From positions 140,315-204,314 of the forward strand of contig NZ_JBMSEE010000005.1 in NCBI RefSeq assembly GCF_049446155.1: a stretch of 64,000 nucleotides of DNA, written 5' to 3'. Both the position numbers and the translations under genes were made by a program. This DNA comes from Caldimonas sp. KR1-144. GTDB taxonomy: Bacteria > Pseudomonadota > Gammaproteobacteria > Burkholderiales > Burkholderiaceae_C. Below, piece by piece: positions 1 to 64,000 of the stretch. The notes beneath the pieces were generated by a model. It was not told the DNA's origin. It did not search any database and was given only the letters and a program-made list of their open reading frames with translations. How positions within the stretch are numbered: position 1 is the stretch's first letter; every line of letters starts with the position of its first letter.

Positions 1-622
1 GGCTGCCGGGCGCCTCGCCGCTGCGCGGCTTCTCCTTCGGCGCCGACAGCGCGGCCAGCGCGTTGCAGCCGAACACGCCCGCGCCCAGCACCCAGGCCCA
101 CGACCAGCCGAACCAGCCGGTGGCGATCAGCAGCACGCCGGCCGTCAGCATGCCGGCGCGGTAGAAGCCGATGCGAAAGCCGTTGGCCAGGCCGTATTCG
201 CGGCGGTCGAGCAGCTCGATCGTGTAGCCGTCGGTCGCGATGTCGTTGGTGGCGGAGAACACCGTGAACAGGCCGATCGCGATCCACACCCAGGGCCCGA
301 AGCCCTCGCCGTGCGCGGCGAACGCGAGCATCACGCCGGCCATGCCGAGGTTGGCCGCGGCGATCCACCAGCGGTGGCGGCGTGCCCAGTCGACGGCCGG
401 CGCCCACAGGAACTTCACGGTCCAGGCGATGCCCAGCAGCGAGAGCAGGCCGATGTCGGCCAGGTTCACGCCCTGCTGGCGGAAGTAGACCGGGAACAGG
501 TCGTAGAACACCCCCAGCGGCAGGCCCTCGGAGAAGTACAGCAATGCCACCCAGAACAGCTTGCGGCGGTAGGCGGGCGTGACGACGGGTGCGTCGCTGG
601 CGGTGGGGGCAGTGGTCGACAT
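1..622 (-). CDS. MFS-type membrane transporter (AmpG/PucC-like), 5' part only; gene runs off window start
   Basis: Minus-strand ORF open to position 1. ATG at 620-622. Translation begins MSTTAPTASDAPVVTPAYRRKLFWVALLYFSEGLPLGVFYDLFPVYF and contains multiple hydrophobic helices. Confidence 0.55.
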   Translation of the reverse strand, partial: MSTTAPTASDAPVVTPAYRRKLFWVALLYFSEGLPLGVFYDLFPVYFRQQGVNLADIGLLSLLGIAWTVKFLWAPAVDWARRHRWWIAAANLGMAGVMLAFAAHGEGFGPWVWIAIGLFTVFSATNDIATDGYTIELLDRREYGLANGFRIGFYRAGMLTAGVLLIATGWFGWSWAWVLGAGVFGCNALAALSAPKEKPRSGEAPGS

Positions 623-727
623 GAGGCGGGGCGAGGGGCCGGGCGCGATGATGCCCGATGCGTTGCAGGGGAGATCGCGGGCTGCCTACAGTGGGCCGCT
701 TCGTGCAACCACCCAAGGAGACAAGCG

Positions 728-967
728 ATGCGCAAGACCCTGGTGATGCTGGCCCTCGCAATGGGCACCGGCATGGCGTTGGCCCACAACTGCCCCAACG
801 AGATGAAGGCGATCGACGCCAAGCTCGCCACGAACCCCAAGCTCAGCGACGCCGAGATGGCCAAGGTCAAGCAGCTGCGCAGCGACGGCGAGGCCGCGCA
901 CAAGGCCGGCAAGCACGACGAATCGATGAAGTCGCTCGGCGAGGCGAAGAAGATTCTCGGTATTTGA
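728..967 (+). CDS. small secreted/periplasmic protein (79 aa) with signal peptide
   Basis: ATG at 728. N-terminus MRKTLVMLALAMGTGMALAHNCP looks like a signal peptide. Lys/Ala-rich C-terminal part. Confidence 0.5.
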   Translation: MRKTLVMLALAMGTGMALAHNCPNEMKAIDAKLATNPKLSDAEMAKVKQLRSDGEAAHKAGKHDESMKSLGEAKKILGI

Positions 968-1052
968 GATTTTCTATACTTGCACGCCCGTTGATCCCGG
1001 GGCCGGTCACCAACCGGCCCCGTTCGTTCCCGACCCCCGAAAGCCCTGACCG

Positions 1053-1664
1053 ATGAAGCTCTATTTCAGCCCCGGTGCCTGTTCGCTCTCGCCCCACATC
1101 GTGCTGCACGAGACCGGCCTGCCGTTCACGCCCGTGTTCGCCAGCACCAAGACCAAGAAGCTCGCCGACGGCAGCGACTTCTACGCGATCAACCCGAAGG
1201 GCCAGGTGCCGGTGCTCGAGCTCGACGACGGCACGCGGCTGACCGAGGGCCCGGCGATCGTGCAGTACCTCGCCGACCGCGTGCCGGAGAAGAAGCTCGC
1301 GCCGCCCAACGGCACGATGGAGCGCTACCGGCTGCAGGAGTGGCTGAACTTCATCACCTCGGAGCTGCACAAGAGCTTCTCGCCGCTGTTCGTGCCGACG
1401 GTGCCGGAGGAATACAAGGCGATGTCGCGCGCCAGGCTGGGCGAGCGGCTGGCCTGGGTCGACCGCCAGCTCGCCGGGCGCGACTACCTGATGGGCGACA
1501 CCTTCACGGTGGCCGACGCGTATCTCTTCGTCGTGGCCGGCTGGGGCAAGCATGTCGGCGTCGATACCGCGGGCCTGCCGAACCTGAGCGCGTTCCTTCT
1601 GCGCGTGGCCGAGCGGCCCTCGGCGAAAGCGGCGCTGGCGACCGAGGCGCAAGCGCGCAAGTAA
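1053..1664 (+). CDS. gstA: glutathione S-transferase (GstA-like)
   Basis: 203 aa beginning MKLYFSPGACSLSPHIVLHETGLPF...VNPKGQVPVLELDDGTRLTEGPAIVQYLAD...FTVADAYLFVV. Near-collinear with E. coli GstA. Confidence 0.9.
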   Translation: MKLYFSPGACSLSPHIVLHETGLPFTPVFASTKTKKLADGSDFYAINPKGQVPVLELDDGTRLTEGPAIVQYLADRVPEKKLAPPNGTMERYRLQEWLNFITSELHKSFSPLFVPTVPEEYKAMSRARLGERLAWVDRQLAGRDYLMGDTFTVADAYLFVVAGWGKHVGVDTAGLPNLSAFLLRVAERPSAKAALATEAQARK

Positions 1665-1679
1665 GGCCCCGGCAAGGGC

Positions 1680-1865
1680 TCAGGCCGCGGCGCAGTCGAG
1701 CTCGATCACCTCGAGCCCGCGGCGCAGTTCGTGGCTGGACTCGTGCCAGCCGGCCGCCGCGGGGCGCTCGTCGTCGTGCGCCGGCAGCGCGACGACGGTG
1801 TCGCGCCAGCGCTCGGCGGCGCGACGGTGCAAGGCGGCGGCGAAGAGGCGGCGAACGAGGCTCAT
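1680..1865 (-). CDS. small hypothetical protein (61 aa)
   Basis: ORF with GGAGA Shine-Dalgarno 6 nt upstream of the ATG. Lies between convergent gstA and tag. No recognisable motif. Confidence 0.3.
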   Translation of the reverse strand: MSLVRRLFAAALHRRAAERWRDTVVALPAHDDERPAAAGWHESSHELRRGLEVIELDCAAA

Positions 1866-1975
1866 GGTGTCTCCGGGCGTGACAGTGGAAGCGATGCTTC
1901 ACTGTCGGCGCCGGCGTCACGCGACGCGTCGCCCGGAGGTGGGCCCCTCGATGGGGGATGAGCGCCGCGCGCCGT

Positions 1976-2620
1976 TCAGCGCGGCACGCTCAGCGCCTGG
2001 CGCGCCTGCACGGCGCGCTCGCGCACGTGGCAGCCCTCGACGTGGTCGTTGACCAGGCCCATCGCCTGCATGAAGGCATAGACCGTGGTCGGGCCGACGA
2101 AGCTCCAGCCGCGCTTCTTCAGGTCCTTGCTCATCGCGACCGACTCGGGCGAGGTGCTCATCGCGCGCAGCGCGGCCCAGGTGAGGCGCTTGGGCCGCGA
2201 GGCCGCGTCGGCCTCGAAGCGCCAGGCGTAGGCGGCCAGCGAGCCGAACTCGTCGCGCAGCTCGAGCACACGCTTGGCATTGTTGATGGTCGACTCGATC
2301 TTGCCGCGGTGGCGCACGATGCCGGCGTCTGCGAGCAGGCGCTCGACATCGCGCTCCTTGAAGCGCGCGACGCGCTCGGCGTCGAACTCGGCAAACGCGC
2401 GGCGAAAGGCCTCGCGCTTGTTGAGGATGGTCAGCCAGCTCAGGCCCGACTGGAAGCCTTCGAGGCAGATCTTCTCGAACAGGCGCCGGTCGTCGGTGAC
2501 CGGGAAGCCCCATTCGCTGTCGTGGTAGGCGCGGTAGGCCGGCGTGGCCTGGCACCAGGCGCAGCGCGCGGCGCCGTCTTCGTCGGCGGCGAACAGGCCT
2601 TCGGGCAGGCGCGCCGTCAT
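1976..2620 (-). CDS. tag: DNA-3-methyladenine glycosylase I
   Basis: 214 aa from internal ATG (MTARLPEG...). Contains HDSEWGFPV, SGLSWLTIL and the C-X-C Zn motif region. ATG overlaps the stop of the upstream gene by 4 nt (ATGA). Confidence 0.9.
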   Translation of the reverse strand: MTARLPEGLFAADEDGAARCAWCQATPAYRAYHDSEWGFPVTDDRRLFEKICLEGFQSGLSWLTILNKREAFRRAFAEFDAERVARFKERDVERLLADAGIVRHRGKIESTINNAKRVLELRDEFGSLAAYAWRFEADAASRPKRLTWAALRAMSTSPESVAMSKDLKKRGWSFVGPTTVYAFMQAMGLVNDHVEGCHVRERAVQARQALSVPR

Positions 2621-3204
2621 GCCGACACCCCGAACGGCGCGACGCCGATCCACGCCGCGTGCAGCCAGAACGCGAACAGCGCCCACACGACGATGCCGGC
2701 GATCACCGCGATCGCCGTGTTGCGCACCGTGCCAGCGGCATAGACCGTGCCGGCGGCTCGGTCGCGCCGGCGCGCGCTGCGAAAGCACAGCACCGCCCAG
2801 ACCAGGAAGGCGCCGAACAGCAGCACGTCGGCCAGCGTGCCGTTGGCCAACAGGTGGGCGAAGGCCCAGACCTTGGTACCCAGCAGCATCGGATGGCCGA
2901 GCTTCGCGCGGATGCTGTTGCGCGGCACGTTGCCGGCCGCGACCAGCACGAAGGCGATCAGCGTCAGCAGCGCCGCGACATGACGCATGGCCACCGGCGG
3001 CGTCCACAGCACGACCGGCTGCTGGCGCGCGAGGCCATAGCCCCAGACGATCAGCACGAAGCCGATCACCGAGACCAGCGCATACAGGCCTTTCCACGGC
3101 TTCTCGCCGAGGCGCGCGACGCTGCGCGCGCGGAAGTCGTCGGCGACGATGCGCACCGAGTGGGCGCCGAGAAACAGCACGAGTCCGAGGATGAGCGTGG
3201 CCAT
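2617..3204 (-). CDS. NnrU family membrane protein
   Basis: 195 aa beginning MATLILGLVLFLGAHSVRIVADDFR, with 4-5 TM helices. Translationally coupled to tag. Confidence 0.75.
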   Translation of the reverse strand: MATLILGLVLFLGAHSVRIVADDFRARSVARLGEKPWKGLYALVSVIGFVLIVWGYGLARQQPVVLWTPPVAMRHVAALLTLIAFVLVAAGNVPRNSIRAKLGHPMLLGTKVWAFAHLLANGTLADVLLFGAFLVWAVLCFRSARRRDRAAGTVYAAGTVRNTAIAVIAGIVVWALFAFWLHAAWIGVAPFGVSA

Positions 3205-3308
3205 GTCGGGCAGGGGGCGAGCCGCGGGGCGCAAAGGGTAGCGCAGGAGTAAGCTGGGATCGACGCGCTCAATGGCTCTCGAGCGCGAGATTTGTCAGGA
3301 GACTCGCG

Positions 3309-3908
3309 ATGACTCGTTCCTCCGTCTTGCTCGCCTGCGCCGCCGCCGGCCTCGCACTGGCCGGTTGCGCGTCGACGCGGCTCGACGCGCAGTGGCTCGA
3401 TCCGCAATTTGCCGGCCGCTCGCTGGCCGGCAGCAAGGTGCTGGTGGTCTGCGACGCCGCCGACACGGCCGTCAAGCGCGTGTGTCAGGAGCGCATGGCG
3501 GCCGAGGTCGTCGCGCTGGGCGCGACCGCGCTGCCGGGGCCGGAGCAGGGCGGCACCGAGGCCTATCTGGGCGCCGCCCGCACGGCCGGCGCGAAGGCAC
3601 TGCTGGTGGCCAGCGTCGCGCCCGCTGCCAATGTCGTCAGCGGCGGACCGTCGATCAGCTTCGGCCTGGGCGGCTTCAACTGGGGCGGCGGCAGCGGCGT
3701 GGGCGGCGGCGTTGGCGTGTCGATGCCGGTCGGCGGTGCGCGCGTGCAGACCGCCTACGGCGCCAACACCTCGCTGACCGACGTCGCCACCGGCAAGCTG
3801 ATGTGGACCGGCAAGGCCAGCACGCCGGCGCAGGATGACCTGGGCGCGCAGATCGGCGAGCTCAGCCGCGCGACGCTCGGTGCGGCGCAAAAGGCCGGGC
3901 TTTTCTGA
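3309..3908 (+). CDS. lipoprotein, Gly-rich, unknown function
   Basis: Signal peptide with lipobox LAGC (MTRSSVLLACAAAGLALAGCAS). GGFNWGGGSGVGGGVGV glycine-rich segment. Confidence 0.7.
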   Translation: MTRSSVLLACAAAGLALAGCASTRLDAQWLDPQFAGRSLAGSKVLVVCDAADTAVKRVCQERMAAEVVALGATALPGPEQGGTEAYLGAARTAGAKALLVASVAPAANVVSGGPSISFGLGGFNWGGGSGVGGGVGVSMPVGGARVQTAYGANTSLTDVATGKLMWTGKASTPAQDDLGAQIGELSRATLGAAQKAGLF

Positions 3909-4046
3909 GCAATTCCCGGCTTGGCCGCGCCGCCAGGCGAACTGGCGGCGCGGCGTGGCGCTTTTCACGCTCTTGGCACCGCTGCGGGGCGCCTATCGTT
4001 CCATCACGCCGGATGTCCGTGATGCGGCGTGAAAGAAGTACCCGCC

Positions 4047-4298
4047 ATGAAACCGACTTCCTCACCCCTTTCGTCGCGCCTGCCTTACACGGCCTGCCCC
4101 ATCGAGACGATCGAATGGGAAGAGTTGCCGTCGTTCGAGGCCGCGCTGAACCACCGCCAAGGCCATGCCTGGATCAACACGATGCCGGCCGACCTCGATC
4201 CGCTGGTGCCGTCGCAGCCGTTCCAGGAGGCGCTGAACGGCGGGGTGGCCACGCGCGAGGTCCACGACCACGACGTGTTCCGTCACTTCTTCGGCTGA
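4047..4298 (+). CDS. small hypothetical protein, paralog A (C-terminal FRHFF motif)
   Basis: ATG at 4047 (GTG at 4029 also in frame). Sequence ends ...TMPADLDPLVPSQPFQEALNGGVATREVHDHDVFRHFFG. Confidence 0.55.
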   Translation: MKPTSSPLSSRLPYTACPIETIEWEELPSFEAALNHRQGHAWINTMPADLDPLVPSQPFQEALNGGVATREVHDHDVFRHFFG

Positions 4299-4459
4299 GC
4301 GCCCGGCGCCTCGCCCCACCCCTCGTTCGCGCGGGCGGTTTGACCGCCTCCGGCTTGCGGCTTTCCTGAGCGCGCGGGTGCCCGGTGCACGCGCGTTTCA
4401 GTGCGGTCGACGCGGCTATGGTCCGCGGCTGTCGATCCAGCCCGCCGCCGCGCGCCGCC

Positions 4460-4690
4460 ATGAACCCGGACCGCCTCCGCCTCGAACCGCACATCTTCCT
4501 CGCCGAGACGTCCGCGCCATCGGCCCCATCGGCTGCAACCGACGAGGTCGCGACCGAATGGGCCGACACGGTGCCGGCCGACTTCACCCTCCTGATCGAC
4601 CACGGCGCGACCGCCAGCATGCCGCTCGACGGCCTGGAGATCCGCGAGCTCGACGACAGCGGGCTGTTCCGCCACTTCTTCCCGAGCTGA
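4460..4690 (+). CDS. small hypothetical protein, paralog B (C-terminal FRHFF motif)
   Basis: Start uncertain (ATG 4460, ATG 4418 or GTG 4385, all in frame). Sequence ends ...TVPADFTLLIDHGATASMPLDGLEIRELDDSGLFRHFFPS. Shares the (W)xxT(M/V)PAD and RE(V/L)xDxx(V/L)FRHFF motifs with the ORF at 4047. Confidence 0.5.
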   Translation: MNPDRLRLEPHIFLAETSAPSAPSAATDEVATEWADTVPADFTLLIDHGATASMPLDGLEIRELDDSGLFRHFFPS

Positions 4691-4942
4691 GCCCGCCGCC
4701 GCAGGGCGGCCGGCCGCACCACGCCGCACCAGCAAAGAAAAAGCCCGGGCGCCTTGCGGCGACCGGGCTCTCCTTTTATTCCCTGAGCGGTCTTCTTGAA
4801 AGCCGCGCGAGGCTACGCGAGCGCGTGCCTTCGCGCCTCCTCCGGCTTGTGGAGGCCTGTCGCGCGCGTGGCAGGCTCGCGCGCAGCGGCGCGCGATGAT
4901 GCGCAGCTCGTCGATCCCGAGCCCATCATCAGGAGACCCGCC

Positions 4943-6478
<1,536 letters not shown>

Positions 6479-6606
6479 GCCGGCGAGACCCTCGCCCCAA
6501 CCCTCACCCGCGCGCGGGAGAGGGAGAGGGAGCAAGGTCCTGGCACGAGAGAAGGAACTCCCTCGCCCCCTTCAGGGGGAGAGGGCCGGGGTGAGGGGGC
6601 GGCCCC
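6479..6606. repeat. cluster of REP-like GC-rich palindromic repeats between convergent genes
   Basis: ccctcacccgcgcgcgggagagggagaggg and ccctcgcccccttcagggggagagggccggggtgaggggg are imperfect palindromes of the form CCCTCNCCC...GGGAGAGGG. A related copy occurs at 14467-14494. Confidence 0.5.
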
Positions 6607-7305
6607 TCAAGCGCCCAGATACGCCGGCTTCGCCGTCGACAGGCTGCCCTTGACCTGGCGCGTCACCTCGTCGATCAGGATCTCCTCCTGACCGGCCTCC
6701 ACGCCGTCGAGCGCGATGCGCGCCACGTCCGCCGCCGAGGTCTTGGGCGCGCTGACGTGCGCGGCCATCTCGGTGTCGATGAAGGCCGCATGCAGGCCGA
6801 CCACGTGCGTGCCCTGCGCGCGCAGTTCATGGCGCAGGCCGTTGGTCAGCGCCCAGGCGGCCGACTTCGAGACGCTGTAGGCCCCGGTGGTCGGCAGGCT
6901 CAGCCAGCTCAGCGCCGACAGCATGTTGACCAGCGCGCCGCCGCCGTTGGCCGCGAGCGCCGGCGCGAACGCGCGCGAGATCGCCAGCGGTCCGAACAGG
7001 TTGGTCTCGAGCTGGCGGCGCAGCGCGTCTTCGCCGTCGGCGTCGAGCAGCGCCGGCGCCAGCGCGATGCCGGCGTTGTTGATGACGAGGTTCACGTCGC
7101 CGGCCGCACGCGCCGCGGCGGCGATGTCGTCGGCGTTCGTGACGTCGAGCTTGAGCGGAACCACGCCGTCGAGCGTGATCGTCTTCGGGTCGCGCGCGGC
7201 GGCGTAGACCTTATTCGCGCCGCGAGCGAGCAGCGCTTGCGCGAAGGCGAGGCCGAGGCCGCGGTTGGCACCGGTGACGAGGGCGATGGAACCTTGGATC
7301 TTCAT
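6607..7305 (-). CDS. SDR family oxidoreductase
   Basis: 232 aa from MKIQGSIALVTGANRGLGLAF (TGxxxGxG). Contains the YSVSK catalytic motif. AGGAG SD. Confidence 0.85.
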   Translation of the reverse strand: MKIQGSIALVTGANRGLGLAFAQALLARGANKVYAAARDPKTITLDGVVPLKLDVTNADDIAAAARAAGDVNLVINNAGIALAPALLDADGEDALRRQLETNLFGPLAISRAFAPALAANGGGALVNMLSALSWLSLPTTGAYSVSKSAAWALTNGLRHELRAQGTHVVGLHAAFIDTEMAAHVSAPKTSAADVARIALDGVEAGQEEILIDEVTRQVKGSLSTAKPAYLGA

Positions 7306-7419
7306 GGCTTGCTCCTGAGATGAGGGGACGATGTGCCGAAGGGGAGACGCTTGTATGACGATCGTCATATCTCTGGGCGAGCCGTTCGGCACGGTGCGTC
7401 CAACGTCGGAAGAACGGGT

Positions 7420-8001
7420 CTAGAGCGCGGCCTGGCGCGCCAGCTTGCCGGCGGCCTGGCGCACCGCGGTGGAGAAGGCCGGATCGTCGGACGCGCGGGC
7501 GATCACCATCGCGCCGACCAGGCAGCTGAGGATGGCCAGGGCCCGCTCGTCGTTGCCGGGACGGCGCCAGCCCGGCAGCTGGCGCTCGACCAGGTCGGCC
7601 ATCTCCTTCATGCGCTGCGTCGCCGCGCGGCGCACCGGCTCGGCCTGGCGCGGCACCTCGCTGCCCAGGGCCGCGATCGCGCAGCCCTGCTCGGGCGCGG
7701 CCAGGTGGGCATCGGACAGGTAGGCGTCGATCAGCGTGTCGAGCGCGGCCGCGGGCTGGGCCGCCGCCAGCAGCCGGCCCAGGCCTTCGATGCCTTCGGC
7801 ACCGGCGCGGTCGGCCGCCTCGGCCAGCAGGTCGGTCTTGGAACCGAAATGGGCGTAGAAGCCGCCGTGCGTGAGCCCGGCTTCCTTCATCAGGCTGGCG
7901 ACGCCGAGGCCGTCGTAGCCGTGCTGGCGGATCGCGCGCGCCGCGGTGCGCACGATGCGATCGTGCGTCTCTTCCTTGCGGGTCGGGCTGTCGGTGGCCA
8001 T
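7420..8001 (-). CDS. TetR/AcrR family transcriptional regulator
   Basis: 193 aa. N-terminal HTH region RIVRTAARAIRQHGYDGLGVASLMKEAGLTHGGFYAHFGSK. Confidence 0.85.
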   Translation of the reverse strand: MATDSPTRKEETHDRIVRTAARAIRQHGYDGLGVASLMKEAGLTHGGFYAHFGSKTDLLAEAADRAGAEGIEGLGRLLAAAQPAAALDTLIDAYLSDAHLAAPEQGCAIAALGSEVPRQAEPVRRAATQRMKEMADLVERQLPGWRRPGNDERALAILSCLVGAMVIARASDDPAFSTAVRQAAGKLARQAAL

Positions 8002-8097
8002 CGCGGCGGCTCCAGGCTTTGTATGACGGTCATCATACGCGCTCGGCACCGCCGCGGCCCGCGGGTAAATCCATCGCCGCGATAGGGGCGCCCAGGC

Positions 8098-11000
8098 TCA
8101 GTCCACCTCGACCTTGACCAGGTTGTCGTCCGAGTTGCGGTTGATGCGCTTGTTGTACGGATCGACGCCGACCCAGGCCGGCGCCTGCGCGGTCACGATG
8201 CGGATCTGCTGCGCGCCGCTCCTGAGCGGCTGGCGCTCGAACAGCAGCACCGCGTCCGCGCCGAAGCCGCGCTCGCCCGGCTTGAGGCTGAACGCGCCGA
8301 CGTCGAAGGCCTCGTCCAGCGGCGCCTCGGTCTCCTTGCCCTGGCCGTCGGCGTAGAGCTTGCGCGCCTGCACGTCGAGCACGACATCGAACTTGCCGTC
8401 GGCCCGCTTGGCGGCACGGGCCTTCGTGACCTTGACGTCGAGCAGCGTGATCTTCTCGAACAGGTCGTCGATCAGCGCATCGTGCTGCGGCCCGGCCTCG
8501 GCGCGCAGGATGTTCAGGAAGTCGCGCGAGTTGGGGTAGGGCGCGGGCTTGAATGCGTACTGCTGCAGCAGCCTGGCGAGCGAGCGGTTGACGACCTCTT
8601 CGCCGACCACCTCCTTGAGCCAGTACATCGCCAGCGTCCCCTTCTGGTAATGGATGTACTGCTGGTTCTCCACGCGCGCGAGCGGCAGCTCCTCGACGAC
8701 CTCGGCGCCGCGCGAGCGCAGGTAGCGGTCGAGCTCGTACTTCAGGAAGCGGCGCATCTGCTCGCGCCCATACATGCGCTCCATCACCAGCAGCGCCGAA
8801 TACTGCGCAAAGCTCTCGATCAGCATCGTCGCGCCCTGCTGGTCGCCCGAGACCACCTGGTGCCCCCACCACTGGTGCGCGATCTCGTGCGCGGTGACGT
8901 AGGTGACCAAGTCGATCTTGGTCGGATCGGTCAGGTGCGAGATGAAGCCGAGGTTCTCGGAGTAGGGAATCGTGTTGGCGAACGACTGCGCAAAGTTCGC
9001 GTAGGCCGGGAACTCGATGATGCGCGCCTGGCGGAACTGGAACGGCGAGAACGTCGCGTCGAACAGCGCCAGCGAGGCCTTCATCGCCGCGAGCATGCGA
9101 TCCACGTTGGCCTCGTGGCCGGGGTGGTGGTAGACCGCGAGCGCGACCTCCTTGCCGGCGGGCGACTTCCACGCGTCGCGCTTGATCTCGTAGCGCGCCG
9201 ACTGCACCGAGAAGAAGTGATTGATCGGCGCGTCGGTCTTGAAGCGCACGGTGCGGCGGCCGTTGGCGGTGGTGTCGCTTTGCGTGTAGCCGGGCGCGAC
9301 GGGCACCTGGTCGGCATCGGTGGTCACCGTGATCTCGGCATCGACCCAGTCGCTGTCGGCGCGCAGCCCGTTGCGCGCACGGCCGCGCTCGTCTTCGAGC
9401 TTGGGCGGACGCAGGTCGGGCGGCAGGCCGTGCTTGCGGCGTTTGGCGCGGTCGGTCAACAGGCCCTCGCGGCTCATGCCGATGAAAGGCGTGATCTCGG
9501 TGTTGTCGATGAAGCTGCCGTTGGCGACGATGCGGGTGAGCGGCGCGCCGTTGGCAAAGCCGCGCTCCTCGAGGGTGCTGACGAAGCCGAGCTCGCGCGC
9601 CTCGCCCGGCTGCAGGGCCGGCTGCAGCTTGTAGATGCGGTAGTGCAGGTCGGTGTCGTCGTGCTCGAGCGTGGCGCCGGGGAAATCGAGCGCGTCGAGG
9701 CGCAGGCGGTCGGAGTAGTTGATGTGCAGCGTGTCGATCGGCGCGCCGCTGCGGTTCTCCAGCCGGTAGCGCCCGCGCGTGACGGCGCGCGCTTCGCGCG
9801 GGTAGAGCTGCACGTCGAGCGTGACCGCCGTGACGCGCGGCTGCGCGAGCGTCTCGTACTGCAGGTACTGCTTCTCGAAGCGCGCGGTGCGCGCGTCGCG
9901 CTCGTCCTGCGTCTCGTAGCGGTTGAGGACATTGGTGTTGTAGAAGATGAAGGCGCCGCTGGCCACCGTCGCGACGACACCCAGGCCCAGCAGGCCGAGC
10001 GCCGGGCCGTGCAGGCGGCGGCGCAGCTGCGGTGCGCGCGCGCGCAGCGTGGCCAGCGCGCCGCGGCGCCACAGCGCGTAGGCCAGCACCGCGAGCACCA
10101 GCGCGAAGGCGCTCCAGTAGAACTGGAACCAGGCCTGGCCGATCCAGAAGCGGCCCATGCCGTTCATGTCGGACAGCGGCACGGGTGGCGTGCCGGCGTA
10201 GTCGTAGAGATGGTGCTCGTAGCCGGCCGAACTCAGCGCGACCGAGGCGACGATGTACAGCAGCATCACGCCCCAGCCGATGAACTTCTGCGGCACCAGC
10301 ACCTGCACGATGACCGACAGCACCGCGATCTGCAGCGCCGCGATCGTCATCGGCAATGCGAACCACAGCAGGTAGCTGCCGAGCTCGAAGCGGAACCAGC
10401 CCTTGATCGCCTGCACCAGCACGCCGGTGAGCACCGCGACAACCGCGCAGGCCGCCAGCACCAGCGTGATCGCGACGATCTTCGGCACGAGGTGCGCCCA
10501 GTCGGGCGCCGCGGTGGCGTCAACGATCTCGTGCATGCGCCGATCGCGGTCGCGCCACACCAGCTCGCCGGCGTAGAAGATCGCGATGACGATCGGCATG
10601 ATCGTGAACGCGCCGTTGAGCGCCTGCACCATCAGCCGCGTGACCGGGTACGAGCCGCTGCCGTACCACTCGCCGGTGTTCCAGAGCGCACCGAAGGCAT
10701 TGAGCACGCCGATGCCCAGCAGCACGAAGAACGCGGGGCTGCGGAACACGAAGGCCATGTCGAAGCGCGCGAGCCGCCACAGTTGCGACCAGCGCGTCGC
10801 GCGGTCGGCGCGCGCGGTGGGCAGCGCGCCGCGGCGCGGGGCGGGCGGTGCGTCGGCCTCGTCGGCCTTCTCGGCGCGGCCTGCGCCGGCGCTGCCGCGC
10901 GACTCGAAGCGAAACAGCCGATAGGCCAGCGCGAACAGCACGACCGCAACGCCGGTCCACAGCAGCCGGTTGGCCAGCAGCAGACCCGACAGCGGCGGCA

Positions 11001-11691
11001 GCTGCGTGTTGCGCTCGGCCGCGGTCCAGTACTTGGTGGCCTGGTTGAGCGCAGAAAGACCGAACGGGTCGGACAAGGCCGAGAAGGTGTCGAACTGCGG
11101 ATCGCGCAGCAGGCCGCGGCTGACGACGAACAGCGCCAGCGTCGCAACGGCGCCGACGTAGGTCCACACCATCGAGCGCGTCGCGGTGGCCAGCGCGAAG
11201 AAGCCAGCCGAGACGATGAGCAGCGTCGGCAGCGCGAACGCGAACAGCGCATAGGCGTAGTCGCCGAGCCGGAACGGGCCGATCTTCTCGGGATCCTGCC
11301 AGGGCATCGCGGCGCCGATCGCCACCGCCAGTGGCGCCGCCGCGATCACCAGCAGCGCGGCCGCGACAGCGCCGGCGAAGCGGCCGATCAGGTAGCTGCC
11401 CTTGCCGATCGAGGTGCTGCGCAGGATGGGCGCGAAGCCGGTCTCGTCATCGCGGATCACGACGTTGGCGACCATCGCGACGATCACGAACAACGCGAAC
11501 AGGCTCAGGATGCCGGTGATCTGCAGGATCGAGTACGGCGAGTTGAGGTTCACGTTGCCGCCGCTGCCGAGGCGGATGTTGTCGGACGTGACGGCGCCGA
11601 AGGCGAGCAGGAAGAAGATCAGGCAGCCGACCCAGAACACCGGGCTCTTGAGCTGGTAGCGCCACTCGAAAGCGGCCACATGAGCAAGCAT
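8098..11691 (-). CDS. ABC-2 type transporter permease fused to C-terminal M1-family zinc aminopeptidase domain
   Basis: 1197 aa. The N-terminal ~560 aa has about 12 hydrophobic helices. The C-terminal domain carries the gluzincin motif HEIAHQWWGH...x18...E (LIESFAQY). ATG MLAHVAAFEWRY lies at 11691. Confidence 0.8.
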   Translation of the reverse strand: MLAHVAAFEWRYQLKSPVFWVGCLIFFLLAFGAVTSDNIRLGSGGNVNLNSPYSILQITGILSLFALFVIVAMVANVVIRDDETGFAPILRSTSIGKGSYLIGRFAGAVAAALLVIAAAPLAVAIGAAMPWQDPEKIGPFRLGDYAYALFAFALPTLLIVSAGFFALATATRSMVWTYVGAVATLALFVVSRGLLRDPQFDTFSALSDPFGLSALNQATKYWTAAERNTQLPPLSGLLLANRLLWTGVAVVLFALAYRLFRFESRGSAGAGRAEKADEADAPPAPRRGALPTARADRATRWSQLWRLARFDMAFVFRSPAFFVLLGIGVLNAFGALWNTGEWYGSGSYPVTRLMVQALNGAFTIMPIVIAIFYAGELVWRDRDRRMHEIVDATAAPDWAHLVPKIVAITLVLAACAVVAVLTGVLVQAIKGWFRFELGSYLLWFALPMTIAALQIAVLSVIVQVLVPQKFIGWGVMLLYIVASVALSSAGYEHHLYDYAGTPPVPLSDMNGMGRFWIGQAWFQFYWSAFALVLAVLAYALWRRGALATLRARAPQLRRRLHGPALGLLGLGVVATVASGAFIFYNTNVLNRYETQDERDARTARFEKQYLQYETLAQPRVTAVTLDVQLYPREARAVTRGRYRLENRSGAPIDTLHINYSDRLRLDALDFPGATLEHDDTDLHYRIYKLQPALQPGEARELGFVSTLEERGFANGAPLTRIVANGSFIDNTEITPFIGMSREGLLTDRAKRRKHGLPPDLRPPKLEDERGRARNGLRADSDWVDAEITVTTDADQVPVAPGYTQSDTTANGRRTVRFKTDAPINHFFSVQSARYEIKRDAWKSPAGKEVALAVYHHPGHEANVDRMLAAMKASLALFDATFSPFQFRQARIIEFPAYANFAQSFANTIPYSENLGFISHLTDPTKIDLVTYVTAHEIAHQWWGHQVVSGDQQGATMLIESFAQYSALLVMERMYGREQMRRFLKYELDRYLRSRGAEVVEELPLARVENQQYIHYQKGTLAMYWLKEVVGEEVVNRSLARLLQQYAFKPAPYPNSRDFLNILRAEAGPQHDALIDDLFEKITLLDVKVTKARAAKRADGKFDVVLDVQARKLYADGQGKETEAPLDEAFDVGAFSLKPGERGFGADAVLLFERQPLRSGAQQIRIVTAQAPAWVGVDPYNKRINRNSDDNLVKVEVD

Positions 11692-11710
11692 GGCGGTCCT
11701 TTCGACGGGG

Positions 11711-12640
11711 TCAAGCGGCGAGGGCGGCGGCGGGCTGGCCCGCGCCATGGCCGTTGCCGTGGGTGCCGGCGCTGCGATGCGCGTGCAAGGTGCTGAAGTA
11801 CACATCCTCCAGCCCGGCCTCGACCGGCTCGAAGCCGGTGTCCGGCCGCGCGTCGGCCAGCACGTGGACCATCGGCTGGCCGCCGCGCAGGCGCGTGGCG
11901 ATCACCGGCAGTCGCTCGCGCAGCGCGGGCAACTCGTCCTTGGGCACGCTCGCGCTCCACACGCGCCCACGCAGCTCGTCGATCAGCGCGCGCGGCGTGC
12001 CGGCGCGCACGATGCGCCCGCCCACCAGGATCGCCATGCGCGAGCACAGGTCGGTCACGTCGTCGACGATGTGCGTCGAGAGGATCACGACGACGTTCTC
12101 GCCGATCTCGGCCAGCAGGTTGTTGAAGCGGTTGCGCTCTTCCGGGTCGAGCCCGGCGGTGGGCTCGTCAACGATGATCAGCCTCGGGTTGGCGATCAGC
12201 GCCTGCGCGATGCCGAAGCGCTGGCGCATGCCGCCGGAAAAGCCCGCGATCGCCTTCTTGCGCACCTCCCACAGGTTGACCTGCTGCAGCAGCGCCTCGA
12301 CCGTTTCGCGCCGCTCGCCGCGCCCGGCCACGCCCTTGAGCACGGCCAGGTGGTCGAGCATGTCCCAGGCCGACACGCGCGGATAGACGCCGAAGTCCTG
12401 CGGCAGGTAGCCCAGCGTCGCGCGCAGCTTCTCGGGCTCGGCGAGCACGTCGATGCCGTCGAAGCGGATCGCGCCCGCGCTGGGCACCTGCAGCGTCGCC
12501 AGGCAGCGCATCAGCGAGGACTTGCCGGCGCCGTTGGGCCCGAGCAGGCCGAACATGCCGCGCGGGATCTCGAGCGTGACGTCGTCGAGCGCGCGGGTGC
12601 CGTTGGGGTAGGTGTGCGAAAGGCCGGAGATCGAGAGCAT
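11711..12640 (-). CDS. ABC transporter ATP-binding protein
   Basis: Walker A GPNGAGKSSLMRC, the signature LSGGMRQR and Walker B IIVDEPTAGLD. AGGAG SD. Sits 20 nt upstream of the permease-peptidase gene. Confidence 0.85.
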   Translation of the reverse strand: MLSISGLSHTYPNGTRALDDVTLEIPRGMFGLLGPNGAGKSSLMRCLATLQVPSAGAIRFDGIDVLAEPEKLRATLGYLPQDFGVYPRVSAWDMLDHLAVLKGVAGRGERRETVEALLQQVNLWEVRKKAIAGFSGGMRQRFGIAQALIANPRLIIVDEPTAGLDPEERNRFNNLLAEIGENVVVILSTHIVDDVTDLCSRMAILVGGRIVRAGTPRALIDELRGRVWSASVPKDELPALRERLPVIATRLRGGQPMVHVLADARPDTGFEPVEAGLEDVYFSTLHAHRSAGTHGNGHGAGQPAAALAA

Positions 12641-12817
12641 CGGAGCGGCTCCTGGTGGGAACGGTCTTGGGAAGGCGCGGTGGCGCCCGGGCACAAGCCG
12701 CGCACTCTACGGCCGCACCCGCCGCCTGCGCATGGCCGATGTGATGAATCGACGCGCGGGCGGTGCGAACCGTGAGCCCCGCGCGACGCGCTGCACTGCC
12801 TACACTTCGGATCCTCC

Positions 12818-13855
12818 ATGCGCATCGACGATCTCCGCCAACGCCTGCGCGCCCTCGGCGCCAAGCCCCGCCACGAGCAAAGCGTGCTCCGGCGCTGGGC
12901 CAACGCGCTGCCGATCGCCGAGCGCAGCCCGCGCGAGGGCATCCGTCCGCAAGCGCTCGCCGAGGCGCTGCCGGCGATCGAGGCCGAGCTGGCCGCGCTG
13001 GCAACGCTGCGCTCGGCGCACCCTGGCGAAGACGGCTCCGAGCGGCTGCTGGTCGCGCTGCAAGGCGGCGACACCGTCGAGTCGGTCCTGCTGCCGCGCG
13101 GCGGCCTGTGCGTGTCGTCGCAGGTCGGCTGCGCGGTCGGCTGCCGCTTCTGCATGACCGGCCGCGAAGGCCTGCTGCGCCAGCTCGGCAGCGCCGAGAT
13201 CGTGGCCCAGGTCGCGCTGGCGCGGCGCCGCCGCGCGGTCACCAAGGTCGTGTTCATGGGCATGGGCGAGCCGGCCCACAACCTCGACAACGTCGCCGAG
13301 GCGATCGAGCTGCTCGGCCACGAGGGCGGCATCGGCCACAAGAGCCTGGTGTTCTCGACGGTCGGCGATGCGCGCGTGTTCGAGCGCCTGCCGCAGATGC
13401 AGGTGAAGCCTGCGCTCGCGCTGTCGCTGCATTCCACGCTGCCCGAGCGCCGGGCCGAACTGCTGCCGCGCGCGCCGCGCATCGACCCGGCCGAGCTGGT
13501 CGAGCTCGGCGAGCGCTACGCGCGCGCCACCGGCTACCCGATCCAGTTCCAGTGGACGCTGCTCGAAGGCGTCAACGACGGGCCGGAAGAGATCGAGGGC
13601 ATCGCACGCCTGCTCGCCGGCAAGTACGCGGTGATGAACATGATCCCGTACAACAGCGTGCCCGATCTGCCGTACCGCCGGCCGTCGTGGGAGCGCGCGG
13701 CCGAGATCGCGCGCACGCTGCACCGACGCGGCGTGCTGACCAAGCTGCGGCACTCGGCGGGGCAGGACGTGGACGGCGGCTGCGGGCAGCTGCGGGCGCG
13801 CGAGCTGGGACCCAGGCTCGCCGAGAAGCGCATCGCGATCCGCGCGGCGTCATAG
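12818..13855 (+). CDS. radical SAM enzyme, RlmN/Cfr-family RNA methyltransferase-like
   Basis: CxxxCxFCxTG cluster (SQVGCAVGCRFCMTG), MGMGEPAHN, and the conserved C-terminal Cys region GGCGQL. Confidence 0.8.
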   Translation: MRIDDLRQRLRALGAKPRHEQSVLRRWANALPIAERSPREGIRPQALAEALPAIEAELAALATLRSAHPGEDGSERLLVALQGGDTVESVLLPRGGLCVSSQVGCAVGCRFCMTGREGLLRQLGSAEIVAQVALARRRRAVTKVVFMGMGEPAHNLDNVAEAIELLGHEGGIGHKSLVFSTVGDARVFERLPQMQVKPALALSLHSTLPERRAELLPRAPRIDPAELVELGERYARATGYPIQFQWTLLEGVNDGPEEIEGIARLLAGKYAVMNMIPYNSVPDLPYRRPSWERAAEIARTLHRRGVLTKLRHSAGQDVDGGCGQLRARELGPRLAEKRIAIRAAS

Positions 13856-14005
13856 GTCGCGGCTTCGCGGGCCGGCCTCCACCGCCGTACTGAGGCGCGA
13901 GCACCACATGGCCGCCTCGATGGCGTGCGGGGCTCTTACAGTCGCGGCGCGGCCATGCCGCTGTGGAGCCGTACCGGCCCATCACAACCCGAGGAGGAAC
14001 CCACC

Positions 14006-14440
14006 ATGATCCGTTTCGTCGCCGCCGCTGCGGTCGCCTTGGCACTCACCGGATGCGCATCCGTCCCCATGGGCGACGCCAAGCAAGACGCCGCGCTGAA
14101 GACGTTTTCCGTGCCGGCCGACAAGGCCGGCATCTACATCTATCGCAACGAGACGATGGGCGCGGCGGTGAAGATGGACGTCGCCATCGACGGCGCCCCG
14201 ATCGGCCAGACGGCTGCCAACACCTTCCTCTACAAGGAGGTCGCACCCGGCAAGCACGTCGTCACCTCCAAGGCCGAGAACACCGACCAGCTCGAGGTGG
14301 ACGCCAAGCCCGGAACGCTCACCTACATCTGGCAGGAGGTGAAGATGGGCGTGCTCTATGCGCGCACCAAGCTCCATCTCGTCAGCGAGGCGGACGGCAA
14401 GAAGGGCGTCACCGAAACCAAGCTCGCGGTCAGCAACTGA
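14006..14440 (+). CDS. DUF2846-like lipoprotein
   Basis: GAGGAGG SD then ATG. Lipobox LTGCAS. Motifs GIYIYRNETMGAAVKMDVAIDG and TYIWQEV. Confidence 0.65.
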   Translation: MIRFVAAAAVALALTGCASVPMGDAKQDAALKTFSVPADKAGIYIYRNETMGAAVKMDVAIDGAPIGQTAANTFLYKEVAPGKHVVTSKAENTDQLEVDAKPGTLTYIWQEVKMGVLYARTKLHLVSEADGKKGVTETKLAVSN

Positions 14441-14466
14441 CCGGCCCTCGCAGCGAGACAGGCAAG

Positions 14467-14494
14467 CTCCCTCGCCCGTGTGCGGGAGAGGGAG
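14467..14494. repeat. REP-like palindromic element (same family as 6479-6606)
   Basis: ctccctcgcccgtgtgcgggagagggag sits between convergent genes. Confidence 0.4.
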
Positions 14495-14498
14495 AACT

Positions 14499-16148
14499 TC
14501 AGCGCTGCGCCTCGCGCGCCAGGTGCGCGTGGATGCTCGCCACCACCGCGGCGCCTTCGCCGATCGCGCCGCCCACGCGCTTGACCGAGCCCGAGCGCAC
14601 GTCGCCCACCGCGAACACGCCGGGCAGGCTCGACTCGAGCTGGTCGCGCCAGCCGCTGCCGTCGCTCGCCTTGCTGCACGAGCGGCCGGTGACGACGAAG
14701 CCCGCCGCGTCGAGCTCGATGCCGCAGCTCTTGATGCACTCCGTCTCGGGCTCGGCGCCGATGAAGAGAAAGAGATTGCGCAAGGCGCGCCGCTCCGTCT
14801 CGCCGCTGCGCCGATCGCGCCAGGTCACCGCCTCCAGGCCGGAGCCGGTCGAGCCTTCGAGCGCGCAGACCTCCTTGTGGCGCAGCAGCTCGATGTTGGG
14901 CGTCGACTCGATGCGGTCGATCAGGTAGCGCGACATCGTCGCGGCCAGCCCGTCGCCGCGCACCAGGATCGAGACCTTGCGCGCGTGGCTTGCCAGGTAC
15001 ACCGCCGCCTGGCCGGCCGAGTTGCCGCCGCCGACCAGGGCCACGTCCTGGTTGGCGCAGATGCGCGCCTCGATCGGCGAGGCCCAGAACCACACGCCGC
15101 GGCCCTCGTAGGGCGCGACGTTGTCCAGCCCCAGGCGGCGGTAGCGCGCGCCGGTCGCGATGACCACCGTGCGCGCGCGGATGCGCCGGCCGTCGCGCAG
15201 GCGCACCGCGTACTCGCCCTCGGGCACGTCGGGCGCGCTGTCGGCGCAGTCGAGTGCGCAGACCTCGGCCGGGATCAGCATCTCGGCGCCGAACTTCTGC
15301 GCCTGCACGTAGGCGCGCCCGGCCAGCGCCTGGCCCGAGATGCCGGTCGGAAAGCCGAGGTAGTTCTCGATGCGCGCACTCGCGCCGGCCTGGCCGCCGA
15401 AGTGGCGGCAGTCCATCACGATCACGCGCAGGCCCTCGGAGGCGGCGTAGACCGCGGCCGCCAGGCCGGCGGGGCCGGCACCGATGATGGCCACGTCGTG
15501 CAGTTCGTCGTGCTCGACCGAGTCGACCATGCCGATGCACTTGGCGAGCTGCTCATCGTCGGGGTTGAGCAGCACCGCGCCGCCGGGGCACACCGCGATC
15601 ACGTCGTCGCGCCCGCTTCGCATCTGCTCGGCGATCAGGCGCGCGTTGTCGTTGCCCTGCGCGCACAGCAGCTGGTGCGGGTAGCCGTTGCGGCGCAGGA
15701 AGTTCTGCAGACGCACCGCGTGCGGCGAGCTGGCGATGCCGATCAGCACCACGCCGCTGGCGCCGGCCTCGATCAGCGCCACGCGGCGCAGGATCAGCGC
15801 GCGCGTGATGCGCTCGCCGAGCTCGGCCTCGGCGATCAGCAGCGCGCGCAGCTGCGGCGGCTCGATCAGCAGGGCTTCGACCTCGCCCTCGGCGTGGATG
15901 TCCACCAGCGCCGGGCGCCCCGACAGCTGGCCGACCTCGGCGAGGAACTCGCCTGCGCCCTGGCGCACGATCGGCACCACGCGCCCGAGCCCGTCGCGCT
16001 GGGTGATGGACACCACGCCGTCGAGCAGGACGAACATGCCGGGCGCCGGCTCGCCGGCCTTGAACAGCGCCTCGCCGGAGGCGAAGTGGCGGCAGTCGCC
16101 GAAGCGGCTGATGCGCGCGATGTCGCCCTCGTCGAGCGAGGGAAACAT
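14499..16148 (-). CDS. cyclic-nucleotide-binding domain fused to thioredoxin-reductase-like FAD/NAD(P) disulfide oxidoreductase
   Basis: 549 aa. N-terminal cNMP-binding fold (FKAGEPAPGMFVLLDGVVSI). C-terminal GxGxxG dinucleotide motifs VAIIGAGPAGLAAAVYA and VALVGGGNSAGQAA, and a CAxC-like redox pair region. Start at MFPSL is chosen; SD is weak. Confidence 0.75.
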   Translation of the reverse strand: MFPSLDEGDIARISRFGDCRHFASGEALFKAGEPAPGMFVLLDGVVSITQRDGLGRVVPIVRQGAGEFLAEVGQLSGRPALVDIHAEGEVEALLIEPPQLRALLIAEAELGERITRALILRRVALIEAGASGVVLIGIASSPHAVRLQNFLRRNGYPHQLLCAQGNDNARLIAEQMRSGRDDVIAVCPGGAVLLNPDDEQLAKCIGMVDSVEHDELHDVAIIGAGPAGLAAAVYAASEGLRVIVMDCRHFGGQAGASARIENYLGFPTGISGQALAGRAYVQAQKFGAEMLIPAEVCALDCADSAPDVPEGEYAVRLRDGRRIRARTVVIATGARYRRLGLDNVAPYEGRGVWFWASPIEARICANQDVALVGGGNSAGQAAVYLASHARKVSILVRGDGLAATMSRYLIDRIESTPNIELLRHKEVCALEGSTGSGLEAVTWRDRRSGETERRALRNLFLFIGAEPETECIKSCGIELDAAGFVVTGRSCSKASDGSGWRDQLESSLPGVFAVGDVRSGSVKRVGGAIGEGAAVVASIHAHLAREAQR

Positions 16149-16376
16149 CTGCTCGCGGCGGGTATCGATGGTGCGCGAAGCGGCTGCGGCGGTCGACACG
16201 GTGCGCTCTCCCGGCTGGGTTGCAGGCGAGCAGGGATTCTGCGCCGCGCGGCCGCACTTGCGCACCGGCCGCAAGGGGCAGGCGAGGGCCAGGCGATCAG
16301 GGGGTGACCCTGTCGCGCTGACAGGCTTGCTTCGGGCGTCCAATGGGCGCCAGGGGGCTCCTCCCATGCGCCGTCC

Positions 16377-17768
16377 ATGACCCACGCCCAGGCTCATCGC
16401 AGCGCCGCGGTTCGCTTGCCCGCGCTGGCCGTCGCCTTCGTGGCCGCGCTCGTGCTGGCGCTGGCCGCGTCGGCGACGTCCGCGGCGCCGGTGTTCGTGC
16501 TCGAGCTGCACGACGCGATCGGACCGGCCAGCGCCGACTACACGGTGCGCGGGCTCGCCAAGGCCGCCAAGGCCGGCGCGCCGCTGGTGGTGATCGAGAT
16601 CGACACGCCGGGCGGGCTCGACACCTCGATGCGCCAGATCATCCAGGCCATCCTCGCCTCGCCGGTGCCGGTGGCGGTCTACGTGAGCCCGGAAGGCGCG
16701 CGCGCCGCGAGCGCCGGCACCTACATCCTCTATGCCGCGCATGTGGCGGCAATGGCGCCGTCCACGACGCTGGGCGCGGCAACGCCGGTGGCGATCGGCA
16801 TGCCGGGCGGCGGCGAGAAGCCGCCGGCGGCCTCCGCGCCGGCGTCGGCGCCGGCCGATGCGATGACCGCCAAGCAGGTGAACGACGCCGCCGCGTTCAT
16901 CCGCGGCCTCGCGCAGCAGCGCGGCCGCAATGCCGAATGGGCCGAGCGCGCGGTGCGCGAAGCGGTGAGCCTGACCGCCAACGAGGCGCTGCGCGAGCGC
17001 GTGATCGACGTCGTGGCGGCCGACCTGCCCGATCTGCTGGCCAAGCTCGACGGGCGCAGCGTGCGCGTGCACGGCCAGGAGGCCCGGCTCGCGCTCAAGG
17101 GCCTGCCGATCGAGCTGCTGCGCCCCGACTGGCGCCAGCGCCTGCTGGCGGTGATCACGCACCCGAGCGTCGCGCTGATCCTGATGATGCTGGGCATCTA
17201 CGGCCTGCTGTTCGAGTTCTCGTCGCCCGGCACGGTGCTGCCGGGCACGGTGGGCGCGATCTGCCTGCTGCTGGCGCTGTTCGCGCTGCAGCTGCTGCCG
17301 GTCAACTACGCCGGACTGGGCCTGATCGTGCTGGGCATCGCGCTGCTGATCGGCGAGCTGATGGCGCCGAGCTTCGGCGTGCTGGGCATCGGCGGCATCG
17401 TGGCCTTCGTCGCCGGCGGCCTGCTGCTGTTCGACAGCGACGTGCCGGGTTTCGGCGCGCCGGTGGCGCTGATCGTCAGCCTGGCCGTCACGTCGGCGGC
17501 GCTGGTGCTGCTCGGCGGCGGCATGGTGCTGCGTGCGCGCAAGCGCCCGGTGGTGAGCGGACGCGAGGCGCTGCTCGGCAGCGTCGGCGAAGTGCTGGCC
17601 TTGCAGGACGGCCAGGCCTGGGCGCAGGTGCATGGCGAGCGCTGGCGCGTGAGCAGCGGCGTCCCCCTGGCGCCGGGCCAGCGCGTGCGCGTGGTCGCGG
17701 TGCGCGGCCTCACGCTCGACGTGCAGATCGAACCAGCGGAACAACGCGAACAAGGAGCCCGACCATGA
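16377..17768 (+). CDS. NfeD family membrane-bound serine protease
   Basis: ClpP-like N-terminal domain, C-terminal TM helices and an OB-fold tail. The stop overlaps the start of the following SPFH gene (ATGA). Confidence 0.8.
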
Positions 17769-18544
17769 TCCTGGACCTCAACATCGGCCTCGGCAGCGCG
17801 CTGGTGCTGCTGGTGTTCCTGGTGCTCAGCGCCTTGCGCGTGCTGCGCGAGTACGAGCGCGGCGTGGTGTTCCAGCTCGGGCGCTTCTGGCGCGTCAAGG
17901 GGCCGGGCCTGGTGCTGGTGATCCCGGGCATCCAGCAGCTGGTGCGCGTGGACCTGCGCGTCGTGACGATGGACGTGCCGCCGCAGGACGTGATCTCGCG
18001 CGACAACGTCTCGGTCAAGGTCAACGCGGTCGTGTTCTTTCGCGTCGTCGACCCGCAGCGCGCGATCATCGTGGTCGAGAACTTCCTGATGGCGACCAGC
18101 CAGCTCGCGCAGACCACGCTGCGCGTCGTGCTCGGCAAGCACGAGCTCGACGAGATGCTCGCCGAGCGCGAGCGCCTCAACCAGGACGTGCAGCAGATCC
18201 TCGACGCGCAGACCGACGCCTGGGGCATCAAGGTCACCAATGTCGAGATCAAGCACATCGACCTCAACGAGTCGATGGTGCGCGCGATCGCGCGCCAGGC
18301 CGAGGCCGAGCGCGAGCGGCGCGCCAAGGTGATCCACGCCGAAGGCGAGAAGCAGGCCGCCGAGGCCCTGCTCGAGGCGGCGCGCCGCCTGGCCCAGCAG
18401 CCCGAGGCGATGCAGCTGCGCTACCTGCAGACCATGACCCAGGTCGCCGGCGACCGCGCCTCGACCATCGTGTTCCCGCTGCCGCTGGACCTCTTGAGCC
18501 GGCTGCTGGACAGGCCCGGCGACGACAAGCCGTCACCCGGCTGA
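17765..18544 (+). CDS. SPFH/band-7 (stomatin-like) protein, partner of NfeD
   Basis: N-terminal TM helix, [12 protein letters not shown] and canonical stomatin core. Classic nfeD-stomatin operon. Confidence 0.85.
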
Positions 18545-18593
18545 GCCACACTGCGAGCCGTCGCGCGATCTCGCCGCGCGAGCGAGCGTTGCG

Positions 18594-19901
18594 ATGGCCT
18601 TGTTTCCCCAGGATGCCCTCGAGCCCGGCGTGCGCAAGCGCGAGGTGTTCGGCTGGGCGATGTACGACTTCGCGAACTCGGGCTACACCACGGTGGTGCT
18701 CACCGCGGTGTTCAACGCCTATTTCGTCGGCGTGGTCGCCGGCGGCGCCGACTGGGCCACGCTGGCCTGGACGCTGACGATCGCGGTCTCCAGCGCGGTG
18801 GTGATGCTCACGCTGCCCGCGCTGGGCGCGTGGGCCGACCTGCGCGGCGCGAAGAAGAAGCTGCTGGCGCTGTTCACCGCCGCCTGCGTGCTCGGCACCG
18901 CGGCGCTGGCGGCGGTGGGGCCCGGCGACCTGTGGCTCGCGGTGCTGGCGGTCGCGGTGTCGAACATCGCTTTCTCGTACGGCGAATCGATGATCGCGGC
19001 CTTCCTGCCCGAACTGGCGCGGCGCGAGGCGCTGGGCCGCGTCTCCGGCTGGGGCTGGAGCTTCGGCTACCTGGGCGGCATGCTGGCGCTAGGCGCGAGC
19101 CTCGCGTGGGTGCTGGCGGCGCAGGCGCGCGGCCAGACCGCGGCGCAGTTCGTGCCGGTCACGATGCTGATCACCGCCGGCATCTACGCGCTGGCCGCGC
19201 AGGCCACCTTTGCGCTGCTGCGCGAGCGTGCGCAGCCGCAGCCCGAGGCCAGGCACGGCCACGGCATTGCCGCGTCGCTGCGCCGCCTGGCCGACACCTG
19301 GCGCGAAGCGCAGCACTACCGCGACTTCGCGTGGCTCCTGGCCTGCGGCGCGTGCTACCAGGCGGGCATCTCGGTCGTGATCACGCTGGCCGCGGTGTAT
19401 GCCGAGCAGGCGATGGGCTTCAAGCAGGCGCAGACCATGATGCTGGTGTTCCTGGTCAACATCGCGGCGGCACTCGGCGCGTTCGGCTTCGGCTACGGGC
19501 AGGACCGGCTGGGCCATCGCCGCGCGCTCGCGCTCACGCTGGCCGGCTGGGTGCTGATGACCGTGCTGGCCGCGCTGGCCACCGGGCCGGCGCTGTTCTG
19601 GGTGGCCGCGGTGATCGCCGGACTGTGCATGGGCTCGAGCCAGTCGGCCGGCCGCGCGATGGTCGGCCTGCTGGCACCGGTGACGCGGCGCGCCGAGTTC
19701 TTTGCCTTGTGGACCTTCGCGACCCGCGCCTCGGTGATCGTCGGGCCGATGACCTATGGCCTCATCACCTGGCTGACCGGCGGCAACCACCGCGTCGCGA
19801 TCCTCAGCACGGCGGTGTTCTTCGTCGGTGGTTGGGTGCTGCTGCGGCAGGTGGACACCGACCGCGGGGCGGCGAGGGCACAGGCGCCCGAACCGGCGTG
19901 A
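18594..19901 (+). CDS. MFS transporter (UMF1/Atg22-like family)
   Basis: WAMYDFANSGYTTVV motif. 12 predicted TM helices. Confidence 0.8.
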   Translation: MALFPQDALEPGVRKREVFGWAMYDFANSGYTTVVLTAVFNAYFVGVVAGGADWATLAWTLTIAVSSAVVMLTLPALGAWADLRGAKKKLLALFTAACVLGTAALAAVGPGDLWLAVLAVAVSNIAFSYGESMIAAFLPELARREALGRVSGWGWSFGYLGGMLALGASLAWVLAAQARGQTAAQFVPVTMLITAGIYALAAQATFALLRERAQPQPEARHGHGIAASLRRLADTWREAQHYRDFAWLLACGACYQAGISVVITLAAVYAEQAMGFKQAQTMMLVFLVNIAAALGAFGFGYGQDRLGHRRALALTLAGWVLMTVLAALATGPALFWVAAVIAGLCMGSSQSAGRAMVGLLAPVTRRAEFFALWTFATRASVIVGPMTYGLITWLTGGNHRVAILSTAVFFVGGWVLLRQVDTDRGAARAQAPEPA

Positions 19902-19939
19902 GGGACCACGACTCGCCTTCTTGTACTTCCTCTGTTTGA

Positions 19940-20896
19940 AAGGTAGTACCGGCCGACCTGCCCGGCGGCTTCACGCGCAAGCAGCTGAACGGGCGCGCCT
20001 ACGTCTACTACCAGCGCAAGGACCCGGCGGGGCGGCCGATCCAGCAGTACGTCGGCCCCGACGACGAGGTCACGCGCCGGCTGATGGCGGCGGCGAACGA
20101 CGAGTCCGCGGCTCGGGCCCGCGAGCATCTGCGCGGCCTGGTCGGCGCGGCCGAGGCGCTGGGCTGCTACACGGTGGTGCCGAAGCACTTCCGCGTGCTG
20201 CAACGGCTGGCCGACCACGGCGTCTTCGCCGCCGGCGCGATCGTCGTCGGCACACATGCCTTCCTGGGCTACCAGAACCTGCTCGGCGTGCGCTGGGCCG
20301 ACGCCGGCAGCACGGTGGACCTCGACTTCGCCGATCCAGGACGCAATGTCTCGCTGGCGCTCGCGCCCGACGCCCGGGTCGATGCGCACTCGGCGGTCGA
20401 CTCGCTGCGCATGGGCTTCGTGCCGGTCAAACAGGGCACGCGCTACGTCAAGCCCGACGAGCCCGACTTCGATCTCGACTGGCTGACCGTTCGCACGCGC
20501 CAGGGCGACGCGCCCGTGCGCTGCGAGGCGCTGAACGTGTGGCTCCAGCCGCTGCGCTTCATGGAGCTCTCGCTGGAGGCGCCAGTGCCGGCCGCGCTGA
20601 TGAGCAGCAGCGCCGCGGTCGTGGTCAACCTGCCGCGTCCCGAGGTCTATGCCGTCCACAAGCTGCTGGTGCTGACCGAACGCAGCGACGACCAGGCCTC
20701 GAAGGCGCGCAAGGATCTCGCGCAGGCCGCCGCGCTGCTCGCCTGCTTCGTCGAGCGCGACCCCGACGCACTGCGCGAGGTCCTGCACGCCACGCGCGAG
20801 CGCGGGCCGGCCTGGCGCAGCGGATTGGACAAGGGCCTCAGGCGGCTGCGCGGACCGTACGCCGACGTGCATCGTGCCATCGAGGCGCTGGCGTGA
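19940..20896 (+). pseudogene. nucleotidyltransferase-fold protein (GSU2403-like), apparently 5'-truncated
   Basis: Frame is open and strongly coding-like (46/48 GC3) from 19940, but the first ATG is at 20084. It is preceded by an anomalous low-GC 38-bp stretch (19902-19939) directly after the MFS stop. There is no start codon or RBS for the upstream 48 codons. Confidence 0.5.
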
Positions 20897-21760
20897 CTAC
20901 GGTCGCGTCGCCTCGCGCAGCAGCCACGCCCGAAACGCCCCCATCGCCGCACTCGGCGCGCGCGACTTCAGCCGCGTGAGCCAGTAGCGCCCGAGCGAGA
21001 CGCCGAGCGCGAAGGGCTGCACCAGCCGCTCGTGCCGCAGCGACTCGCCGAACAGCGCGGCGGGCAGCAGCGCGACGCCGGCGCCTTGCTCGGCGGCCGC
21101 GGCCATCACGATCGACGCATCGAACACCGGGCCGCGCAGCAGCGGCGCGGGCACGCCGGCGATGGCGAACCAGCGCGGCCATTCGTCGGCGCGGTAGGAG
21201 CGCAGCAGCGTCTCGCGCGCCAGGTCGGCCGGCACGCGCAGGCGCTGCGCGATCGCGGGCGCGCACATCGGCGACAGCTGGGCCTCGAACAGCGGTTCGG
21301 CCTCGGTGCCGTGCCAGGCCCCGTCGCCGAAGCGGATCGCGCCGTCCAGGCCTTCGGCCGCGAGGTCGACGCGGTTGTTGTGGGTCAGCAGGCGCAGGTC
21401 GACGAAGGGGTGCTCGAGGCGAAACGCCTCCAGCCGCGGCAGCAGCCAGCCGACCGCGAAGGTGCCGACCGCCGCGATCGTCAGCACCTCGCGATGCAAG
21501 CCGCCCTGGAAGCGCTCGAGCGCCGCACCGATGCGCTCGAAACTGTGGCTGAGCACCGGCAGCAGCGCCGTGCCTTCGTCGGTGAGCGCGAGGCCGCGCG
21601 GCAGGCGGCGAAACAGCGGCGCGCCCAGGCGCTCCTCGAGGTTCTTGACCTGGGCGCTCACGGCGTTGGGCGTCACGCTGAGTTCGTTGGCGGCGCGCGC
21701 GAAGCTCAAGTGGCGAGCGGCGGCCTCGAAGGCGCGCAGGGCATTCAGCGGCAAGGACAT
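20897..21760 (-). CDS. LysR-family transcriptional regulator (AmpR-like, divergent from beta-lactamase)
   Basis: MSLPLNALRAFEAAARHLSFARAANELSVTPNAVSAQVKNLEERLG (GcvA/AmpR-type HTH). Divergently oriented to the bla gene. Confidence 0.85.
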   Translation of the reverse strand: MSLPLNALRAFEAAARHLSFARAANELSVTPNAVSAQVKNLEERLGAPLFRRLPRGLALTDEGTALLPVLSHSFERIGAALERFQGGLHREVLTIAAVGTFAVGWLLPRLEAFRLEHPFVDLRLLTHNNRVDLAAEGLDGAIRFGDGAWHGTEAEPLFEAQLSPMCAPAIAQRLRVPADLARETLLRSYRADEWPRWFAIAGVPAPLLRGPVFDASIVMAAAAEQGAGVALLPAALFGESLRHERLVQPFALGVSLGRYWLTRLKSRAPSAAMGAFRAWLLREATRP

Positions 21761-21849
21761 CCCTCAGATTATCTTGGGCCAGACCGTCGAAATCAGCGTT
21801 TGTGCGAGTGCTGCGCCGCCCCTATCGTGCGCGCCACGGTGCACCGGCC

Positions 21850-21865
21850 TTCACCTTGAATCCAC
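21850..21865 (+). promoter_or_regulatory. cre-tag-like direct repeat TTCAC-N6-TCCAC in bla promoter region
   Basis: ttcaccttgaatccac lies 26-41 nt upstream of the bla ATG. The CreB consensus is TTCACnnnnnnTTCAC; this has one mismatch. Confidence 0.3.
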
Positions 21866-21890
21866 CTCGAAACACCTGGAGATCCCGACG

Positions 21891-22760
21891 ATGAACCGAC
21901 GCCAGTTCGGCGGCACGCTGGCCGCCCTCGCGGCACCCTGGCCCTGGGCCTGGGCCCAGAATTCCTTGGCGAACCCGGCCGAAGACTGGGCCGCGATCGA
22001 GCGCCGCGCCGAGGCGCGCCTGGGCGTGGCGGTGCTCGACACCGCGACCGGTGCGCTCGACGGCCACCGGCTCGACGAGCGCTTTGCGATGTGCAGCACC
22101 TTCAAGTGGCTCGCGGCCGCGCTGGTGCTGCGCCGCGTCGACCAGGGCCAGGAGCGGCTCGATCGCCGCGTGCGTGTCCAGCGTTCGGACCTGCTGAGCT
22201 ACTCGCCGGTGACCGAAAAGCGCGTCGGCGGGGCCGGCATGACGGTGGCCGAGCTGTGCGAGGCCGCGGTCGCGGCAAGCGACAACGCGGCGGCCAACCT
22301 GCTGCTCGCGAGCTTCGGCGGCCCGGCCGCGCTGACGCGCTTCGCACGCACGCTGGGCGACGACAAGACGCGGCTCGACCGCATCGAGCCCGCGCTCAAC
22401 GAGTCGCGCCCCGGCGACGAGCGCGACACCACGACGCCGCGCGCGATGGCCCACTCGCTGCGCACCGCCGCGCTGGGCGATGCGCTGTCGGGCGCCAGCC
22501 GCGCCCAGCTCGTGCGCTGGCTGCAGGCCACGGTGACCGGCACCGAACGGCTGCGTGCCGGCTTGCCCGACGACTGGCGCATCGGCCACAAGACCGGCAC
22601 CGGCGAGCGCGGCTCGACCAACGACGTGGCGGTGCTGTGGCCGCCGCGGCGCGCGCCGATCGTCGTGGCGGCCTACCTGACCGACAGCGAGGCGCCCTTT
22701 GCGCGGCGCGAGGCGGCGCTCGCCGCGGTGGCGCGAAGCGTCGTCGCGCGCCTGGCGTGA
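21891..22760 (+). CDS. bla: class A beta-lactamase (Tat signal)
   Basis: MNRRQFGG twin-arginine signal. S-x-x-K (CSTFKW), SDN (SDNAAANLL), omega-loop E (EPALNE) and KTG (HKTGTG). Confidence 0.9.
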   Translation: MNRRQFGGTLAALAAPWPWAWAQNSLANPAEDWAAIERRAEARLGVAVLDTATGALDGHRLDERFAMCSTFKWLAAALVLRRVDQGQERLDRRVRVQRSDLLSYSPVTEKRVGGAGMTVAELCEAAVAASDNAAANLLLASFGGPAALTRFARTLGDDKTRLDRIEPALNESRPGDERDTTTPRAMAHSLRTAALGDALSGASRAQLVRWLQATVTGTERLRAGLPDDWRIGHKTGTGERGSTNDVAVLWPPRRAPIVVAAYLTDSEAPFARREAALAAVARSVVARLA

Positions 22761-22853
22761 TGCCGCCGCGCACCCGCTGCCGCGGCCAGTAGACTGCGCG
22801 GGCGCCGTGCGGTTCGGCGCCCACGACAAGCAGTTCAGGAGGAGCCCGTCACG

Positions 22854-23153
22854 ATGTTCGGACGACTGGCCAGGTATTGCGTGCTGGCAGGCTTGGCACT
22901 GCCGATGATGGATGCCTTCGTCAAGGCGGCGACGCTGCCGTGGGTGCTGCGGCCCGCGATCGTGGCGTGGTACGCCGCCGCGCTGCTGTTTCCGCTGCAC
23001 TGGCTGAGCGGCGGGCGCATCGTCAGCGCCACCGGCACCTCGGGCCGGCGCGACGACCCGTTCGGCTTCTGGCTCGGCGTGGCGACCTACACCGCCACGC
23101 TGTGGATGCTCGCGATCGTGATGAACTGGGCGCTGGGAGCGCGGCTGGGGTGA
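22854..23153 (+). CDS. small membrane protein (99 aa) preceding creB
   Basis: AGGAGGAG SD. Three hydrophobic helices. Stop overlaps the creB GTG. Confidence 0.5.
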   Translation: MFGRLARYCVLAGLALPMMDAFVKAATLPWVLRPAIVAWYAAALLFPLHWLSGGRIVSATGTSGRRDDPFGFWLGVATYTATLWMLAIVMNWALGARLG

Positions 23154-23857
23154 GTGCGCCGGCGGTCCTCCTGCTCGAGGACGACCCGGCGATCGCCGCG
23201 ACCGCGGCCTTTGCGTTGCGCCGCGAAGGCTGGGCCGTGACCCAGGTGCTGCTGGTGCGCGAGGCCGAGCGGCTGATCCGCGCCGAGCCGCCGGCCGTGG
23301 CCATCTTCGACATCGGCCTGCCCGACGGCAGCGGGCTCGAGCTGTGCCGCAGGCTGCGCCAGGATGCCGATCCGCGCCTCGCCGCGCTGCCGCTCCTGAT
23401 GCTCAGCGCGCGCAGCGAGGAGATCGACCGCGTGCTCGGCCTTGAGCTCGGCGCCGACGACTACATGGCCAAGCCCTTCAGCCCGCGCGAGCTGGTGGCG
23501 CGCGTGCGCGCGCTGCTGCGCCGCGCGGCGCTCGCGCCGGCCGCCGCGCCGCCGCCGGCCTCGCCGTTCGAGCTCGACGAGGCCGGCATGCGCATCCGCT
23601 ACGCCGGCCGCTGGCTCGCGCTGACGCGCCTCGAATACGGCCTGCTGCGTGCGCTGCTCGCGGCGCCGACGCGCATCCACAGCCGCGAGTCGCTGCTGCG
23701 CGCCGTCTGGGGCGAGGCCAGCGACGCCAGCGACCGCACCGTCGACACCCACGTGAAGACGCTGCGCGCGAAGCTGCGCGAAGTCACGCCGGGCCGCGAC
23801 CCGATCGCCACCTACCGCGGCCAGGGCTACGGCATCGCCGACGATTCGCGCGGCTGA
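23150..23857 (+). CDS. creB: OmpR-family response regulator, CreB-like
   Basis: REC domain (LLLEDDPAIA...D...LPDGSGLEL) plus winged-helix trans_reg_C (TVDTHVKTLRAKL). Followed by CreC-like and CreD genes. Confidence 0.8.
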   Translation: MSAPAVLLLEDDPAIAATAAFALRREGWAVTQVLLVREAERLIRAEPPAVAIFDIGLPDGSGLELCRRLRQDADPRLAALPLLMLSARSEEIDRVLGLELGADDYMAKPFSPRELVARVRALLRRAALAPAAAPPPASPFELDEAGMRIRYAGRWLALTRLEYGLLRALLAAPTRIHSRESLLRAVWGEASDASDRTVDTHVKTLRAKLREVTPGRDPIATYRGQGYGIADDSRG

Positions 23858-23867
23858 GATCACGGCC

Positions 23868-25304
23868 ATGCACCTGGGCCTGCGGCTGCTGTTCGGCTTC
23901 TTCGTCGTCACCGGCATCGCGGCCTGGTTCGTGCTGCGCGTCTTCGTCGCCGAGATCCGGCCGAGCGCGCGCGACGTCACCGAGGACGTGCTGATCGACA
24001 GCGCCAACCTGCTCGCCGAACAGGCCGCGCCCGACCTGCGCGCGATGCCCGCCGGCGGCACGCTCGAAGGCACGCGCTTCGCGCAAAGCGTTGCCGCCTA
24101 CGCGGCGCGGCCGATCGATGCGCAGATCTGGGGGCTGCGCAAGCAGACGCTGGACTTTCGCGTCTACGTGACCGATGCGGCGGGCCGCGTCGTGTTCGAC
24201 TCCGGCCCGCGCCCCGAGCTCGGCGCCGACTACTCGCGCTGGCGCGACGTCGCGCGCACGCTGCGTGGCGAGTACGGCGCGCGCGCGACGCGCGTGGTGC
24301 CCAGCGACGACAGCAGCTCGGTGATGTACGTCGCCGCGCCGGTCACCGACGGCGATCGCGTGCTGGGCGTGCTGACGATCGCCAAGCCGCAGTCCACGGT
24401 GCACCGCTTCATCGAGCGCGCCGAGCGCAAGGTCATGGCGGCCGGCGCCTGGCTGCTGGTGTTGTCGCTGGCGGTCGGCGTCGCGGTGACGCTGTGGACC
24501 GTGCACTCGGTGCGCCGCCTGCGCCGCTATGCGCAGCAGGCCAGCGAAGGCGAGCGCCTGCCGGTGCCGGCGCTGCCCGGCGAGCTGGGCGAGCTGGCGC
24601 AGGCGATGGGCGAGATGCGCGATCGCCTCGACGGCCGCCACGAGGTCGAGCAGACGATGCGCGCGCTGACGCACGAGCTCAAGAGCCCGCTGACGGCGAT
24701 CGGTGCCGCCGCCGAGCTGCTGCACGACGATCTGCCGCGCGCCGACCGCGAGCGCTTCGCGGGCCAGATCGGCGAACAGGTGCAGCGCCTGCGCGCGATG
24801 GTCGAGCGCCTGCTGGAGCTGTCCAAGCTCGAGAGCCTGCGCGCGCCCGAGCATCCGGTCGAGCTGTCGCTGGCCGCACTGCTGCGCGCGCAGCTGCAGG
24901 CGCAGTCGGCGTCGCTGGCGCAGCGCGGGCTCGTCGTGCGCTGGCTCGCCGACGAACCGGCCACGGTGCGTGGCGACGCCGAACGGCTGTCGCTGGCGAT
25001 CTCGAACCTGCTGGCCAATGCGCTGGCCTTCGCGCCGGAGGGTTCGGCGCTGGAGGTCGCGGTGCGGCGGCAGGCGAACGACGTGCATCTGGAGCTGCGC
25101 GACCACGGTCCGGGCGTGCCGGACTACGCGCTGCCGCAGCTCGGACGGCGCTTCTTCTCGCTGCCGCGGCCGTCCGACGGCGGCAAGGGCAACGGCCTGG
25201 GGCTGGCGATCGCGGCCCAGGTCGCCGCGCTGCACGGCGGGCGCCTCGTGTTCGAGCCCGAACAGCCCGGCCTGCGCGTGCGCTTCGTGCTGCCCGCCGC
25301 GTGA
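23868..25304 (+). CDS. creC: sensor histidine kinase, CreC-like
   Basis: N-terminus MHLGLRLLFGFFVVTGIAAWFVLRVFVAEIRP resembles E. coli CreC. H-box HELKSPLTAI and HATPase motifs are present. Confidence 0.8.
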   Translation: MHLGLRLLFGFFVVTGIAAWFVLRVFVAEIRPSARDVTEDVLIDSANLLAEQAAPDLRAMPAGGTLEGTRFAQSVAAYAARPIDAQIWGLRKQTLDFRVYVTDAAGRVVFDSGPRPELGADYSRWRDVARTLRGEYGARATRVVPSDDSSSVMYVAAPVTDGDRVLGVLTIAKPQSTVHRFIERAERKVMAAGAWLLVLSLAVGVAVTLWTVHSVRRLRRYAQQASEGERLPVPALPGELGELAQAMGEMRDRLDGRHEVEQTMRALTHELKSPLTAIGAAAELLHDDLPRADRERFAGQIGEQVQRLRAMVERLLELSKLESLRAPEHPVELSLAALLRAQLQAQSASLAQRGLVVRWLADEPATVRGDAERLSLAISNLLANALAFAPEGSALEVAVRRQANDVHLELRDHGPGVPDYALPQLGRRFFSLPRPSDGGKGNGLGLAIAAQVAALHGGRLVFEPEQPGLRVRFVLPAA

Positions 25305-25403
25305 ACCCGTGCCGGCTTCACGCCGGCTTCACACAGCCCATCGTCGCCGCACATGCGGCGCCGAGCATGCACGCCATCGAAACAACGCGAGGCGAGGTGT
25401 GCG

Positions 25404-26858
25404 ATGCGGTTTCCCTTGTTGTCCAAGACCCTGGCGATCGGCGCCGTCGTGCTCCTGCTGTGCCTCGTGCTGGCGCGCATCGATTCGCTGGTGGCCGAGC
25501 GCAGCGCGCGGCAGGAGGAAGCGCGACGCAGCGTCGAGCAGTCGATGGCCGGCGCGCAGGTGCTGATGGGGCCGCTGCTGCTGCGCCACTGCACCGAGGA
25601 GTGGGAGTTCACGCAAGGCGAGGGCAGGGACCGCCGGGTCGTGGCCGACAAGCGCAGCTTCACGCTGACCAGCGCGCCGCAGACGCTGGCGGTCGACGGC
25701 GAGGCACGCGCCGATGCGCGCTATCGCGGGCTCTTCAAGGTCAACGGCTATGCCGGCCCGATCGAGCTGGAGGCGCGCTGGGCATCGCTGTCCGAGCTGC
25801 AGCCGCGCGCCGAACACGCCAACGGCCGGCTGCAGTGCGAGCCGGCGGTGGTGATGCTGTCGGTCAGCGACGTGCGCGGCCTGCGCTCGGCGCGCGTGCG
25901 CATCGACGGCGAAACGACGCCGGTGGAGCCCGGCACCGGCCACCCGGCCTATCCGCGCGGCCTGCACGCCGTGCTGTCCGAGGCGCGCCTCGAGCGCGCG
26001 AACGAGCCGCTGGCCGTGAAGCTGTCGATCGACCTGCTCGGCACGGTGCGGCTGTCGCTGGTGCCGGCGGCGGGCGAGACGCGCTGGTCGCTGCGCTCGG
26101 ACTGGCCGCACCCCTCGTTCGGCGGCCGCTTCCTGCCGGCCACGCGCGAGGTGAGCGAAAGCGGCTTCGCGGCGCAGTGGTCGGTCAGCTCGCTGGCCAG
26201 CTCGGCGGCGAAGGACGTCCAGCACGGCGGCGTGTTCTGCAGCGCGCCCCCGAGCGACGAGTTGGGCTATGCCGCGGTCGCACGCGCGGCCACGGCCTCG
26301 ACCCAGCCGGCCCAGCCTTGCCTCGACCTGCTCAGCGTCGACTTCATCGACCCGATCAACCCCTACGTGCTGACCGACCGCGCGACCAAGTACGCACTGC
26401 TGTTCATCGCGCTGACCTTCGCCGGCGTCGCGCTGGTCGAGGTGCTGGCGCGCCGGCGGGTGCATCCGGTGCAGTACGCGCTGGTCGGCATGGCGCTGGC
26501 GCTGTTTTACCTGCTGCTGCTGAGCCTGTCGGAGCACATGGGCTTCGGCGCGGCCTATGCGCTGGCGGCCAGCGCCTGCGTCGCGCTGCTGGGCTTCTAT
26601 GCCTCTCACATGCTCGGCCGGCGTGCGGCCGGCGCAGCGTTCGGCCTCGGCGCTGCCGCGCTGTACGGCCTCCTGTGGGTGCTGCTGCGCATGGAGCAGA
26701 CGGCACTGGTGATCGGCTCGGTGATGCTGTTCGCGGCGCTCGCGGCGGTAATGGTGCTGACGCGGCGCATCGACTGGTACGCGCTGGTCGACAGTTGGCG
26801 CGCCGACCCAGCCGGCGCGGCGAAGACCCGCACTGCGGCGCAGCCGCCACAAGCCTGA
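25404..26858 (+). CDS. creD: cell envelope integrity inner-membrane protein CreD
   Basis: VAERSARQEEARRSVEQSMAGAQVLMGPLL parallels the E. coli CreD N-terminal region. C-terminal multi-TM domain. Confidence 0.8.
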   Translation: MRFPLLSKTLAIGAVVLLLCLVLARIDSLVAERSARQEEARRSVEQSMAGAQVLMGPLLLRHCTEEWEFTQGEGRDRRVVADKRSFTLTSAPQTLAVDGEARADARYRGLFKVNGYAGPIELEARWASLSELQPRAEHANGRLQCEPAVVMLSVSDVRGLRSARVRIDGETTPVEPGTGHPAYPRGLHAVLSEARLERANEPLAVKLSIDLLGTVRLSLVPAAGETRWSLRSDWPHPSFGGRFLPATREVSESGFAAQWSVSSLASSAAKDVQHGGVFCSAPPSDELGYAAVARAATASTQPAQPCLDLLSVDFIDPINPYVLTDRATKYALLFIALTFAGVALVEVLARRRVHPVQYALVGMALALFYLLLLSLSEHMGFGAAYALAASACVALLGFYASHMLGRRAAGAAFGLGAAALYGLLWVLLRMEQTALVIGSVMLFAALAAVMVLTRRIDWYALVDSWRADPAGAAKTRTAAQPPQA

Positions 26859-26881
26859 GCCCGGTGGGCGGGGGGCGGTTG

Positions 26882-26901
26882 ATTTCTGTCTTGACAGAAA
26901 T
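26882..26901 (+). promoter_or_regulatory. perfect 9-2-9 inverted repeat ATTTCTGTC-TT-GACAGAAAT overlapping a TTGACA -35-like hexamer; putative autoregulatory operator
   Basis: Seen directly. Located 25 nt upstream of the regulator ATG. Confidence 0.45.
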
Positions 26902-26925
26902 TGGAGGCGAGATCATGCTGAACTC

Positions 26926-27504
26926 ATGGACCTCTCACCGACCCTCTCCCGCTTCGTCCTGCACTGGGGCGAGATGGGCACCCGCTGGGGCGTCAATCGC
27001 ACCGTGGCGCAGATCCATGCGCTGCTCTACATCAGCGGCCGTCCGATGCACGCCGAGGAGATCGCCGACACGCTGGGCGTCGCGCGTTCCAACGTCAGCA
27101 ACAGCATTCGCGAGCTGCAGAGCTGGAGCCTGGTGCGGCTGGTGCACATCCCGGGCGACCGGCGCGACCACTTCGAGACTTCGAAGCAGGTCTGGGAGTT
27201 AATGCGCACTATCGTTCGGGAGCGCCAACGCCGGGAGATACTGCCCACGATCGAGGTGCTGCGCGAGGTCTTGTCCGACCCGGCGATCAGCCGCGATCCG
27301 GCCGAAGCCAAGCTGCGCATGCAAGAGACGCTGGAGCTGCTCGAGACGCTGACGGCCTGGAGCGACGAGATGCTCAAGCTCGACACGGAAACCCTGACCA
27401 AGGTGCTCCGTCTGGGCGCCAAGATCAAGAAGCTGCTCGGCCGCGGCGAGGCGACTGTCAGCGACGGCGCCTCGGTCACCGCCGCCCACCTGCTGGGGCC
27501 CTGA
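26926..27504 (+). CDS. GbsR/MarR-type HTH transcriptional regulator
   Basis: WGVNRTVAQIHALLYISGRPMHAEEIADTLGVARSNVSNSIRELQSWSLV winged helix, typical of the GbsR family. Confidence 0.75.
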   Translation: MDLSPTLSRFVLHWGEMGTRWGVNRTVAQIHALLYISGRPMHAEEIADTLGVARSNVSNSIRELQSWSLVRLVHIPGDRRDHFETSKQVWELMRTIVRERQRREILPTIEVLREVLSDPAISRDPAEAKLRMQETLELLETLTAWSDEMLKLDTETLTKVLRLGAKIKKLLGRGEATVSDGASVTAAHLLGP

Positions 27505-27505
27505 T

Positions 27506-27531
27506 CCGCGAGCGGCCTCTTTTTTTGACTA
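27506..27531 (+). terminator. possible intrinsic terminator (short GC stem + T7 run)
   Basis: ccgcgagcggcctcttttttt follows directly after the regulator stop. Confidence 0.3.
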
Positions 27532-27534
27532 CCC

Positions 27535-27554
27535 GTTTCTCTCTAGACAGAAAT
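27535..27554 (+). promoter_or_regulatory. second, imperfect copy of the 9-2-9 operator (GTTTCTCTC-TA-GACAGAAAT)
   Basis: Shares the GACAGAAAT arm with the site at 26882. Lies 13 nt upstream of the DCC-family gene. Confidence 0.35.
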
Positions 27555-27566
27555 AAAGGAAGCCAA

Positions 27567-28058
27567 ATGGACGCCCGCGACGACGCGCTGACCCTGCTCT
27601 ACGACGCGGCCTGTCCGGTCTGTTCGCTCGAGATGGACCACCTGCGCGAGCGCGACGCGGCCGGGCGGCTGCGCTTCGTCGACATCGCCGCGCCGGGCTT
27701 CGACGCCGCGGCCTGGGGCACGACGCGCGAAGCGCTGGACGCCGAGATCCACGGCTTTCGCGCCGACGGCAGCGTCGTGCGCGGCCTCGAGGCGCTGCGC
27801 CTGGCCTATGCCGCGGTCGGCCTGGGCCGGGTGCTGCGGCCCACCGGCTTCGGCCCGCTGAGGCCGATGGCCGACCTGGCCTACCGCGCCTTCGCACGGC
27901 ATCGGCGCGCGATCTCGCGCACCGCAGCGCCGCTGATCGACGCGTTGCGTGCGCGTCGGGCGCGCCGCGTGGCCGAGCGCATGTCGCGCTGCCGCGCCGG
28001 TGCGTGCGGCCTCGGCGGCGACGCAGCACGCTGCAACGGGAAGGGAGAAACATCGTGA
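27567..28058 (+). CDS. thiol-disulfide oxidoreductase DCC family (DUF393)
   Basis: N-terminal LLYDAACPVCSLEMDHL CxxC-type motif. 163 aa. Confidence 0.75.
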   Translation: MDARDDALTLLYDAACPVCSLEMDHLRERDAAGRLRFVDIAAPGFDAAAWGTTREALDAEIHGFRADGSVVRGLEALRLAYAAVGLGRVLRPTGFGPLRPMADLAYRAFARHRRAISRTAAPLIDALRARRARRVAERMSRCRAGACGLGGDAARCNGKGETS

Positions 28059-29425
28059 AAGTCCTCGTCTGCGGCTCCACCGGCTGCGTCGGCCAGGCCG
28101 TCGTGCGCGCGCTGCGCTCGCGCGGCCACGAGGTCGTCGAGGGTGCGCGCAGCGCGCGTGACGGCGACCGCTCGATGCAGGTCGACTTCATGCGCGAGCG
28201 CACGCCCGAGGCGTGGGCGGCGCGGCTGTCGGCGCGCGGCGTCGACGCGGTCGTCAACTGCGTCGGCATCCTGATGGCCTCGCGCACGCAGAGCTTCGAA
28301 CGCGTGCACGCCGCCGGCCCGATCGAGCTGTTTCGCGGCGCGGCCCGGGCCGGCGTGCGCCGCGTCGTGCAGATCTCGGCGCTCGGCGTCGGCGACGACG
28401 CCGACAGCCTCGCGATGCCCTACCTGCGCAGCAAGCTGCTGGCCGACGAATCGCTCGCCGCGCTGCCGCTGGACTGGACCGTGCTGCGACCCGCGCTGGT
28501 CTACGGTCCGCGAAGCCAAAGCGCGGCGCTGTTCGCCACGCTCGCGAGCCTGCCGGTCATCAGCCTGCCCGGCGGCGGCACGCAGCGGCTGCAGCCGATC
28601 CACGTCTTCGAGCTGGCCGAAGCCGTCGCGCGCCGTATCGAGGACGACACGCCGCATCGCGAGGTGCTGGAGCTCGGCGGCGCCGACGTGCTGAGCTACC
28701 GCGAGATGCTCGCGCGCTATCGCGACGCGCTCGGACTCGGCGAGGCACTGTGGTTGCCGCTGCCGATGCTGCTGATGAAGCTGGCCGGCTGGCTGGCCGA
28801 AGCGCTGCCGCAGAAGGTGTTCTGCCGCGACACGATGCGCCTGCTCGAGCGCGGCAGCGTGCCGGCGCGCAACGCGGCCGCGGCCTTGCTGGGCCGCGCG
28901 CCGACCGCGTTCGCGCAAGGCCTCGCGATCACGCGGCCCGAGGCGATGCTCAACCTGCGCGTCGAGCTCAGCCCACCCGTGGCGGCGCTGATGCGCGCCT
29001 CGCTGGCCTTCATGTGGCTCTACACCGCCCTCGTCAGCGCGCTGCTGCGCGACGCCTCGGGCGTGATGGCGCTGCTGGCGCGCTGCGGCTTCGAAGGCGA
29101 TGCCGGCATCGCGGCCCTGGTCTTTTCCTGCACGCTCAATACGGCGCTGGGCCTGATGGTGCTGATGCGGCCCTCGGCACGGGTCTATGCGCTGCAAAGC
29201 GCGGCCATCGTCGGCTACACCGTCACGGCGGCCGTGCGCATGCCCGAGCTGACGATCGACCACTGCGGTCCGCTGGTGAAGAACCTGCCGATGCTCGCGG
29301 CGGTGCTGACGCTGTGGCTCGCACACCGCGCCCCAAAAGAACAGGGGCGTCCATTTCGCGATGAACGCCCCATCATGAAAGGCCTCGCAGTGAGGCTCAA
29401 CCCTTCACGCACACCACCTGCTTGA
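28055..29425 (+). CDS. NAD(P)H-binding SDR-like reductase fused to C-terminal DoxX-like 4-TM domain
   Basis: GTG coupled start (GTGA). Rossmann motif VLVCGSTGCVGQAVVRAL. The C-terminal ~130 aa are hydrophobic and DoxX-like. Confidence 0.7.
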   Translation: MKVLVCGSTGCVGQAVVRALRSRGHEVVEGARSARDGDRSMQVDFMRERTPEAWAARLSARGVDAVVNCVGILMASRTQSFERVHAAGPIELFRGAARAGVRRVVQISALGVGDDADSLAMPYLRSKLLADESLAALPLDWTVLRPALVYGPRSQSAALFATLASLPVISLPGGGTQRLQPIHVFELAEAVARRIEDDTPHREVLELGGADVLSYREMLARYRDALGLGEALWLPLPMLLMKLAGWLAEALPQKVFCRDTMRLLERGSVPARNAAAALLGRAPTAFAQGLAITRPEAMLNLRVELSPPVAALMRASLAFMWLYTALVSALLRDASGVMALLARCGFEGDAGIAALVFSCTLNTALGLMVLMRPSARVYALQSAAIVGYTVTAAVRMPELTIDHCGPLVKNLPMLAAVLTLWLAHRAPKEQGRPFRDERPIMKGLAVRLNPSRTPPA

Positions 29426-30614
29426 GCGTGTGCGCCACTTCCACCAGGTCGCGCTGCGCGGCCATCACGGCGTCGATGTCCTTGTAGGCCGCGGGCGTCT
29501 CGTCGATGACGTCCTTGTCCTTGCGGCACTCGACGCCTTCGGTCGCGGCGCGGTGGTCGGCCAGCGTGAAGCGACGCTTGGCTTCGCCGCGGCTCATCGT
29601 GCGGCCGGCGCCGTGCGAGCACGACTCGAACGACTGCGCGTTGCCCTTGCCGCGCACGATGTAGCTGCGCGCGCCCATGCTGCCGGGAATGATCCCCAGC
29701 TCGCCGGCCTTGGCGCTCACCGCGCCCTTGCGGGTCACGTAGACCTCCTCGCCGAAGTGGCGTTCCTTCTGCACGTAGTTGTGGTGGCAGTTCACCGCCT
29801 CGACGTGGCTCTGGAAGCTCTTGTGGATCACCGTCTTGGCGGCCTCGATCACGCGCTTCATCATCACCTCGCGGTTGATGCGCGCGAACTGCTGGGCCCA
29901 GCCGACCGCGCGCACGTAGTCGCCGAAGTAGCGGCTGCCTTCCTCGAAGTAGGCGAGGTCGCGGTCGGGCAGGTTGGCCTGATGGCGCATCGCGTCCTGC
30001 TTGGCCAACTCGATGAACATCGTGCCGATGGCGTTGCCGACGCCGCGCGAGCCCGAGTGCAGCATGAACCAGACGAAGCCGGCTTCGTCGAGGCAGACCT
30101 CGATGAAGTGATTGCCCGTGCCCAGCGTGCCGAGGTGCTGGATGTGGTTGGTCTTGGCCAGCTTGGGGTAGTCGCGGCACAGCTCGGTGAACCCGGGCTC
30201 GAGCTGCGCCCAGGCCGTGTTCACCGAGCCGGGCGGCTTCTGCCACGCGCCCGGATCGCGCGGGCCCGGTGAGCGCCCGTGCGGCACCGCGCGCTCGATC
30301 GCCGCGCGCAGCGGGCCGAGGTTGTCGGGCAGGTCCTCGGCCGTCAGCGTGGTCTTGCAGGCGATCATCCCGCAGCCGATGTCCACGCCCACGGCCGCCG
30401 GGATGATGGCCTTGAGCGTGGGAATCACCGAGCCGACGGTCGCGCCGATGCCGAAGTGGACGTCGGGCATCGCGGCGATGTGCTTGAAGACGATGGGCAG
30501 GCGCGCCGCGTTGATCAACTGGCGCTTGGCCGCGTCTTCGACCGGCACGCCCTGCGTCCACATCTTCAGCGGCACGCCGCCGGGGACGTCTTCGTGGATG
30601 TAGTTGGTTCCCAT
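29397..30614 (-). CDS. rtcB: RNA-splicing ligase RtcB
   Basis: 405 aa. Metal-binding H/C motifs (PDVHFGIGATVG, GNHF, CSHGAGR). Full-length RtcB architecture. Confidence 0.9.
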   Translation of the reverse strand: MGTNYIHEDVPGGVPLKMWTQGVPVEDAAKRQLINAARLPIVFKHIAAMPDVHFGIGATVGSVIPTLKAIIPAAVGVDIGCGMIACKTTLTAEDLPDNLGPLRAAIERAVPHGRSPGPRDPGAWQKPPGSVNTAWAQLEPGFTELCRDYPKLAKTNHIQHLGTLGTGNHFIEVCLDEAGFVWFMLHSGSRGVGNAIGTMFIELAKQDAMRHQANLPDRDLAYFEEGSRYFGDYVRAVGWAQQFARINREVMMKRVIEAAKTVIHKSFQSHVEAVNCHHNYVQKERHFGEEVYVTRKGAVSAKAGELGIIPGSMGARSYIVRGKGNAQSFESCSHGAGRTMSRGEAKRRFTLADHRAATEGVECRKDKDVIDETPAAYKDIDAVMAAQRDLVEVAHTLKQVVCVKG

Positions 30615-30632
30615 GTCGGTTCCTTCATGGCG

Positions 30633-31376
30633 TCACTGCACGCATCCTCGTCGCGCAGCGTCCGCATAGTCCTTGAGTTCCTGATCGGCCTTGTCGATCG
30701 AGCGGATGAACGCCTCGACGATGCGATCGATGATGTCTTGTCGCTCGAGATGGCGACCGCAATGGCCGATGCCGTGCAGCGCCGCCACTTGGACCTCGCG
30801 GCAGGGCACGTCCAGCATCTCGCGCAGCACCTGCCAGACGGCGTCGCGCCAGCGGGGCTCGTGCCGCACGTTCCAGAACGTGGGCCACACGTCGAACCAC
30901 ATGTAGCAGACGTAGGCCAGCCGGCCCGTCGTGGTGCCGATCGGCACCCGCAGCGACGCCAGCCTCGGCCCGATGCACTGTCGCCAGAGCATCGGCATGG
31001 CCCGCATCATGCGCATGGCTTCGTCAAGCGCAACGCTTGCATCGATGGCCGCGAACGGCACGTTGCTGACGGCGTTGCTCATCACGTAATTGAGCCCCAT
31101 GCCGACCTGTTCGTCGCCGAAGGGCGCGAGATCGATCCCGGCCCGGGCGAAGAGAACGGTCTGGATCCGCGTCCACTCCAAAGGTGTCGCTTCGAAGTCG
31201 GGCTCGTCGATGTTCCAGTACCACTCCTGATCATGGGTTTGTGGCACCGGTCGATCGAATAGATAGCGCAGCGCCGCTTCGTAGCGTTGCGGCGCGAGGC
31301 CCACGCCTTGCGGGCTCCAGTCCGGCGCTTGTGCGACGCGGCGGCGCTGTGCGCGCGTCTGTCGGCTGTTCATCAT
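30633..31376 (-). CDS. hypothetical Trp-rich protein (247 aa) between SPFH gene and rtcB
   Basis: GGAAGGAAG SD. WYWNIDEPDFEATPLEWTRI...VWPTFWNVRHEPRWRDAVWQ. No recognisable domain. Confidence 0.6.
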   Translation of the reverse strand: MMNSRQTRAQRRRVAQAPDWSPQGVGLAPQRYEAALRYLFDRPVPQTHDQEWYWNIDEPDFEATPLEWTRIQTVLFARAGIDLAPFGDEQVGMGLNYVMSNAVSNVPFAAIDASVALDEAMRMMRAMPMLWRQCIGPRLASLRVPIGTTTGRLAYVCYMWFDVWPTFWNVRHEPRWRDAVWQVLREMLDVPCREVQVAALHGIGHCGRHLERQDIIDRIVEAFIRSIDKADQELKDYADAARRGCVQ

Positions 31377-31432
31377 GTTCTTCCTTCCGAGAAGGGCCCC
31401 GCCGGTAGCAAGCCGGCGGGGCAGGCCACGCG

Positions 31433-32569
31433 TCAGCGTAGCTTCACGAGCCCGTTGAGCACCTGGTCCAGGCCGCCGAACACCGAGATCTTGTCGATGC
31501 GTTCGGCCACCCGTTCCAGCGTCTCCAGCTCCTTCAGACGCAAGGCGGTGGGGTTGTCTTCCATCACCTTGGCCGTGTTGAGCAGCGAGCGCGTCGCGGC
31601 GGTTTCTTCGCGACGACGGATCACGTTGGCCTCGGCCGCCTTGCCGGCCTCGACCACCTGGGCGAGGATGGTCTTCATCTCGCCCGGCAGCACGATGTCC
31701 TTCAGGCCGGCGCTGTCGAGCGCGAGGCCGTAGGCCTCGAGCTTGGCGCGCACATGAGCGGTCACGACCTCGTCAATCACCGTCTTGTTCTCCAGCAGCT
31801 CGTCGAGCGTGCGGGTGCCCACCGCGGCGCGCAGCGCGAACTGCAGCTCGCGGTACAGGTGTTCGGCGGGCTTGTTCAGCGCCGTAAAGGCCGCGAGCAC
31901 GTCGGTGTAGCGGAAAGTGGCCGACAGGTTCAGGCGCAGCCCGACCTTGTCGCGGGTCAGGATCTCCTGGCCCGTCACCTCCACCGCCTGCAGTCGCAGG
32001 TCGACCAGCTCGACCGACACGTTGCGGTTGAACTTCCAGAACGCGTACGAGCCCGACGCGAGCACGCGCTCGGCCTTGCCGTCGACCGACAGCACGCCGG
32101 CGCCGGATTGCGGCACCTGCACCTGCAGCACGCCGGCCAGGCCCGTCACCGCGCGCGGGCGCAGCTGGGTCTGGATCAGTCGCGCGACCACGGGCGCCGG
32201 CACCTCGGCGGTCTCGGCGATGTCGATCACCTCGACGGCCACGTCGACCAGGCCCTTCCAGTACAGGCGCCGCGCGCCCGGCGGCAGCAGCTCGACCAGC
32301 ACGCCGTTCTCGCTGCGCAGGCCAACCTGGGTCTCGCCGAGCTCGACGCGCACGAACTCGGCCTCGACCACCTCGGGCTCCTTGGCCAGCAGGTAATCGG
32401 CGAGGCCGTGCGCGAAGGCCGGCTGTTCGAGCGCAAAGGTCTCGACACGCAGCGCGTCGAAGCCGTCGAACAGCCAGTGCGTGCCGGGCTGCAGCACGCG
32501 TTCGAAATCGCCGTTGCGCAGCAGCAGGCCGCGCTCGTTCTTCTTGACGGTGACACGCTTGAGCTTCAT
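31433..32569 (-). CDS. SPFH/band-7 domain protein (soluble, with ~200 aa N-terminal extension)
   Basis: AGGAG SD. The C-terminal half carries the band-7 core (ILTRDKVGLRLNLSATFRYTDV...AGLKDIVLPGEMKTILAQVVEAG). No TM helix. Confidence 0.8.
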   Translation of the reverse strand: MKLKRVTVKKNERGLLLRNGDFERVLQPGTHWLFDGFDALRVETFALEQPAFAHGLADYLLAKEPEVVEAEFVRVELGETQVGLRSENGVLVELLPPGARRLYWKGLVDVAVEVIDIAETAEVPAPVVARLIQTQLRPRAVTGLAGVLQVQVPQSGAGVLSVDGKAERVLASGSYAFWKFNRNVSVELVDLRLQAVEVTGQEILTRDKVGLRLNLSATFRYTDVLAAFTALNKPAEHLYRELQFALRAAVGTRTLDELLENKTVIDEVVTAHVRAKLEAYGLALDSAGLKDIVLPGEMKTILAQVVEAGKAAEANVIRRREETAATRSLLNTAKVMEDNPTALRLKELETLERVAERIDKISVFGGLDQVLNGLVKLR

Positions 32570-32825
32570 GGGAGTTCTCCTTCTTTGAAAGCGTGTGGTT
32601 GGAATGGGTGCCGTTACAGCCGCGGCCGCGGACGACGAGTGCCTGGGCCCCGCAGCCACGCTGCGCCTCGGCGGGGTCCGCGTCGGATGCCGCCTCGGCT
32701 GGTCGTGGACGAGAAGCCCCGCGTGCTCGGCGCACGGGCGGCCGCCGCTGATGGGCCGGGGCGTTGCGCCTGGCGGCGCGCGGCCTTCGGCCCACGTTCG
32801 GCGGGTGGTCTTGCGACCGTTCTTG

Positions 32826-32896
32826 GGTTGGAGCGGGATTCGAACCCGCGACAGACGAATTGAGGATTCGTTGCTCTTCCGCTGAGCTAACCAACG
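32826..32896 (-). tRNA. degenerate tRNA-like gene (anticodon loop UCCUCAA, reads CUC/Glu; C33; mismatched acceptor termini)
   Basis: Good D arm (GCUC/GAGC) and T arm (GCGGG-UUCGAAU-CCCGC). Acceptor stem has C1.C72 and U7.U66 mismatches. Confidence 0.35.
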
Positions 32897-32897
32897 T

Positions 32898-32967
32898 TGG
32901 CAGTGATGCCGGGAGTCGAACCCGGACCCTTGCGGGATCCCTCTTCATCACTCGGGTGTGCATCGCT
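32898..32967 (-). ncRNA. truncated mini tRNA-like element (acceptor stem + T arm + CCA, central GNRA-capped hairpin instead of D/anticodon arms)
   Basis: AGUGAUG...GGGAUCCC-GCAA-GGGUCC-GGG-UUCGACU-CCCGG-CAUCACU-G-CCA. 55 nt from a perfect 7-bp acceptor; 70 nt if the outer AGCGAUG is used. Confidence 0.4.
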
Positions 32968-33102
32968 TCCGGCAGGGCGGCATGGACGGCGGCGACGCGC
33001 CTTGTTCACGAGACGCGGCCGCCGCCCACCGGCGGGGTTCACGAACCCCTGGGCCTGTGAGCCTTTGCCTTCGACGACGAACGCTTGTGCGCCGGGCTTC
33101 GA

Positions 33103-33678
33103 TCACCCCAGGCGCGATCCTTTCGGCAGGCGCGCGGCCAGCCACTCGTGCACGTCGGCGCGGATGTGCCGGCCTTCGAGCAGAAAGGCCTCGAAGCGGC
33201 TCGGCACGTACGGCAGGTACAGCAGCGGCATGCCCGCTTCCTCCGGCGTGCGGTCGGCCTTGCGGCCGTTGCACGCGCGGCAGGCCGTGACGAGGTTCAT
33301 CCAGGCCCAGCCGCCGCCGCGCGACTGCGGAACGATGTGCTCGCAGGTCAGCGCGCGATCGTCGAAGCGCTGGCCGCAGTACGCGCAGGTGTGGCGGTCG
33401 CGGCGAAACAGCTTGGCGCGACCGAACGCCGGCGCGGCATCGAACAGGTTGATGCGCGGCGCGCCACGCAGCGCGACGATCGGATGCACGTCGATCAGCG
33501 ACTGGCGGCCGCGCGCGACATTGAAGCCGCCGCGCAGCGTGGCCAGCGGACCGTCGCCGTCGACCCACGCCACCGCGCCCGTGGCCACGTGAACGGCCGC
33601 CTGCTCGAGCGAGATCCACGCGTGCGGCGTGCCCTGGATGTCGAGTTGCAGCACGTGGCTGTGGTGTCGTTGGTGCAT
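33103..33678 (-). CDS. HNH endonuclease (191 aa)
   Basis: AGGAGG SD. Motif CAYCGQRFDDRALTCEHIVPQSRGGGWAWMNLVTACRACNGRK (C-x2-C...H...N...C-x2-C). Embedded in the tRNA array. Confidence 0.85.
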   Translation of the reverse strand: MHQRHHSHVLQLDIQGTPHAWISLEQAAVHVATGAVAWVDGDGPLATLRGGFNVARGRQSLIDVHPIVALRGAPRINLFDAAPAFGRAKLFRRDRHTCAYCGQRFDDRALTCEHIVPQSRGGGWAWMNLVTACRACNGRKADRTPEEAGMPLLYLPYVPSRFEAFLLEGRHIRADVHEWLAARLPKGSRLG

Positions 33679-33723
33679 CGGTGGCCTCCTTTCACGGGCC
33701 GTTGTGTGCGTGTTTGATGAACG

Positions 33724-33799
33724 TGGCTGCGGCGGCTGGATTCGAACCAGCGTGCACCGGGTCAAAGCCGGTTGTCTGAGGCCCCTCGACGACGCCGCA
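33724..33799 (-). tRNA. tRNA-Gln (UUG)
   Basis: Manual cloverleaf. Anticodon loop CUUUGAC. T arm CUGG-UUCGAAU-CCAG. CCA encoded. Confidence 0.75.
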
Positions 33800-33815
33800 T
33801 CGAATGTGGATGGAT

Positions 33816-33900
33816 TGGTCCCCTCGGTCCGAGTCGAACGGACATGCCTTGCGGCGCCGGCTTCTGAGACCGGTGCGTCTTCCTGTTTCGCCACGAGGGG
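33816..33900 (-). tRNA. tRNA-Leu (CAG), type II
   Basis: 85 nt with long variable arm. Anticodon loop CUCAGAA. CCA encoded. Confidence 0.75.
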
Positions 33901-33918
33901 TTGTGATGCGCGCTTGGG

Positions 33919-33990
33919 GGTGGCCGGCCGGAATCGAACCGACATCGGCGGGGTCACGGCCCGCAGCCCTGCCATTGAGCGACGGTCACC
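33919..33990 (-). tRNA. tRNA-His (GUG) with G-1/C73, non-canonical anticodon loop CCGUGAC (C33) and A4.C69 mismatch
   Basis: G-1 and C73 His identity elements are present. Anticodon GUG. Leader and trailer extend the acceptor helix by about 11 bp (gcgcttggggg / cccccaagcgc). Confidence 0.65.
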
Positions 33991-34004
33991 CCCAAGCGCG
34001 TGGG

Positions 34005-34080
34005 TGGTCTCGGCGGCAGGGCTCGAACCTGCGACCTCATGCTCCCGAAGCACGTGCGCTGCCAGCTGCGCTACGCCGAG
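34005..34080 (-). tRNA. tRNA-Pro (CGG)
   Basis: Anticodon loop UUCGGGA. Canonical arms. CCA encoded. Confidence 0.75.
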
Positions 34081-34087
34081 ATGGGGG

Positions 34088-34166
34088 TGGTACCCCGTGC
34101 ACGACTCGAACGTGCGACCTCCGGCTTCGTAGACCGGCGCTCTTCAATCCGCTGAGCTAACGAGGT
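34088..34166 (-). tRNA. tRNA-Arg (ACG)
   Basis: Anticodon loop CUACGAA. 11-nt D loop. CCA encoded. Confidence 0.7.
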
Positions 34167-34176
34167 CGGGAACGAC

Positions 34177-34252
34177 TGGCGCCTCGTGCGGGAATCGAAC
34201 CCGCGGCTTCCGGCTAGACAGGCCGGCACTCTGGCCGCTGAGTTAACGAGGC
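34177..34252 (-). tRNA. tRNA-Asp (GUC) with unusual U37 (loop CUGUCUA)
   Basis: Canonical acceptor, D and T arms. Position 37 is a pyrimidine. Confidence 0.65.
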
Positions 34253-34262
34253 ACGATGAAAC

Positions 34263-34337
34263 TGGTGGAGGCGACAGGCATCGAACCTGCGACCCGCTGC
34301 TTGCAAAGCAGCCGCTCTACCGCTGAGCTACACCCCC
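34263..34337 (-). tRNA. tRNA-Ala (UGC)
   Basis: G3.U70 identity pair. Anticodon loop UUUGCAA. CCA encoded. Confidence 0.8.
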
Positions 34338-34445
34338 AGGGAAATGAATGCCATCCGGTGACGGATTCCGGCGCCGCCCAATCGTTGCGGCCGGTTTCCA
34401 CCCTCGAAGCGCGAGCTCGACGAGGGCTTCTGGTTGTTGAGTGAT

Positions 34446-34521
34446 TGGCATCGCGTGCGGGAATCGAACCCGCGTTCCCGGAATGAAAGCCCGGTGTCCT
34501 CGGCCACTAGACGAACGCGAC
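34446..34521 (-). tRNA. tRNA-Glu (UUC)
   Basis: GUCGCGUUCGUCUAGUGGCC...CUUUCAU..., close to the bacterial tRNA-Glu consensus. CCA encoded. Confidence 0.8.
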
Positions 34522-34545
34522 GTGGTCATGCCTTGATTGCTCGAG

Positions 34546-34689
34546 GCTCACTTCGGCTGTGCCCGCCGCGCGAGCATCCCGTCGGATGAGGTGTCTCGCT
34601 GCACGTGGCCCGGGCCCGGGCCGCGCACATCCCGCTCGCCCACACCAGGTTCGCGCGGCTGCGGAGTGCGAGGACACACCCGAAGTGAG
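34546..34689. repeat. 11-bp inverted repeat (gctcacttcgg / ccgaagtgagc) bracketing a ~120-bp GC-rich spacer between tRNA-Glu and tRNA-Gly
   Basis: Seen directly. The distal arm abuts the tRNA-Gly 3' end. The spacer contains cccgggcccggg. Confidence 0.3.
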
Positions 34690-34759
34690 CGGATGACGAG
34701 GTTCGAACTCGTGGCCTCGACCATGGCGTGGTCGCGCTCTGCCAGCTGAGCTACATCCG
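34687..34759 (-). tRNA. tRNA-Gly (GCC) with non-canonical anticodon loop ACGCCAU (C33)
   Basis: Perfect acceptor, D and T arms. Discriminator U. CCA not encoded. Confidence 0.65.
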
Positions 34760-34923
34760 CATTTTTTGCAAGCTCGCGCGCCGGCCAGTACCGGCGGCTG
34801 CTTGCGGCAAGTTGTGAAAGAGCAGGGCCACCGTTGCCGGTGGGGCCGTCCCAGGGAGAAGGCCTGTGCGCGGCCGCCGGCCGCGCATCGGGTGAAGTAG
34901 GTCGTTTCGAGGGCATAAAGCGA

Positions 34924-34956
34924 AGAGGCCCGGTTCCTCTCGGAATCCGGGCCTCT
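34924..34956. terminator. strong hairpin (10-bp GC stem agaggcccgg/ccgggcctct, 13-nt loop), terminator-like, upstream of tRNA array promoter region
   Basis: Seen directly. On the minus strand it is followed by UUCGCUUUAUG. Confidence 0.35.
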
Positions 34957-35179
34957 GCGTACAGAGCGTGGAGGGCGCGCGCCTAGGCGCCGTCCTCTCC
35001 CGGAGACAAGGGATCCTCGCTGCCGCCATTGCGGCCCATTGCCTGCGCGAGGTGCGCGCACGCCTGGCCACCAAAGGCGGCTGCGGCGTGAAGGGCATTG
35101 GGTCGATAAAGCACGATGGATCTCTGTGAATGGAATCGGTTGAATTCGAGCGAGGCTCTTTCGAGCGACAGGCGGAACT

Positions 35180-35194
35180 GTAAAGAGTCTTTAC
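35180..35194 (+). promoter_or_regulatory. 7-1-7 palindrome GTAAAGA-G-TCTTTAC in low-GC region upstream of XRE regulator gene
   Basis: Seen directly. Lies in a ~190-bp AT-richer segment. Confidence 0.3.
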
Positions 35195-35259
35195 TGCGTC
35201 GTCAAGCGGCGGCGACAATCGCATTCGCTTCGTTGCAACGGATCCGCGCTTTCTCTCCA

Positions 35260-35643
35260 GTGAGCAACATCACCGTCATTCGCCGACAGAACGCGCTCGC
35301 GCTGTTCCAGGCCTGGGCCGAGGCCGCGGTCGCTGCCGGGGCCGCGCCCAAGGGACTCGAGCAGGCCTTTGCCCGCGAGCTCGAGATCTCGCCCTCGATG
35401 TGGAGCCAGATCAAGTCCTCGCGGCCGATCGGCGACAAGCTCGCGCGGCAGATCGAGCAGCACTGCGCCAAGCCCGTCGGCTGGCTCGACGAGGAGCGCG
35501 AGTCGGCCGGCCTCACCGCGGCGGAGCAGCAGTTCCTCGCGCTGGCGTTGAATGCCTGGCGCGCGACCAACAGCGCCGGTCGACGCGAACTGCGCGCTTG
35601 GCTCTCGGGCCGCGTGGCCAAGACGGACCCGCATTCGACCTAG
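35260..35643 (+). CDS. XRE-family helix-turn-helix transcriptional regulator (start uncertain; GTG 35260 or ATG 35116)
   Basis: HTH segment GLEQAFARELEISPSMWSQIKSSRPIGDKLARQIEQH matches the XRE/Cro pattern. Confidence 0.5.
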   Translation: MSNITVIRRQNALALFQAWAEAAVAAGAAPKGLEQAFARELEISPSMWSQIKSSRPIGDKLARQIEQHCAKPVGWLDEERESAGLTAAEQQFLALALNAWRATNSAGRRELRAWLSGRVAKTDPHST

Positions 35644-35691
35644 GGACGGCCGCGCCTCGCGCCTTGCCTTGAACGCTGCACACTGAACGCC

Positions 35692-36555
35692 ATGAACCAC
35701 CCCGTGCACGTGCGAACGATGCGCCGCGACGAGATCGCCTGGGCCATAGACCAGGCCGCGCGCGAGGGCTGGAACCCGGGCCTTCATGACGCCGCCTGCT
35801 TCGCCGCCGCCGACCCGCAGGGCTTTTTGGTCGCCGAGGTCGACGCCCGGCCCGTAGGCTGCGTGAGCGCGGTGTCGTACGCCGGCGGCTTCGGCTTCGT
35901 CGGCCTGTACATCGTCTTGCCCCAATGGCGCGGCCAGGGCATCGGCTGGCGCTTGTGGACCGAGGGCATGCGCCGGCTCGAGGGCCGCGTGGTCGGCCTC
36001 GACGGCGTGCCGGCGCAGCAGGACAACTACCGCAAGTCGGGCTTCCGGCTCGCCTGGCAGAACATGCGCTTCGCTGGCACGGCACGGGCCGCGTCGGGCG
36101 ATGCCGGCGATCCATCGCAAAGGCTCGTGCCGCTGGCCGCGATCGACTTCGCGATGCTTTGCGCCGACGACCGTCGCGTCTTTCCCGCGCCGCGCGAGGA
36201 CTTCCTGCGCGCATGGATCGGCATGCCCGATGCCGCCGGCCTGGCCTGCATCGATGCCGATGGCGGCCTCGCGGGCTGGGGCGTCATCCGCCGTTGCCGC
36301 GATGGCCACAAGATCGCCCCGCTGGTGGCCGGCAGGCGGGCCGTGGCCGAGCGCCTGTTCGAGGCGCTGTGTGCCTGCGTGCCCGAAGGCGACGCGATCT
36401 TCCTCGACGTGCCGCTGCCCAACGCCGACGCCGTGGCGCTGGCCGAATCGCGCGGACTGCGCGGCGTGTTCGAGACCGCGCGCATGTATACGGCGCCGCC
36501 GCCGCCGATCGAGCTGGGGCGGGTGTACGGCGTGACCAGCTTCGAGCTGGGGTGA
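35692..36555 (+). CDS. GNAT family N-acetyltransferase (two-domain, YitH-like)
   Basis: Acetyl-CoA motif QWRGQGIGWRLW. 287 aa. Confidence 0.8.
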   Translation: MNHPVHVRTMRRDEIAWAIDQAAREGWNPGLHDAACFAAADPQGFLVAEVDARPVGCVSAVSYAGGFGFVGLYIVLPQWRGQGIGWRLWTEGMRRLEGRVVGLDGVPAQQDNYRKSGFRLAWQNMRFAGTARAASGDAGDPSQRLVPLAAIDFAMLCADDRRVFPAPREDFLRAWIGMPDAAGLACIDADGGLAGWGVIRRCRDGHKIAPLVAGRRAVAERLFEALCACVPEGDAIFLDVPLPNADAVALAESRGLRGVFETARMYTAPPPPIELGRVYGVTSFELG

Positions 36556-36564
36556 CGCCGGCCG

Positions 36565-37497
36565 CTATGACACCAGCCGGCCGCGTCGATCGGCCACGCC
36601 GATGTGCGCGCGCATGCCGGCGTTGAACGCGAGATAGTCGGCCTCGATGCCGTCGCTGAAGATCACGCCGCCTTCGGCCATCAGCGAGGTCAGCTCGAGC
36701 CGCGCGTCGCGCGTCACGTAGCCCCAGGCCGGAAGGACCTGCGTCGTGCGGCTCGGGAAGGGCTCGCGCACCGCGAACAGCAGGCGCTCGGTGTCCCAGG
36801 GCATCGGCCGTTCCTCGATGTGCGGCTCGGCGCCTTCGAGCCCGTGCGCGATCGCCTGAGCGCCAGCCAGCACCGAGCGCATCCAGCCGGTGGAGCCCAG
36901 GCCGGTCGAGACGATGATGCCGCTCGACGACTGCACCGCATGCCGCGGACCGTGCTGCAGCTCGTAGCGCGCCGAGGTGTGGCTGCGCGGGCCGATGAAG
37001 AGGTCGTTGACGGCGTGGAGCTGCTGCCCGTCCTGCAGCCGCGCGACCGCCATCGTCACCGTCTTGCAGGGCCGCTTGTCGGCCAACGCCTCGGGCAGCA
37101 GCTTGACGATGTCGGCCACGCCGAACGGCAGCAGCACGCCGTCGTAGCGGCCCGGGTCCGGGTTCACGCCGATCAGCGGCTGGCCGTCGAGGTACTTCAG
37201 CGTGTTGGCGACCAGGCCGTCCTGGCCCAGCGCCATCACGACGTCGTCGGGCCCGAACAGGAAGTTGGGCAAGAGCGCGCGATCGACCACCTGATAGCGC
37301 CCGTGCAGCTCGAGCCGCTCACGCACCGCGGCGAGTGCGGCGCGGTAACCGCGGTGCTCGCGCTCGTAGTCGGCGAAATCGGCGCCGAGGTGTTCGACGT
37401 AGAAGCGCGCCTGCTCCAGCGTGGCGAAGCGAACCAGCAGCTCTTCCAGTCGCGTGTGCCGCGTCACCAGCACCACCTTGCGTTCGAGCGAGGCCAT
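36565..37497 (-). CDS. ATP-NAD kinase family protein
   Basis: GQDGLVANTL (GGDG-like) and NAD kinase C-terminal fold motifs. Downstream of the SPFH gene in the same operon. Confidence 0.75.
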   Translation of the reverse strand: MASLERKVVLVTRHTRLEELLVRFATLEQARFYVEHLGADFADYEREHRGYRAALAAVRERLELHGRYQVVDRALLPNFLFGPDDVVMALGQDGLVANTLKYLDGQPLIGVNPDPGRYDGVLLPFGVADIVKLLPEALADKRPCKTVTMAVARLQDGQQLHAVNDLFIGPRSHTSARYELQHGPRHAVQSSSGIIVSTGLGSTGWMRSVLAGAQAIAHGLEGAEPHIEERPMPWDTERLLFAVREPFPSRTTQVLPAWGYVTRDARLELTSLMAEGGVIFSDGIEADYLAFNAGMRAHIGVADRRGRLVS

Positions 37498-37513
37498 GGC
37501 AACCTCCGCGTCC

Positions 37514-38554
37514 TCAGGCCGCCCTGGCAGCGGCTCGCGCGCTGCCGGTGCCCATCAGCGAGCGCAGCAGGTCGGGCGAGATGTTGAGTTCGCCGATCTT
37601 GTCGGCGCGCTCGGCCAGGCCGCCGAAGGCCTGCGCGATCAGCTGGCCGGGCTCCATGCCCACCGACGCGAAGGCCTGGATCACCTTCGGGTCGGCCTTC
37701 TCGAGCGCTTGCATCAGCGCGCCGACGCGGTGCGCCTCGGCCTCGGCCAGCGCGCGCGTGTTCTCGGCCTGGCTGGCGACGAGCTGCTTGCGCTCGTCCT
37801 CGAGCGCAATGCTCGAACGCATGTCGGCCTGCGCAAGCCGGGCCTTCTTGTCCTGGATGCTGGCCTCGGTTTCCACCTCGGTCTCGCGGATCGTGCGCTT
37901 CTTGCGCTCGACGGCGATCTCGGTCTCCAGCTCGCTCTCGCGGATCTGGCGCTCGTTCTCCACCGCAGCGTTGCGGCGCAGGAAGATCGCCTCGTCGGCC
38001 GACTTGAGGATGGCCTCGCGCGCCTCGGCTTCGAGCGCGCGCGCGGTCTCCGGCGTGGGGCGCACCGCCTCGATCGCCAGGCCCAGCACCTCCAGGCCCA
38101 GCGCGGCGATTTCGGGGTGCACGGCGAGCGCGCGCAGCGCCTCGGCACCGAGCTCGTCGCCCGCCTGCAGCGCCTGGCGCAGCGCGCGGCGCTTCATGCC
38201 CTGCTGGATCAGCACGCGCAGCAGGCTCAGCACGCGTTGCGGGAGTTTTTCGGGGTCTTCGGACACGTGTCCCTTGCCGCCGGCGGCGAGCGAGAAGTCG
38301 AGCATGGCCGCGGTCTTGCGCGGCTCGCTGATGCGCCAGGTGAGCTGGCCTTGCACCGTCAGCGCCTGGAAGTCCGCCGTCATGTAGGGCTCGATGAAGT
38401 CGTCGCGGCGGCTGGCCACCGGCACCGCGACCAGCGTGCTGGTAGGCGAGAAGACGAACAGCGACAAGCCTGCGCCTTCACGCACCAGCTTTCCGCCGCG
38501 GAACTGCATCAGGTAGGTGGTCGGGGGCGTCTTGATGTATCGGAAGCCGAGCAT
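37514..38554 (-). CDS. SPFH/band-7 domain protein (soluble, coiled-coil C-terminus)
   Basis: AAGGAG SD. YIKTPPTTYLMQFRGGKLVREGAGLS and the flotillin-like EA-rich coiled coil. Confidence 0.8.
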   Translation of the reverse strand: MLGFRYIKTPPTTYLMQFRGGKLVREGAGLSLFVFSPTSTLVAVPVASRRDDFIEPYMTADFQALTVQGQLTWRISEPRKTAAMLDFSLAAGGKGHVSEDPEKLPQRVLSLLRVLIQQGMKRRALRQALQAGDELGAEALRALAVHPEIAALGLEVLGLAIEAVRPTPETARALEAEAREAILKSADEAIFLRRNAAVENERQIRESELETEIAVERKKRTIRETEVETEASIQDKKARLAQADMRSSIALEDERKQLVASQAENTRALAEAEAHRVGALMQALEKADPKVIQAFASVGMEPGQLIAQAFGGLAERADKIGELNISPDLLRSLMGTGSARAAARAA

Positions 38555-38578
38555 GGCGTTTCTCCTTGGACTTGTGCC

Positions 38579-38603
38579 ACATAGTGGCTTCAGCCCACTA
38601 TGT
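38579..38603. promoter_or_regulatory. perfect 9-bp inverted repeat ACATAGTGG-N7-CCACTATGT in divergent promoter region; candidate NrtR operator
   Basis: Seen directly. Flanked by the AT-rich segment ggataatagaactaag. Confidence 0.4.
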
Positions 38604-38683
38604 AAGTTGGATAATAGAACTAAGATCGGCGGCGTCAAGGCCCGCGTTGCGCGGACCGCACCGAAACCGACCGAACGTGACCC

Positions 38684-39430
38684 ATGCCACGCCGCGTTCC
38701 TGAACCCGCCGGCGCCGTGCGCGCACCGCGCATCGAGCGGCCCTTGTGCACTGTTGACGTCGTCGTCTTCACCGTGCGCGACGAGCAGCTGTGCGCGCTG
38801 CTCGTGCAGCGGCCCGACGCGCCGGACGAGCCGTTCCCGCGGCGCTGGGCGCTGCCCGGCGGCTTCGTCGATCCCAAGGCCGACGCATCGCTCGAGGCCT
38901 GCGCGCAGCGCAAGCTGGCCGAGAAGACCGGCGTCGTGCCGCCCTACCTGGAGCAGCTGGGCAGCTGGGGCGATGGCAGGCGCGATCCGCGCGGCTGGTC
39001 GGCCACGCACGTCTACTTCACGCTGATGCCGACGACCGACGTCGTACTGACGGCCGGCGGCAACGCGGGGGAGGCGAAGTGGCTGCCGGTCGATCCGCCG
39101 TCGCGCTGGCCGGCGCTGGCCTTCGACCACCGGCGCATCCTCGAAGCGGCGGTGGAGCGCCTGCGTTCCAAGGTCGAGTACACCTCGCTCGCGGCCTATC
39201 TGCTGCCCGACGAGTTCACGCTCACCGAGCTGCAGCGCCGCTTCGAGGTCGTGCTGGGCCGTGCGATCGAGAAGAGCGCATTCCGCACGCGGATGCTGTC
39301 GGTCGACTGGCTCGAGCCGCTCGCGGCGATGCGCACCGGCAACTTCCGCCCGGCCCAGCTGTACCGGCTGAAGGCGCCGGGCGAGCTGGTGTTCTTTCCG
39401 CGGACCTTCTATGCCAAGGACGGCCGCTGA
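38684..39430 (+). CDS. Nudix hydrolase domain + C-terminal winged-helix protein, NrtR-like regulator
   Basis: Nudix box region GGFVDPKADASLEACAQRKLAEKTGV. A ~90-aa C-terminal domain is consistent with the NrtR family. Confidence 0.65.
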   Translation: MPRRVPEPAGAVRAPRIERPLCTVDVVVFTVRDEQLCALLVQRPDAPDEPFPRRWALPGGFVDPKADASLEACAQRKLAEKTGVVPPYLEQLGSWGDGRRDPRGWSATHVYFTLMPTTDVVLTAGGNAGEAKWLPVDPPSRWPALAFDHRRILEAAVERLRSKVEYTSLAAYLLPDEFTLTELQRRFEVVLGRAIEKSAFRTRMLSVDWLEPLAAMRTGNFRPAQLYRLKAPGELVFFPRTFYAKDGR

Positions 39431-39438
39431 GCCTCGAG

Positions 39439-40767
39439 ATGAGCATCAAGGAAGTTCTCAAGACACCGTTCGCACCGCTGCTCGTCAGCAGCCTGTTCCT
39501 CGTGCTGGCCAACATGGTCGGCTACGTCGCCGTCTCGTGGTGGATCGCGCAGCAAGGCGGCGCGGCCGATCTCGCGCGCTACGGCGTCGTGATGTCGCTG
39601 GTGTCGCTGGTGGCCGTGCCGCTGCTGTCGCCGCTGGGCGACCGCGTTGCCAAGGGTCCGCTGATCACCGCGGCGCTCGGCTGCTTCGCGGTTGCGGCGA
39701 TGCTGCTGGCGTGGTGGGTCGGCACGCGCGGCTACCGGCTCGATGTCGTGCTGGCGATTCAGGCGGTGCCGATGATCGCGATGGCGGTGGTGCAGCCGGC
39801 CACGACCGGCCTGGCGGCGGAACTGGTGCCGGCCTCGAGCCTGCAGCAGGCGCTGAACCGGCAGCAAGGCGCACAGTCGATCGGCCGGCTGGCCGGGCCC
39901 GCGCTGGGCGGCGCGGTGCTGGCCGCGGCGGGCACCGCGCCGGCGCTGTGGCTGCATGCAGCGCTGCTCGTCATGGCCACGGGGCTGGCGATGCGACTGC
40001 CGCGCATCGAGCGCGCCGACGCGGCGCGCCGCTCGAGCTGGTGGTCCGAACTGCGCGCCGGCCTGAAGGCCAACTGGGGCATTCCGCTCGAGCGCGGCTG
40101 GATGGCCGCCAACTTCGTGTCGTGGATCTTCATCTTCCCGGCGCTGACGATGCTGGTGCCGCTGAAGGTGCAGTCGCTGCAGCTGTCGGCCTGGTGGCTC
40201 GGGCTGTGCGAGGCGATGCTGTCGCTCGGCGTGCTGCTGGGCGCCTTGGGCGGCGCGAACTGGCTGATCGCGCGCTTCGGCCGCTTCAACACGCGCGTGG
40301 CCTCGGCCTCCGCGCAGGGCCTGGCGCTGGCGCTGGCCGGCGTCACCGACCACCCCATCGTGCTGGTGGCCTCGTTCGCGCTCGTCGGCATCGGCAGCTC
40401 GGCGATGACGCTGGTCGGGCTGACGCACCGAACGCTGGCGCGGCCGGCGGCCTATCGCACGCGCATGTCGGCCGGATCGATCGTCACGACGCAGGTGGCC
40501 GCGTCGCTCGGGCCCGCGCTGGCGGGCCTGGCCCTCAGCGTCTGGTCCGTCAAGTGGGTCTATCTCGCCTTCGGCGTGCTCGGCGCCGCGGCGGCGCTGT
40601 CGCTGGCCGCGGTACCGGGCTTTCGCGCCTTCATGGCGCTGAGCCACGAGGAGGTCGACGGCTGGTACGGCCGCGCGCACCCCGAGGCCTTCGGCGGGCG
40701 CGCCGGCGACGCAGCGCTCAGCGCGTCGGGCGCGTGCCCATCGCGGTCAGCACGCCCAGGCCAATGA
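39439..40767 (+). CDS. MFS transporter
   Basis: 12 TM helices. 442 aa. Confidence 0.8.
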   Translation: MSIKEVLKTPFAPLLVSSLFLVLANMVGYVAVSWWIAQQGGAADLARYGVVMSLVSLVAVPLLSPLGDRVAKGPLITAALGCFAVAAMLLAWWVGTRGYRLDVVLAIQAVPMIAMAVVQPATTGLAAELVPASSLQQALNRQQGAQSIGRLAGPALGGAVLAAAGTAPALWLHAALLVMATGLAMRLPRIERADAARRSSWWSELRAGLKANWGIPLERGWMAANFVSWIFIFPALTMLVPLKVQSLQLSAWWLGLCEAMLSLGVLLGALGGANWLIARFGRFNTRVASASAQGLALALAGVTDHPIVLVASFALVGIGSSAMTLVGLTHRTLARPAAYRTRMSAGSIVTTQVAASLGPALAGLALSVWSVKWVYLAFGVLGAAAALSLAAVPGFRAFMALSHEEVDGWYGRAHPEAFGGRAGDAALSASGACPSRSARPGQ

Positions 40768-41359
40768 AGGACGTGCCGGCCAGCCGGTTGCCCCACACCG
40801 CGTGCCGGCTCGCGCGAGCCAGGCGCGGCGCCAGCAGGCTGGCCGTCAGCACGTAGATCAGGTCGGTGCAGCAGGCGATCGCAACGAACACGCCGCCGAG
40901 CGCGAGGGTTTGCAGCAGCGGGCTGGCGTGCGCGTCCATGAACTGCGGCAGGAAGGCGGCGAAGAACAGCGTGGTCTTGGGGTTCAGCAGCGCGACGACG
41001 AAGCCGTCGCGAAACACGCGGTGCACCGGCTGGGCGGGCACGCGCGGCGCCGCGTCGCCCACCGCCGCGGCCGGCGTGCGCCACAGGCGGATGCCGAGGT
41101 AGACCAGGTAGGCCGCGCCGGCCCATTTGACGACGGTGAAGGCGGTCGACGAGACGGCGAACAGCGCCGCCAGGCCGATCGCCGCACCCACCGCATTGGC
41201 GAGGTTGCCGAGCGCGACGCCCAGCACCGACGCCAAGCCGCTGGCGCGGCCTTGCGCGAGCGTGCGGGCGATGATGTAGACCACCGCGGGTCCGGGCGTG
41301 AGCGCGAGCGTCAGGCTCGCGCCGATGAAGGCAAGCAGCAAGGGCGTGTCGGGCAGCAT
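40718..41359 (-). CDS. LysE/RhtB family amino-acid exporter
   Basis: MLPDTPLLLAFIGASLTLALTPGPAVVYIIARTL. 6 TM. Confidence 0.85.
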   Translation of the reverse strand: MLPDTPLLLAFIGASLTLALTPGPAVVYIIARTLAQGRASGLASVLGVALGNLANAVGAAIGLAALFAVSSTAFTVVKWAGAAYLVYLGIRLWRTPAAAVGDAAPRVPAQPVHRVFRDGFVVALLNPKTTLFFAAFLPQFMDAHASPLLQTLALGGVFVAIACCTDLIYVLTASLLAPRLARASRHAVWGNRLAGTSFIGLGVLTAMGTRPTR

Positions 41360-41418
41360 CGGGACTCCTGCGGTTGCGGGGCGCGCCGGCGCAGCCTACT
41401 CCACGCGAGCTCGCTCCC

Positions 41419-44400
41419 TCAGGCCCGGGCCGCCTGCTGCATCGCCCGCAGCGCCGCGATCACGGCCTCGAGGTGGGCCTCGGCGGCCTTGAAGAGCGTG
41501 TCGACCTCGCCCGCGGCGGCATGCTCCGAGCAGGCATGTTCCAGTGCGGCGGCCGCGGCGGAGAGATCCGTCGCTCCGAGCGTCGCGGCCAGGCACTTCA
41601 GATCGTGCGCGAGGCGCTGCGCCGTCTCGTCGTCGCCCGCCGCGCGTGCTTCGGCGAAGCGTTCGCCGAAGCGCTCTTCCTGCTCGATGAACATGCTGAC
41701 GACGCGCCGATAGAGCTGCTCGTTGCCGCGCATGCCGGCCAGCGCCGCGCGGCTGTCCGTGGACGCCGCGGCCGCCTGGGGCCGGCGGATCCAGCGCGCC
41801 AGCGTCGCGAACAGCTCCTCGACGCGGATCGGCTTGGCGATGTGGTCGTTCATGCCGGCCTCGAGCACCTTCTCGCGGTCGCCCACCATCGCGTTGGCCG
41901 TCATCGCGATCACCGGCAGGTCGCGCCATTGCGGGTGCTGGCGCAGCGCGCGCGTGGCCGCGTAGCCGTCCATCACCGGCATCTGGCAGTCCATCAGCAC
42001 CAGATCGAAGGGTTCTCGCTCCAGGCATTCGAGCGCCTCGCGGCCGTTGCTGGCGATGCGCAGCGCGACGCCGGTGTCGCCGAGCAGGTCGCGCGCGAGC
42101 TCCTGGTTCACCTCGTTGTCCTCGACCAGCAGGATGCGCGCGCCGACCAGGCTGTCGCGGTGCTGGCCCAGCGCCTCGTCGTGGCGCTCGGCGCGCAGCG
42201 GCACGCGCCCCGGCAGCTTGAGCGCCGCCAGACAGCTGTCGAGCAGGGTCGAAGGCGTGACCGGCTTGGTCAGCGTCGCGGCCGCGGTGAGCCTCTCGGC
42301 GGCGAGGCGCTGCGCCACGTCCTCGCGGCTGAACGCGGTGAGCATCAGCACCGGCGGCGGCGGGTGGAGCAGGTCCATGCGGGCCAGCTGCGCCAGGCAT
42401 TCGATGCCGTCGAGCACGGGCATCCTCCAGTCCAGCAGCAGCAGCTGGAACGGCCGGCCCTGCCGGTCGGCCGCCTCGATTGCGCGCAGCGCCGCGCCGC
42501 CGTGGTCGACCGCGGTCGGCAGCATCCCCAGGCTGGCCGTCATCCTGGCCAGCAGCTCGCGCGCCACCGCGTTGTCGTCGGCGATCAGCACGCGCCGCCC
42601 GCGCAGGCCGTCGCTGCGGCGCGCGTCGAACCCCGACGCCGCCTGCACGCGCAGCCCGAGGCGGGCCGTGAAGCTGAAGCGGCTGCCGCGCCCGGGCTCG
42701 CTGTCGAGCTCGATGCGCCCGCCCATCAGGCGCACCAGATGGCGGCAGATGACCAGGCCCAGCCCGGTGCCGCCGTAGCGCCGGCTGGTGGACGCGTCGG
42801 CCTGCGAGAAGGGCTGGAACAGGCGCTGCTGTTGCTCGCGCGAGATGCCGATGCCGCTGTCGCGCACCTCGAAGCGCAGCACCACGCTGGCGGCGTCGCG
42901 CTCGATCTCCTCGACCTTGACGACGATCTCGCCGCGCTCGGTGAACTTGACCGCGTTGTTGCCCAGGTTGATCAGCACCTGGCCCAGGCGCATCGGGTCG
43001 CCGCTGAGCGCGGTCGGCAGCCCCGGCGCGAGCTCGAACACCAGCTCCAGCCCCTTGTCCTCGGCCTTCATGCCGACTTGCGTGGCCAGGTTGTCGAGCA
43101 CGTCGCCGAGGTCGAACGGGATGTCCTCCATGTCCAGGTGGCCGGCCTCGATCTTGGAGAGGTCGAGGATGTCGTTGATGATGCCCAGCAGCGACTCGGC
43201 CGAGCGGTGCACCTTCTGCACGTAGTTGAGCTGCTGCGCGTTGAGGCCGCTTTGCAGCGCGAGGTAGGACATGCCGAGGATGGCGTTCATCGGCGTGCGG
43301 ATCTCGTGGCTCATATTGGCGAGGAACTCGCTCTTCGCGCGGTTGGACACCTCGGCCTCGAGCCGCGCCTGGCGGTCGGCCTCGGCCTGTTTGCGCTCGG
43401 TGAGGTCGACCACGAAGGCGACGCCGCGGTCCTGCGAATCGGCCAGGAACGCCGCGCCGATGAGCACCGGCACCAGGCTGCCGTCCTTGCGGATGTAGTG
43501 CTTCTCGTAGGTCTGGCAGCGGCCGGTGCGGCGCAGCTCCTCGGCCGCGATGCGGTCGGCCTCGGCGCACTCCGGCGGCGTGAGCCGCGCCCAGTTGACG
43601 ACGCCGGCCTCGAGGTCCTCGCGCGTGTAGCCCACGAGGGCCAGGAAGGCGTCGTTCGCCTCGTGGATCGCGCCCGCGAGATCCCAGAAGAAGACGCCGA
43701 TGATGCTGGACTCGACCAGCCGGCGCAGGCCGGCCTGGCTGGCGTGCAGCGCCTGCTGCGTCTCGTGCTGCTCGCGCGTGCGCTGCTCGATGCGCTCGCC
43801 CATCGCGTTGATGCCGCGCTGCAGCGCGCCGATCTCGTCATCCGCGGCGAGGTCGGCGATGCGCGCGCCGAAGTCGCCTTGCTCGATGCGGTTGACACAG
43901 CCCAGCGTGGCGTCGATGCGGCGCATCAGCCAGCGCCCGAACAGGTGGACCGCGATCGCGTTCAGGCACAGCGCCGCCAGCGTGATGCCGGCGATCGGGC
44001 GCATGAAGCGCAGCATCGCCGCGTGGAGCTCCCTGCGCGAGACGGCCACGCCGACCAGCCAGTCGATCGGGTGCAGCGTCTGGAAAACGGCCATGCGGCG
44101 GTCGCCCTGGTAGACGTACTCCAGCGAGCCGGTCTCGCGCCGCACCATCTCGGCGACGAACTCGTTGCGCGCGCGCTCGCCCAGCGTGCGGTCGGGGTGG
44201 TAGATGACGCGCAGATCGTTCTTCTCGACGATGAACAGGCTGGCCGACGCGAAGCCTTGCTTCGCGCGCAGGTGCTCCAGCTGCGCCGCGGCCTCCTTGC
44301 TGGCCGCGACCACGCCGGAGCGGTCGAGCTGCTGGCGGATGGCTTGCGTGGCCGTCTGCAGCTCGAGGCGCATCAGGCGCTGGTGCGACTCGCGCTCGGC

Positions 44401-44496
44401 CGCCTCGATGAAGAACAGCGCCGCGGCCAGCACCGCGAGGGTCATGACCAGGATCACCGCCAGCGAGAGCAGGTTCAGCCGGGTTGCGATCCTCAC
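41419..44496 (-). CDS. hybrid sensor histidine kinase/response regulator (periplasmic sensor-HAMP-PAS-HisKA-HATPase-REC-REC-HPt)
   Basis: H-box [12 protein letters not shown]-box GGTGLGL, two D-containing REC domains ([12 protein letters not shown]; [11 protein letters not shown]), C-terminal HPt ([12 protein letters not shown]). Confidence 0.85.
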
Positions 44497-44544
44497 CGCC
44501 GTCTCCCTGGTGCGTGGCCGTTCGTACCTGCCGGTGCGCGCGCG

Positions 44545-45537
44545 TCAGAACCTGAACTGGTCCACGTTGTCCTTCGTGAACCGAAGGACCGGCAGCGCCA
44601 CTTGCATGCTGATCGCGTCCTGGCGCGGCGTGAAGCTGCCGAGGCTGCCGGCCTTGAACGGCTGGCCGACCTTGAGCCCGCCGGCCAGCAGCTCGCGCGC
44701 GCTGTAGACCGTGAGGTAGCCGTGGTCCGGCGCGTTCCACAGCAGCACGGTCTTGACCGTGCCGTCCTTCAGGAACTCGCGCATCTGGTTGGGCGTGGAG
44801 TTGCCCACCACCGCCACCTTGCCGGCCTGGCCCGCCTCGCGCACGGCACGCGCAACGCCCGGCAGGTTGGGCGCGCCCAGCGCGACGATGGCCTTCAGCC
44901 CCGGAATCGAGGCCAGGTAGTCCTGCGCGATGCGGTAGGCGCCTTCGGTGCTCTCGCCGGCGGGGCGCACGTCGACGATGCGCAGGCCGGGGTACTTAGC
45001 GTACATCGTGCGCTTCATCGCGTCGATCCAGCTGGTCTGGTTGGGCGCGCTGAAACTGGTGGTCACGACGGCGAGATCGCCCTTGGCGCCGATCTCCTGC
45101 GTGAGCACCTCGACGAGCTGATCGCCGAAGTCCTGGAAATCGACCAGGTTGACGAAGAACTCGCGCTGCCGGCTGTCGCCGTCCCAGCTGATGACCCGGA
45201 TGCCGGCGCGCTGCGCCTTGGCGAGCACCGGCGCGATGCTCACCGGGTCGTTGGCCGCGACCGCGATCAGGTCCGGCTTGGTGGGAATGAGGCGCTCGAT
45301 CAGGTCGATCTGCTTTTCGACCTGGTCCTGGGCCGGGCCGACCCAGGTGATCGCGACGTCCGGCAGCTCCTTCGCCGCGGCATCGATGCCGCGCTTGACG
45401 GCGTCGTAGTAGGCGATGCCGACCAGCTTGGGAATGATGACGATGCGCCAGGCGCGCTGCTGCGCCGCAGCGGGCAGGATGACCAGCGCCGGCAGCAGCG
45501 CGGCGGCCTGGACAAGCGTTCTGCGCAAGCGGTGCAT
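44545..45537 (-). CDS. periplasmic substrate-binding protein (sugar-binding/TorT-LuxP-like), upstream partner of hybrid kinase
   Basis: Signal peptide. Type-I PBP fold motifs. Same operon as the kinase. Confidence 0.7.
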   Translation of the reverse strand: MHRLRRTLVQAAALLPALVILPAAAQQRAWRIVIIPKLVGIAYYDAVKRGIDAAAKELPDVAITWVGPAQDQVEKQIDLIERLIPTKPDLIAVAANDPVSIAPVLAKAQRAGIRVISWDGDSRQREFFVNLVDFQDFGDQLVEVLTQEIGAKGDLAVVTTSFSAPNQTSWIDAMKRTMYAKYPGLRIVDVRPAGESTEGAYRIAQDYLASIPGLKAIVALGAPNLPGVARAVREAGQAGKVAVVGNSTPNQMREFLKDGTVKTVLLWNAPDHGYLTVYSARELLAGGLKVGQPFKAGSLGSFTPRQDAISMQVALPVLRFTKDNVDQFRF

Positions 45538-45949
45538 GCTTCGCTCCACGCAAGGGCCGGGCCGCGCGAGCCCCGCGGCGCCGACATCAACCCGCCCTGA
45601 AGGGTGCTTGGTAACCCGCCGGCGATCATGCGCCGATGCGCCGGGTTGTCAACACGCGGCAGCGGGGGACGGGCTCAGGCGAGGTCGTACGTCGTGCGCA
45701 GGTCGTTGACGATCGCGCGGAACTCGGCCTGGCCCTGCGGCCAGTGCATGAAGCCGGTCTGGAACGCGACGATGTCCCAGTTGCGTCCGCGGACATCGCG
45801 CTCGTGGAGCCTCGGCACGGCGATGCGAAGCGTGAACGAAGGATCCTGCGCGATGGCGTCGCGCAGCATCGGCACCGCGCGCAGGCGCTGTTCGACCAGG
45901 CTGGCGAGCAGCTGCGCCTGCAGAGCTTGCTTCGCGCAGGCCGGCTGGG

Positions 45950-46174
45950 TCACTTGAGACGCTCGACCAGCTGCTTGCAGATGTTGTCGCCGGTCGTCGT
46001 CAGACGCAGCCAGCCGCCGCACCACTCCAGCCAGTTCAGGGCCACATAGTCCTCGATGTAGCCTTCGGCGATATCGCCGGCACGACGTCGCGCCAGCAGA
46101 TCAACCGTGCCGGGAAGAGCGTCGCGCAGCGTTTCGCGGCGCAACGCGGGGGAGAGATGCAAAGCGGCTGTCAT
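45950..46174 (-). CDS. small hypothetical protein (74 aa)
   Basis: GGAG SD. Lies downstream of the hemerythrin gene. Confidence 0.35.
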   Translation of the reverse strand: MTAALHLSPALRRETLRDALPGTVDLLARRRAGDIAEGYIEDYVALNWLEWCGGWLRLTTTGDNICKQLVERLK

Positions 46175-46267
46175 GTGGGGCTCCGGTGGCGAGAACCACG
46201 ATACACCCATGCCGGGGCATACCTGTGCCGACGCGATGGACATTCGATCGGCGCTCGAGACACCTCA

Positions 46268-46762
46268 TCAGCCCGACTGGCCCGCCGGCGCCGGAGAACA
46301 GCTGCCCGAGCCGCAGCCGCTGATCGGCGCCTCGGGCAGCAGCTCGGGGCGAGCGAGCTCGCCCGAGGCGGCGTCGAAGCCGACGCTGCGCAGGTGCAGC
46401 GCCAGCGCGGCGTCCATGGTCTGCGCATGCTGCGGGAACCACTGCGCCAGCTCACCGGCCATCTGCCGGATCACGTCGAGCCGGCCCGCGCGGCCCAGTT
46501 CCAGCCCCTCGCGCATCACGCGCAGCACCACGCCGTGCTGCGTGGTGTGGCAGTTGACCGAGCTGAAGCCGGTCTCGCGCATCCACCGGTCTTCCTGGCC
46601 GAAGTGGTGGTCGGTGTGGTCGATGAGCGCGGCCCAGGCGGCGATCAAGGTGTCGTCGGCCGCGCGCGCGACGATCGAAAGCAGGTCAACGAACTCGCGG
46701 TGCGTGTCGTCCATGGCGGGCAGTTGCAGGGCGAGCGCGTCGGTCCAGGTCAGTTCGGTCAT
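46268..46762 (-). CDS. bacteriohemerythrin-like protein
   Basis: H-x3-E and H-x3-H iron ligand spacing (HREFVDLL, HTDHHFGQED). Cys-rich tail. Confidence 0.7.
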   Translation of the reverse strand: MTELTWTDALALQLPAMDDTHREFVDLLSIVARAADDTLIAAWAALIDHTDHHFGQEDRWMRETGFSSVNCHTTQHGVVLRVMREGLELGRAGRLDVIRQMAGELAQWFPQHAQTMDAALALHLRSVGFDAASGELARPELLPEAPISGCGSGSCSPAPAGQSG

Positions 46763-48027
46763 GGCAGCAGTTCTCTCGGGGTGGGTCGCGGCTCGCGCAC
46801 GCGGGTGGCGCCGCCTTCGGTGAGCTGGCGCGCGACGAAGCGCTTCACGAGCCCGCTGAACAGCGGCATCTGCTCGCTGGCATCCATCACCAGCCGGCGC
46901 GCCATGCGAGCGAGCGGCCGGTCATCGGTGAACAGCGAGACGACCGCGTTGGTGCCGGCATACAGCGGCCACGTGCGGCGCCAATGCGCGCGCTCGAAGG
47001 CCTGCAGGGCCGCAGGGTCGCCGAGGTCGCGGCCTGCGCGGCGCGCCGCCGCAAGCTCGCGCGCCAGGGCCTCCACGCCATGCAGGCCGAGGTTCCAGCC
47101 CTGAGCGGTGACCGGGTGCATGCCGACCGCGGCATCGCCGATCAACGCAAAGCGGCGCGCGACGAAACGCTGCGCATGCACACCCACGAGCGGGTAGTGG
47201 TGGCGCGCGCCGACGAGCGCGAGCCGGCCCAGCCGATGCGCCGCCTGCGCTTCGACACGCGCCGCGAACTCGGCGTCGGGCAAGTCCAGCCATTCGGGCG
47301 CCGCATCGCTGGCCACGGTGAGCACCACCGAGCTGCGCTGACCGCTCATCGGCAACAGCGCCAGGGTGTTGCCGTAGCGAAAGCATTCCCAGGCGATGCC
47401 GTCGTGCGGCCGCTCGTGCTCGACGCAAGCCAGGATCACGCTGCGGCCGAAGTCGCGCATTGACGCGCCGATGCCGGCCAGGCGGCGGGTCGGCGAGAAG
47501 CGGCTGTCGGCCGCCACGACGAGCGCGGCGTCGAAGCGTCGGCCATCGGCCAGGCGCACCCCGGCACGCTGCGCATCCAGGTGCAGCGAGGCGACCTGCG
47601 CGCCGCCGTGCACGCGCACCTGCGCGCGCGAGCTCGCGGCAGCGAACGCCGCGGCGCGGATGTGACGATTGGCCACCAGCCAGCCCAGCGGTCCGTCCGT
47701 GCCGGGCCGCGGCGTGAAGCGCAGCGGCTGCTGGCGCCCATCGCCATCGAGCACGCGCGCCTCGTGCAGCGGCGCGATGGCCTGTGCCGGCAGGCGCGAC
47801 CACAGTCCCAGCTCGGTCATCAGCCGGCGCGAGCGATAGGTCAGTGCGATCTCGCGGCCGTCATCGGCCGGCGCTTCCAGCGCGGCCAACGCTTGCTGCT
47901 CGAAGACGTCGACCTGCAGGCCCGCATCGGCCAACGCACAGGCGAGCGCCAGCGCCGCCGGGCCGGCGCCGACGACGAGCACGTCGGCGGGGGCAGGGGA
48001 CGATGGCGTTGCTCGCATCGTGCGCAT
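46759..48027 (-). CDS. FAD-dependent monooxygenase (UbiH/UbiF/VisC family)
   Basis: VLVVGAGPAALALA FAD fingerprint. GD and DAAVGMHP motifs. Confidence 0.8.
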   Translation of the reverse strand: MRTMRATPSSPAPADVLVVGAGPAALALACALADAGLQVDVFEQQALAALEAPADDGREIALTYRSRRLMTELGLWSRLPAQAIAPLHEARVLDGDGRQQPLRFTPRPGTDGPLGWLVANRHIRAAAFAAASSRAQVRVHGGAQVASLHLDAQRAGVRLADGRRFDAALVVAADSRFSPTRRLAGIGASMRDFGRSVILACVEHERPHDGIAWECFRYGNTLALLPMSGQRSSVVLTVASDAAPEWLDLPDAEFAARVEAQAAHRLGRLALVGARHHYPLVGVHAQRFVARRFALIGDAAVGMHPVTAQGWNLGLHGVEALARELAAARRAGRDLGDPAALQAFERAHWRRTWPLYAGTNAVVSLFTDDRPLARMARRLVMDASEQMPLFSGLVKRFVARQLTEGGATRVREPRPTPRELLP

Positions 48028-48183
48028 CCTGCAGAAGGCCGCGCCCGCGCGCCTTGACGCCGGTCATGCATCGGCGACTCCGGAGGCCGGCGACTGCCAT
48101 CACGCCGAACCCTGAGCTGGCTCAAGTCCGCGCGGTGCGCGGCGCCCTAGCATCCGCGCCCCTGCCGGCTGTGGACCCGACCC

Positions 48184-48981
48184 GTGCCCATTGAACTCTT
48201 TCGCCATCGCGACCATGCCTGCCTGATGTTCTGCGACCTGATGGACGAAGGCCACGAGGCCGTGCAGTCCAACCAGTTCCTCGTCATCGACCATGGCGCG
48301 GGCGCGATCATCGACCCCGGCGGCAACATCGCCTTCAACGAACTGTTTGTCGGCATGACGCGGCACTTCTCGCCGCACAGGCTCAGCTACCTGCTCGCCT
48401 CGCACGCCGATCCGGACATCATCGCCTCGCTCGATCGCTGGCTCACGTCAACATCGGCGAAGCTGGTGATCTCGCGCGTGTGGGAGCGCTTCGTTCCGCA
48501 CTTCGCCAAGAGCGGCAAGACGCTCGAGCGCGTGATCGGCGTGCCGGACGCCGGCGGCCGACTGCCGCTGGGCGAGAGCGAGCTGTGGCTGCTGCCCGCG
48601 CACTTCCTTCACTCGGAAGGCAACTTCCACTTCTACGATCCGGTCAGCCGCATCCTGTTCACGGGCGACCTTGGGGTTTCGCTCACCAGCGGCGCGAAGG
48701 CGAAGACGGCGGTTCGCGACCTCGCTGCGCACATTCCGCTGATGGAAGGCTTCCACCGCCGCTACATGGTGTCGAACAAGGTGCTGCGCCTGTGGGCGCG
48801 CATGGCGCGGCGACTGGACATTGCGATGCTGGTGCCGCAGCACGGCGCGCCGATCGAGGGCAGGGCGGCGATTGCCGACTTCTTCGACTGGGTCGAGCAG
48901 TTGCAGTGTGGCGTTGATCTGCTCGATCAGGGAGCGTATCGGCTGCCGGAGGCGGCGATCCACCCGCCGGCACGGCGGTAG
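48184..48981 (+). CDS. MBL-fold metallo-hydrolase
   Basis: HxHxDH-type motif SHADPDII. GTG start. Confidence 0.7.
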   Translation: MPIELFRHRDHACLMFCDLMDEGHEAVQSNQFLVIDHGAGAIIDPGGNIAFNELFVGMTRHFSPHRLSYLLASHADPDIIASLDRWLTSTSAKLVISRVWERFVPHFAKSGKTLERVIGVPDAGGRLPLGESELWLLPAHFLHSEGNFHFYDPVSRILFTGDLGVSLTSGAKAKTAVRDLAAHIPLMEGFHRRYMVSNKVLRLWARMARRLDIAMLVPQHGAPIEGRAAIADFFDWVEQLQCGVDLLDQGAYRLPEAAIHPPARR

Positions 48982-49004
48982 GGAAGGGATCGTCCCGAGA
49001 ACCG

Positions 49005-49412
49005 TCACGGGTGTTCAGGAAGTTTGGCCAACGCTTCGATCTCGATGAGCGTGTCGCGCGATGCCAGCGAGGCCACGCCGATGCCCGTCAAGGCAGGGCG
49101 GACCGCAGCAAAGTGGCGAGCGAGCACCGGCACGATCTGCGACATGCCGTCGGCCAGTTCGCCGCGGACATACACGCGCAGCTGCAAAACGTCTTCGAGC
49201 GAGGCGTCGGCCTCTTTCAGCACCGTGGCCAGGTGCTCGATCGCGCCTTCGGCCTGACCGGCGAGCGTGGCATGTCGGACACGCGACTCGCGGTCCCAGT
49301 CGACCTGGCCCGATACGAAGACGAATCCCGACGCCAGGTCCACCTTGGCTTGCGACATGCCGACGGGTGCGCCGTCATAAAGGCCGGGGGGATTGACCAG
49401 CTTCGTGCCCAT
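49005..49412 (-). CDS. ridA: RidA/YjgF family protein
   Basis: 135 aa. NPPGLYDGAPVG...VQLRVYV. Confidence 0.85.
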   Translation of the reverse strand: MGTKLVNPPGLYDGAPVGMSQAKVDLASGFVFVSGQVDWDRESRVRHATLAGQAEGAIEHLATVLKEADASLEDVLQLRVYVRGELADGMSQIVPVLARHFAAVRPALTGIGVASLASRDTLIEIEALAKLPEHP

Positions 49413-49493
49413 GCACAGTCCCATGCTGAGTTGCGATGCTCGACAGCTTAGGAACGGCCCGAGCCGCGCACCATGTCGGCACGCTTGTAGCGG

Positions 49494-50399
49494 TCACAAG
49501 CGCCGCTCGCTTGCTGCACCGAACCTTGTGCGTACGTGGTCGAGCACCCAGGTCAGCAGCGGGTCGGACATCGCCAGCGGATGGTAGGCCGCAACCACCT
49601 GGAAGCCGGGCGGATGCTTCTCGAGTGGCACCTCGAACAGCCCGTCGCAAGGCAGCAGCCGCGACGGCATGAAGGCCACCATGTCGGTCTGCCGCAGGTA
49701 CTCGAGCGCCATGAAGAACGACGGCACCGACACCACCACGCGGCGCCGCAGGCCCTGCTGCTCGAACCAGCTTCCCGCCGAGCCGTCAAAGCCGGGCACG
49801 GCCGGGGACACGACGAGGAAGTCATGGGCCACGAGCGATTCCAAGGACAGTTCGCCGCGCCCTTCGCTCAGCGGCCTGGCGGCGACGCACACGTACCTCT
49901 CGGTGAAGAGCGGGATCGAGAGCAGGCCTTCGGGCACATAGCCGTTCGACGTGAAGGCCACGTCGATTTCACCCTCCTGCATCCGACGGACCAAGCCGGC
50001 GCTCTCGATGTTGGAGATCTTCACCTTGACCCGCGGCGCCGCGCGGCGAAGTTCGCGAACCAGGTCGCCGACGATGATGCGTTGCGCATGATCCGTGGCC
50101 GAGATGGCCAAGCTGCGCTCGATGTCCTCCAGCGGAGCCGACGTCGGCATCGGCATGGCGTGGATCAGCGCCAGTAACTGGCGGACATGGGGCTGTATCA
50201 GCTGACCATAAGCCGTCGGTACCATGCCGCGACCCGTGCGTACGAACAGCGGGTCGCCAAGAATCGCTCTGATTCGCTTGAGCTGCAGGCTCACGGCTTG
50301 CTGCGAGACATCGAGCGCCTCGGCCGCCGCCGACACGGTCCTTTGCTCATACAGGGCGCTGAGCGTCCGGAGATGGTTGAGTTCCAGCTTGTCGATCAT
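49494..50399 (-). CDS. LysR-family transcriptional regulator
   Basis: MIDKLELNHLRTLSALYEQRTVSAAAEALDVSQQAVSLQLKRIR. Confidence 0.8.
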   Translation of the reverse strand: MIDKLELNHLRTLSALYEQRTVSAAAEALDVSQQAVSLQLKRIRAILGDPLFVRTGRGMVPTAYGQLIQPHVRQLLALIHAMPMPTSAPLEDIERSLAISATDHAQRIIVGDLVRELRRAAPRVKVKISNIESAGLVRRMQEGEIDVAFTSNGYVPEGLLSIPLFTERYVCVAARPLSEGRGELSLESLVAHDFLVVSPAVPGFDGSAGSWFEQQGLRRRVVVSVPSFFMALEYLRQTDMVAFMPSRLLPCDGLFEVPLEKHPPGFQVVAAYHPLAMSDPLLTWVLDHVRTRFGAASERRL

Positions 50400-50558
50400 C
50401 TCTGAGCCATTTGCACCCACCCTAGACACGAGCGTTGAATCCCGCCGCAGCGCTACCCCGGCCGGCCAGTCGCGGAAATCTACAACGCAGGGCGCCACAG
50501 TTGCGGCTTGGCCCCTGACGGCAGATCGACGCGTTGCGGTCGAGCAAGCGCCCGGCAC

Positions 50559-52274
50559 CTACGCCGACAGCGTGTAGCGCCGCTCGATCGCCGCGCGCAG
50601 CAGGCTGCGCGCGCGCTGCGGATTCACGTCCGCCAGCGCCTCGATGCGCCGCACCTCCTCGGCCAGCGTGTCGTCCTTGATGCCGGTGGCGATCCAGCGC
50701 GAGACGTCGCCGCGCCGGAAGTGGTGTTCCCACACTTCGTCGCCCACACCGTCGGCCATCTCCATGAACATCAACAGGTTCTGCGCGCGCAGGTTGAGCT
50801 TGTCCTGGGGTCCACGGAAGTAGAAGCAGCGGTCCGGCGGCAGCTCGCCCTCGACGTATTTGCGCGTGTGCCGGCGATGCTCGGTGCGCGTCGGGTGCGG
50901 TCTTGCGCGCATCGGGCCCGCGCCGTCGTCAGGCCGCCAGAAGAGGATCTCGCCGCGCTCGATCGCCGCGTCTTCGTCGTCGAGCGCCAGAGGCCGCCCG
51001 GTGGCCCGGGCGAGCTGGCGCAGGTTCTCGGCCGGCTGCTCGCCGACGACGACCACGGTGTCGACCCACCGCAGCGCCGCTTCGGCGACCAGGTCGGGGT
51101 GGACGGTGACCAGCACGGCCGCAGGCAGCCGCTGCGGCAGCACCGACTCGAGCGACTGCTGCGACGCCGCCGGGAACAGGTGATGGACTTCGTCGATGAA
51201 GATCCAGTGCGGATGGCCCGTCTGCGCGCGCTGTGCCGCGAGGCGCGGCAGCAGCTCCAGAAAGAATGCGGGCCGGTCATGCAGGCGCATGCCCAACAGG
51301 TTCAACACGGCGTTCTCGCCGCGCTTGAACAGCTGCATCGCCTCGTCGGCACCGACGGCGCGTTGCGGATGGCCCAGCGTCACCGCCGCCTCGAGCCCTT
51401 CATAGTCGCCCTCGGGATCGATGACCGCAAAGCTGTAGCCGTGCGCGGCAATGCGCTCGAGCAGCCCCTTGGCCACCGTCGACTTGCCGCTGCCGGACGT
51501 GCCGGCGATGAGCACGCAGGAACGTCCCGGATCGACGGCCAGCGCGTGCCCGTCGGCGGCGTCGGCAAAGGGGACGAGGCGCCGGGACAGCCCGGCCGAT
51601 CGGCGCCGGAGGTCGTCGCCGACGAGCTCGTCGATCAGCTCCGCGACGCCCGCGCCGTGATCGCCGGTGGTCACGAGATCGGCCTTCTCCTTCAGCGACG
51701 GCAGCGCGTTGGCCACGGCCACAGAGCACTCGCACAGTGCGAGGAAGGCGTGGTCGTTCTCGGCATCGCCGATGCCTACGGCATTGCGCGCCGAAAGCCC
51801 GATCTCATCGAGCGCCGCCACCAGCCCGCTGGCTTTGTTCACGCCTGCTGGCAGGATCATCACGGCGCCCTTGTTGAAGATGACCTGCAGTTCGAGGCCG
51901 AGCTCCTGGATCGCCTGCAGCACCGCGACGTCGTGGGGCCGCCACGTCGCGACGATGCTTCGCCCCACCGACAGCGGCGCCACGCCGCGCTCGCGCAGCA
52001 GCTCTATCAAGGGCTGCGACGGCTCGTCGGCCAGGGGCCGCTCCTCGTCCGTGGCCGGGGTGTAGAGCAAGGCGCCGTTTTCGGCCACGACTTTGTCGAA
52101 CAGGTCCAGCCGCGGCAGCGCGGTCTTCAGGTCGGGCAGCTCGCGCCCGGTGACCAGCAGGAGCCGGCGTCCGGATTGGCGCACGCGCTCGAGCGCAGCT
52201 AGCGTCGCCTCGTCGACCACGCCATGGTGGGCGATCGTGCCGTCATAGTCGCAACACAGGGCAAGGTAGCGCAT
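50559..52274 (-). CDS. HAD-IIB phosphatase domain fused to HerA/DUF87-like P-loop ATPase
   Basis: N-terminal DYDGT HAD motif (LCCDYDGTIAHHG) and GDAEND. Central Walker A LIAGTSGSGKST with IDPEGDYEG. Walker B IFIDEVHH. Confidence 0.7.
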   Translation of the reverse strand: MRYLALCCDYDGTIAHHGVVDEATLAALERVRQSGRRLLLVTGRELPDLKTALPRLDLFDKVVAENGALLYTPATDEERPLADEPSQPLIELLRERGVAPLSVGRSIVATWRPHDVAVLQAIQELGLELQVIFNKGAVMILPAGVNKASGLVAALDEIGLSARNAVGIGDAENDHAFLALCECSVAVANALPSLKEKADLVTTGDHGAGVAELIDELVGDDLRRRSAGLSRRLVPFADAADGHALAVDPGRSCVLIAGTSGSGKSTVAKGLLERIAAHGYSFAVIDPEGDYEGLEAAVTLGHPQRAVGADEAMQLFKRGENAVLNLLGMRLHDRPAFFLELLPRLAAQRAQTGHPHWIFIDEVHHLFPAASQQSLESVLPQRLPAAVLVTVHPDLVAEAALRWVDTVVVVGEQPAENLRQLARATGRPLALDDEDAAIERGEILFWRPDDGAGPMRARPHPTRTEHRRHTRKYVEGELPPDRCFYFRGPQDKLNLRAQNLLMFMEMADGVGDEVWEHHFRRGDVSRWIATGIKDDTLAEEVRRIEALADVNPQRARSLLRAAIERRYTLSA

Positions 52275-52368
52275 CGCGGTGCCCGCATGCGGCACGCCGT
52301 GGCGCCGCGCTGTCGGCCGCAGCAATCGACGTGCCGTCGAAGGCTGCGTGCCGCCACGCGGCCCCGAC

Positions 52369-52935
52369 TCATCGCCGGCTCAGCCATCCCCAGCCCAGCG
52401 ATGCGAGCCCCATCGCGATGTAGGCGAAGGCGCCAAACGCAATGGAGAACTTCAGCGTCGCGCAGAACGTGGCCAGTTGCGGCCACGGCGAGCCGAACGA
52501 TCCCGACAGCATGCGCAGCATCGCGACGTTCTCCACGGCATCCAGCGCACCGGCCAGAAGAATGGCCCACGCGATCATGATCCCGTAGGCCTTCATCGGG
52601 CCTGAAGTCGCTTCCGAGATCATCGTGCAGGCCAGCGACAGCGTGAGCGCGCAGGCGGTGAGAAACGCGAAGTCGAGCAAGGTCTGCCTTCGCACCGATG
52701 CCACCCCGTCGACGCCGAGTCGCTCGACGATCCACCGTGCATGGGCCGACGTGCCCGGCGCTTCGAGCGAGATCACGCCGAAAGGCAATCGCTCGTCCGA
52801 GAGCCGGCCAATCTCCAACAGGTAGCGCGCCAGAAGAATCGTGGCGATCAGCAGGCCTATGCAAAGCGAGGCCTGCAGCAGGCGGGGCCAGCCGGCAAAC
52901 GGCGCGGCGATGCCGAAGCTGGATTCACTCAACAC
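52369..52935 (-). CDS. hypothetical integral membrane protein
   Basis: 5-6 hydrophobic helices. Upstream of the HAD-ATPase gene. Confidence 0.5.
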   Translation of the reverse strand: MLSESSFGIAAPFAGWPRLLQASLCIGLLIATILLARYLLEIGRLSDERLPFGVISLEAPGTSAHARWIVERLGVDGVASVRRQTLLDFAFLTACALTLSLACTMISEATSGPMKAYGIMIAWAILLAGALDAVENVAMLRMLSGSFGSPWPQLATFCATLKFSIAFGAFAYIAMGLASLGWGWLSRR

Positions 52936-53031
52936 GCGCTTCTCCGGGAGGGGAATCCGATGGCCGCCCCGATGGCCGACGATACGGTTGATGCCGACGA
53001 TCGCAACTTCCGGGTGGTCGATCAGGGACGG

Positions 53032-55539
<2,508 letters not shown>

Positions 55540-55647
55540 TCACCGGGCCCAAGCGCTAGCCACGGCCCCTTAAGAAACGTCAAAGCGGGCGCTGACGCCC
55601 GCTGTTCGATCGGAAGCGGGCAGCGTCCCGGCCCGCCTTGATCCGCG

Positions 55648-56754
55648 TCAGATGCGCATCGGCATCACGACGTACTTGAACCCGCCTTGTTCCGGCACCG
55701 TCACCAGCGCCGAGCTGTTGGCGTCCTGCAGCGACAGGCCCACCATCTCCTGGTCCATGTTGGCCAGCGCGTCCATCAGGTAGGTCACGTTGAAGCCGAT
55801 CTCGATCGCGTCGCCGTTGTAGTCGATCTCGAGCTCTTCCTTGGCCTCTTCCTGTTCGGCGTTGCTGGAGGCGATGCGCAGCACGCCGGGCTCGAAGTTG
55901 AGCCGCACGCCCTTGAACTTCTCGCTCGTCAGGATGGCCGCGCGCTGCAGGCTGGACAGCAGGGCGACGCGGCCCACCGACAGGTGGTTCTTGTGGTTCT
56001 TGGGGATCACGCGGTTGTAGTCGGGGAACTTGCCCTCGACCAGCTTGGTGACGAACTCCAGCCCCGCGAACGCGAACTTGGCCTGGTTGCCGGCGAAGCG
56101 CATCTCGATCGGCGAGTCGTCGTCCTTGAGCAGGCGCTGCAGCTCGAGCACGGTCTTGCGCGGCAGGATCACGTCCTGCTTGGGCATCTCGACGTCGAGC
56201 GTGGCCTGCGCGAGCGCGAGGCGGTGGCCGTCGGTGGCCACGAGCGTGAGCGTCTTGCCCTCGGCGACGAACAGGATGCCGTTGAGGTAGTAGCGGATGT
56301 CGTGCACCGCCATCGCGAAGTGCACCTGGTTGATGAGGCTCTTGAGCGTCTTCTGCGGCACGCTGAACGCGGGGCCGAAGTCGGCGGCCTCCTGCACCAG
56401 CGGAAAGTCGTCGGCCGGCAGCGTTTGAAGCGTGAAGCGGCTCTTGCCGCCGGTGAGCGTGAGCTTGCTCTGGTTGGAGCTCAGGCTCACGGTCTGGTCG
56501 GCCGGCAGGGTGCGCAGGATGTCGATCAGCTTGCGCGCGCCGACCGTGGTGCTGAAGTTGCCCGTGTCGCCGTCGAACTCGGCACGCGTGCGCACCTGGA
56601 TCTCGAGGTCGCTGGTCGTGAACTCGACCTGATCGCCGAGCTTGCGCAGCAGCACGTTGGCCAGCACCGGCAAGGTGTGCCGCCGTTCGACGATGCCGGC
56701 CACCGCCTGCAGCGCGCTCAGCAGTTTTTCCTGCGTGCCTTTCAACACAATCAT
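55648..56754 (-). CDS. dnaN: DNA polymerase III beta sliding clamp
   Basis: 368 aa. MIVLKGTQEKLLSALQAVAGIVERRHTLPVL. Confidence 0.95.
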   Translation of the reverse strand: MIVLKGTQEKLLSALQAVAGIVERRHTLPVLANVLLRKLGDQVEFTTSDLEIQVRTRAEFDGDTGNFSTTVGARKLIDILRTLPADQTVSLSSNQSKLTLTGGKSRFTLQTLPADDFPLVQEAADFGPAFSVPQKTLKSLINQVHFAMAVHDIRYYLNGILFVAEGKTLTLVATDGHRLALAQATLDVEMPKQDVILPRKTVLELQRLLKDDDSPIEMRFAGNQAKFAFAGLEFVTKLVEGKFPDYNRVIPKNHKNHLSVGRVALLSSLQRAAILTSEKFKGVRLNFEPGVLRIASSNAEQEEAKEELEIDYNGDAIEIGFNVTYLMDALANMDQEMVGLSLQDANSSALVTVPEQGGFKYVVMPMRI

Positions 56755-56798
56755 GTCAGCCTCTTAAAGGTGGTCGTTGTAGTGGAGGGCGGCCTGTC

Positions 56799-56955
56799 TT
56801 GTGGACAAGGCCATTTTCACCTGATTCGGCAAGGGCTTAGCGTCGGGGCAGCCCTGTGGAACGAGGCCTGGGACAAGTGCTCGCGAAACTGAGCAACTTT
56901 GCGTTGGCGTCGATCGCTGTGGACAACGCAAGCCTTGTTCCTGTTTTGTTCACAG
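56799..56955. promoter_or_regulatory. cluster of DnaA boxes (TTGTCCACA x2, TTGTTCACA, TGTGGAAC) in lower-GC dnaA-dnaN spacer; oriC candidate
   Basis: Boxes at about 56799-56808, 56865-56872, 56917-56925 and 56947-56955. Confidence 0.5.
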
Positions 56956-56998
56956 ACTTGTCACTTGACGGGAAAAGGGCGCGCGTGCTCGGCTTCGA

Positions 56999-58396
56999 TC
57001 AGCCCTTGAGCGTTTGCTCGAGCACGTGCAGCTGCTGGTTCAGTTCGGTGTTCTTCTGGCGCTCGCCGCCGATCTTGCGAACCGCGTGCAGCACGGTGGT
57101 GTGGTCGCGCCCGCCGAACAGCTCGCCGATCTCGGGCAGGCTCTTTTGCGTCAGCTCCTTGGCGAGGTACATCGCGATCTGGCGCGGGCGGGCGATCGAG
57201 GCGGGCCGCTTCTTGGAGTACATGTCGGCGACCTTGATCTTGTAGAAGTCGGCGCAGGTCTTCTGGATGTTCTCGACCGAGATCTGGCGGTTCTGGATCG
57301 ACAGCAGGTCCTTGAGCGCCTCGCGCGCCAGCGCGATGTTGATGTCCTTCTGGCTGAAGCGCGCGTAGGCCAGCACCTTGCGCAGCGCGCCGGCGAGTTC
57401 GCGCACGTTGGCGCGCACGTTCTTGGCGACGAAGAAGGCCACGTCCTCGGGCATCACCGCACCCTCGGCCTCGGCCTTCTTGATCAGGATCGCGACGCGC
57501 ATCTCCAGCTCGGGCGGCTCGATCGCCACCGTGAGGCCGGCGTCAAAGCGGCTGGTCAGGCGTTCGTCGATGTCAGCGAGACCCTTGGGGTAGGTGTCGC
57601 TGGTCATGATGATGTGCGCCTTCTTGGCCAGCAGCGCCTCGAAGGCGTTGAAGAACTCCTCCTGCGTGCGCTCCTTGCCGGCGAAGAACTGCACATCGTC
57701 GATCAGCAGCAGGTCGAGCGAGTGGTACTTGGCCTTGAGCTCGTCGAAGGTCTTGCGCTGGTAGTTCTTCACCACGTCGGTGATGAACTGCTCGGCGTGC
57801 AGGTAGAGCACGCGCGCGTCGGGGCGGTCGCGCAGCAGCGCGTTGCCCACGGCATGGATCAGATGGGTCTTGCCGAGGCCGACGCCGCCGTAGATGAACA
57901 GGGGGTTGTACATCGCACCCGGCGCGCCGGCGACGTGCAGCGCGGCGGTGCGCGCCATCTGGTTGGCACGCCCGGGCACCAGGGTGTCGAAGGTCAGCGA
58001 GGGGTCGAGCCGGTGCTTGGCCGCGGCCGGCGGTGGCAGCTCGACGATTGCCTGCGCCGCGGTGCTCGGCGAACTGGCAGAGCCGTTGACGGCGACCGCG
58101 GACGTGCGCGGCGGCAGCGCCCGCACCGCCGCGCCGGTGTCGCGCGGGGCCAGGGCGAGTTCGAGGCGTACCGGCTTGCCGGCCAGTTCGGCCAGCACGG
58201 CTTCGATGCGAGGGGCGTACTGCGAGCGGATCCAGTCGAGCGTGAAACGGCTGGGCACGCGCAGCGTGACCACCGTCGACTCGTCTCGCTCGGCCAGTGT
58301 GGCCGCGGGCAGCGGACGGATCCAGGTGTTGAATTGCTGTTCGGGTAACTCGGCAGCCAGGCGGTCGCGGCCCCGCTGCCAGAGATCGGCGCTCAT
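56999..58396 (-). CDS. dnaA: chromosomal replication initiator DnaA
   Basis: AAA+ motifs [10 protein letters not shown] and LLIDDVQF. C-terminal DnaA-box binding domain. ATG giving MSADLWQ is chosen over the upstream TTG. Confidence 0.95.
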
Positions 58397-58403
58397 GTTC
58401 TGT

Positions 58404-58474
58404 TTTGTGGACAAGATCTATCGAGCGGCCGGATTCTACGCAGGAGAAGGTCCGCGAAGCGAGGGTTATCCACA
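58404..58474. promoter_or_regulatory. DnaA boxes in dnaA upstream region (TTGTCCACA; perfect TTATCCACA at 58466-58474)
   Basis: Seen directly. Confidence 0.5.
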
Positions 58475-58666
58475 GATTTCATCCGCCCGACGGAGGCCGC
58501 CGCAGGCGCCGGTTTGCCATGCAAGTGTTTGACCGAAAAGGGCTTTTTTGGTGTAATCGCGGGTTTTCCGCAGGAGGCGGCGGCTTGGCTTGCCCGCTTT
58601 CATTGCAGGAAATCAAGTCGGTGGCGAGACCTTTCGCGCGCCCGCCTGCAAGTCAAGAGGTTCACC

Positions 58667-58801
58667 ATGAAACGCACCTACCAGCCTTCGAAGATCCGCC
58701 GCGCCCGCACCCATGGCTTTCTCGTGCGCATGAAGACGCGCGGTGGCCGCGCGGTCCTGAATGCGCGCCGCGCCAAGGGCCGCAAGCGCCTGGGTCTCTG
58801 A
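58667..58801 (+). CDS. rpmH: 50S ribosomal protein L34
   Basis: [44 protein letters not shown]. Confidence 0.95.
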
Positions 58802-58875
58802 TCCCTGCGCCTGACGGCGCCGCGTCCGCACCGAAGGCCGGCGTGCCACCCGGGCGGCACAGGCGCTGGCAGCCG

Positions 58876-59274
58876 ATGCCCAGCGCCGAATGCTTTCAAC
58901 GCGCCCTGGCGGTTCGCCCGCTGGCGCGCAGCGAGCACTTCGTGCTGCACCACGTGGCCGTGTCCCCCGCAACGCTGCACGGCAGCAAGTTGTCAACAGG
59001 CCCTGACCCGATGCCGGCCGCGGCTGTGGAAGACCTGCGGGTCGGCTGGATCATCCCCAAGCGGCAAGCACGCCGCGCGGTCACGCGCAACCTCGTGCGC
59101 CGCCAGATGCGCTGCGCGTTCGACCGCCATGCCGCCGCGCTGCCCGCCGGCGACTGGCTGCTGCGCCTGCGCGCCGGCTTCGATGCCGCGCGTTTTCCGA
59201 GCGCCGCGTCCGAGGCCTTGCGCCTCGCGGTGCGCAGCGAACTCGACGCCCTGATGCGCAAGGCCAGCCGATGA
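58876..59274 (+). CDS. rnpA: ribonuclease P protein component
   Basis: Basic RNR-like motif region KRQARRAVTRNLVRRQMRC. Position after rpmH. ATGA overlap with yidD. Confidence 0.8.
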   Translation: MPSAECFQRALAVRPLARSEHFVLHHVAVSPATLHGSKLSTGPDPMPAAAVEDLRVGWIIPKRQARRAVTRNLVRRQMRCAFDRHAAALPAGDWLLRLRAGFDAARFPSAASEALRLAVRSELDALMRKASR

Positions 59275-59576
59275 ACGCGGCCGCGGCCATCGATGCGATC
59301 GGCGCGCTGGCGCGCCGGCTGCTGATCGGCCTGGTGCGCGGCTACCGGCTGCTGCTGAGCCCGTGGATCGGCGGCGCCTGCCGCTTCGAGCCGACCTGCT
59401 CCCTCTACGCGATCGAGGCCATCGAGCGCCACGGCGCGGCCGCCGGCAGCTACCTCGCCGCGCGCCGCATCCTGCGCTGTCATCCGGGTTGTGCCGGCGG
59501 CTGCGATCCTGTGCCCGAACGCTGGCCCGCACGCGCCTCCTCTTCGAACCCTTCCGCCGAGAAGATCACGCCATGA
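59271..59576 (+). CDS. yidD: membrane protein insertion efficiency factor YidD
   Basis: LVRGYRLLLSPWIGGACRFEPTCSLYAIEAIERHG...CHPGCAGGCDPVP. Confidence 0.9.
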   Translation: MNAAAAIDAIGALARRLLIGLVRGYRLLLSPWIGGACRFEPTCSLYAIEAIERHGAAAGSYLAARRILRCHPGCAGGCDPVPERWPARASSSNPSAEKITP

Positions 59577-61237
59577 CCGATATGCGCCGCACCATCTTGT
59601 GGGTGGTGTTCCTGATGTCTCTCGTCCTGCTGTGGGACGCCTGGAACAAGCACCAGGGTCGCCCGACGATGTTCGGCATGCCCGCGCCGACGGCGACCAC
59701 GGCTGGCAGCGCACCCGCTGGCGTGCCGGCCTCGGCCGCGCTGCCGGCGCCGGCCACCGCGGGGGCCGCTCCCGCGGCGCCCGTGACGACGGCACCGGTC
59801 GCCAGCGAGAAGCTCTGGATCACGACCGACGTCTTCAAGGCGCAGATCGACACGCAAGGCGGCACGCTGACCCACGTCGAACTGCTCAAGCACCGCGACG
59901 CGGTCGACGCGAGCAAGCCGATGGTGCTGCTCGACCAGTCCGCCACGCACACCTACGTGGCGCAGACCGGCCTGATCAGCAAGACCGCCACCGGCGCGGC
60001 GCTGCCCAATCACGTGACGACGATGACCGTGCTGCCCGGCGCACGCGCGCTCGCCGACGGCCAGGACGAACTGCGGCTCACGCTCGAGTCGCCGGCCGTC
60101 AACGGCGTGACCTACCGCAAGAGCTATGTCTTCAAGCGCGGCGACTACGCGATCGGCGTGAAGCACGAGATCGTCAACGCCGGCGGCGAGGCGGTGGAGC
60201 CGCAGCTGTACCTGCAGCTCGAGCGCGACGGCAGCACCGAAAGCCATGCCGGCTTCCTCGGTGGCGCGCAGACCTTCACCGGCCCGGCGCTGTACACGCC
60301 GGCGACCAAGTTCAAGAAGATCGAATTCAAGGACATCGACAAGGGCGGCGTCGAGCTGCCCACCGGTGCGACCGAGGGCTGGACGGCGATGGTGCAGCAC
60401 TACTTCGTGTCGGCCTGGCTGCCGCCCGAGGGCGCGGCGCGCGAGTTCCGCGTCAGCAAGAACGGCGCGCTGTACTCGCTGGCCGCGGTGCTGCCGCTTG
60501 CGCCCATCGCCGCCGGCCAGAGCGCGACGCTCGACACGCGGCTGTACGTCGGCCCGCAGGAGGAAAAGCGCCTCGAGGCGCTGGCGCCGGGGCTCGAGCT
60601 GGTCAAGGACTACGGCATCTTCACGATCATCTCGAAGCCGCTGTTCTGGCTGCTCGACCAGCTGCACAAGCTGGTTGGCAACTGGGGCTGGGCGATCGTC
60701 GCGCTGGTGGTGCTGATCAAGGCCGCGTTCTACTGGCTCAACGCCAAGGCCTATGCGTCGATGGCCAAGATGAAGGCCATCAACCCGAAGGTCATGGAGC
60801 TACGCGAGCGGCTCAAGGACAAGCCGCAGCAGATGCAGCAGGAGATGATGCGCATCTACCGCGAGGAGAAGGTCAATCCTCTCGGCGGCTGCCTGCCGAT
60901 CATGGTCCAGATCCCCGTGTTCATCGCGCTGTACTGGGTGCTGCTGTCGTCGGTGGAGATGCGCAACGCTCCGTGGCTGGGCTGGATCACCGACCTGTCG
61001 GCCAAGGATCCGTACTACATCCTGCCGCTGGTGATGACCGCCACGACGATGCTGCAGACCTGGCTCAACCCGACGCCGCCGGATCCGGTGCAGGCCAAGA
61101 TGATGTGGATCATGCCGCTGGTGTTCAGCGTGATGTTCTTCTTCTTCCCGGCCGGCCTGGTGCTGTACTGGATCACGAACAACGTGCTGTCGATCGCGCA
61201 GCAATGGGTGATCAACAAGCGCCTGGGCGTGAACTGA
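59573..61237 (+). CDS. yidC: membrane protein insertase YidC
   Basis: N-terminal TM helix, large periplasmic domain, C-terminal 5-TM core ([19 protein letters not shown]). Confidence 0.95.
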
Positions 61238-61316
61238 GCCGCCCGGCCGCGAGTTCCCGACGCCCCGCGAGGCCCACGCCCGCGGGGCGTTTTGCTTCCT
61301 AGGACAATCGCAAGCC

Positions 61317-62726
61317 ATGCTGGCACGCCATCAAGACCCGATCGTCGCGATCGCGACCGCGCCCGGACGCGGCGCCGTCGGCATCGTGCGCGTCTCGGGC
61401 AAGGGTCTCGCGGCGTTGGCGCAGGCGCTGACCGGCAAGACGCTCGCGCCGCGCCACGCGAGCTACGGCCCCTTCCTCGACGCGCAAGGCGCCGCGCTCG
61501 ACCAGGGCCTTGCAATCTACTTTCCGGCGCCGGCCAGCTACACCGGCGAAGACGTGCTCGAGCTGCAGGCGCACGGCGGGCCGATCGTCTTGCAGCTGCT
61601 GCTCGCGCGCTGCCTCGAGGCCGCCGCCGAGGACGGCAGCGACGGGCGCGAGCGCCTGTCGCGACTGCGCCTGGCCGAACCCGGCGAGTTCACCGAACGC
61701 GCCTTCCTCAATGGCAAGCTCGATCTCGCGCAGGCCGAGGCCGTGGCCGACCTGATCGACGCCAGCACCGAGGCCGCTGCGCGCTCCGCCGGCCGTGCGC
61801 TGGCCGGCGCGTTCTCGCGCGAGATCGCGACGCTGCGCGATGCGCTGATCGAGCTGCGCATGCTGGTCGAGGCGACGCTCGACTTCCCCGAGGAGGAGAT
61901 CGACTTCCTCGAAAAGGCCGACGCGCGCGGCCGGCTGACCCGGGTGATCGCCGCGCTCGACGCGGTGCGCGCCCGCGCGCGCCAGGGCGCGCTGCTGCGC
62001 GAGGGCCTGACCGTGGTGCTGGCCGGCCAGCCCAATGCCGGCAAGAGCTCGCTGCTCAATGCGCTGGCCGGCGCCGAGCTCGCGATCGTCACCGCGATTC
62101 CCGGCACCACGCGCGACAAGGTGCGCGAGACGATCCAGATCGAGGGCGTTCCGCTGCACGTGGTCGACACCGCCGGCTTGCGCGACGACGCGGCGGCGAA
62201 CGACGAAGTCGAGCGCATCGGCATTGCCCGCAGCTGGGACGCGATCGCCGGCGCCGACGCGGTGCTGTTCCTGCACGACCTCGCGCGCGAGCACGACGCG
62301 GATTACGCGCGCGCCGACCTGGCGATCGCCGAACGCCTGCTCGCTGCCGGCGGTGCGCAGGTGCTGCACGTGCACACCAAGGCCGACTTGCGGCCCGATG
62401 CCGTGCTTGCGCCCGAGGCGATTGCGGTCTCCGCGCGCACCGGCGCCGGCCTCGACGCGCTGCGACGGCGCCTGCTCGAACTCGCCGGCTGGCAGCCGGG
62501 CGGCGAGGGCGTGTTCATCGCACGCGCGCGCCACCTGCATGCGCTCGACCGCGCGCGCGTGCACCTCGAGCAGGCGCAGGCGCTGGCCGCGCAAGCCGAT
62601 GCCGCGCTCGACCTGCTGGCCGAAGAGCTGCGCCTCGCGCACGATGCGCTGGGCGTGATCACCGGCCAGTTCAGCGCCGACGACCTGCTGGGCGAGATCT
62701 TCGGGCGGTTTTGCATCGGCAAGTGA
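61317..62726 (+). CDS. mnmE: tRNA modification GTPase MnmE
   Basis: [21 protein letters not shown] domain [12 protein letters not shown] and DTAG. C-terminal CIGK. Confidence 0.95.
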
Positions 62727-62874
62727 GCGCTGACCGGCGCGCACCCGAACGTGCAAGACTTCACGCGCAAGCCGTCGCCCCACCCCGACACGCGCGGGCC
62801 GGGCGTCAACGTGCCGGGCGGATAATCGCGACAGCGTTCTCGAAGCGCATTTCCCACGAGACGACGACAACACC

Positions 62875-63342
62875 ATGACGCACGACCAACTGCTGCTGGC
62901 GATCCAGTCGCTGAACGCCGAGGACGCGTTCCGCCCGCGGTTCGACCCGTCGCAATGGCGCGTCTTCCTGCAATACCTGACGCGCCACGAGGTGCGCCCC
63001 GGCGACCTGCTGCTCAAGCAGGGCGAGCCGGACCGCACGGTCTATTTCCTCGGCCAGGGCACGCTGCAGGTCTACGTGAGCGGCGGTGCGCCGGGCGCCA
63101 ACAAGATCGCGATCCTGCGCCCGGGCGCGATGTGCGGCGAGCCGGGCCTGTTTGCCGACGGACCGCGCACCGCCAACGTCGAGGCGATGACGCCGTGCAT
63201 CGTCTGGGCGCTGCGCCTGCCGCGCTTCGAGGAGCTGGGCCAGCGTGTGCCGGCGGTGGCGCTGGAAGCGCTGCGCGCGGCCGGCGCGGTGATGGCGACG
63301 CGCCTGCGCGCCAACATGGCGCGGCAGATGCCGGTGACCTGA
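62875..63342 (+). CDS. cyclic nucleotide-binding domain protein
   Basis: cNMP-binding beta-barrel motifs (GQGTLQVYV...RTANVEA). 155 aa. Confidence 0.65.
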   Translation: MTHDQLLLAIQSLNAEDAFRPRFDPSQWRVFLQYLTRHEVRPGDLLLKQGEPDRTVYFLGQGTLQVYVSGGAPGANKIAILRPGAMCGEPGLFADGPRTANVEAMTPCIVWALRLPRFEELGQRVPAVALEALRAAGAVMATRLRANMARQMPVT

Positions 63343-63394
63343 GCGGCCTTCGACGCCGCAAGCAAGGGCCCCGCGGGGCCCTTTGCCTTTGGGC

Positions 63395-63934
63395 TCAGAG
63401 TCCGCCGAACGACACCAGCGTGAACAGCGGCAGCCCGGATTCGCGCAGCTTGGCCGCACCGCCCAGCTCGGGCAGCTCGACGATCGCCGCACCTTCGATC
63501 ACCGTCGCACCCAGGCGCTCGAGCAGGCGCTTGCCGGCCATCATCGTGCCGCCGGTGGCGATCAGGTCGTCGATCAGCACCACGCGGTCGCCCGCCTTCA
63601 CCGCGTCGGTGTGCATCTCGACGGTGGCGCTGCCGTACTCGAGTTCGTAGGTCTCTTCGACGGTGGTGTAGGGCAGCTTGCCCTTCTTGCGGATCGGCAC
63701 GAAGCCGACGCCCAGCTCGTAGGCGAGCACCGAGCCGATGATGAAGCCGCGCGCGTCGAGCCCTGCGACCGCCTGCGGCCGGGTGTCGAAGTAGCGGTGC
63801 ACGAACTGGTCGATCAGCACGCGGAAGACGCGCGGGTTCTGCAGCAGCGGCGTGATGTCGCGGAACTGCACGCCGCGCTCCGGCCAGTCAGGCACGGTGC
63901 GAATGGTGCGGCGGATCAGGTCGAGGTCGGACAT
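63395..63934 (-). CDS. apt: adenine phosphoribosyltransferase
   Basis: PRPP motif [14 protein letters not shown]. Confidence 0.9.
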
Positions 63935-64000
63935 GGCGGCAAAGGGCAGATCGGCGCAGGGCCGGACATTATCGGGAGTGAGGGCCGCTCAGGCCGGCGC

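Follow-up and report, generated by a model that had tools for sequence, protein, structure and literature searches.

In the 64-kb stretch of Caldimonas sp. KR1-144 DNA analyzed here (the window), genes for an SPFH/Band-7 protein (slipin), a tryptophan-rich protein of 247 amino acids (U247), and an RtcB RNA ligase lie behind a tRNA array, which raises the question of whether the three genes form a module of their own, as an earlier note on this DNA had suggested, or belong to an RNA repair system that has already been described. At the sequence level, the triad is a genuine, conserved, co-oriented unit that is syntenic across many genomes, and it belongs to a known RNA repair cassette consisting of an SPFH protein, a tRNA-like RNA, and an RtcB ligase. 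What looks to be unreported is the joining of this cassette to an array of spare tRNAs under a different regulator, together with the presence of an uncharacterized helical-repeat protein. The triad probably makes up the 3' half of a ~5.9-kb composite operon (35205 to 29334, minus strand), in which two known modules would be joined (Table 1).

Table 1. Predicted features of the composite locus, in order of transcription of the minus strand
Feature	Coordinates	Strand	Basis or remark
Rep175, small divergent regulator, ~127 aa from GTG 35260	35260..35643	+	PHROG 12107 "transcriptional repressor," E 1e-9
sigma70-like promoter, TTGACG-17-TACAGT	35177..35205	-	Only promoter-like site in 29300-35400
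Palindrome GTAAAGACTCTTTAC, putative Rep175 operator	35180-35194		Overlaps sigma70-like promoter
Small leader ORF, 43 aa, GTG start, MLYRPNALHAAAAFGGQACAHLAQAMGRNGGSEDPLSPGEDGA	34983..35114	-	Homologous ORF in 12/13 array loci
Terminator-like hairpin AGAGGCCCGGATTCCGAGAGGAACCGGGCCTCT and U-rich tail	34916..34956	-	Between leader ORF and first tRNA
Nine tRNA genes	33724..34760	-	ARAGORN; Rfam RF00005, 46-65 bits
HNH endonuclease, 191 aa, ATG at 33678, SD GAAAGGAGG	33103..33678	-	Pfam HNH_5, E 7.8e-17; PHROG 16726, E 4e-26
Conserved box GTCG-N9-10-ATGCCGC, 5' of tRNA-like RNAs	32977..32996	-	Sequence comparison
Mini tRNA-like element, D arm absent	32898..32951	-	Read from sequence
b7a-type tRNA-like RNA (ARAGORN "tRNA-Glu(CUC)")	32825..32896	-	19-locus alignment
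Slipin (SPFH/Band-7), 378 aa, TM-less	31433..32569	-	Pfam Band_7, E 1.4e-28, residues 151-322
GC-rich 10-bp hairpin, slipin-U247 spacer	31396..31422	-	Folding -33.9 kcal/mol, z -3.4
U247, 247 aa, Trp-rich, all-alpha HEAT/ARM-like	30633..31376	-	Uncharacterized accessory of Burkholderiales Rtc operons
RtcB RNA ligase, 405 aa	29397..30614	-	PF01139, E 1.4e-127; PHROG 1075, E 2e-142
Intrinsic terminator, unit end	29334..29371	-	11-bp stem, then TGTTCTTTTG

Architecture of the locus

The three co-directional ORFs were confirmed on the minus strand, as were the short spacers between them, measured here as 56 nt (slipin-U247) and 18 nt (U247-RtcB), and a purine-rich Shine-Dalgarno (SD) sequence ahead of each gene (AGAAGGAG, GGAAGGAAG, and GAAGGAA). 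Immediately 5' of the triad, and oriented like it, come an HNH gene and ten tRNA calls, again in agreement with the earlier note. The unit is bracketed by a single predicted promoter-like site 5' of the array and a single strong predicted terminator past RtcB; no terminator was predicted in the stretch from the array to RtcB. The proposed read-through from the array into the triad is thus plausible, and the recurrence of the order array-HNH-b7a-slipin in 12 other array-type loci (L001, L004, L007, L008, L009, L012, L013, L031, L046, and L058 to L060) further supports it.

Proteins of the triad

RtcB is full length with respect to its Pfam profile, as had been stated, and the motifs DIGCGM, GNHF, HSGSRG, CHHNY, and SHGAGR are readable. 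The protein carries the metal-binding and His-GMP motifs, which line up with PDB structures of RtcB, including those of Thermus thermophilus (TTHA1785), Pyrococcus horikoshii (PH1602), and human RtcB. Against the NCBIfam E. coli-type equivalog PRK09588, the protein scored 163.6 bits, which is below the cut-off of 407. In tblastn searches, RtcR, RtcA, Rsr, and RlaP were all absent from the 64-kb window, consistent with the reported lack of rtcR and rtcA partners at the locus, and no archease was matched by Pfam among the window ORFs scanned. Genes for RtcR, RtcA, or archease may lie outside the window.

The slipin had been described as soluble, and no hydrophobic segment was found in it (maximum Kyte-Doolittle 19-residue mean, 1.24). 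Its residues 185 to 375 match stomatin structures in the PDB comparison, and it is 77% to 91% identical across genera. It does have an N-terminal extension, but this covers about 150 to 185 amino acids rather than the ~200 estimated previously, and it is built from further repeats of the lead-in beta motif of SPFH (residues 76 to 121 versus 151 to 195; hhalign probability, 87%). The slipin and RtcB are co-located in at least 34 related loci. The hairpin in the slipin-U247 spacer was not flagged in the terminator prediction, and it is followed by a smaller hairpin in which part of the U247 SD is paired.

U247 contains 10 Trp residues (4.0%) and has no match in Pfam, NCBIfam, PADLOC, PHROGs, or the PDB, which agrees with its earlier description as Trp rich and without a recognizable domain. 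Its structure model is confident and has the form of a HEAT/ARM-like solenoid, in which no similarity to a catalytic domain was seen; U247 thus models as a HEAT-like solenoid rather than an enzyme. The idea of a novel RtcB partner or regulator holds insofar as U247 is an uncharacterized RtcB-linked protein, but no support was found for the suggested nuclease or immunity component. The slot between the slipin and rtcB genes varies among close relatives: it is occupied by a ClpP-like protein of 337 amino acids in L058, which represents the orthologous chromosomal site, is empty in L059, and carries both proteins in L001. U247 is dispensable in the closest relatives. Remote members of the U247 superfamily are situated outside rtc contexts.

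tRNA-like RNAs and tRNA array

The element called as tRNA-Glu(CUC), which the earlier note had counted as an ordinary tRNA of the array, is assigned here to the tRNA-like RNA of the Band-7/RtcB module, immediately 5' of the slipin gene. In an alignment of 19 loci, the D and T arms of this b7a-like RNA are invariant, whereas the anticodon arm varies, with 7-nt loops or GNRA tetraloops, and the acceptor stem is short. Paired positions make up 90.6% of the alignment cells, with double changes at 12 pairs, and the relatives match the Rfam tRNA model only partially. The mini element that precedes it has the acceptor GTGATG/CATCAC, a hairpin with a GCAA tetraloop, the T arm CCGGGTTCGACTCCCGG, and a TGCCA end; its T-arm hairpin was recovered in nine loci (RNAalifold), and its counterparts in relatives terminate in ACCA or GCCA. 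The ATGCCGC part of the conserved box is common to RtcR-type and array-type loci, and the GTCG ahead of it was identified by eye in some of these loci. This box could be a promoter or an RNA 5' end, and the segment comprising the box and the mini element (32898-32996), shared with RtcR-type loci, may point to a separate promoter that serves the repair half. No sigma54 motif was found in the 900 nt upstream of the slipin gene of the window, and the HNH-slipin interval contained no sigma70-like or sigma54-like promoter.

The nine tRNAs of the array (Gly-GCC, Glu-UUC, Ala-UGC, Asp-GUC, Arg-ACG, Pro-CGG, His-GUG, Leu-CAG, and Gln-UUG) are co-oriented within 1.04 kb, and the 3' CCA is encoded in eight of them; orthologous arrays contain from 0 to 20 tRNAs per locus. 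The HNH gene is kept beside the array in all array-type loci except L031, in which it was not detected. An HNH homologue with 74% identity flanks a 27-tRNA array on the Methylibium PM1 megaplasmid.

Upstream regulatory region

The Rep175 ORF as listed begins at 35116, and alignments with its homologues begin at about residue 49. Rep175 has no Pfam match; in the PDB it gave a weak match to the helix-turn-helix (HTH) of a phage CI repressor (E 0.086). In most array-type loci, as on the PM1 megaplasmid, a homologue adjoins the tRNA array and is transcribed divergently from it, the exception being L046, where the homologue lies downstream in the same orientation. The promoter and the palindrome are visible in all nine aligned loci, and the half-sites of the palindrome co-vary. 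The C terminus of the leader ORF is broadly conserved (PGE(G/D)xA-stop in the majority of loci, with a looser match in a few others), with the stop codon located in the loop of a conserved hairpin. Nearly all of the 13 consensus pairs of the terminator-like hairpin are retained, and compensatory changes occur at one (RNAalifold, nine loci). No convincing anti-terminator pairing was found in the leader region, and the terminator may merely close a separate small gene.

Gene neighborhood in related genomes

The synteny of the triad was checked in 48 related genome loci carrying U247 relatives. RtcB was present within 10 kb in 40 of them, and the adjacency of U247 and RtcB is therefore nonrandom; the other neighbors were SPFH (36 loci), RtcR (33), RtcA (29), RlaP (23), and Rep175 (9). 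In four loci lacking SPFH, its slot is occupied by Ro60/Rsr. RtcR is usually accompanied by RtcA and RlaP. Most relatives are thus RtcR-type loci, and the frequencies of RtcR and RtcA indicate that in most genomes the U247 family is a standard accessory of Rtc, the locus in the window being a derivative in which the regulator has been swapped. In Sphaerotilaceae loci, the window included, RtcR gives way to a divergent CI-like repressor together with a tRNA array of variable content and an HNH gene.

Proposed function and alternative readings

The composite operon would be made up as follows. Module A would be the Band-7/b7a-tRNA/RtcB repair cassette (tRNA-like RNA, TM-less slipin, and RtcB ligase), with the mini tRNA-like element ahead of its RNA and, in Burkholderiales, with the lineage-specific HEAT-like protein U247 added. 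Module B would be a horizontally mobile long-type tRNA array with a linked HNH endonuclease and the divergent CI-like repressor Rep175. Module A adjoins a divergent RtcR in Comamonadaceae, usually with RlaP and RtcA as well, and Module B would have taken the place of RtcR in Sphaerotilaceae, including the window. For this locus we infer co-transcription, repression by Rep175, and attenuation: Rep175 would repress the sigma70 promoter via the palindrome overlapping the -10 element, and the small leader ORF and the terminator would provide a translation-dependent checkpoint, such that tRNA damage or translational stress would lead to transcription of the whole unit. The array could then replenish or buffer the tRNA pool, while RtcB would reseal 2',3'-cyclic-phosphate/5'-OH breaks. 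The slipin and the tRNA-like RNA may act as a scaffold or cofactor, like that proposed for Ro60 with Y RNA, and U247, as one of several interchangeable occupants of its slot, may serve RtcB or the RNP as an adaptor without enzymatic activity.

It appears highly improbable that the triad is an undescribed combination whose unknown protein belongs to a nuclease or immunity system or represents a novel regulator of RtcB. U247 is indeed without a family in four profile libraries or the PDB and is tightly linked to RtcB, and a regulator or adaptor role would be compatible with it; however, its HEAT-like solenoid resembles no catalytic domain, and in close relatives its slot holds an unrelated ClpP-like protein or is empty. 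The SPFH-RtcB pairing is already in the literature: the view that an SPFH protein with an RNA repair ligase is undescribed is refuted by the earlier prediction of a Band-7, b7a-tRNA, and RtcB system (10.1101/312249) and by the presence of the slipin PaFlo8 within the rtc locus of Pseudomonas aeruginosa (PMC13086221).

Alternatively, two independent units could lie side by side, namely, a mobile or selfish array and HNH gene with their own regulation and a repair cassette with its own promoter near the conserved box, possibly with RtcR elsewhere. The Rep175-array-HNH block stands alone as a separate block on the conjugative PM1 megaplasmid, the box also occurs in RtcR-type loci, and in L031 the array block is situated downstream, not upstream, of a complete RtcR-type operon. 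Nevertheless, we consider two units unlikely, given the repeated gene order in the 12 further array-type loci, the absence of RtcR from all of these but L031, the lack of a predicted promoter between the HNH and slipin genes of the window or a predicted terminator from the array through RtcB, and the co-regulation of the same gene types in Anabaena. It is also quite improbable that the locus is the cargo of a phage, ICE, or plasmid, whose tRNAs and ligase would counter host anticodon-nuclease defenses rather than serve a host stress response. The strong PHROG matches of RtcB and HNH, the HNH homologues in jumbo phages and Gordonia phages, the array block on a conjugative megaplasmid, and the rapid turnover of array content would fit such an origin, but the genes flanking the locus in the window are typical chromosomal ones (CreD, a two-component system, MarR, DCC1, epimerase/DoxX, and GNAT) with no integrase among them, the orthologous locus L058 has the same flanking genes, the viral contigs of IMG/VR yielded no relative of U247, and the sister loci are chromosomal and RtcR type.

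Comparison with known systems

Burroughs and Aravind are said to have described SPFH/Band-7, RtcB, and a tRNA-like RNA as an RNA repair module in NAR in 2016. The composite operon contains the elements of the Band-7/b7a-tRNA/RtcB system, i.e., an intact RtcB, a Band-7 gene beside it in the same apparent operon, and a tRNA-like RNA directly 5' of the Band-7 gene, and the replacement of Band-7 by Ro60/Rsr in sister genomes matches the redundancy proposed for that system. It differs in the absence of RtcR, RtcA, and RlaP from the window, in the HEAT-like protein encoded between the slipin and RtcB, in the upstream tRNA array, HNH gene, and CI-like repressor, and in the second, D-armless tRNA-like element ahead of the b7a RNA. 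Pairs of slipin/stomatin and NfeD (ClpP-like protease) genes are resembled by L058, L060, and L001, where a ClpP/SDH_protease-like gene follows the slipin gene; in the window, however, this slot contains the unrelated U247, and the slipin lacks the usual membrane anchor.

The canonical rtcR-rtcB-rtcA operon of E. coli was reportedly described by Genschik in 1998. With this operon and with rsr-yrlBA-rtcBA of Salmonella (Hughes 2020, PMC7790460), the locus has its ligase superfamily in common and presumably also the substrates, which would be cleaved tRNA or rRNA bearing cyclic-phosphate ends, and U247 shares its locus with RtcR in 33 of the 48 relatives. RtcR, a CARF-domain sigma54 activator that senses tRNA halves with cyclic-phosphate ends (PMC7790460), is absent from the window, as are RtcA and an E. 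coli-type RtcB; no sigma54 promoter was found 5' of the slipin gene, and the RtcB is nearer to the archaeal, Thermus, and human type.

In Anabaena, translation inhibitors induce the long tRNA array together with the HNH gene all8564 and rtcB (PMC8421152), and TrcR, called a functional equivalent of RtcR by its authors, represses the array, all8564, rtcB, and alr0739-alr0740, which includes a slipin (PMC10272220). The close co-oriented tRNAs, the patchy content of 0 to 20 tRNAs (27 on the megaplasmid), and the linked HNH gene correspond to an L-type array (Santamaria-Gomez 2021). As in the L-arrays of Anabaena PCC 7120, the tRNA genes are putatively supernumerary and the distribution is patchy and HGT-like; the HNH is 32% identical to a homologue flanking the 20-tRNA array on a plasmid of Nostoc PCC 7524, and the array appears to be tied to rtcB and a slipin under a repressor. 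The array in the window is short, however, with nine tRNAs. TrcR is an RHH family repressor with TGTAGTAT-like operators; Rep175 weakly matches phage CI-type repressor families, with GTAAAGACTCTTTAC as its candidate operator. The Anabaena genes lie scattered, linked only by shared operator repeats and the RHH repressor, whereas those in the window appear to form one fused unit behind a single promoter, with a putative HTH-type repressor and a putative leader ORF and terminator. The locus is a new variant joining known systems, in which the types of gene that Anabaena co-regulates under translational stress are apparently fused in one operon.

Slipin, U247, and RtcB genes in one apparent operon

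The earlier note had described three consecutive minus-strand genes in this stretch, and the ORFs, domain matches, spacers, and Shine-Dalgarno (SD) sequences bear this out. The genes encode a slipin, U247 (a protein with 10 Trp residues, 4.0%, modeled as a HEAT/ARM-like solenoid), and RtcB; their spacers are 56 and 18 nt, respectively, and a purine-rich SD precedes every gene. RtcB retains the catalytic motifs, and RtcB structures from Thermus, Pyrococcus, and humans align with it; its score for the E. coli-type equivalog model is under the cutoff. Residues 185 to 375 of the slipin form the stomatin-like part, and no hydrophobic segment was found in the slipin sequence. According to hhalign, its N terminus contains the SPFH lead-in beta motif in additional copies; the AF2 model was poor (pLDDT of 45, from a shallow alignment at ≥83% identity) and was used only to describe the N terminus as beta-rich.

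The window belongs to Caldimonas sp. KR1-144, a member of the Sphaerotilaceae (Burkholderiales). The flanking genes are ordinary chromosomal genes with no integrase among them, and no RtcR, RtcA, Rsr, or RlaP was detected by tblastn within the 64-kb window. The slipin-U247 spacer contains a 10-bp GC hairpin (z, -3.4) and, downstream of it, a smaller hairpin that pairs with part of the U247 SD; these may be a processing/stability element or a translational control element. At their 3' ends, rtcB and a convergent epimerase/DoxX_3 gene share 29 nt. A second, longer SPFH/Band_7 protein is encoded ~5 kb upstream of the operon.

Features of the locus and of related loci (coordinates refer to the window unless a locus is named)
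Feature	Coordinates	Strand	Remarks
Epimerase/DoxX_3 gene	28004-29425	plus	overlap with rtcB, 29397-29425
Strong terminator after RtcB	29371-29344	minus	only strong minus-strand terminator after the array genes begin
RtcB, full-length	29397-30614	minus	PF01139, E 1.4e-127; PHROG 1075, E 2e-142
U247, 247 aa	30633-31376	minus	no match in Pfam, NCBIfam, PADLOC, PHROGs
Slipin-U247 spacer hairpins	31370-31432	minus	
Slipin, 378 aa	31433-32569	minus	Band_7, E 1.4e-28
b7a RNA, called "Glu(CUC)"	32825-32896	minus	co-oriented with slipin gene
Mini tRNA-like element and preceding box	32898-32996	minus	D-armless
HNH gene	33103-33678	minus	co-oriented upstream
tRNA array, nine genes	33724-34760	minus	co-oriented upstream
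Conserved strong terminator hairpin	34956-34916	minus	between leader ORF and first tRNA
Leader ORF, 43 aa	35114-34983		
Sigma70-like promoter, TTGACG-17-TACAGT	35205-35177		only one in 29300-35400
Second SPFH/Band_7 protein, 538 aa	37514-39130	minus	E 9e-13
ClpP/SDH_protease-like, 337-342 aa	L058:8210-9223, L060:8538-9548, L001:6952-7980		slot in close relatives
~270-aa Cys-rich hypothetical	L021:10774-11595, L049:9132-9941		11/48 loci; no Pfam match; absent from window

Conservation of the triad among relatives

One genome per species was scanned, and the genes within ±10 kb of each of 48 U247 loci were mapped by tblastn and ARAGORN. The earlier note had asked whether the gene neighborhood is conserved, and it is: RtcB lies near U247 at 40 of the 48 loci, followed by SPFH (36), RtcR (33), RtcA (29), RlaP (23), Rep175, a small divergent CI-like regulator (9), and Ro60/Rsr (4). 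Two architectures recur. In Comamonadaceae (Acidovorax, Vandammella, Allofranklinella, Rhodoferax, Polaromonas, and Variovorax), the order is RtcR (divergent), tRNA-like RNA, slipin or Ro60/Rsr, U247, (273-aa hypothetical), RtcB, RlaP, and RtcA. In Sphaerotilaceae (the window, Piscinibacter, Pelomonas, Roseateles, and Aquabacterium), it is Rep175 (divergent), a variable tRNA array, HNH, tRNA-like RNA, slipin, U247, and RtcB. One Rhodoferax locus (L031) carries both the RtcR-type and the array-type blocks. Fortuitous adjacency of the three genes is therefore rejected on the basis of the neighbor counts and the two architectures. In most genomes, the triad sits within an RtcR-type locus. A conserved hypothetical protein with the Cys-rich motif LDVCLACCMDE recurs in RtcR-type operons, where its gene is placed between those of U247 and RtcB (11 of the 48 loci).

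U247 homologues (n = 281) are all "hypothetical" wherever named, and the named ones are from Burkholderiales. A PDB sequence profile yielded only noise (E 0.45), and a profile search of 1.84 billion representatives delineated a broad superfamily (1,119 representatives at E ≤ 1e-3). Ten distant or fused members had no informative Pfam domain (zf_Tbcl in one), no informative name was found among 10 members looked up, and no rtc genes were near the two distant members whose contexts were examined; the superfamily therefore gives no functional lead. The literature searched on RtcB in connection with HEAT repeats, slipins, or tRNA-like RNAs contained no description of U247, and no relatives were found in viral contigs.

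Close relatives differ in what fills the slot between the slipin gene and rtcB. Locus L058 occupies the same chromosomal site, with the same flanking genes, as the window (slipin and RtcB are 91% and 94% identical, respectively), and its slot holds a 337-aa ClpP/SDH_protease-like protein that is unrelated in sequence to U247 (BLASTP E 3.8). The slot of L060 resembles that of L058, the slot of L059 is empty, and L001 has both proteins and lacks RtcB. U247 is thus a dispensable, exchangeable, nonenzymatic accessory, and our best guess is that it acts as an adaptor. The slipin may have an NfeD-like partner in the ClpP/SDH_protease-like protein. Between the slipin and ClpP-like genes of L060 (8171-8466), ARAGORN calls a tmRNA-like sequence (tag, AAGKLVGEHG*), which may be spurious or may represent a further tRNA-like structure.

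tRNA-like RNAs upstream of the slipin gene

The element directly 5' of the slipin gene, the b7a RNA, was aligned across 19 loci, among which the D and T arms do not vary. The acceptor stem is irregular and short, and the anticodon arm carries either a GNRA tetraloop or differing 7-nt loops (read as CUC, CAU, AGU, CCU, GAU, and others). Overall, 90.6% of the cells are paired, with double changes at 12 pairs. In RtcR-type loci, the Rfam tRNA model covers only positions 5 to 66, and ARAGORN misses the element. By its sequence, the "tRNA-Glu(CUC)" fits the predicted band 7-associated tRNA.

A D-armless mini tRNA-like element lies directly 5' of the b7a RNA in the window and in L017, L027, L029, and other loci. 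It consists of an acceptor stem, a GNRA-tetraloop hairpin, a T arm, and an NCCA end and is preceded by a GTCG-N9-10-ATGCCGC box, of which ATGCCGC is common to RtcR-type and array-type loci. The band 7-associated RNA may be bipartite or tandem.

The tRNA array and its leader

The 3' CCA is encoded by eight of the nine array tRNAs, the exception being the first (Gly-GCC; 34687-34760), and the codons read by the array are those used most often in this high-GC genome. The HNH protein has a full-length homologue (74% identity) on the conjugative Methylibium PM1 megaplasmid, within a block that groups a Rep175 homologue, 27 tRNAs, and HNH as in the window and contains no slipin or RtcB. Another full-length homologue (32% identity) is found beside 20 tRNAs on a Nostoc PCC 7524 plasmid, and others occur in jumbo and Gordonia phages. 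HD-domain and AlkB genes are interspersed in the Methylibium array (L055:3221-8567), suggesting that tRNA arrays can recruit other nucleic acid repair enzymes. Two unusual array members may be suppressor-like: in the Rhodoferax array (L031, ~8743-9600), a tRNA whose called anticodon has 4 nt (ccta), and in the Nostoc array (L056:9065-9136), a CUA-anticodon tRNA, called "Pyl."

Rep175 (~127 aa) is transcribed divergently from the array, and its conserved part begins at GTG 35260. Its matches are to a "transcriptional repressor" family of PHROG and, at a weak level, to phage CI. The region from Rep175 to the first tRNA was aligned in nine loci, and 13 array loci were surveyed for its small ORF. 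The elements are ordered (window, 34916-35205, minus strand) as a promoter and, overlapping it, the palindrome GTAAAGACTCTTTAC, with half-sites that covary in the nine-locus alignment; a leader ORF of ~43 to 70 aa, present in 12 of the 13 loci and ending in PGE(G/D)xA* in most; a conserved hairpin with the stop codon of the ORF in its loop; and the terminator. Judging from this arrangement, the leader may be a translation-coupled attenuator ahead of the array. The only anti-terminator alternative found was a 5-bp competing hairpin, which is not convincing, and attenuation is therefore proposed tentatively. A sigma54 site is clear in Vandammella- and Allofranklinella-type loci; none was found in the window (900 nt upstream of the slipin gene), and none was detected in Acidovorax-type loci with the patterns used.

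A proposed composite operon and its relation to known systems

The triad most likely makes up the distal half of one composite operon that joins an RNA-repair cassette (the known b7a-tRNA/slipin/RtcB set) to a mobile tRNA array (the known array/HNH/repressor type). A dozen relatives within the Sphaerotilaceae show the same fusion; where sister lineages have the RtcR activator, these loci carry the array's own repressor instead. From the identities and synteny of the components, which were observed directly, we infer that the operon most likely counters tRNA damage or translational stress in a combined manner, in which RtcB would carry out repair and the array would replenish or buffer the tRNA pool; its regulation is deduced in the same way.

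A more specific reading, which we consider rather doubtful, is that the fused operon is a stand-alone unit that detects damage to tRNAs and goes on to repair and replace them. In this reading, the leader peptide and terminator would report on the state of the tRNA pool or ribosome, with Rep175 gating the promoter and the array serving as a source of fresh or decoy tRNAs. U247 would act as a hitherto unrecognized specificity or activation cofactor that brings RtcB to the slipin/tRNA-like RNP or to broken tRNAs, a function akin to that of archease or of Ro-Y RNA tethering. If this were so, U247 would represent a new RtcB accessory protein family.

The fusion itself is independent evidence, at the genome level, that supernumerary tRNA arrays work in one pathway with RtcB-type repair, and this compact locus of a cultured bacterium offers a way to probe the function of the enigmatic slipin/tRNA-like RNA pair. 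The HEAT-like U247 family accompanying RtcB in Burkholderiales, the leader ORF with its terminator, and the mini tRNA-like element appear undescribed in the literature searched and provide testable points.

The earlier note regarded an SPFH scaffold together with an unknown protein and an RNA repair ligase as not a described module; the combination of SPFH and RtcB has in fact been described: Burroughs and Aravind (2016) predicted a "band 7-associated tRNA" beside Band-7 and RtcB (as summarized in 10.1101/312249), and the rtc locus of P. aeruginosa includes a slipin (PMC13086221). Both the enzymes and the logic of the module are already known, and current views are not overturned. In Anabaena, translation inhibitors jointly induce a long tRNA array, its HNH gene all8564, and rtcB (PMC8421152), and the repressor TrcR, called functionally equivalent to RtcR by its authors, has under its control the array, all8564, rtcB, and alr0739-alr0740, of which the last carries a slipin annotation (PMC10272220). 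In Anabaena, the array, HNH, rtcB, and slipin are joined by coregulation only, whereas the window holds them in one apparent operon; the window therefore brings these gene types together physically and has the array regulator in place of RtcR.

What the first reader, a model, noticed from the sequence alone, without database searches (positions are those of the whole stretch)
32826..34760. Compact nine-tRNA array with non-canonical anticodon loops, split by an HNH endonuclease gene and trailed by degenerate tRNA-like elements
Nine tRNA genes (Gly-GCC, Glu-UUC, Ala-UGC, Asp-GUC, Arg-ACG, Pro-CGG, His-GUG, Leu-CAG, Gln-UUG) are packed on the minus strand within about 1.04 kb.

By manual folding, tRNA-His has anticodon loop CCGUGAC and tRNA-Gly has ACGCCAU. 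Both carry C at the near-universally conserved U33. tRNA-Asp has U at position 37, which is normally a purine. tRNA-His also has an A4.C69 acceptor mismatch while keeping G-1/C73. The other six fold canonically.

Directly downstream, a 191-aa HNH endonuclease gene with a perfect AGGAGG RBS is inserted into the array. It is followed by two more tRNA-like sequences that are clearly degenerate.

High-GC host-like composition argues against recent phage origin. Even so, altered anticodon loops, pseudo-tRNAs and an HNH nuclease are what is seen in tRNA arrays of mobile elements, and phage tRNAs with anticodon-loop substitutions have been shown to evade host anticodon nucleases. Together with rtcB 2.2 kb away, this locus may be a tRNA backup/repair island against tRNA-targeting toxins, not an ordinary housekeeping tRNA operon.
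Basis: partly seen in the sequence, partly recalled or inferred. Interest (0 to 1): 0.78.

Follow-up and report, generated by a model that had tools for sequence, protein, structure and literature searches.

The report
Spare-tRNA array fused to RNA-repair operon
A chromosomal cassette in Caldimonas, shared by many related Burkholderiales, joins a repressor-controlled array of spare tRNA genes (some with conserved rule-breaking anticodon loops), a conserved HNH nuclease gene, two tRNA-like RNAs, a membrane SPFH protein and the RNA ligase RtcB. This links the long-puzzling tRNA arrays to RNA repair.

Summary
ARAGORN and the Rfam tRNA model confirm nine minus-strand tRNAs in 1.04 kb with the stated loops: Gly and His with C33, Asp with U37.

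The locus is not a housekeeping operon and not a decaying pseudo-array. It is a reduced copy of a cassette found in at least 80 Burkholderiales genomes and on the Methylibium PM1 conjugative plasmid. The cassette runs: divergent phage-type repressor, operator-bearing promoter, conserved rare-codon leader ORF plus terminator, 1-27 tRNAs in conserved order, and a highly conserved HNH gene.

The HNH gene does not split the array; it is its fixed 3' end. The two "degenerate" tRNA-like elements are selected structured RNAs (20 of 33 pairs compensatory). They occur only with the SPFH/Band-7 gene and match the predicted "band-7-associated tRNA" of RtcB repair operons.

In sister genomes the same array-HNH unit adjoins a Ro60/YrlA/RtcB operon instead. 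Asp-Y37 and Gly-C33 are conserved across genera in tRNAs whose stems covary, so these loops are selected.

The best reading is a stress-inducible tRNA supply-and-repair cassette. Induction and nuclease resistance are inferred, not shown. It is a new variant of known kinds: tRNA array units, and RtcB repair operons.

The parts
35260..35643 (+). Divergently transcribed HTH repressor candidate (127 aa from GTG 35260)
   Evidence: Matches PHROG phrog_12107 'transcriptional repressor' at 2.8e-10. Weak match to phage CI repressor 7nkv (E 0.086). No Pfam hit. Homologs at 59-80% identity sit divergent from the array in 48 of 81 loci and on the Methylibium PM1 plasmid (63%).
35177..35205 (-). Sigma-70-type promoter TTGACG-17-TACAGT. 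The palindrome GTAAAGAcTCTTTAC (35194-35180) lies between and overlaps the hexamers and is the likely operator.
   Evidence: It is the only promoter-like site found in 32500-35400. The block is at least 80% conserved across loci. A related palindrome occurs on the PM1 plasmid.
34983..35114 (-). Leader ORF (43 aa, GTG start, ends ...SPGEDGA, stop TAG)
   Evidence: An ORF with a conserved N-terminus (MKxxNVIRTHRP..G..AFV) and C-terminus (LDRxEDxxHPGEGSA*) is present in 48 loci, and both motifs stay in frame despite lengths of 34-69 aa. C-terminal codon entropies are 0.49/0.57/0.91 for positions 1/2/3. Rare codons make up 24% against 4.4% in window genes. The window copy has a diverged N-terminus.
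34917..34955 (-). Intrinsic-terminator hairpin (GAGGCCCGG...CCGGGCCTC, then TTCGCTTT), 29 nt after the leader stop codon
   Evidence: The consensus GGCCCGGAUUCCGAAAGGAUCCGGGCC-UUUUU is conserved 26-40 nt after the leader stop in 48 loci and on the PM1 plasmid. The U-tract is weaker in the window, so the simple scan does not call it.
33724..34760 (-). Nine-tRNA array: Gly-GCC, Glu-UUC, Ala-UGC, Asp-GUC, Arg-ACG, Pro-CGG, His-GUG, Leu-CAG, Gln-UUG
   Evidence: The order is a subset of the conserved order seen in arrays of up to 23 (chromosomal) or 27 (plasmid) tRNAs. Asp has U37; Gly and His have C33.
34522..34686 (-). Conserved ~150-165 nt non-tRNA spacer after tRNA-Gly, closed by the helix CUUCGGGUGUG/CACAGCCGAAG
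   Evidence: Most columns are at least 80% conserved across 22 arrays. No Rfam match. Function unknown.
34338..34445 (-). Conserved ~93-108 nt non-tRNA spacer after tRNA-Glu
   Evidence: Conserved across 26 arrays with predicted hairpins. No Rfam match. Function unknown.
33103..33678 (-). HNH nuclease gene (191 aa), RBS AGGAGG at 33690-33685
   Evidence: Pfam HNH_5/HNH. Full-length match to PHROG phrog_16726 at 4.7e-26. 100% identical to Caldimonas sp. KR1-144, with 1899 relatives. The 80 genome loci are 77-88% identical. Invariant C98, C101, H114, N128, C133, C136, N137. 40-46% identical to the array-associated HNH of M. avium and Nostoc plasmids.
32898..32952 (-). tRNA-like element A: a D-arm-less mini-tRNA with a 7-bp acceptor stem, a GCAA-tetraloop hairpin in place of the anticodon arm, a T-arm, and an encoded G-CCA end
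   Evidence: Alignment A1 and RNAalifold. All three helices show compensatory changes. Weak mascRNA-like and YrlA-like Rfam matches lie below threshold.
32825..32896 (-). tRNA-like element B: invariant D- and T-arms, short imperfect acceptor stem, no CCA, hypervariable 'anticodon'. Called tRNA-Glu-CUC in the window.
   Evidence: In other loci it is called Phe, Met, Ile, Cys, Val, Lys or Ser. Its anticodon stem and T-stem covary. It occurs only where the SPFH gene is present. The B. cenocepacia homolog has a GAAA tetraloop.
31433..32569 (-). SPFH/Band-7 (slipin-family) protein
   Evidence: Pfam Band_7 at 1.4e-28. 76-91% identical in 41 loci. 53-66% identical full-length homologs lie next to tRNA-like elements in Burkholderia (with RtcB) and E. 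coli (with RlaP).
30633..31376 (-). Unknown 247-aa protein in the variable slot between SPFH and RtcB
   Evidence: No Pfam, NCBIfam, PADLOC or PHROG match. A homolog is seen in only one other locus, L008. Other loci are either empty here or carry a ClpP-like SDH protease.
29397..30614 (-). RtcB RNA ligase
   Evidence: Pfam RtcB at 1.4e-127. An RtcB match lies within the fetched flank in 58 of 81 loci.

Best explanation
Window 29.4-35.6 kb is one accessory cassette that couples tRNA supply to tRNA repair. It has two parts.

**Upstream part: a tRNA array unit of the L-array kind.**
- A phage-type HTH repressor gene is transcribed divergently from a sigma-70 promoter. A palindrome between the promoter hexamers is the likely operator.
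- The transcript first crosses a short, rare-codon-rich leader ORF whose stop codon lies 29 nt before a strong terminator.
- It then runs through nine tRNA genes and a conserved HNH nuclease gene.

**Downstream part, same strand, no promoter of its own detected: a Band-7-type RtcB repair operon.**
- Two tRNA-like RNAs, an SPFH/Band-7 membrane protein, a variable gene, and the RtcB ligase.

**Proposed working (inferred).** The unit is normally repressed. When translation or the tRNA pool is damaged by anticodon nucleases from toxins, competitors or defence systems, or by ribosome inhibitors, it is derepressed. The array then adds spare tRNAs. A subset (Asp with a pyrimidine at 37; Gly, His and elsewhere Val and Lys with C33 or varied 32/38) carries loop changes that avoid loop-directed enzymes. 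RtcB reseals cleaved tRNAs, with the Band-7 protein and the tRNA-like RNAs as accessory factors.

**Shown here:** anatomy, conservation, covariation and genetic linkage.

**Inferred:** repression and induction, read-through control, nuclease resistance, and the role of HNH.
For: 1. **Array-HNH linkage.** In 50 scanned loci the HNH is nearly always directly preceded by a same-strand array of 1-23 tRNAs in one conserved order. Homologous HNH genes sit in or next to 24-27-tRNA arrays on Methylibium, M. avium and Nostoc plasmids.
2. **Accessory status.** Content varies from 0 to 23 tRNAs. Caldimonas mangrovi carries a different subset. The outer flanks are not shared between genomes.
3. **Link to repair.** An RtcB match is present in 58 of 81 loci. 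Architectures differ: tRNA-like pair/SPFH/RtcB as here; RtcB directly after or before HNH; or RtcR | Ro60 - YrlA (79.4 bits, above gathering) - RtcB in L013.
4. **The trailing RNAs are functional.** 96.3% of cells pair against 36-44% in slid controls. 20 of 33 pairs are compensatory and 0 of 500 shuffles reach this. The pair occurs strictly with SPFH. The same pair sits behind an RtcR/sigma-54 promoter upstream of slipin-RtcB in B. cenocepacia. It matches the 'band-7-associated tRNA' of Burroughs & Aravind 2016 as described in bioRxiv 10.1101/312249.
5. **The odd loops are selected.**
   - Asp has U37 in 34 of 38 copies and C37 in 3 more, and C37 on the PM1 plasmid.
   - Gly-GCC has C33 in 23 of 31.
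   - Both tRNA families keep 100% / 99.6% pairing with 10 and 7 compensatory pairs.
   - In His, positions 38 and 32 are the two most variable of 73 columns.
   - Arg-ACG, Leu, Pro, Gln, Ile, Asn and Ser loops stay canonical.
6. **Control region.** Promoter, palindrome, leader ORF and terminator are conserved in 48 loci and on the PM1 plasmid.
7. **Literature.**
   - The Anabaena L-array is silent, is induced by translational stress, and is co-regulated with an HNH gene and rtcB (PMC8421152).
   - The TrcR regulon holds the array, HNH, rtcB, a slipin gene and GNATs (PMC10272220).
   - Mycobacterial arrays carry an XRE regulator and HNH in ~87% of G2 arrays (PMC5966550).
   - Phage tRNAs with loop changes are proposed or shown to escape tRNA-targeting defences (PMC10264068; titles and abstracts listed).
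Against: - No expression, charging or cleavage data exist for this organism.
- Canonical copies of tRNA-His, Gly and Asp elsewhere in the genome could not be retrieved, so redundancy is inferred from relatives only.
- The window copy shows some wear: only 9 of 22 or more tRNAs, a unique His A4.C69 mismatch, a Gly that lost one C of CCA, a diverged leader N-terminus and a weak terminator U-tract.
- A thermodynamic ribosome-footprint scan found no consistent antiterminator, so the way the terminator is bypassed is unknown.
- C33 and U37 may impair decoding, so these tRNAs might not serve translation at all.
- No tRNA-targeting toxin was seen in the window.
- The function of HNH is unknown, and the AlphaFold model failed.
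Confidence: 0.6

Rival explanations
1. Decaying relic. The locus is a shrinking remnant of a horizontally acquired tRNA array that no longer does anything useful in Caldimonas sp. KR1-144, and its odd features are neutral decay.
For: The array is reduced to 9 tRNAs where relatives have 20-23. Lesions specific to the window: His A4.C69, Gly CCA reduced to CA, leader N-terminal motif lost, and a terminator U-tract so weak that the scan does not call it.
Against: All nine tRNAs score 45.8-65.3 bits. Asp-U37 and Gly-C33 are shared by dozens of genomes with covarying stems. The promoter, palindrome, HNH, SPFH and RtcB are intact and highly similar to relatives. The tRNA-like pair scores 121 bits on the family model.
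Confidence: 0.13
2. Mobile-element cargo. The array unit (repressor, leader, tRNAs, HNH) chiefly serves plasmids or phages as an anti-defence device against host tRNA depletion. The HNH is a homing-type endonuclease that spreads or reshuffles it. Chromosomal copies next to rtcB are secondary landings.
For: The complete unit is on the conjugative Methylibium PM1 megaplasmid and on Polaromonas, Variovorax and Burkholderia sp. M701 plasmids. The HNH and the repressor match phage protein families. Chromosomal sites vary. A PcfJ-like plasmid gene is embedded in larger arrays. The literature view of arrays as anti-defence and of HNH as a driver of array diversity is in PMC12803027 and PMC5966550, and the SegB precedent is cited in PMC8421152.
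Against: Only 3 of 2.9 million viral contigs carry the HNH, each at a contig edge. The window is core chromosome about 22 kb from dnaA with no integrase or transfer genes. GC matches the host. The HNH is 77-88% identical at a fixed position in all 80 loci, unlike sporadic selfish nucleases. The recurrent RtcB linkage in several architectures argues for a host-level function.
Confidence: 0.17
3. Non-translational tRNAs. The loop-variant tRNAs (C33, U37, and the aberrant His) are not decoders. They act as decoys that soak up tRNA-directed nucleases or modifying toxins, or as substrates or cofactors of the repair machinery.
For: U33 and purine-37 are near-universal requirements for decoding (textbook knowledge). 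Array tRNA-His mostly lacks G-1 and an encoded CCA, and has a leader-trailer helix extension. A sponge role was proposed for Anabaena operonic tRNAs (PMC8421152). The neighbouring tRNA-like RNAs clearly do not decode.
Against: Most array members are fully canonical and encode CCA. Anticodons are kept invariant while the flanks vary. Identity elements are present: Ala G3:U70, Gln U1:A72, window His G-1:C73. 23 of 26 Anabaena array tRNAs are charged in vivo (PMC8421152).
Confidence: 0.08
4. Ordinary housekeeping tRNA operon that happens to lie near rtcB.
For: Host-like GC and a core-chromosome position near oriC. The anticodons match abundant codons of a high-GC genome (inference).
Against: Content varies from 0 to 23 tRNAs and location differs among close relatives. 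The locus has repressor, leader and terminator control. It carries non-canonical loops. It has plasmid-borne homologs.
Confidence: 0.02

Closest known systems
L-arrays / tRNA array units with an associated HNH gene (Anabaena PCC 7120 trn operon; mycobacterial plasmid and phage arrays; Methylibium PM1 plasmid array)
   Same: Dense same-strand tRNA genes that add redundant isoacceptors. Patchy distribution and variable sites. A conserved HNH gene in or next to the array, 40-46% identical to the one here in the HNH core. A nearby XRE/HTH-type regulator, as in mycobacteria. rtcB is a neighbour or co-regulated gene, as in cyanobacteria.
   Different: Only 9 tRNAs here, below the 20-gene definition of Tran et al. 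It is chromosomal and near oriC. The regulator is a CI-like HTH, not the RHH protein TrcR. It has a leader ORF plus terminator, which is not reported for the other arrays. It is physically fused to the repair operon, whereas in Anabaena the same parts are scattered as a regulon.
Band-7 / 'b7a-tRNA' / RtcB RNA-repair operon (predicted by Burroughs & Aravind 2016) and the RtcR-controlled rsr-yrlA-rtcBA operon of Salmonella
   Same: RtcB sits next to an SPFH/Band-7 protein and a tRNA-like non-coding RNA. The B. cenocepacia counterpart has the same tandem RNA pair. Sister loci carry the Ro60/YrlA version.
   Different: No RtcR and no sigma-54 promoter motif in the window cassette. The module lies downstream of a tRNA array and HNH gene. 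The RNA here is a tandem of two elements (mini-tRNA A plus tRNA-like B). I could not read the original paper, so I do not know whether it describes one element or two.
Phage tRNAs with anticodon-loop substitutions that escape tRNA-targeting defences (mycobacteriophage C1 and coliphage tRNAs against VapC/PrrC/colicins; T5 tRNAs against retron PtuAB and PARIS)
   Same: Supernumerary tRNAs whose anticodon is kept while loop-flanking positions differ from the norm. The effect is confined to a subset of isoacceptors.
   Different: Here the carrier is a bacterial chromosome or plasmid cassette, not a lytic phage. The changes include the near-universal U33 and R37 themselves. No cognate nuclease is known and no resistance has been measured.
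Leader-peptide transcription attenuators (trp/his operons; antibiotic-responsive leaders such as bmrB-bmrCD)
   Same: A short conserved ORF rich in rare codons ends just upstream of an intrinsic terminator that precedes the regulated genes.
   Different: No convincing antiterminator alternative was found. The regulated genes are tRNAs. The ORF samples about 18 amino acids and is not rich in any one. Membership is not established.
Phage T4 SegB homing endonuclease in the T4 tRNA gene cluster
   Same: A nuclease gene embedded in a tRNA gene cluster and proposed to mobilise it (cited in PMC8421152).
   Different: SegB is a GIY-YIG enzyme, not an HNH (my recollection). Here the nuclease is highly conserved and positionally fixed across genera. 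No cleavage site or homing is known.

Membership tests
tRNA array unit (Tran et al. 2016) / L-array (Santamaria-Gomez et al. 2021) | At least 20 tRNA genes in the array | tested here: not met
   9 tRNAs in the window, or 10 counting the tRNA-like B element. Homologous arrays in relatives reach 20-23, and 27 on the PM1 plasmid. The window copy is therefore a reduced homolog and does not meet the formal definition.
tRNA array unit (Tran et al. 2016) / L-array (Santamaria-Gomez et al. 2021) | Density of at least 2 tRNA genes per kb, same orientation, close enough to be co-transcribed | tested here: met
   9 genes in 1037 bp, all on the minus strand. Only one promoter-like site lies upstream.
tRNA array unit (Tran et al. 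2016) / L-array (Santamaria-Gomez et al. 2021) | Patchy distribution and variable genomic location, pointing to horizontal transfer | tested here: met
   Outer flanks are not shared in any of the 80 loci. The complete unit is on a conjugative plasmid.
tRNA array unit (Tran et al. 2016) / L-array (Santamaria-Gomez et al. 2021) | Supernumerary: anticodons redundant with tRNA genes elsewhere in the genome | not testable with these tools
Redundancy is inferred from relatives that lack these members at the locus.
tRNA array unit (Tran et al. 2016) / L-array (Santamaria-Gomez et al. 2021) | Associated conserved HNH endonuclease gene | tested here: met
   Literature.
Band-7 / b7a-tRNA / RtcB RNA-repair operon | RtcB ligase gene adjacent to a Band-7/SPFH gene | tested here: met
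   Pfam RtcB 1.4e-127 and Band_7 1.4e-28, same strand, separated by one variable ORF. They are directly adjacent in most relatives.
Band-7 / b7a-tRNA / RtcB RNA-repair operon | tRNA-like non-coding RNA encoded next to the Band-7 gene | tested here: met
   Elements A and B lie upstream of SPFH. They covary and co-occur with SPFH in all 39 aligned loci. A homolog sits upstream of the B. cenocepacia slipin gene (75 bits). The separation from adjacent ordinary tRNA pairs (up to 66 bits) is modest.
Band-7 / b7a-tRNA / RtcB RNA-repair operon | RtcR (CARF-sigma-54 activator) and a sigma-54 promoter controlling the operon | tested here: not met
   No RtcR gene in or beside the cassette. No TGGCAC-N5-TTGC motif between HNH and element A (read). 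Both are present in B. cenocepacia and RtcR in L013.
Anabaena TrcR translational-stress regulon | [quoted passage not shown] | tested here: not met
   The regulator here is a CI/XRE-like HTH. The operator is a palindrome between -35 and -10. The gene set is nevertheless the same: array, HNH, rtcB, slipin, and a GNAT next door.
Anabaena TrcR translational-stress regulon | Induction by ribosome-targeting antibiotics | not testable with these tools
   Needs expression experiments.
Nuclease-evading tRNAs (phage type) | Anticodon-loop differences from the host's own isoacceptor at nuclease recognition or cleavage positions | tested here: inconclusive
   The loops depart from the universal U33/R37 rule and the departures are conserved. 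The host's housekeeping copies were not available for comparison.
Nuclease-evading tRNAs (phage type) | Demonstrated resistance to a cognate anticodon nuclease | not testable with these tools
   Needs cleavage assays. No candidate nuclease was found in the window.
Leader-peptide transcription attenuator | Translated short ORF immediately upstream of an intrinsic terminator | tested here: met
   The ORF is conserved in frame in 48 loci, with its stop 26-40 nt before the terminator, and shows third-position variation in its C-terminal codons. Translation itself has not been shown.
Leader-peptide transcription attenuator | Mutually exclusive antiterminator structure favoured by a stalled ribosome | tested here: not met
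   A footprint-constrained MFE scan in 8 loci gave no consistent loss of the terminator. Only a 7-nt repeat, AUCCGGG, could compete (sequence reading).
HNH homing endonuclease | HNH catalytic core with zinc-binding cysteines | tested here: met
   C98, C101, H114, N128, C133, C136 and N137 are invariant. Pfam and PDB matches cover the HNH core only.
HNH homing endonuclease | Sporadic presence or absence at otherwise identical sites, and a defined DNA target | not tested
   All loci were collected through the HNH itself, so its absence could not be scored. No target is known.

The most novel reading that the evidence does not exclude
The cassette is a self-contained tRNA-damage response with its own sensor. 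The conserved leader ORF uses 24% rare codons and samples about 18 of the 20 amino acids, and it ends 29 nt before a terminator. On this reading it acts as a "pan-tRNA" attenuator: ribosome slowing at any depleted or cleaved tRNA lets transcription run into the array. The array then delivers replacement tRNAs, some hardened against anticodon-loop enzymes by C33 or Y37, together with the HNH nuclease, the tRNA-like cofactor RNAs and RtcB. Regulation of tRNA genes by a leader peptide, and naturally selected C33/U37 decoders, would both be new.
Probability: 0.2. Interest if true: 0.8.

Novelty: new variant of a known kind. Interest (0 to 1): 0.55.

Why it matters
tRNA arrays have been catalogued for years, but experimental clues to their function come essentially from one cyanobacterium. 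Here, in a different phylum, the components of that cyanobacterial regulon (array, HNH, rtcB, slipin) are welded into one cassette. The same array-HNH unit is found beside three or more architectures of RtcB repair operon. This is independent genetic evidence that arrays belong to a tRNA-damage response.

The cassette also offers:
- natural, conserved tRNAs that break the U33 and purine-37 rules, usable to test decoding limits and nuclease evasion;
- a covariation-supported structure for the never-validated "band-7-associated tRNA";
- a compact regulatory region (repressor, operator, leader ORF, terminator) that can be tested directly.

Tried and rejected
1. **AlphaFold2 of the HNH protein** from a 30-sequence alignment. 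Mean pLDDT was 41, so the model was unusable and no fold search was run. The N-terminal ~90 residues remain uncharacterised.
2. **Ribosome-footprint-constrained MFE scan** of the leader in 8 loci. No consistent antiterminator appeared (timed out, 35), so attenuation is kept only as a hypothesis.
3. **Covariance model R1 of the tRNA-like pair.**
   - It also hits adjacent ordinary tRNAs at 40-66 bits.
   - The B. cenocepacia element at 75 bits is therefore only modestly separated.
   - The E. coli slipin-upstream element was not detected.
4. **Burroughs & Aravind 2016** could not be read. It is cited second-hand through bioRxiv 10.1101/312249.
5. **Search for housekeeping tRNA-Asp on Burkholderiales replicons.** It returned only other plasmid arrays. 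Canonical copies in this genome could not be checked.
6. **Viral contig scan.** Three edge hits only, so a phage-borne origin for this copy is rejected.
7. **PADLOC and NCBIfam.** Only generic, sub-threshold HNH-domain matches (Cas9, IscB, PtuB), so the locus is not filed under any defence system.
8. **Sigma-54 promoter or second sigma-70 promoter** downstream of the terminator or of the HNH gene. None found.
9. **Codon-position entropy in the leader N-terminus.** It gave no coding signal (0.99/1.05/0.84). Only the C-terminus did.
10. **Idea that the trailing tRNA-Glu-CUC call is a tenth array tRNA.** Rejected because its "anticodon" differs in nearly every genome.

Full report
**1. The observation**

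ARAGORN finds ten tRNA genes in the whole 64-kb window, all on the minus strand between 32825 and 34760. The Rfam tRNA model finds the same ten at 45.8-65.3 bits, against a gathering score of 29.

Nine of them form a 1037-bp array: Gly-GCC, Glu-UUC, Ala-UGC, Asp-GUC, Arg-ACG, Pro-CGG, His-GUG, Leu-CAG, Gln-UUG.

- Gly A-C-GCC-A-U (C33)
- His C-C-GUG-A-C (C33)
- Asp C-U-GUC-U-A (U37)

The model also marks the non-pair at His 4:69. The other six loops are canonical.

The 191-aa ORF at 33678..33103 has AGGAGG six bases upstream of its ATG and is an HNH protein (Pfam HNH_5, 7.6e-17). Two tRNA-like sequences follow. RtcB (Pfam 1.4e-127) starts 2.2 kb further on. GC is host-like.

**2. Organism and chromosomal setting**

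The HNH protein is 100% identical to one from Caldimonas sp. KR1-144.

The window also holds dnaA, dnaN, gyrB, yidC and mnmE at 53-63 kb. The rest is ordinary regulators, transporters and enzymes, with no integrase, transfer or toxin genes. The cassette therefore lies in the core chromosome, about 22 kb from the replication origin region.

**3. The array is one copy of a widespread unit, and the HNH gene is its fixed end**

The HNH protein has 1899 detectable relatives. 80 genome loci were fetched from Rubrivivax, Piscinibacter, Ideonella, Aquabacterium, Rhizobacter, Variovorax, Methylibium, Ramlibacter and others, at 77-88% identity.

In the 50 loci scanned, the HNH gene is nearly always directly preceded by a same-strand tRNA array of 1 to 23 genes. 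The order is conserved: Gly, (Thr), Glu, (Ala), Asp, Phe, Arg-ACG, (Tyr, Trp, Cys, Arg-UCU), Asn, Ile, Pro, His, Lys, Leu, Met, (Ser), Lys, Gln, Val, Arg-CCG.

The Caldimonas array is a reduced subset of this order. Caldimonas mangrovi carries a different subset. None of the 80 loci shares the window's outer flanks.

Related HNH genes occur on plasmids in three phyla:
- They are 72-74% identical on the Methylibium PM1 and Polaromonas megaplasmids.
- They are 40-46% identical in the HNH core on M. avium and Nostoc plasmids.
- The three plasmid loci fetched (Methylibium PM1, M. avium, Nostoc) each have the HNH in or beside an array of 24-27 tRNAs.

This matches published descriptions of L-arrays and tRNA array units with a conserved HNH gene, and in mycobacteria an XRE regulator as well (PMC8421152, PMC5966550, PMC12803027). 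The HNH gene is therefore not an insertion that splits the array.

**4. The control region**

A 127-aa protein that matches a phage repressor family (phrog_12107, 2.8e-10) is transcribed divergently from the array. It has a weak match to CI repressor in the PDB.

The only promoter-like site in 32500-35400 is TTGACG-17-TACAGT at 35205..35177. The palindrome GTAAAGAcTCTTTAC lies between and overlaps the hexamers, and the whole block is at least 80% conserved.

Downstream lies a short ORF found in 48 loci:
- Its N-terminus (MKxxNVIRTHRP..G..AFV) and C-terminus (LDRxEDxxHPGEGSA*) are conserved, and the middle varies. Length runs from 34 to 69 aa in most loci.
- Both ends stay in frame across all these lengths.
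- The stop codon lies 26-40 nt, usually 29 nt, before a strong terminator, GGCCCGGAUUCCGAAAGGAUCCGGGCC-UUUUU.

The evidence on translation is mixed:
- Third-codon positions of the C-terminal Gly and Ala codons vary freely while positions 1 and 2 are fixed. That is a coding signature.
- The N-terminal codons give no such signal.
- The ORFs use 24% rare codons against 4.4% in window genes, and about 18.5 different amino acids each.

A footprint-constrained folding scan found no consistent antiterminator. How the terminator is passed is unknown, and attenuation remains a hypothesis.

The Methylibium conjugative plasmid has the same regulator (63% identical), a related palindrome, a leader ending ...HPGEGAA*, the same terminator, 27 tRNAs and the HNH gene. 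The array unit therefore travels on a mobile vehicle.

**5. The odd anticodon loops are selected, not decay**

Loop states across all arrays:

| tRNA | Non-canonical state | Frequency |
|---|---|---|
| Asp-GUC | U37 | 34 of 38, plus C37 in 3 more and on the PM1 plasmid |
| Gly-GCC | C33 | 23 of 31 |
| Val-UAC | C33 | 6 of 11 |
| His-GUG | C33 | at least 12 of 56 |

- In tRNA-His, positions 38 and 32 are the two most variable of 73 columns. The anticodon is GUG in every His call. No other call occupies the slot after Pro in the arrays listed.
- Arg-ACG, Leu-CAG, Pro, Gln, Ile, Asn and Ser keep fixed, canonical loops.
- The Asp family keeps 100% of stem cells paired, with 10 of 21 pairs showing compensatory change. 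The Gly family keeps 99.6%, with 7 of 21. Both far exceed the shuffled and slid controls.

These are well-maintained cloverleaves in which a pyrimidine at 37 or a C at 33 is retained. The Nostoc array Asp has G37, so the Asp feature belongs to the Burkholderiales lineage of arrays.

A pattern of kept anticodons with altered flanks, confined to some isoacceptors, is what has been proposed for phage tRNAs that escape anticodon nucleases (PMC10264068). No nuclease is known here, and nothing has been measured.

**6. The trailing "degenerate" elements are the RNA component of a Band-7/RtcB repair operon**

The two elements after the HNH gene are present only in loci that also carry the SPFH gene. 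A tandem T-arm motif was found in about 40 loci, and 39 of them were aligned.

- **Element A** (32952-32898) is a D-arm-less mini-tRNA. It has a 7-bp acceptor stem, a GNRA-tetraloop hairpin where the anticodon arm would be, a T-arm and an encoded NCCA end.
- **Element B** (32896-32825) has invariant D- and T-arms, a short imperfect acceptor stem and no CCA. Its "anticodon" differs in nearly every genome.

On the combined structure, 96.3% of cells pair against 36-44% when partners are slid. 20 of 33 pairs show compensatory change, and 0 of 500 shuffles reach the observed values.

Full-length homologs of the SPFH protein occur in other bacteria:
- **B. cenocepacia** (66% identical). The gene order is RtcR, a sigma-54-type promoter, the same tandem A+B RNA, slipin, then RtcB. 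Element B there has a GAAA tetraloop. The family model scores it 75 bits, the best non-training hit, although pairs of ordinary tRNAs reach 66 bits.
- **E. coli STEC639**. A sigma-54-type promoter and a T-arm-like element precede slipin and the RNA-repair nucleotidyltransferase RlaP.

This is the arrangement that Burroughs & Aravind (2016) predicted as RtcB plus Band-7 plus a "band-7-associated tRNA". That RNA has never been validated experimentally, according to bioRxiv 10.1101/312249. I could not read the original paper.

**7. The array-HNH unit is repeatedly coupled to RtcB**

An RtcB match lies within the fetched flank in 58 of 81 loci, and several of the rest are cut short. The architectures differ:
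- tRNA-like pair, SPFH, RtcB, as in the window
- RtcB directly after the HNH gene
- a 54-55%-identical RtcB paralog directly before the HNH gene
- in L013, which has a 22-tRNA array: HNH, then RtcR on the other strand, then Ro60, a bona fide YrlA Y RNA (79.4 bits, gathering 69), a second YrlA-like element, and RtcB

In Anabaena, the silent L-array, its HNH gene, rtcB, a slipin gene and GNAT genes form one repressor-controlled regulon that is induced by translation inhibitors (PMC8421152, PMC10272220).

The Caldimonas cassette holds the same set in one place, and a GNAT gene sits next to the repressor.

**8. Interpretation**

The best-supported reading is an accessory, repressed tRNA supply-and-repair cassette (confidence 0.6).

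- **Shown:** the parts, their conservation, the covariation and the linkage.
- **Inferred:** induction by translational or tRNA damage, evasion of loop-directed enzymes by the variant tRNAs, cofactor roles for the Band-7 protein and RNAs A and B, and any role for the HNH nuclease.

Rival readings, which are not mutually exclusive:

| Reading | Confidence |
|---|---|
| Relic in decay in this particular strain | 0.13 |
| Plasmid or phage anti-defence cargo with a homing-type HNH | 0.17 |
| Decoy or other non-decoding tRNAs | 0.08 |
| Ordinary housekeeping operon | 0.02 |

Signs of wear in the window copy:
- only nine tRNAs
- a unique His A4.C69 mismatch
- a Gly whose CCA has become CA
- a diverged leader N-terminus
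- a weak terminator U-tract

**9. Novelty**

Each half of the locus belongs to a known kind: tRNA array units with an HNH gene, and RtcB repair operons with Band-7 and a tRNA-like RNA. The idea of nuclease-evading spare tRNAs is already published for phages.

I did not find the following in the literature I searched:
- the fusion of the two halves into one cassette in Burkholderiales, with several alternative RtcB partners
- the CI-like repressor, leader ORF and terminator control region
- the lineage-wide conservation of U37/C37 in tRNA-Asp and C33 in tRNA-Gly
- the tandem A+B structure of the Band-7-associated RNA, supported by covariation

I rate it a new variant of known kinds, of moderate interest (0.55).

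Noticed in passing
window 33910-33996 (-); tRNA-His orthologs in loci L001-L079: Array tRNA-His is aberrant across the family. Position -1 is T or C instead of G in 43 of 47 distinct copies. C73 is followed by CCC(A/T) instead of CCA in 53 of 56. The 5' leader TTGGG(T/G) pairs with the 3' trailer (C)CCCAA, which extends the acceptor helix by 5-6 bp. The window copy does have G-1, and it has a unique A4.C69 mismatch.
   Followed up: partly
window 34522-34686 (-) and 34338-34445 (-): Two non-tRNA spacers inside the array, after tRNA-Gly and after tRNA-Glu, are conserved in length and sequence across 22-26 arrays. They have predicted helices and no Rfam match. They may be unrecognised structured RNAs or processing elements.
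   Followed up: partly
window 34685-34690 (-): The window's tRNA-Gly ends ...CGC-T-CAC where 21 orthologs have ...CGC-T-CCA. One C of the encoded CCA has been lost, so the 3' end would need the CCA-adding enzyme.
   Followed up: yes
window 53032-62726: gyrB, dnaN and dnaA on the minus strand, with yidC and mnmE on the plus strand. This is the chromosomal replication-origin region, about 22 kb from the cassette.
   Followed up: no
window 36565-39130 (-) and 16377-17768 (+): A second, larger SPFH/Band-7 protein (538 aa) with an unknown 310-aa partner lies just upstream of the cassette, beyond the GNAT gene. An NfeD-family protein, a usual SPFH partner, lies at 16.4-17.8 kb. Neither is conserved with the cassette in other genomes.
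   Followed up: no
L057 3700-4848 (also L007, L017, L020, L032, L041): Larger arrays carry a ~1.2-kb insertion between tRNA-Pro and tRNA-His. In L057 it encodes a PcfJ-like protein (Pfam 1.6e-13), a family known from conjugative plasmids.
   Followed up: partly
L081 (Methylibium PM1 plasmid) 6200-7552: The 27-tRNA plasmid array has HD-domain and AlkB (alkylation repair dioxygenase) genes embedded among the tRNAs, with NADAR and DUF1064 genes just upstream. This is a further link between arrays and nucleic-acid repair.
   Followed up: no
L087 (E. coli STEC639) 4690-6928: Between DUF3811 and lysC, this E. coli strain carries a sigma-54-type promoter (TGGCACgcttcTCGCA), a T-arm-like element (GGGTTCGATTCCCA), a slipin gene 53% identical to the window's SPFH, and the RNA-repair nucleotidyltransferase RlaP. 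No RtcB lies adjacent.
   Followed up: partly
L001 8242-9327 and the equivalent slot in L003, L011, L027, L058, L065: The slot between SPFH and RtcB is variable. It holds a ClpP-like SDH-type serine protease in L001 and an unrelated unknown 247-aa protein in the window and L008. It is empty in most loci.
   Followed up: partly
L052, L061, L063, L064, L071, L075 at about 4740-5940: A divergent RtcB paralog, 54-55% identical to the window's, sits between the array and the HNH gene in some Ideonella and Caldimonas mangrovi loci, in place of or in addition to a downstream RtcB.
   Followed up: no
window 32960-33102 (-): The GC-rich stretch right after the HNH stop codon folds into a long hairpin (-70.9 kcal/mol, z -1.9) with no U-tract. 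Just before element A lies a conserved GGAAGCGGC.GAU motif. This may be a processing or protein-binding site.
   Followed up: no
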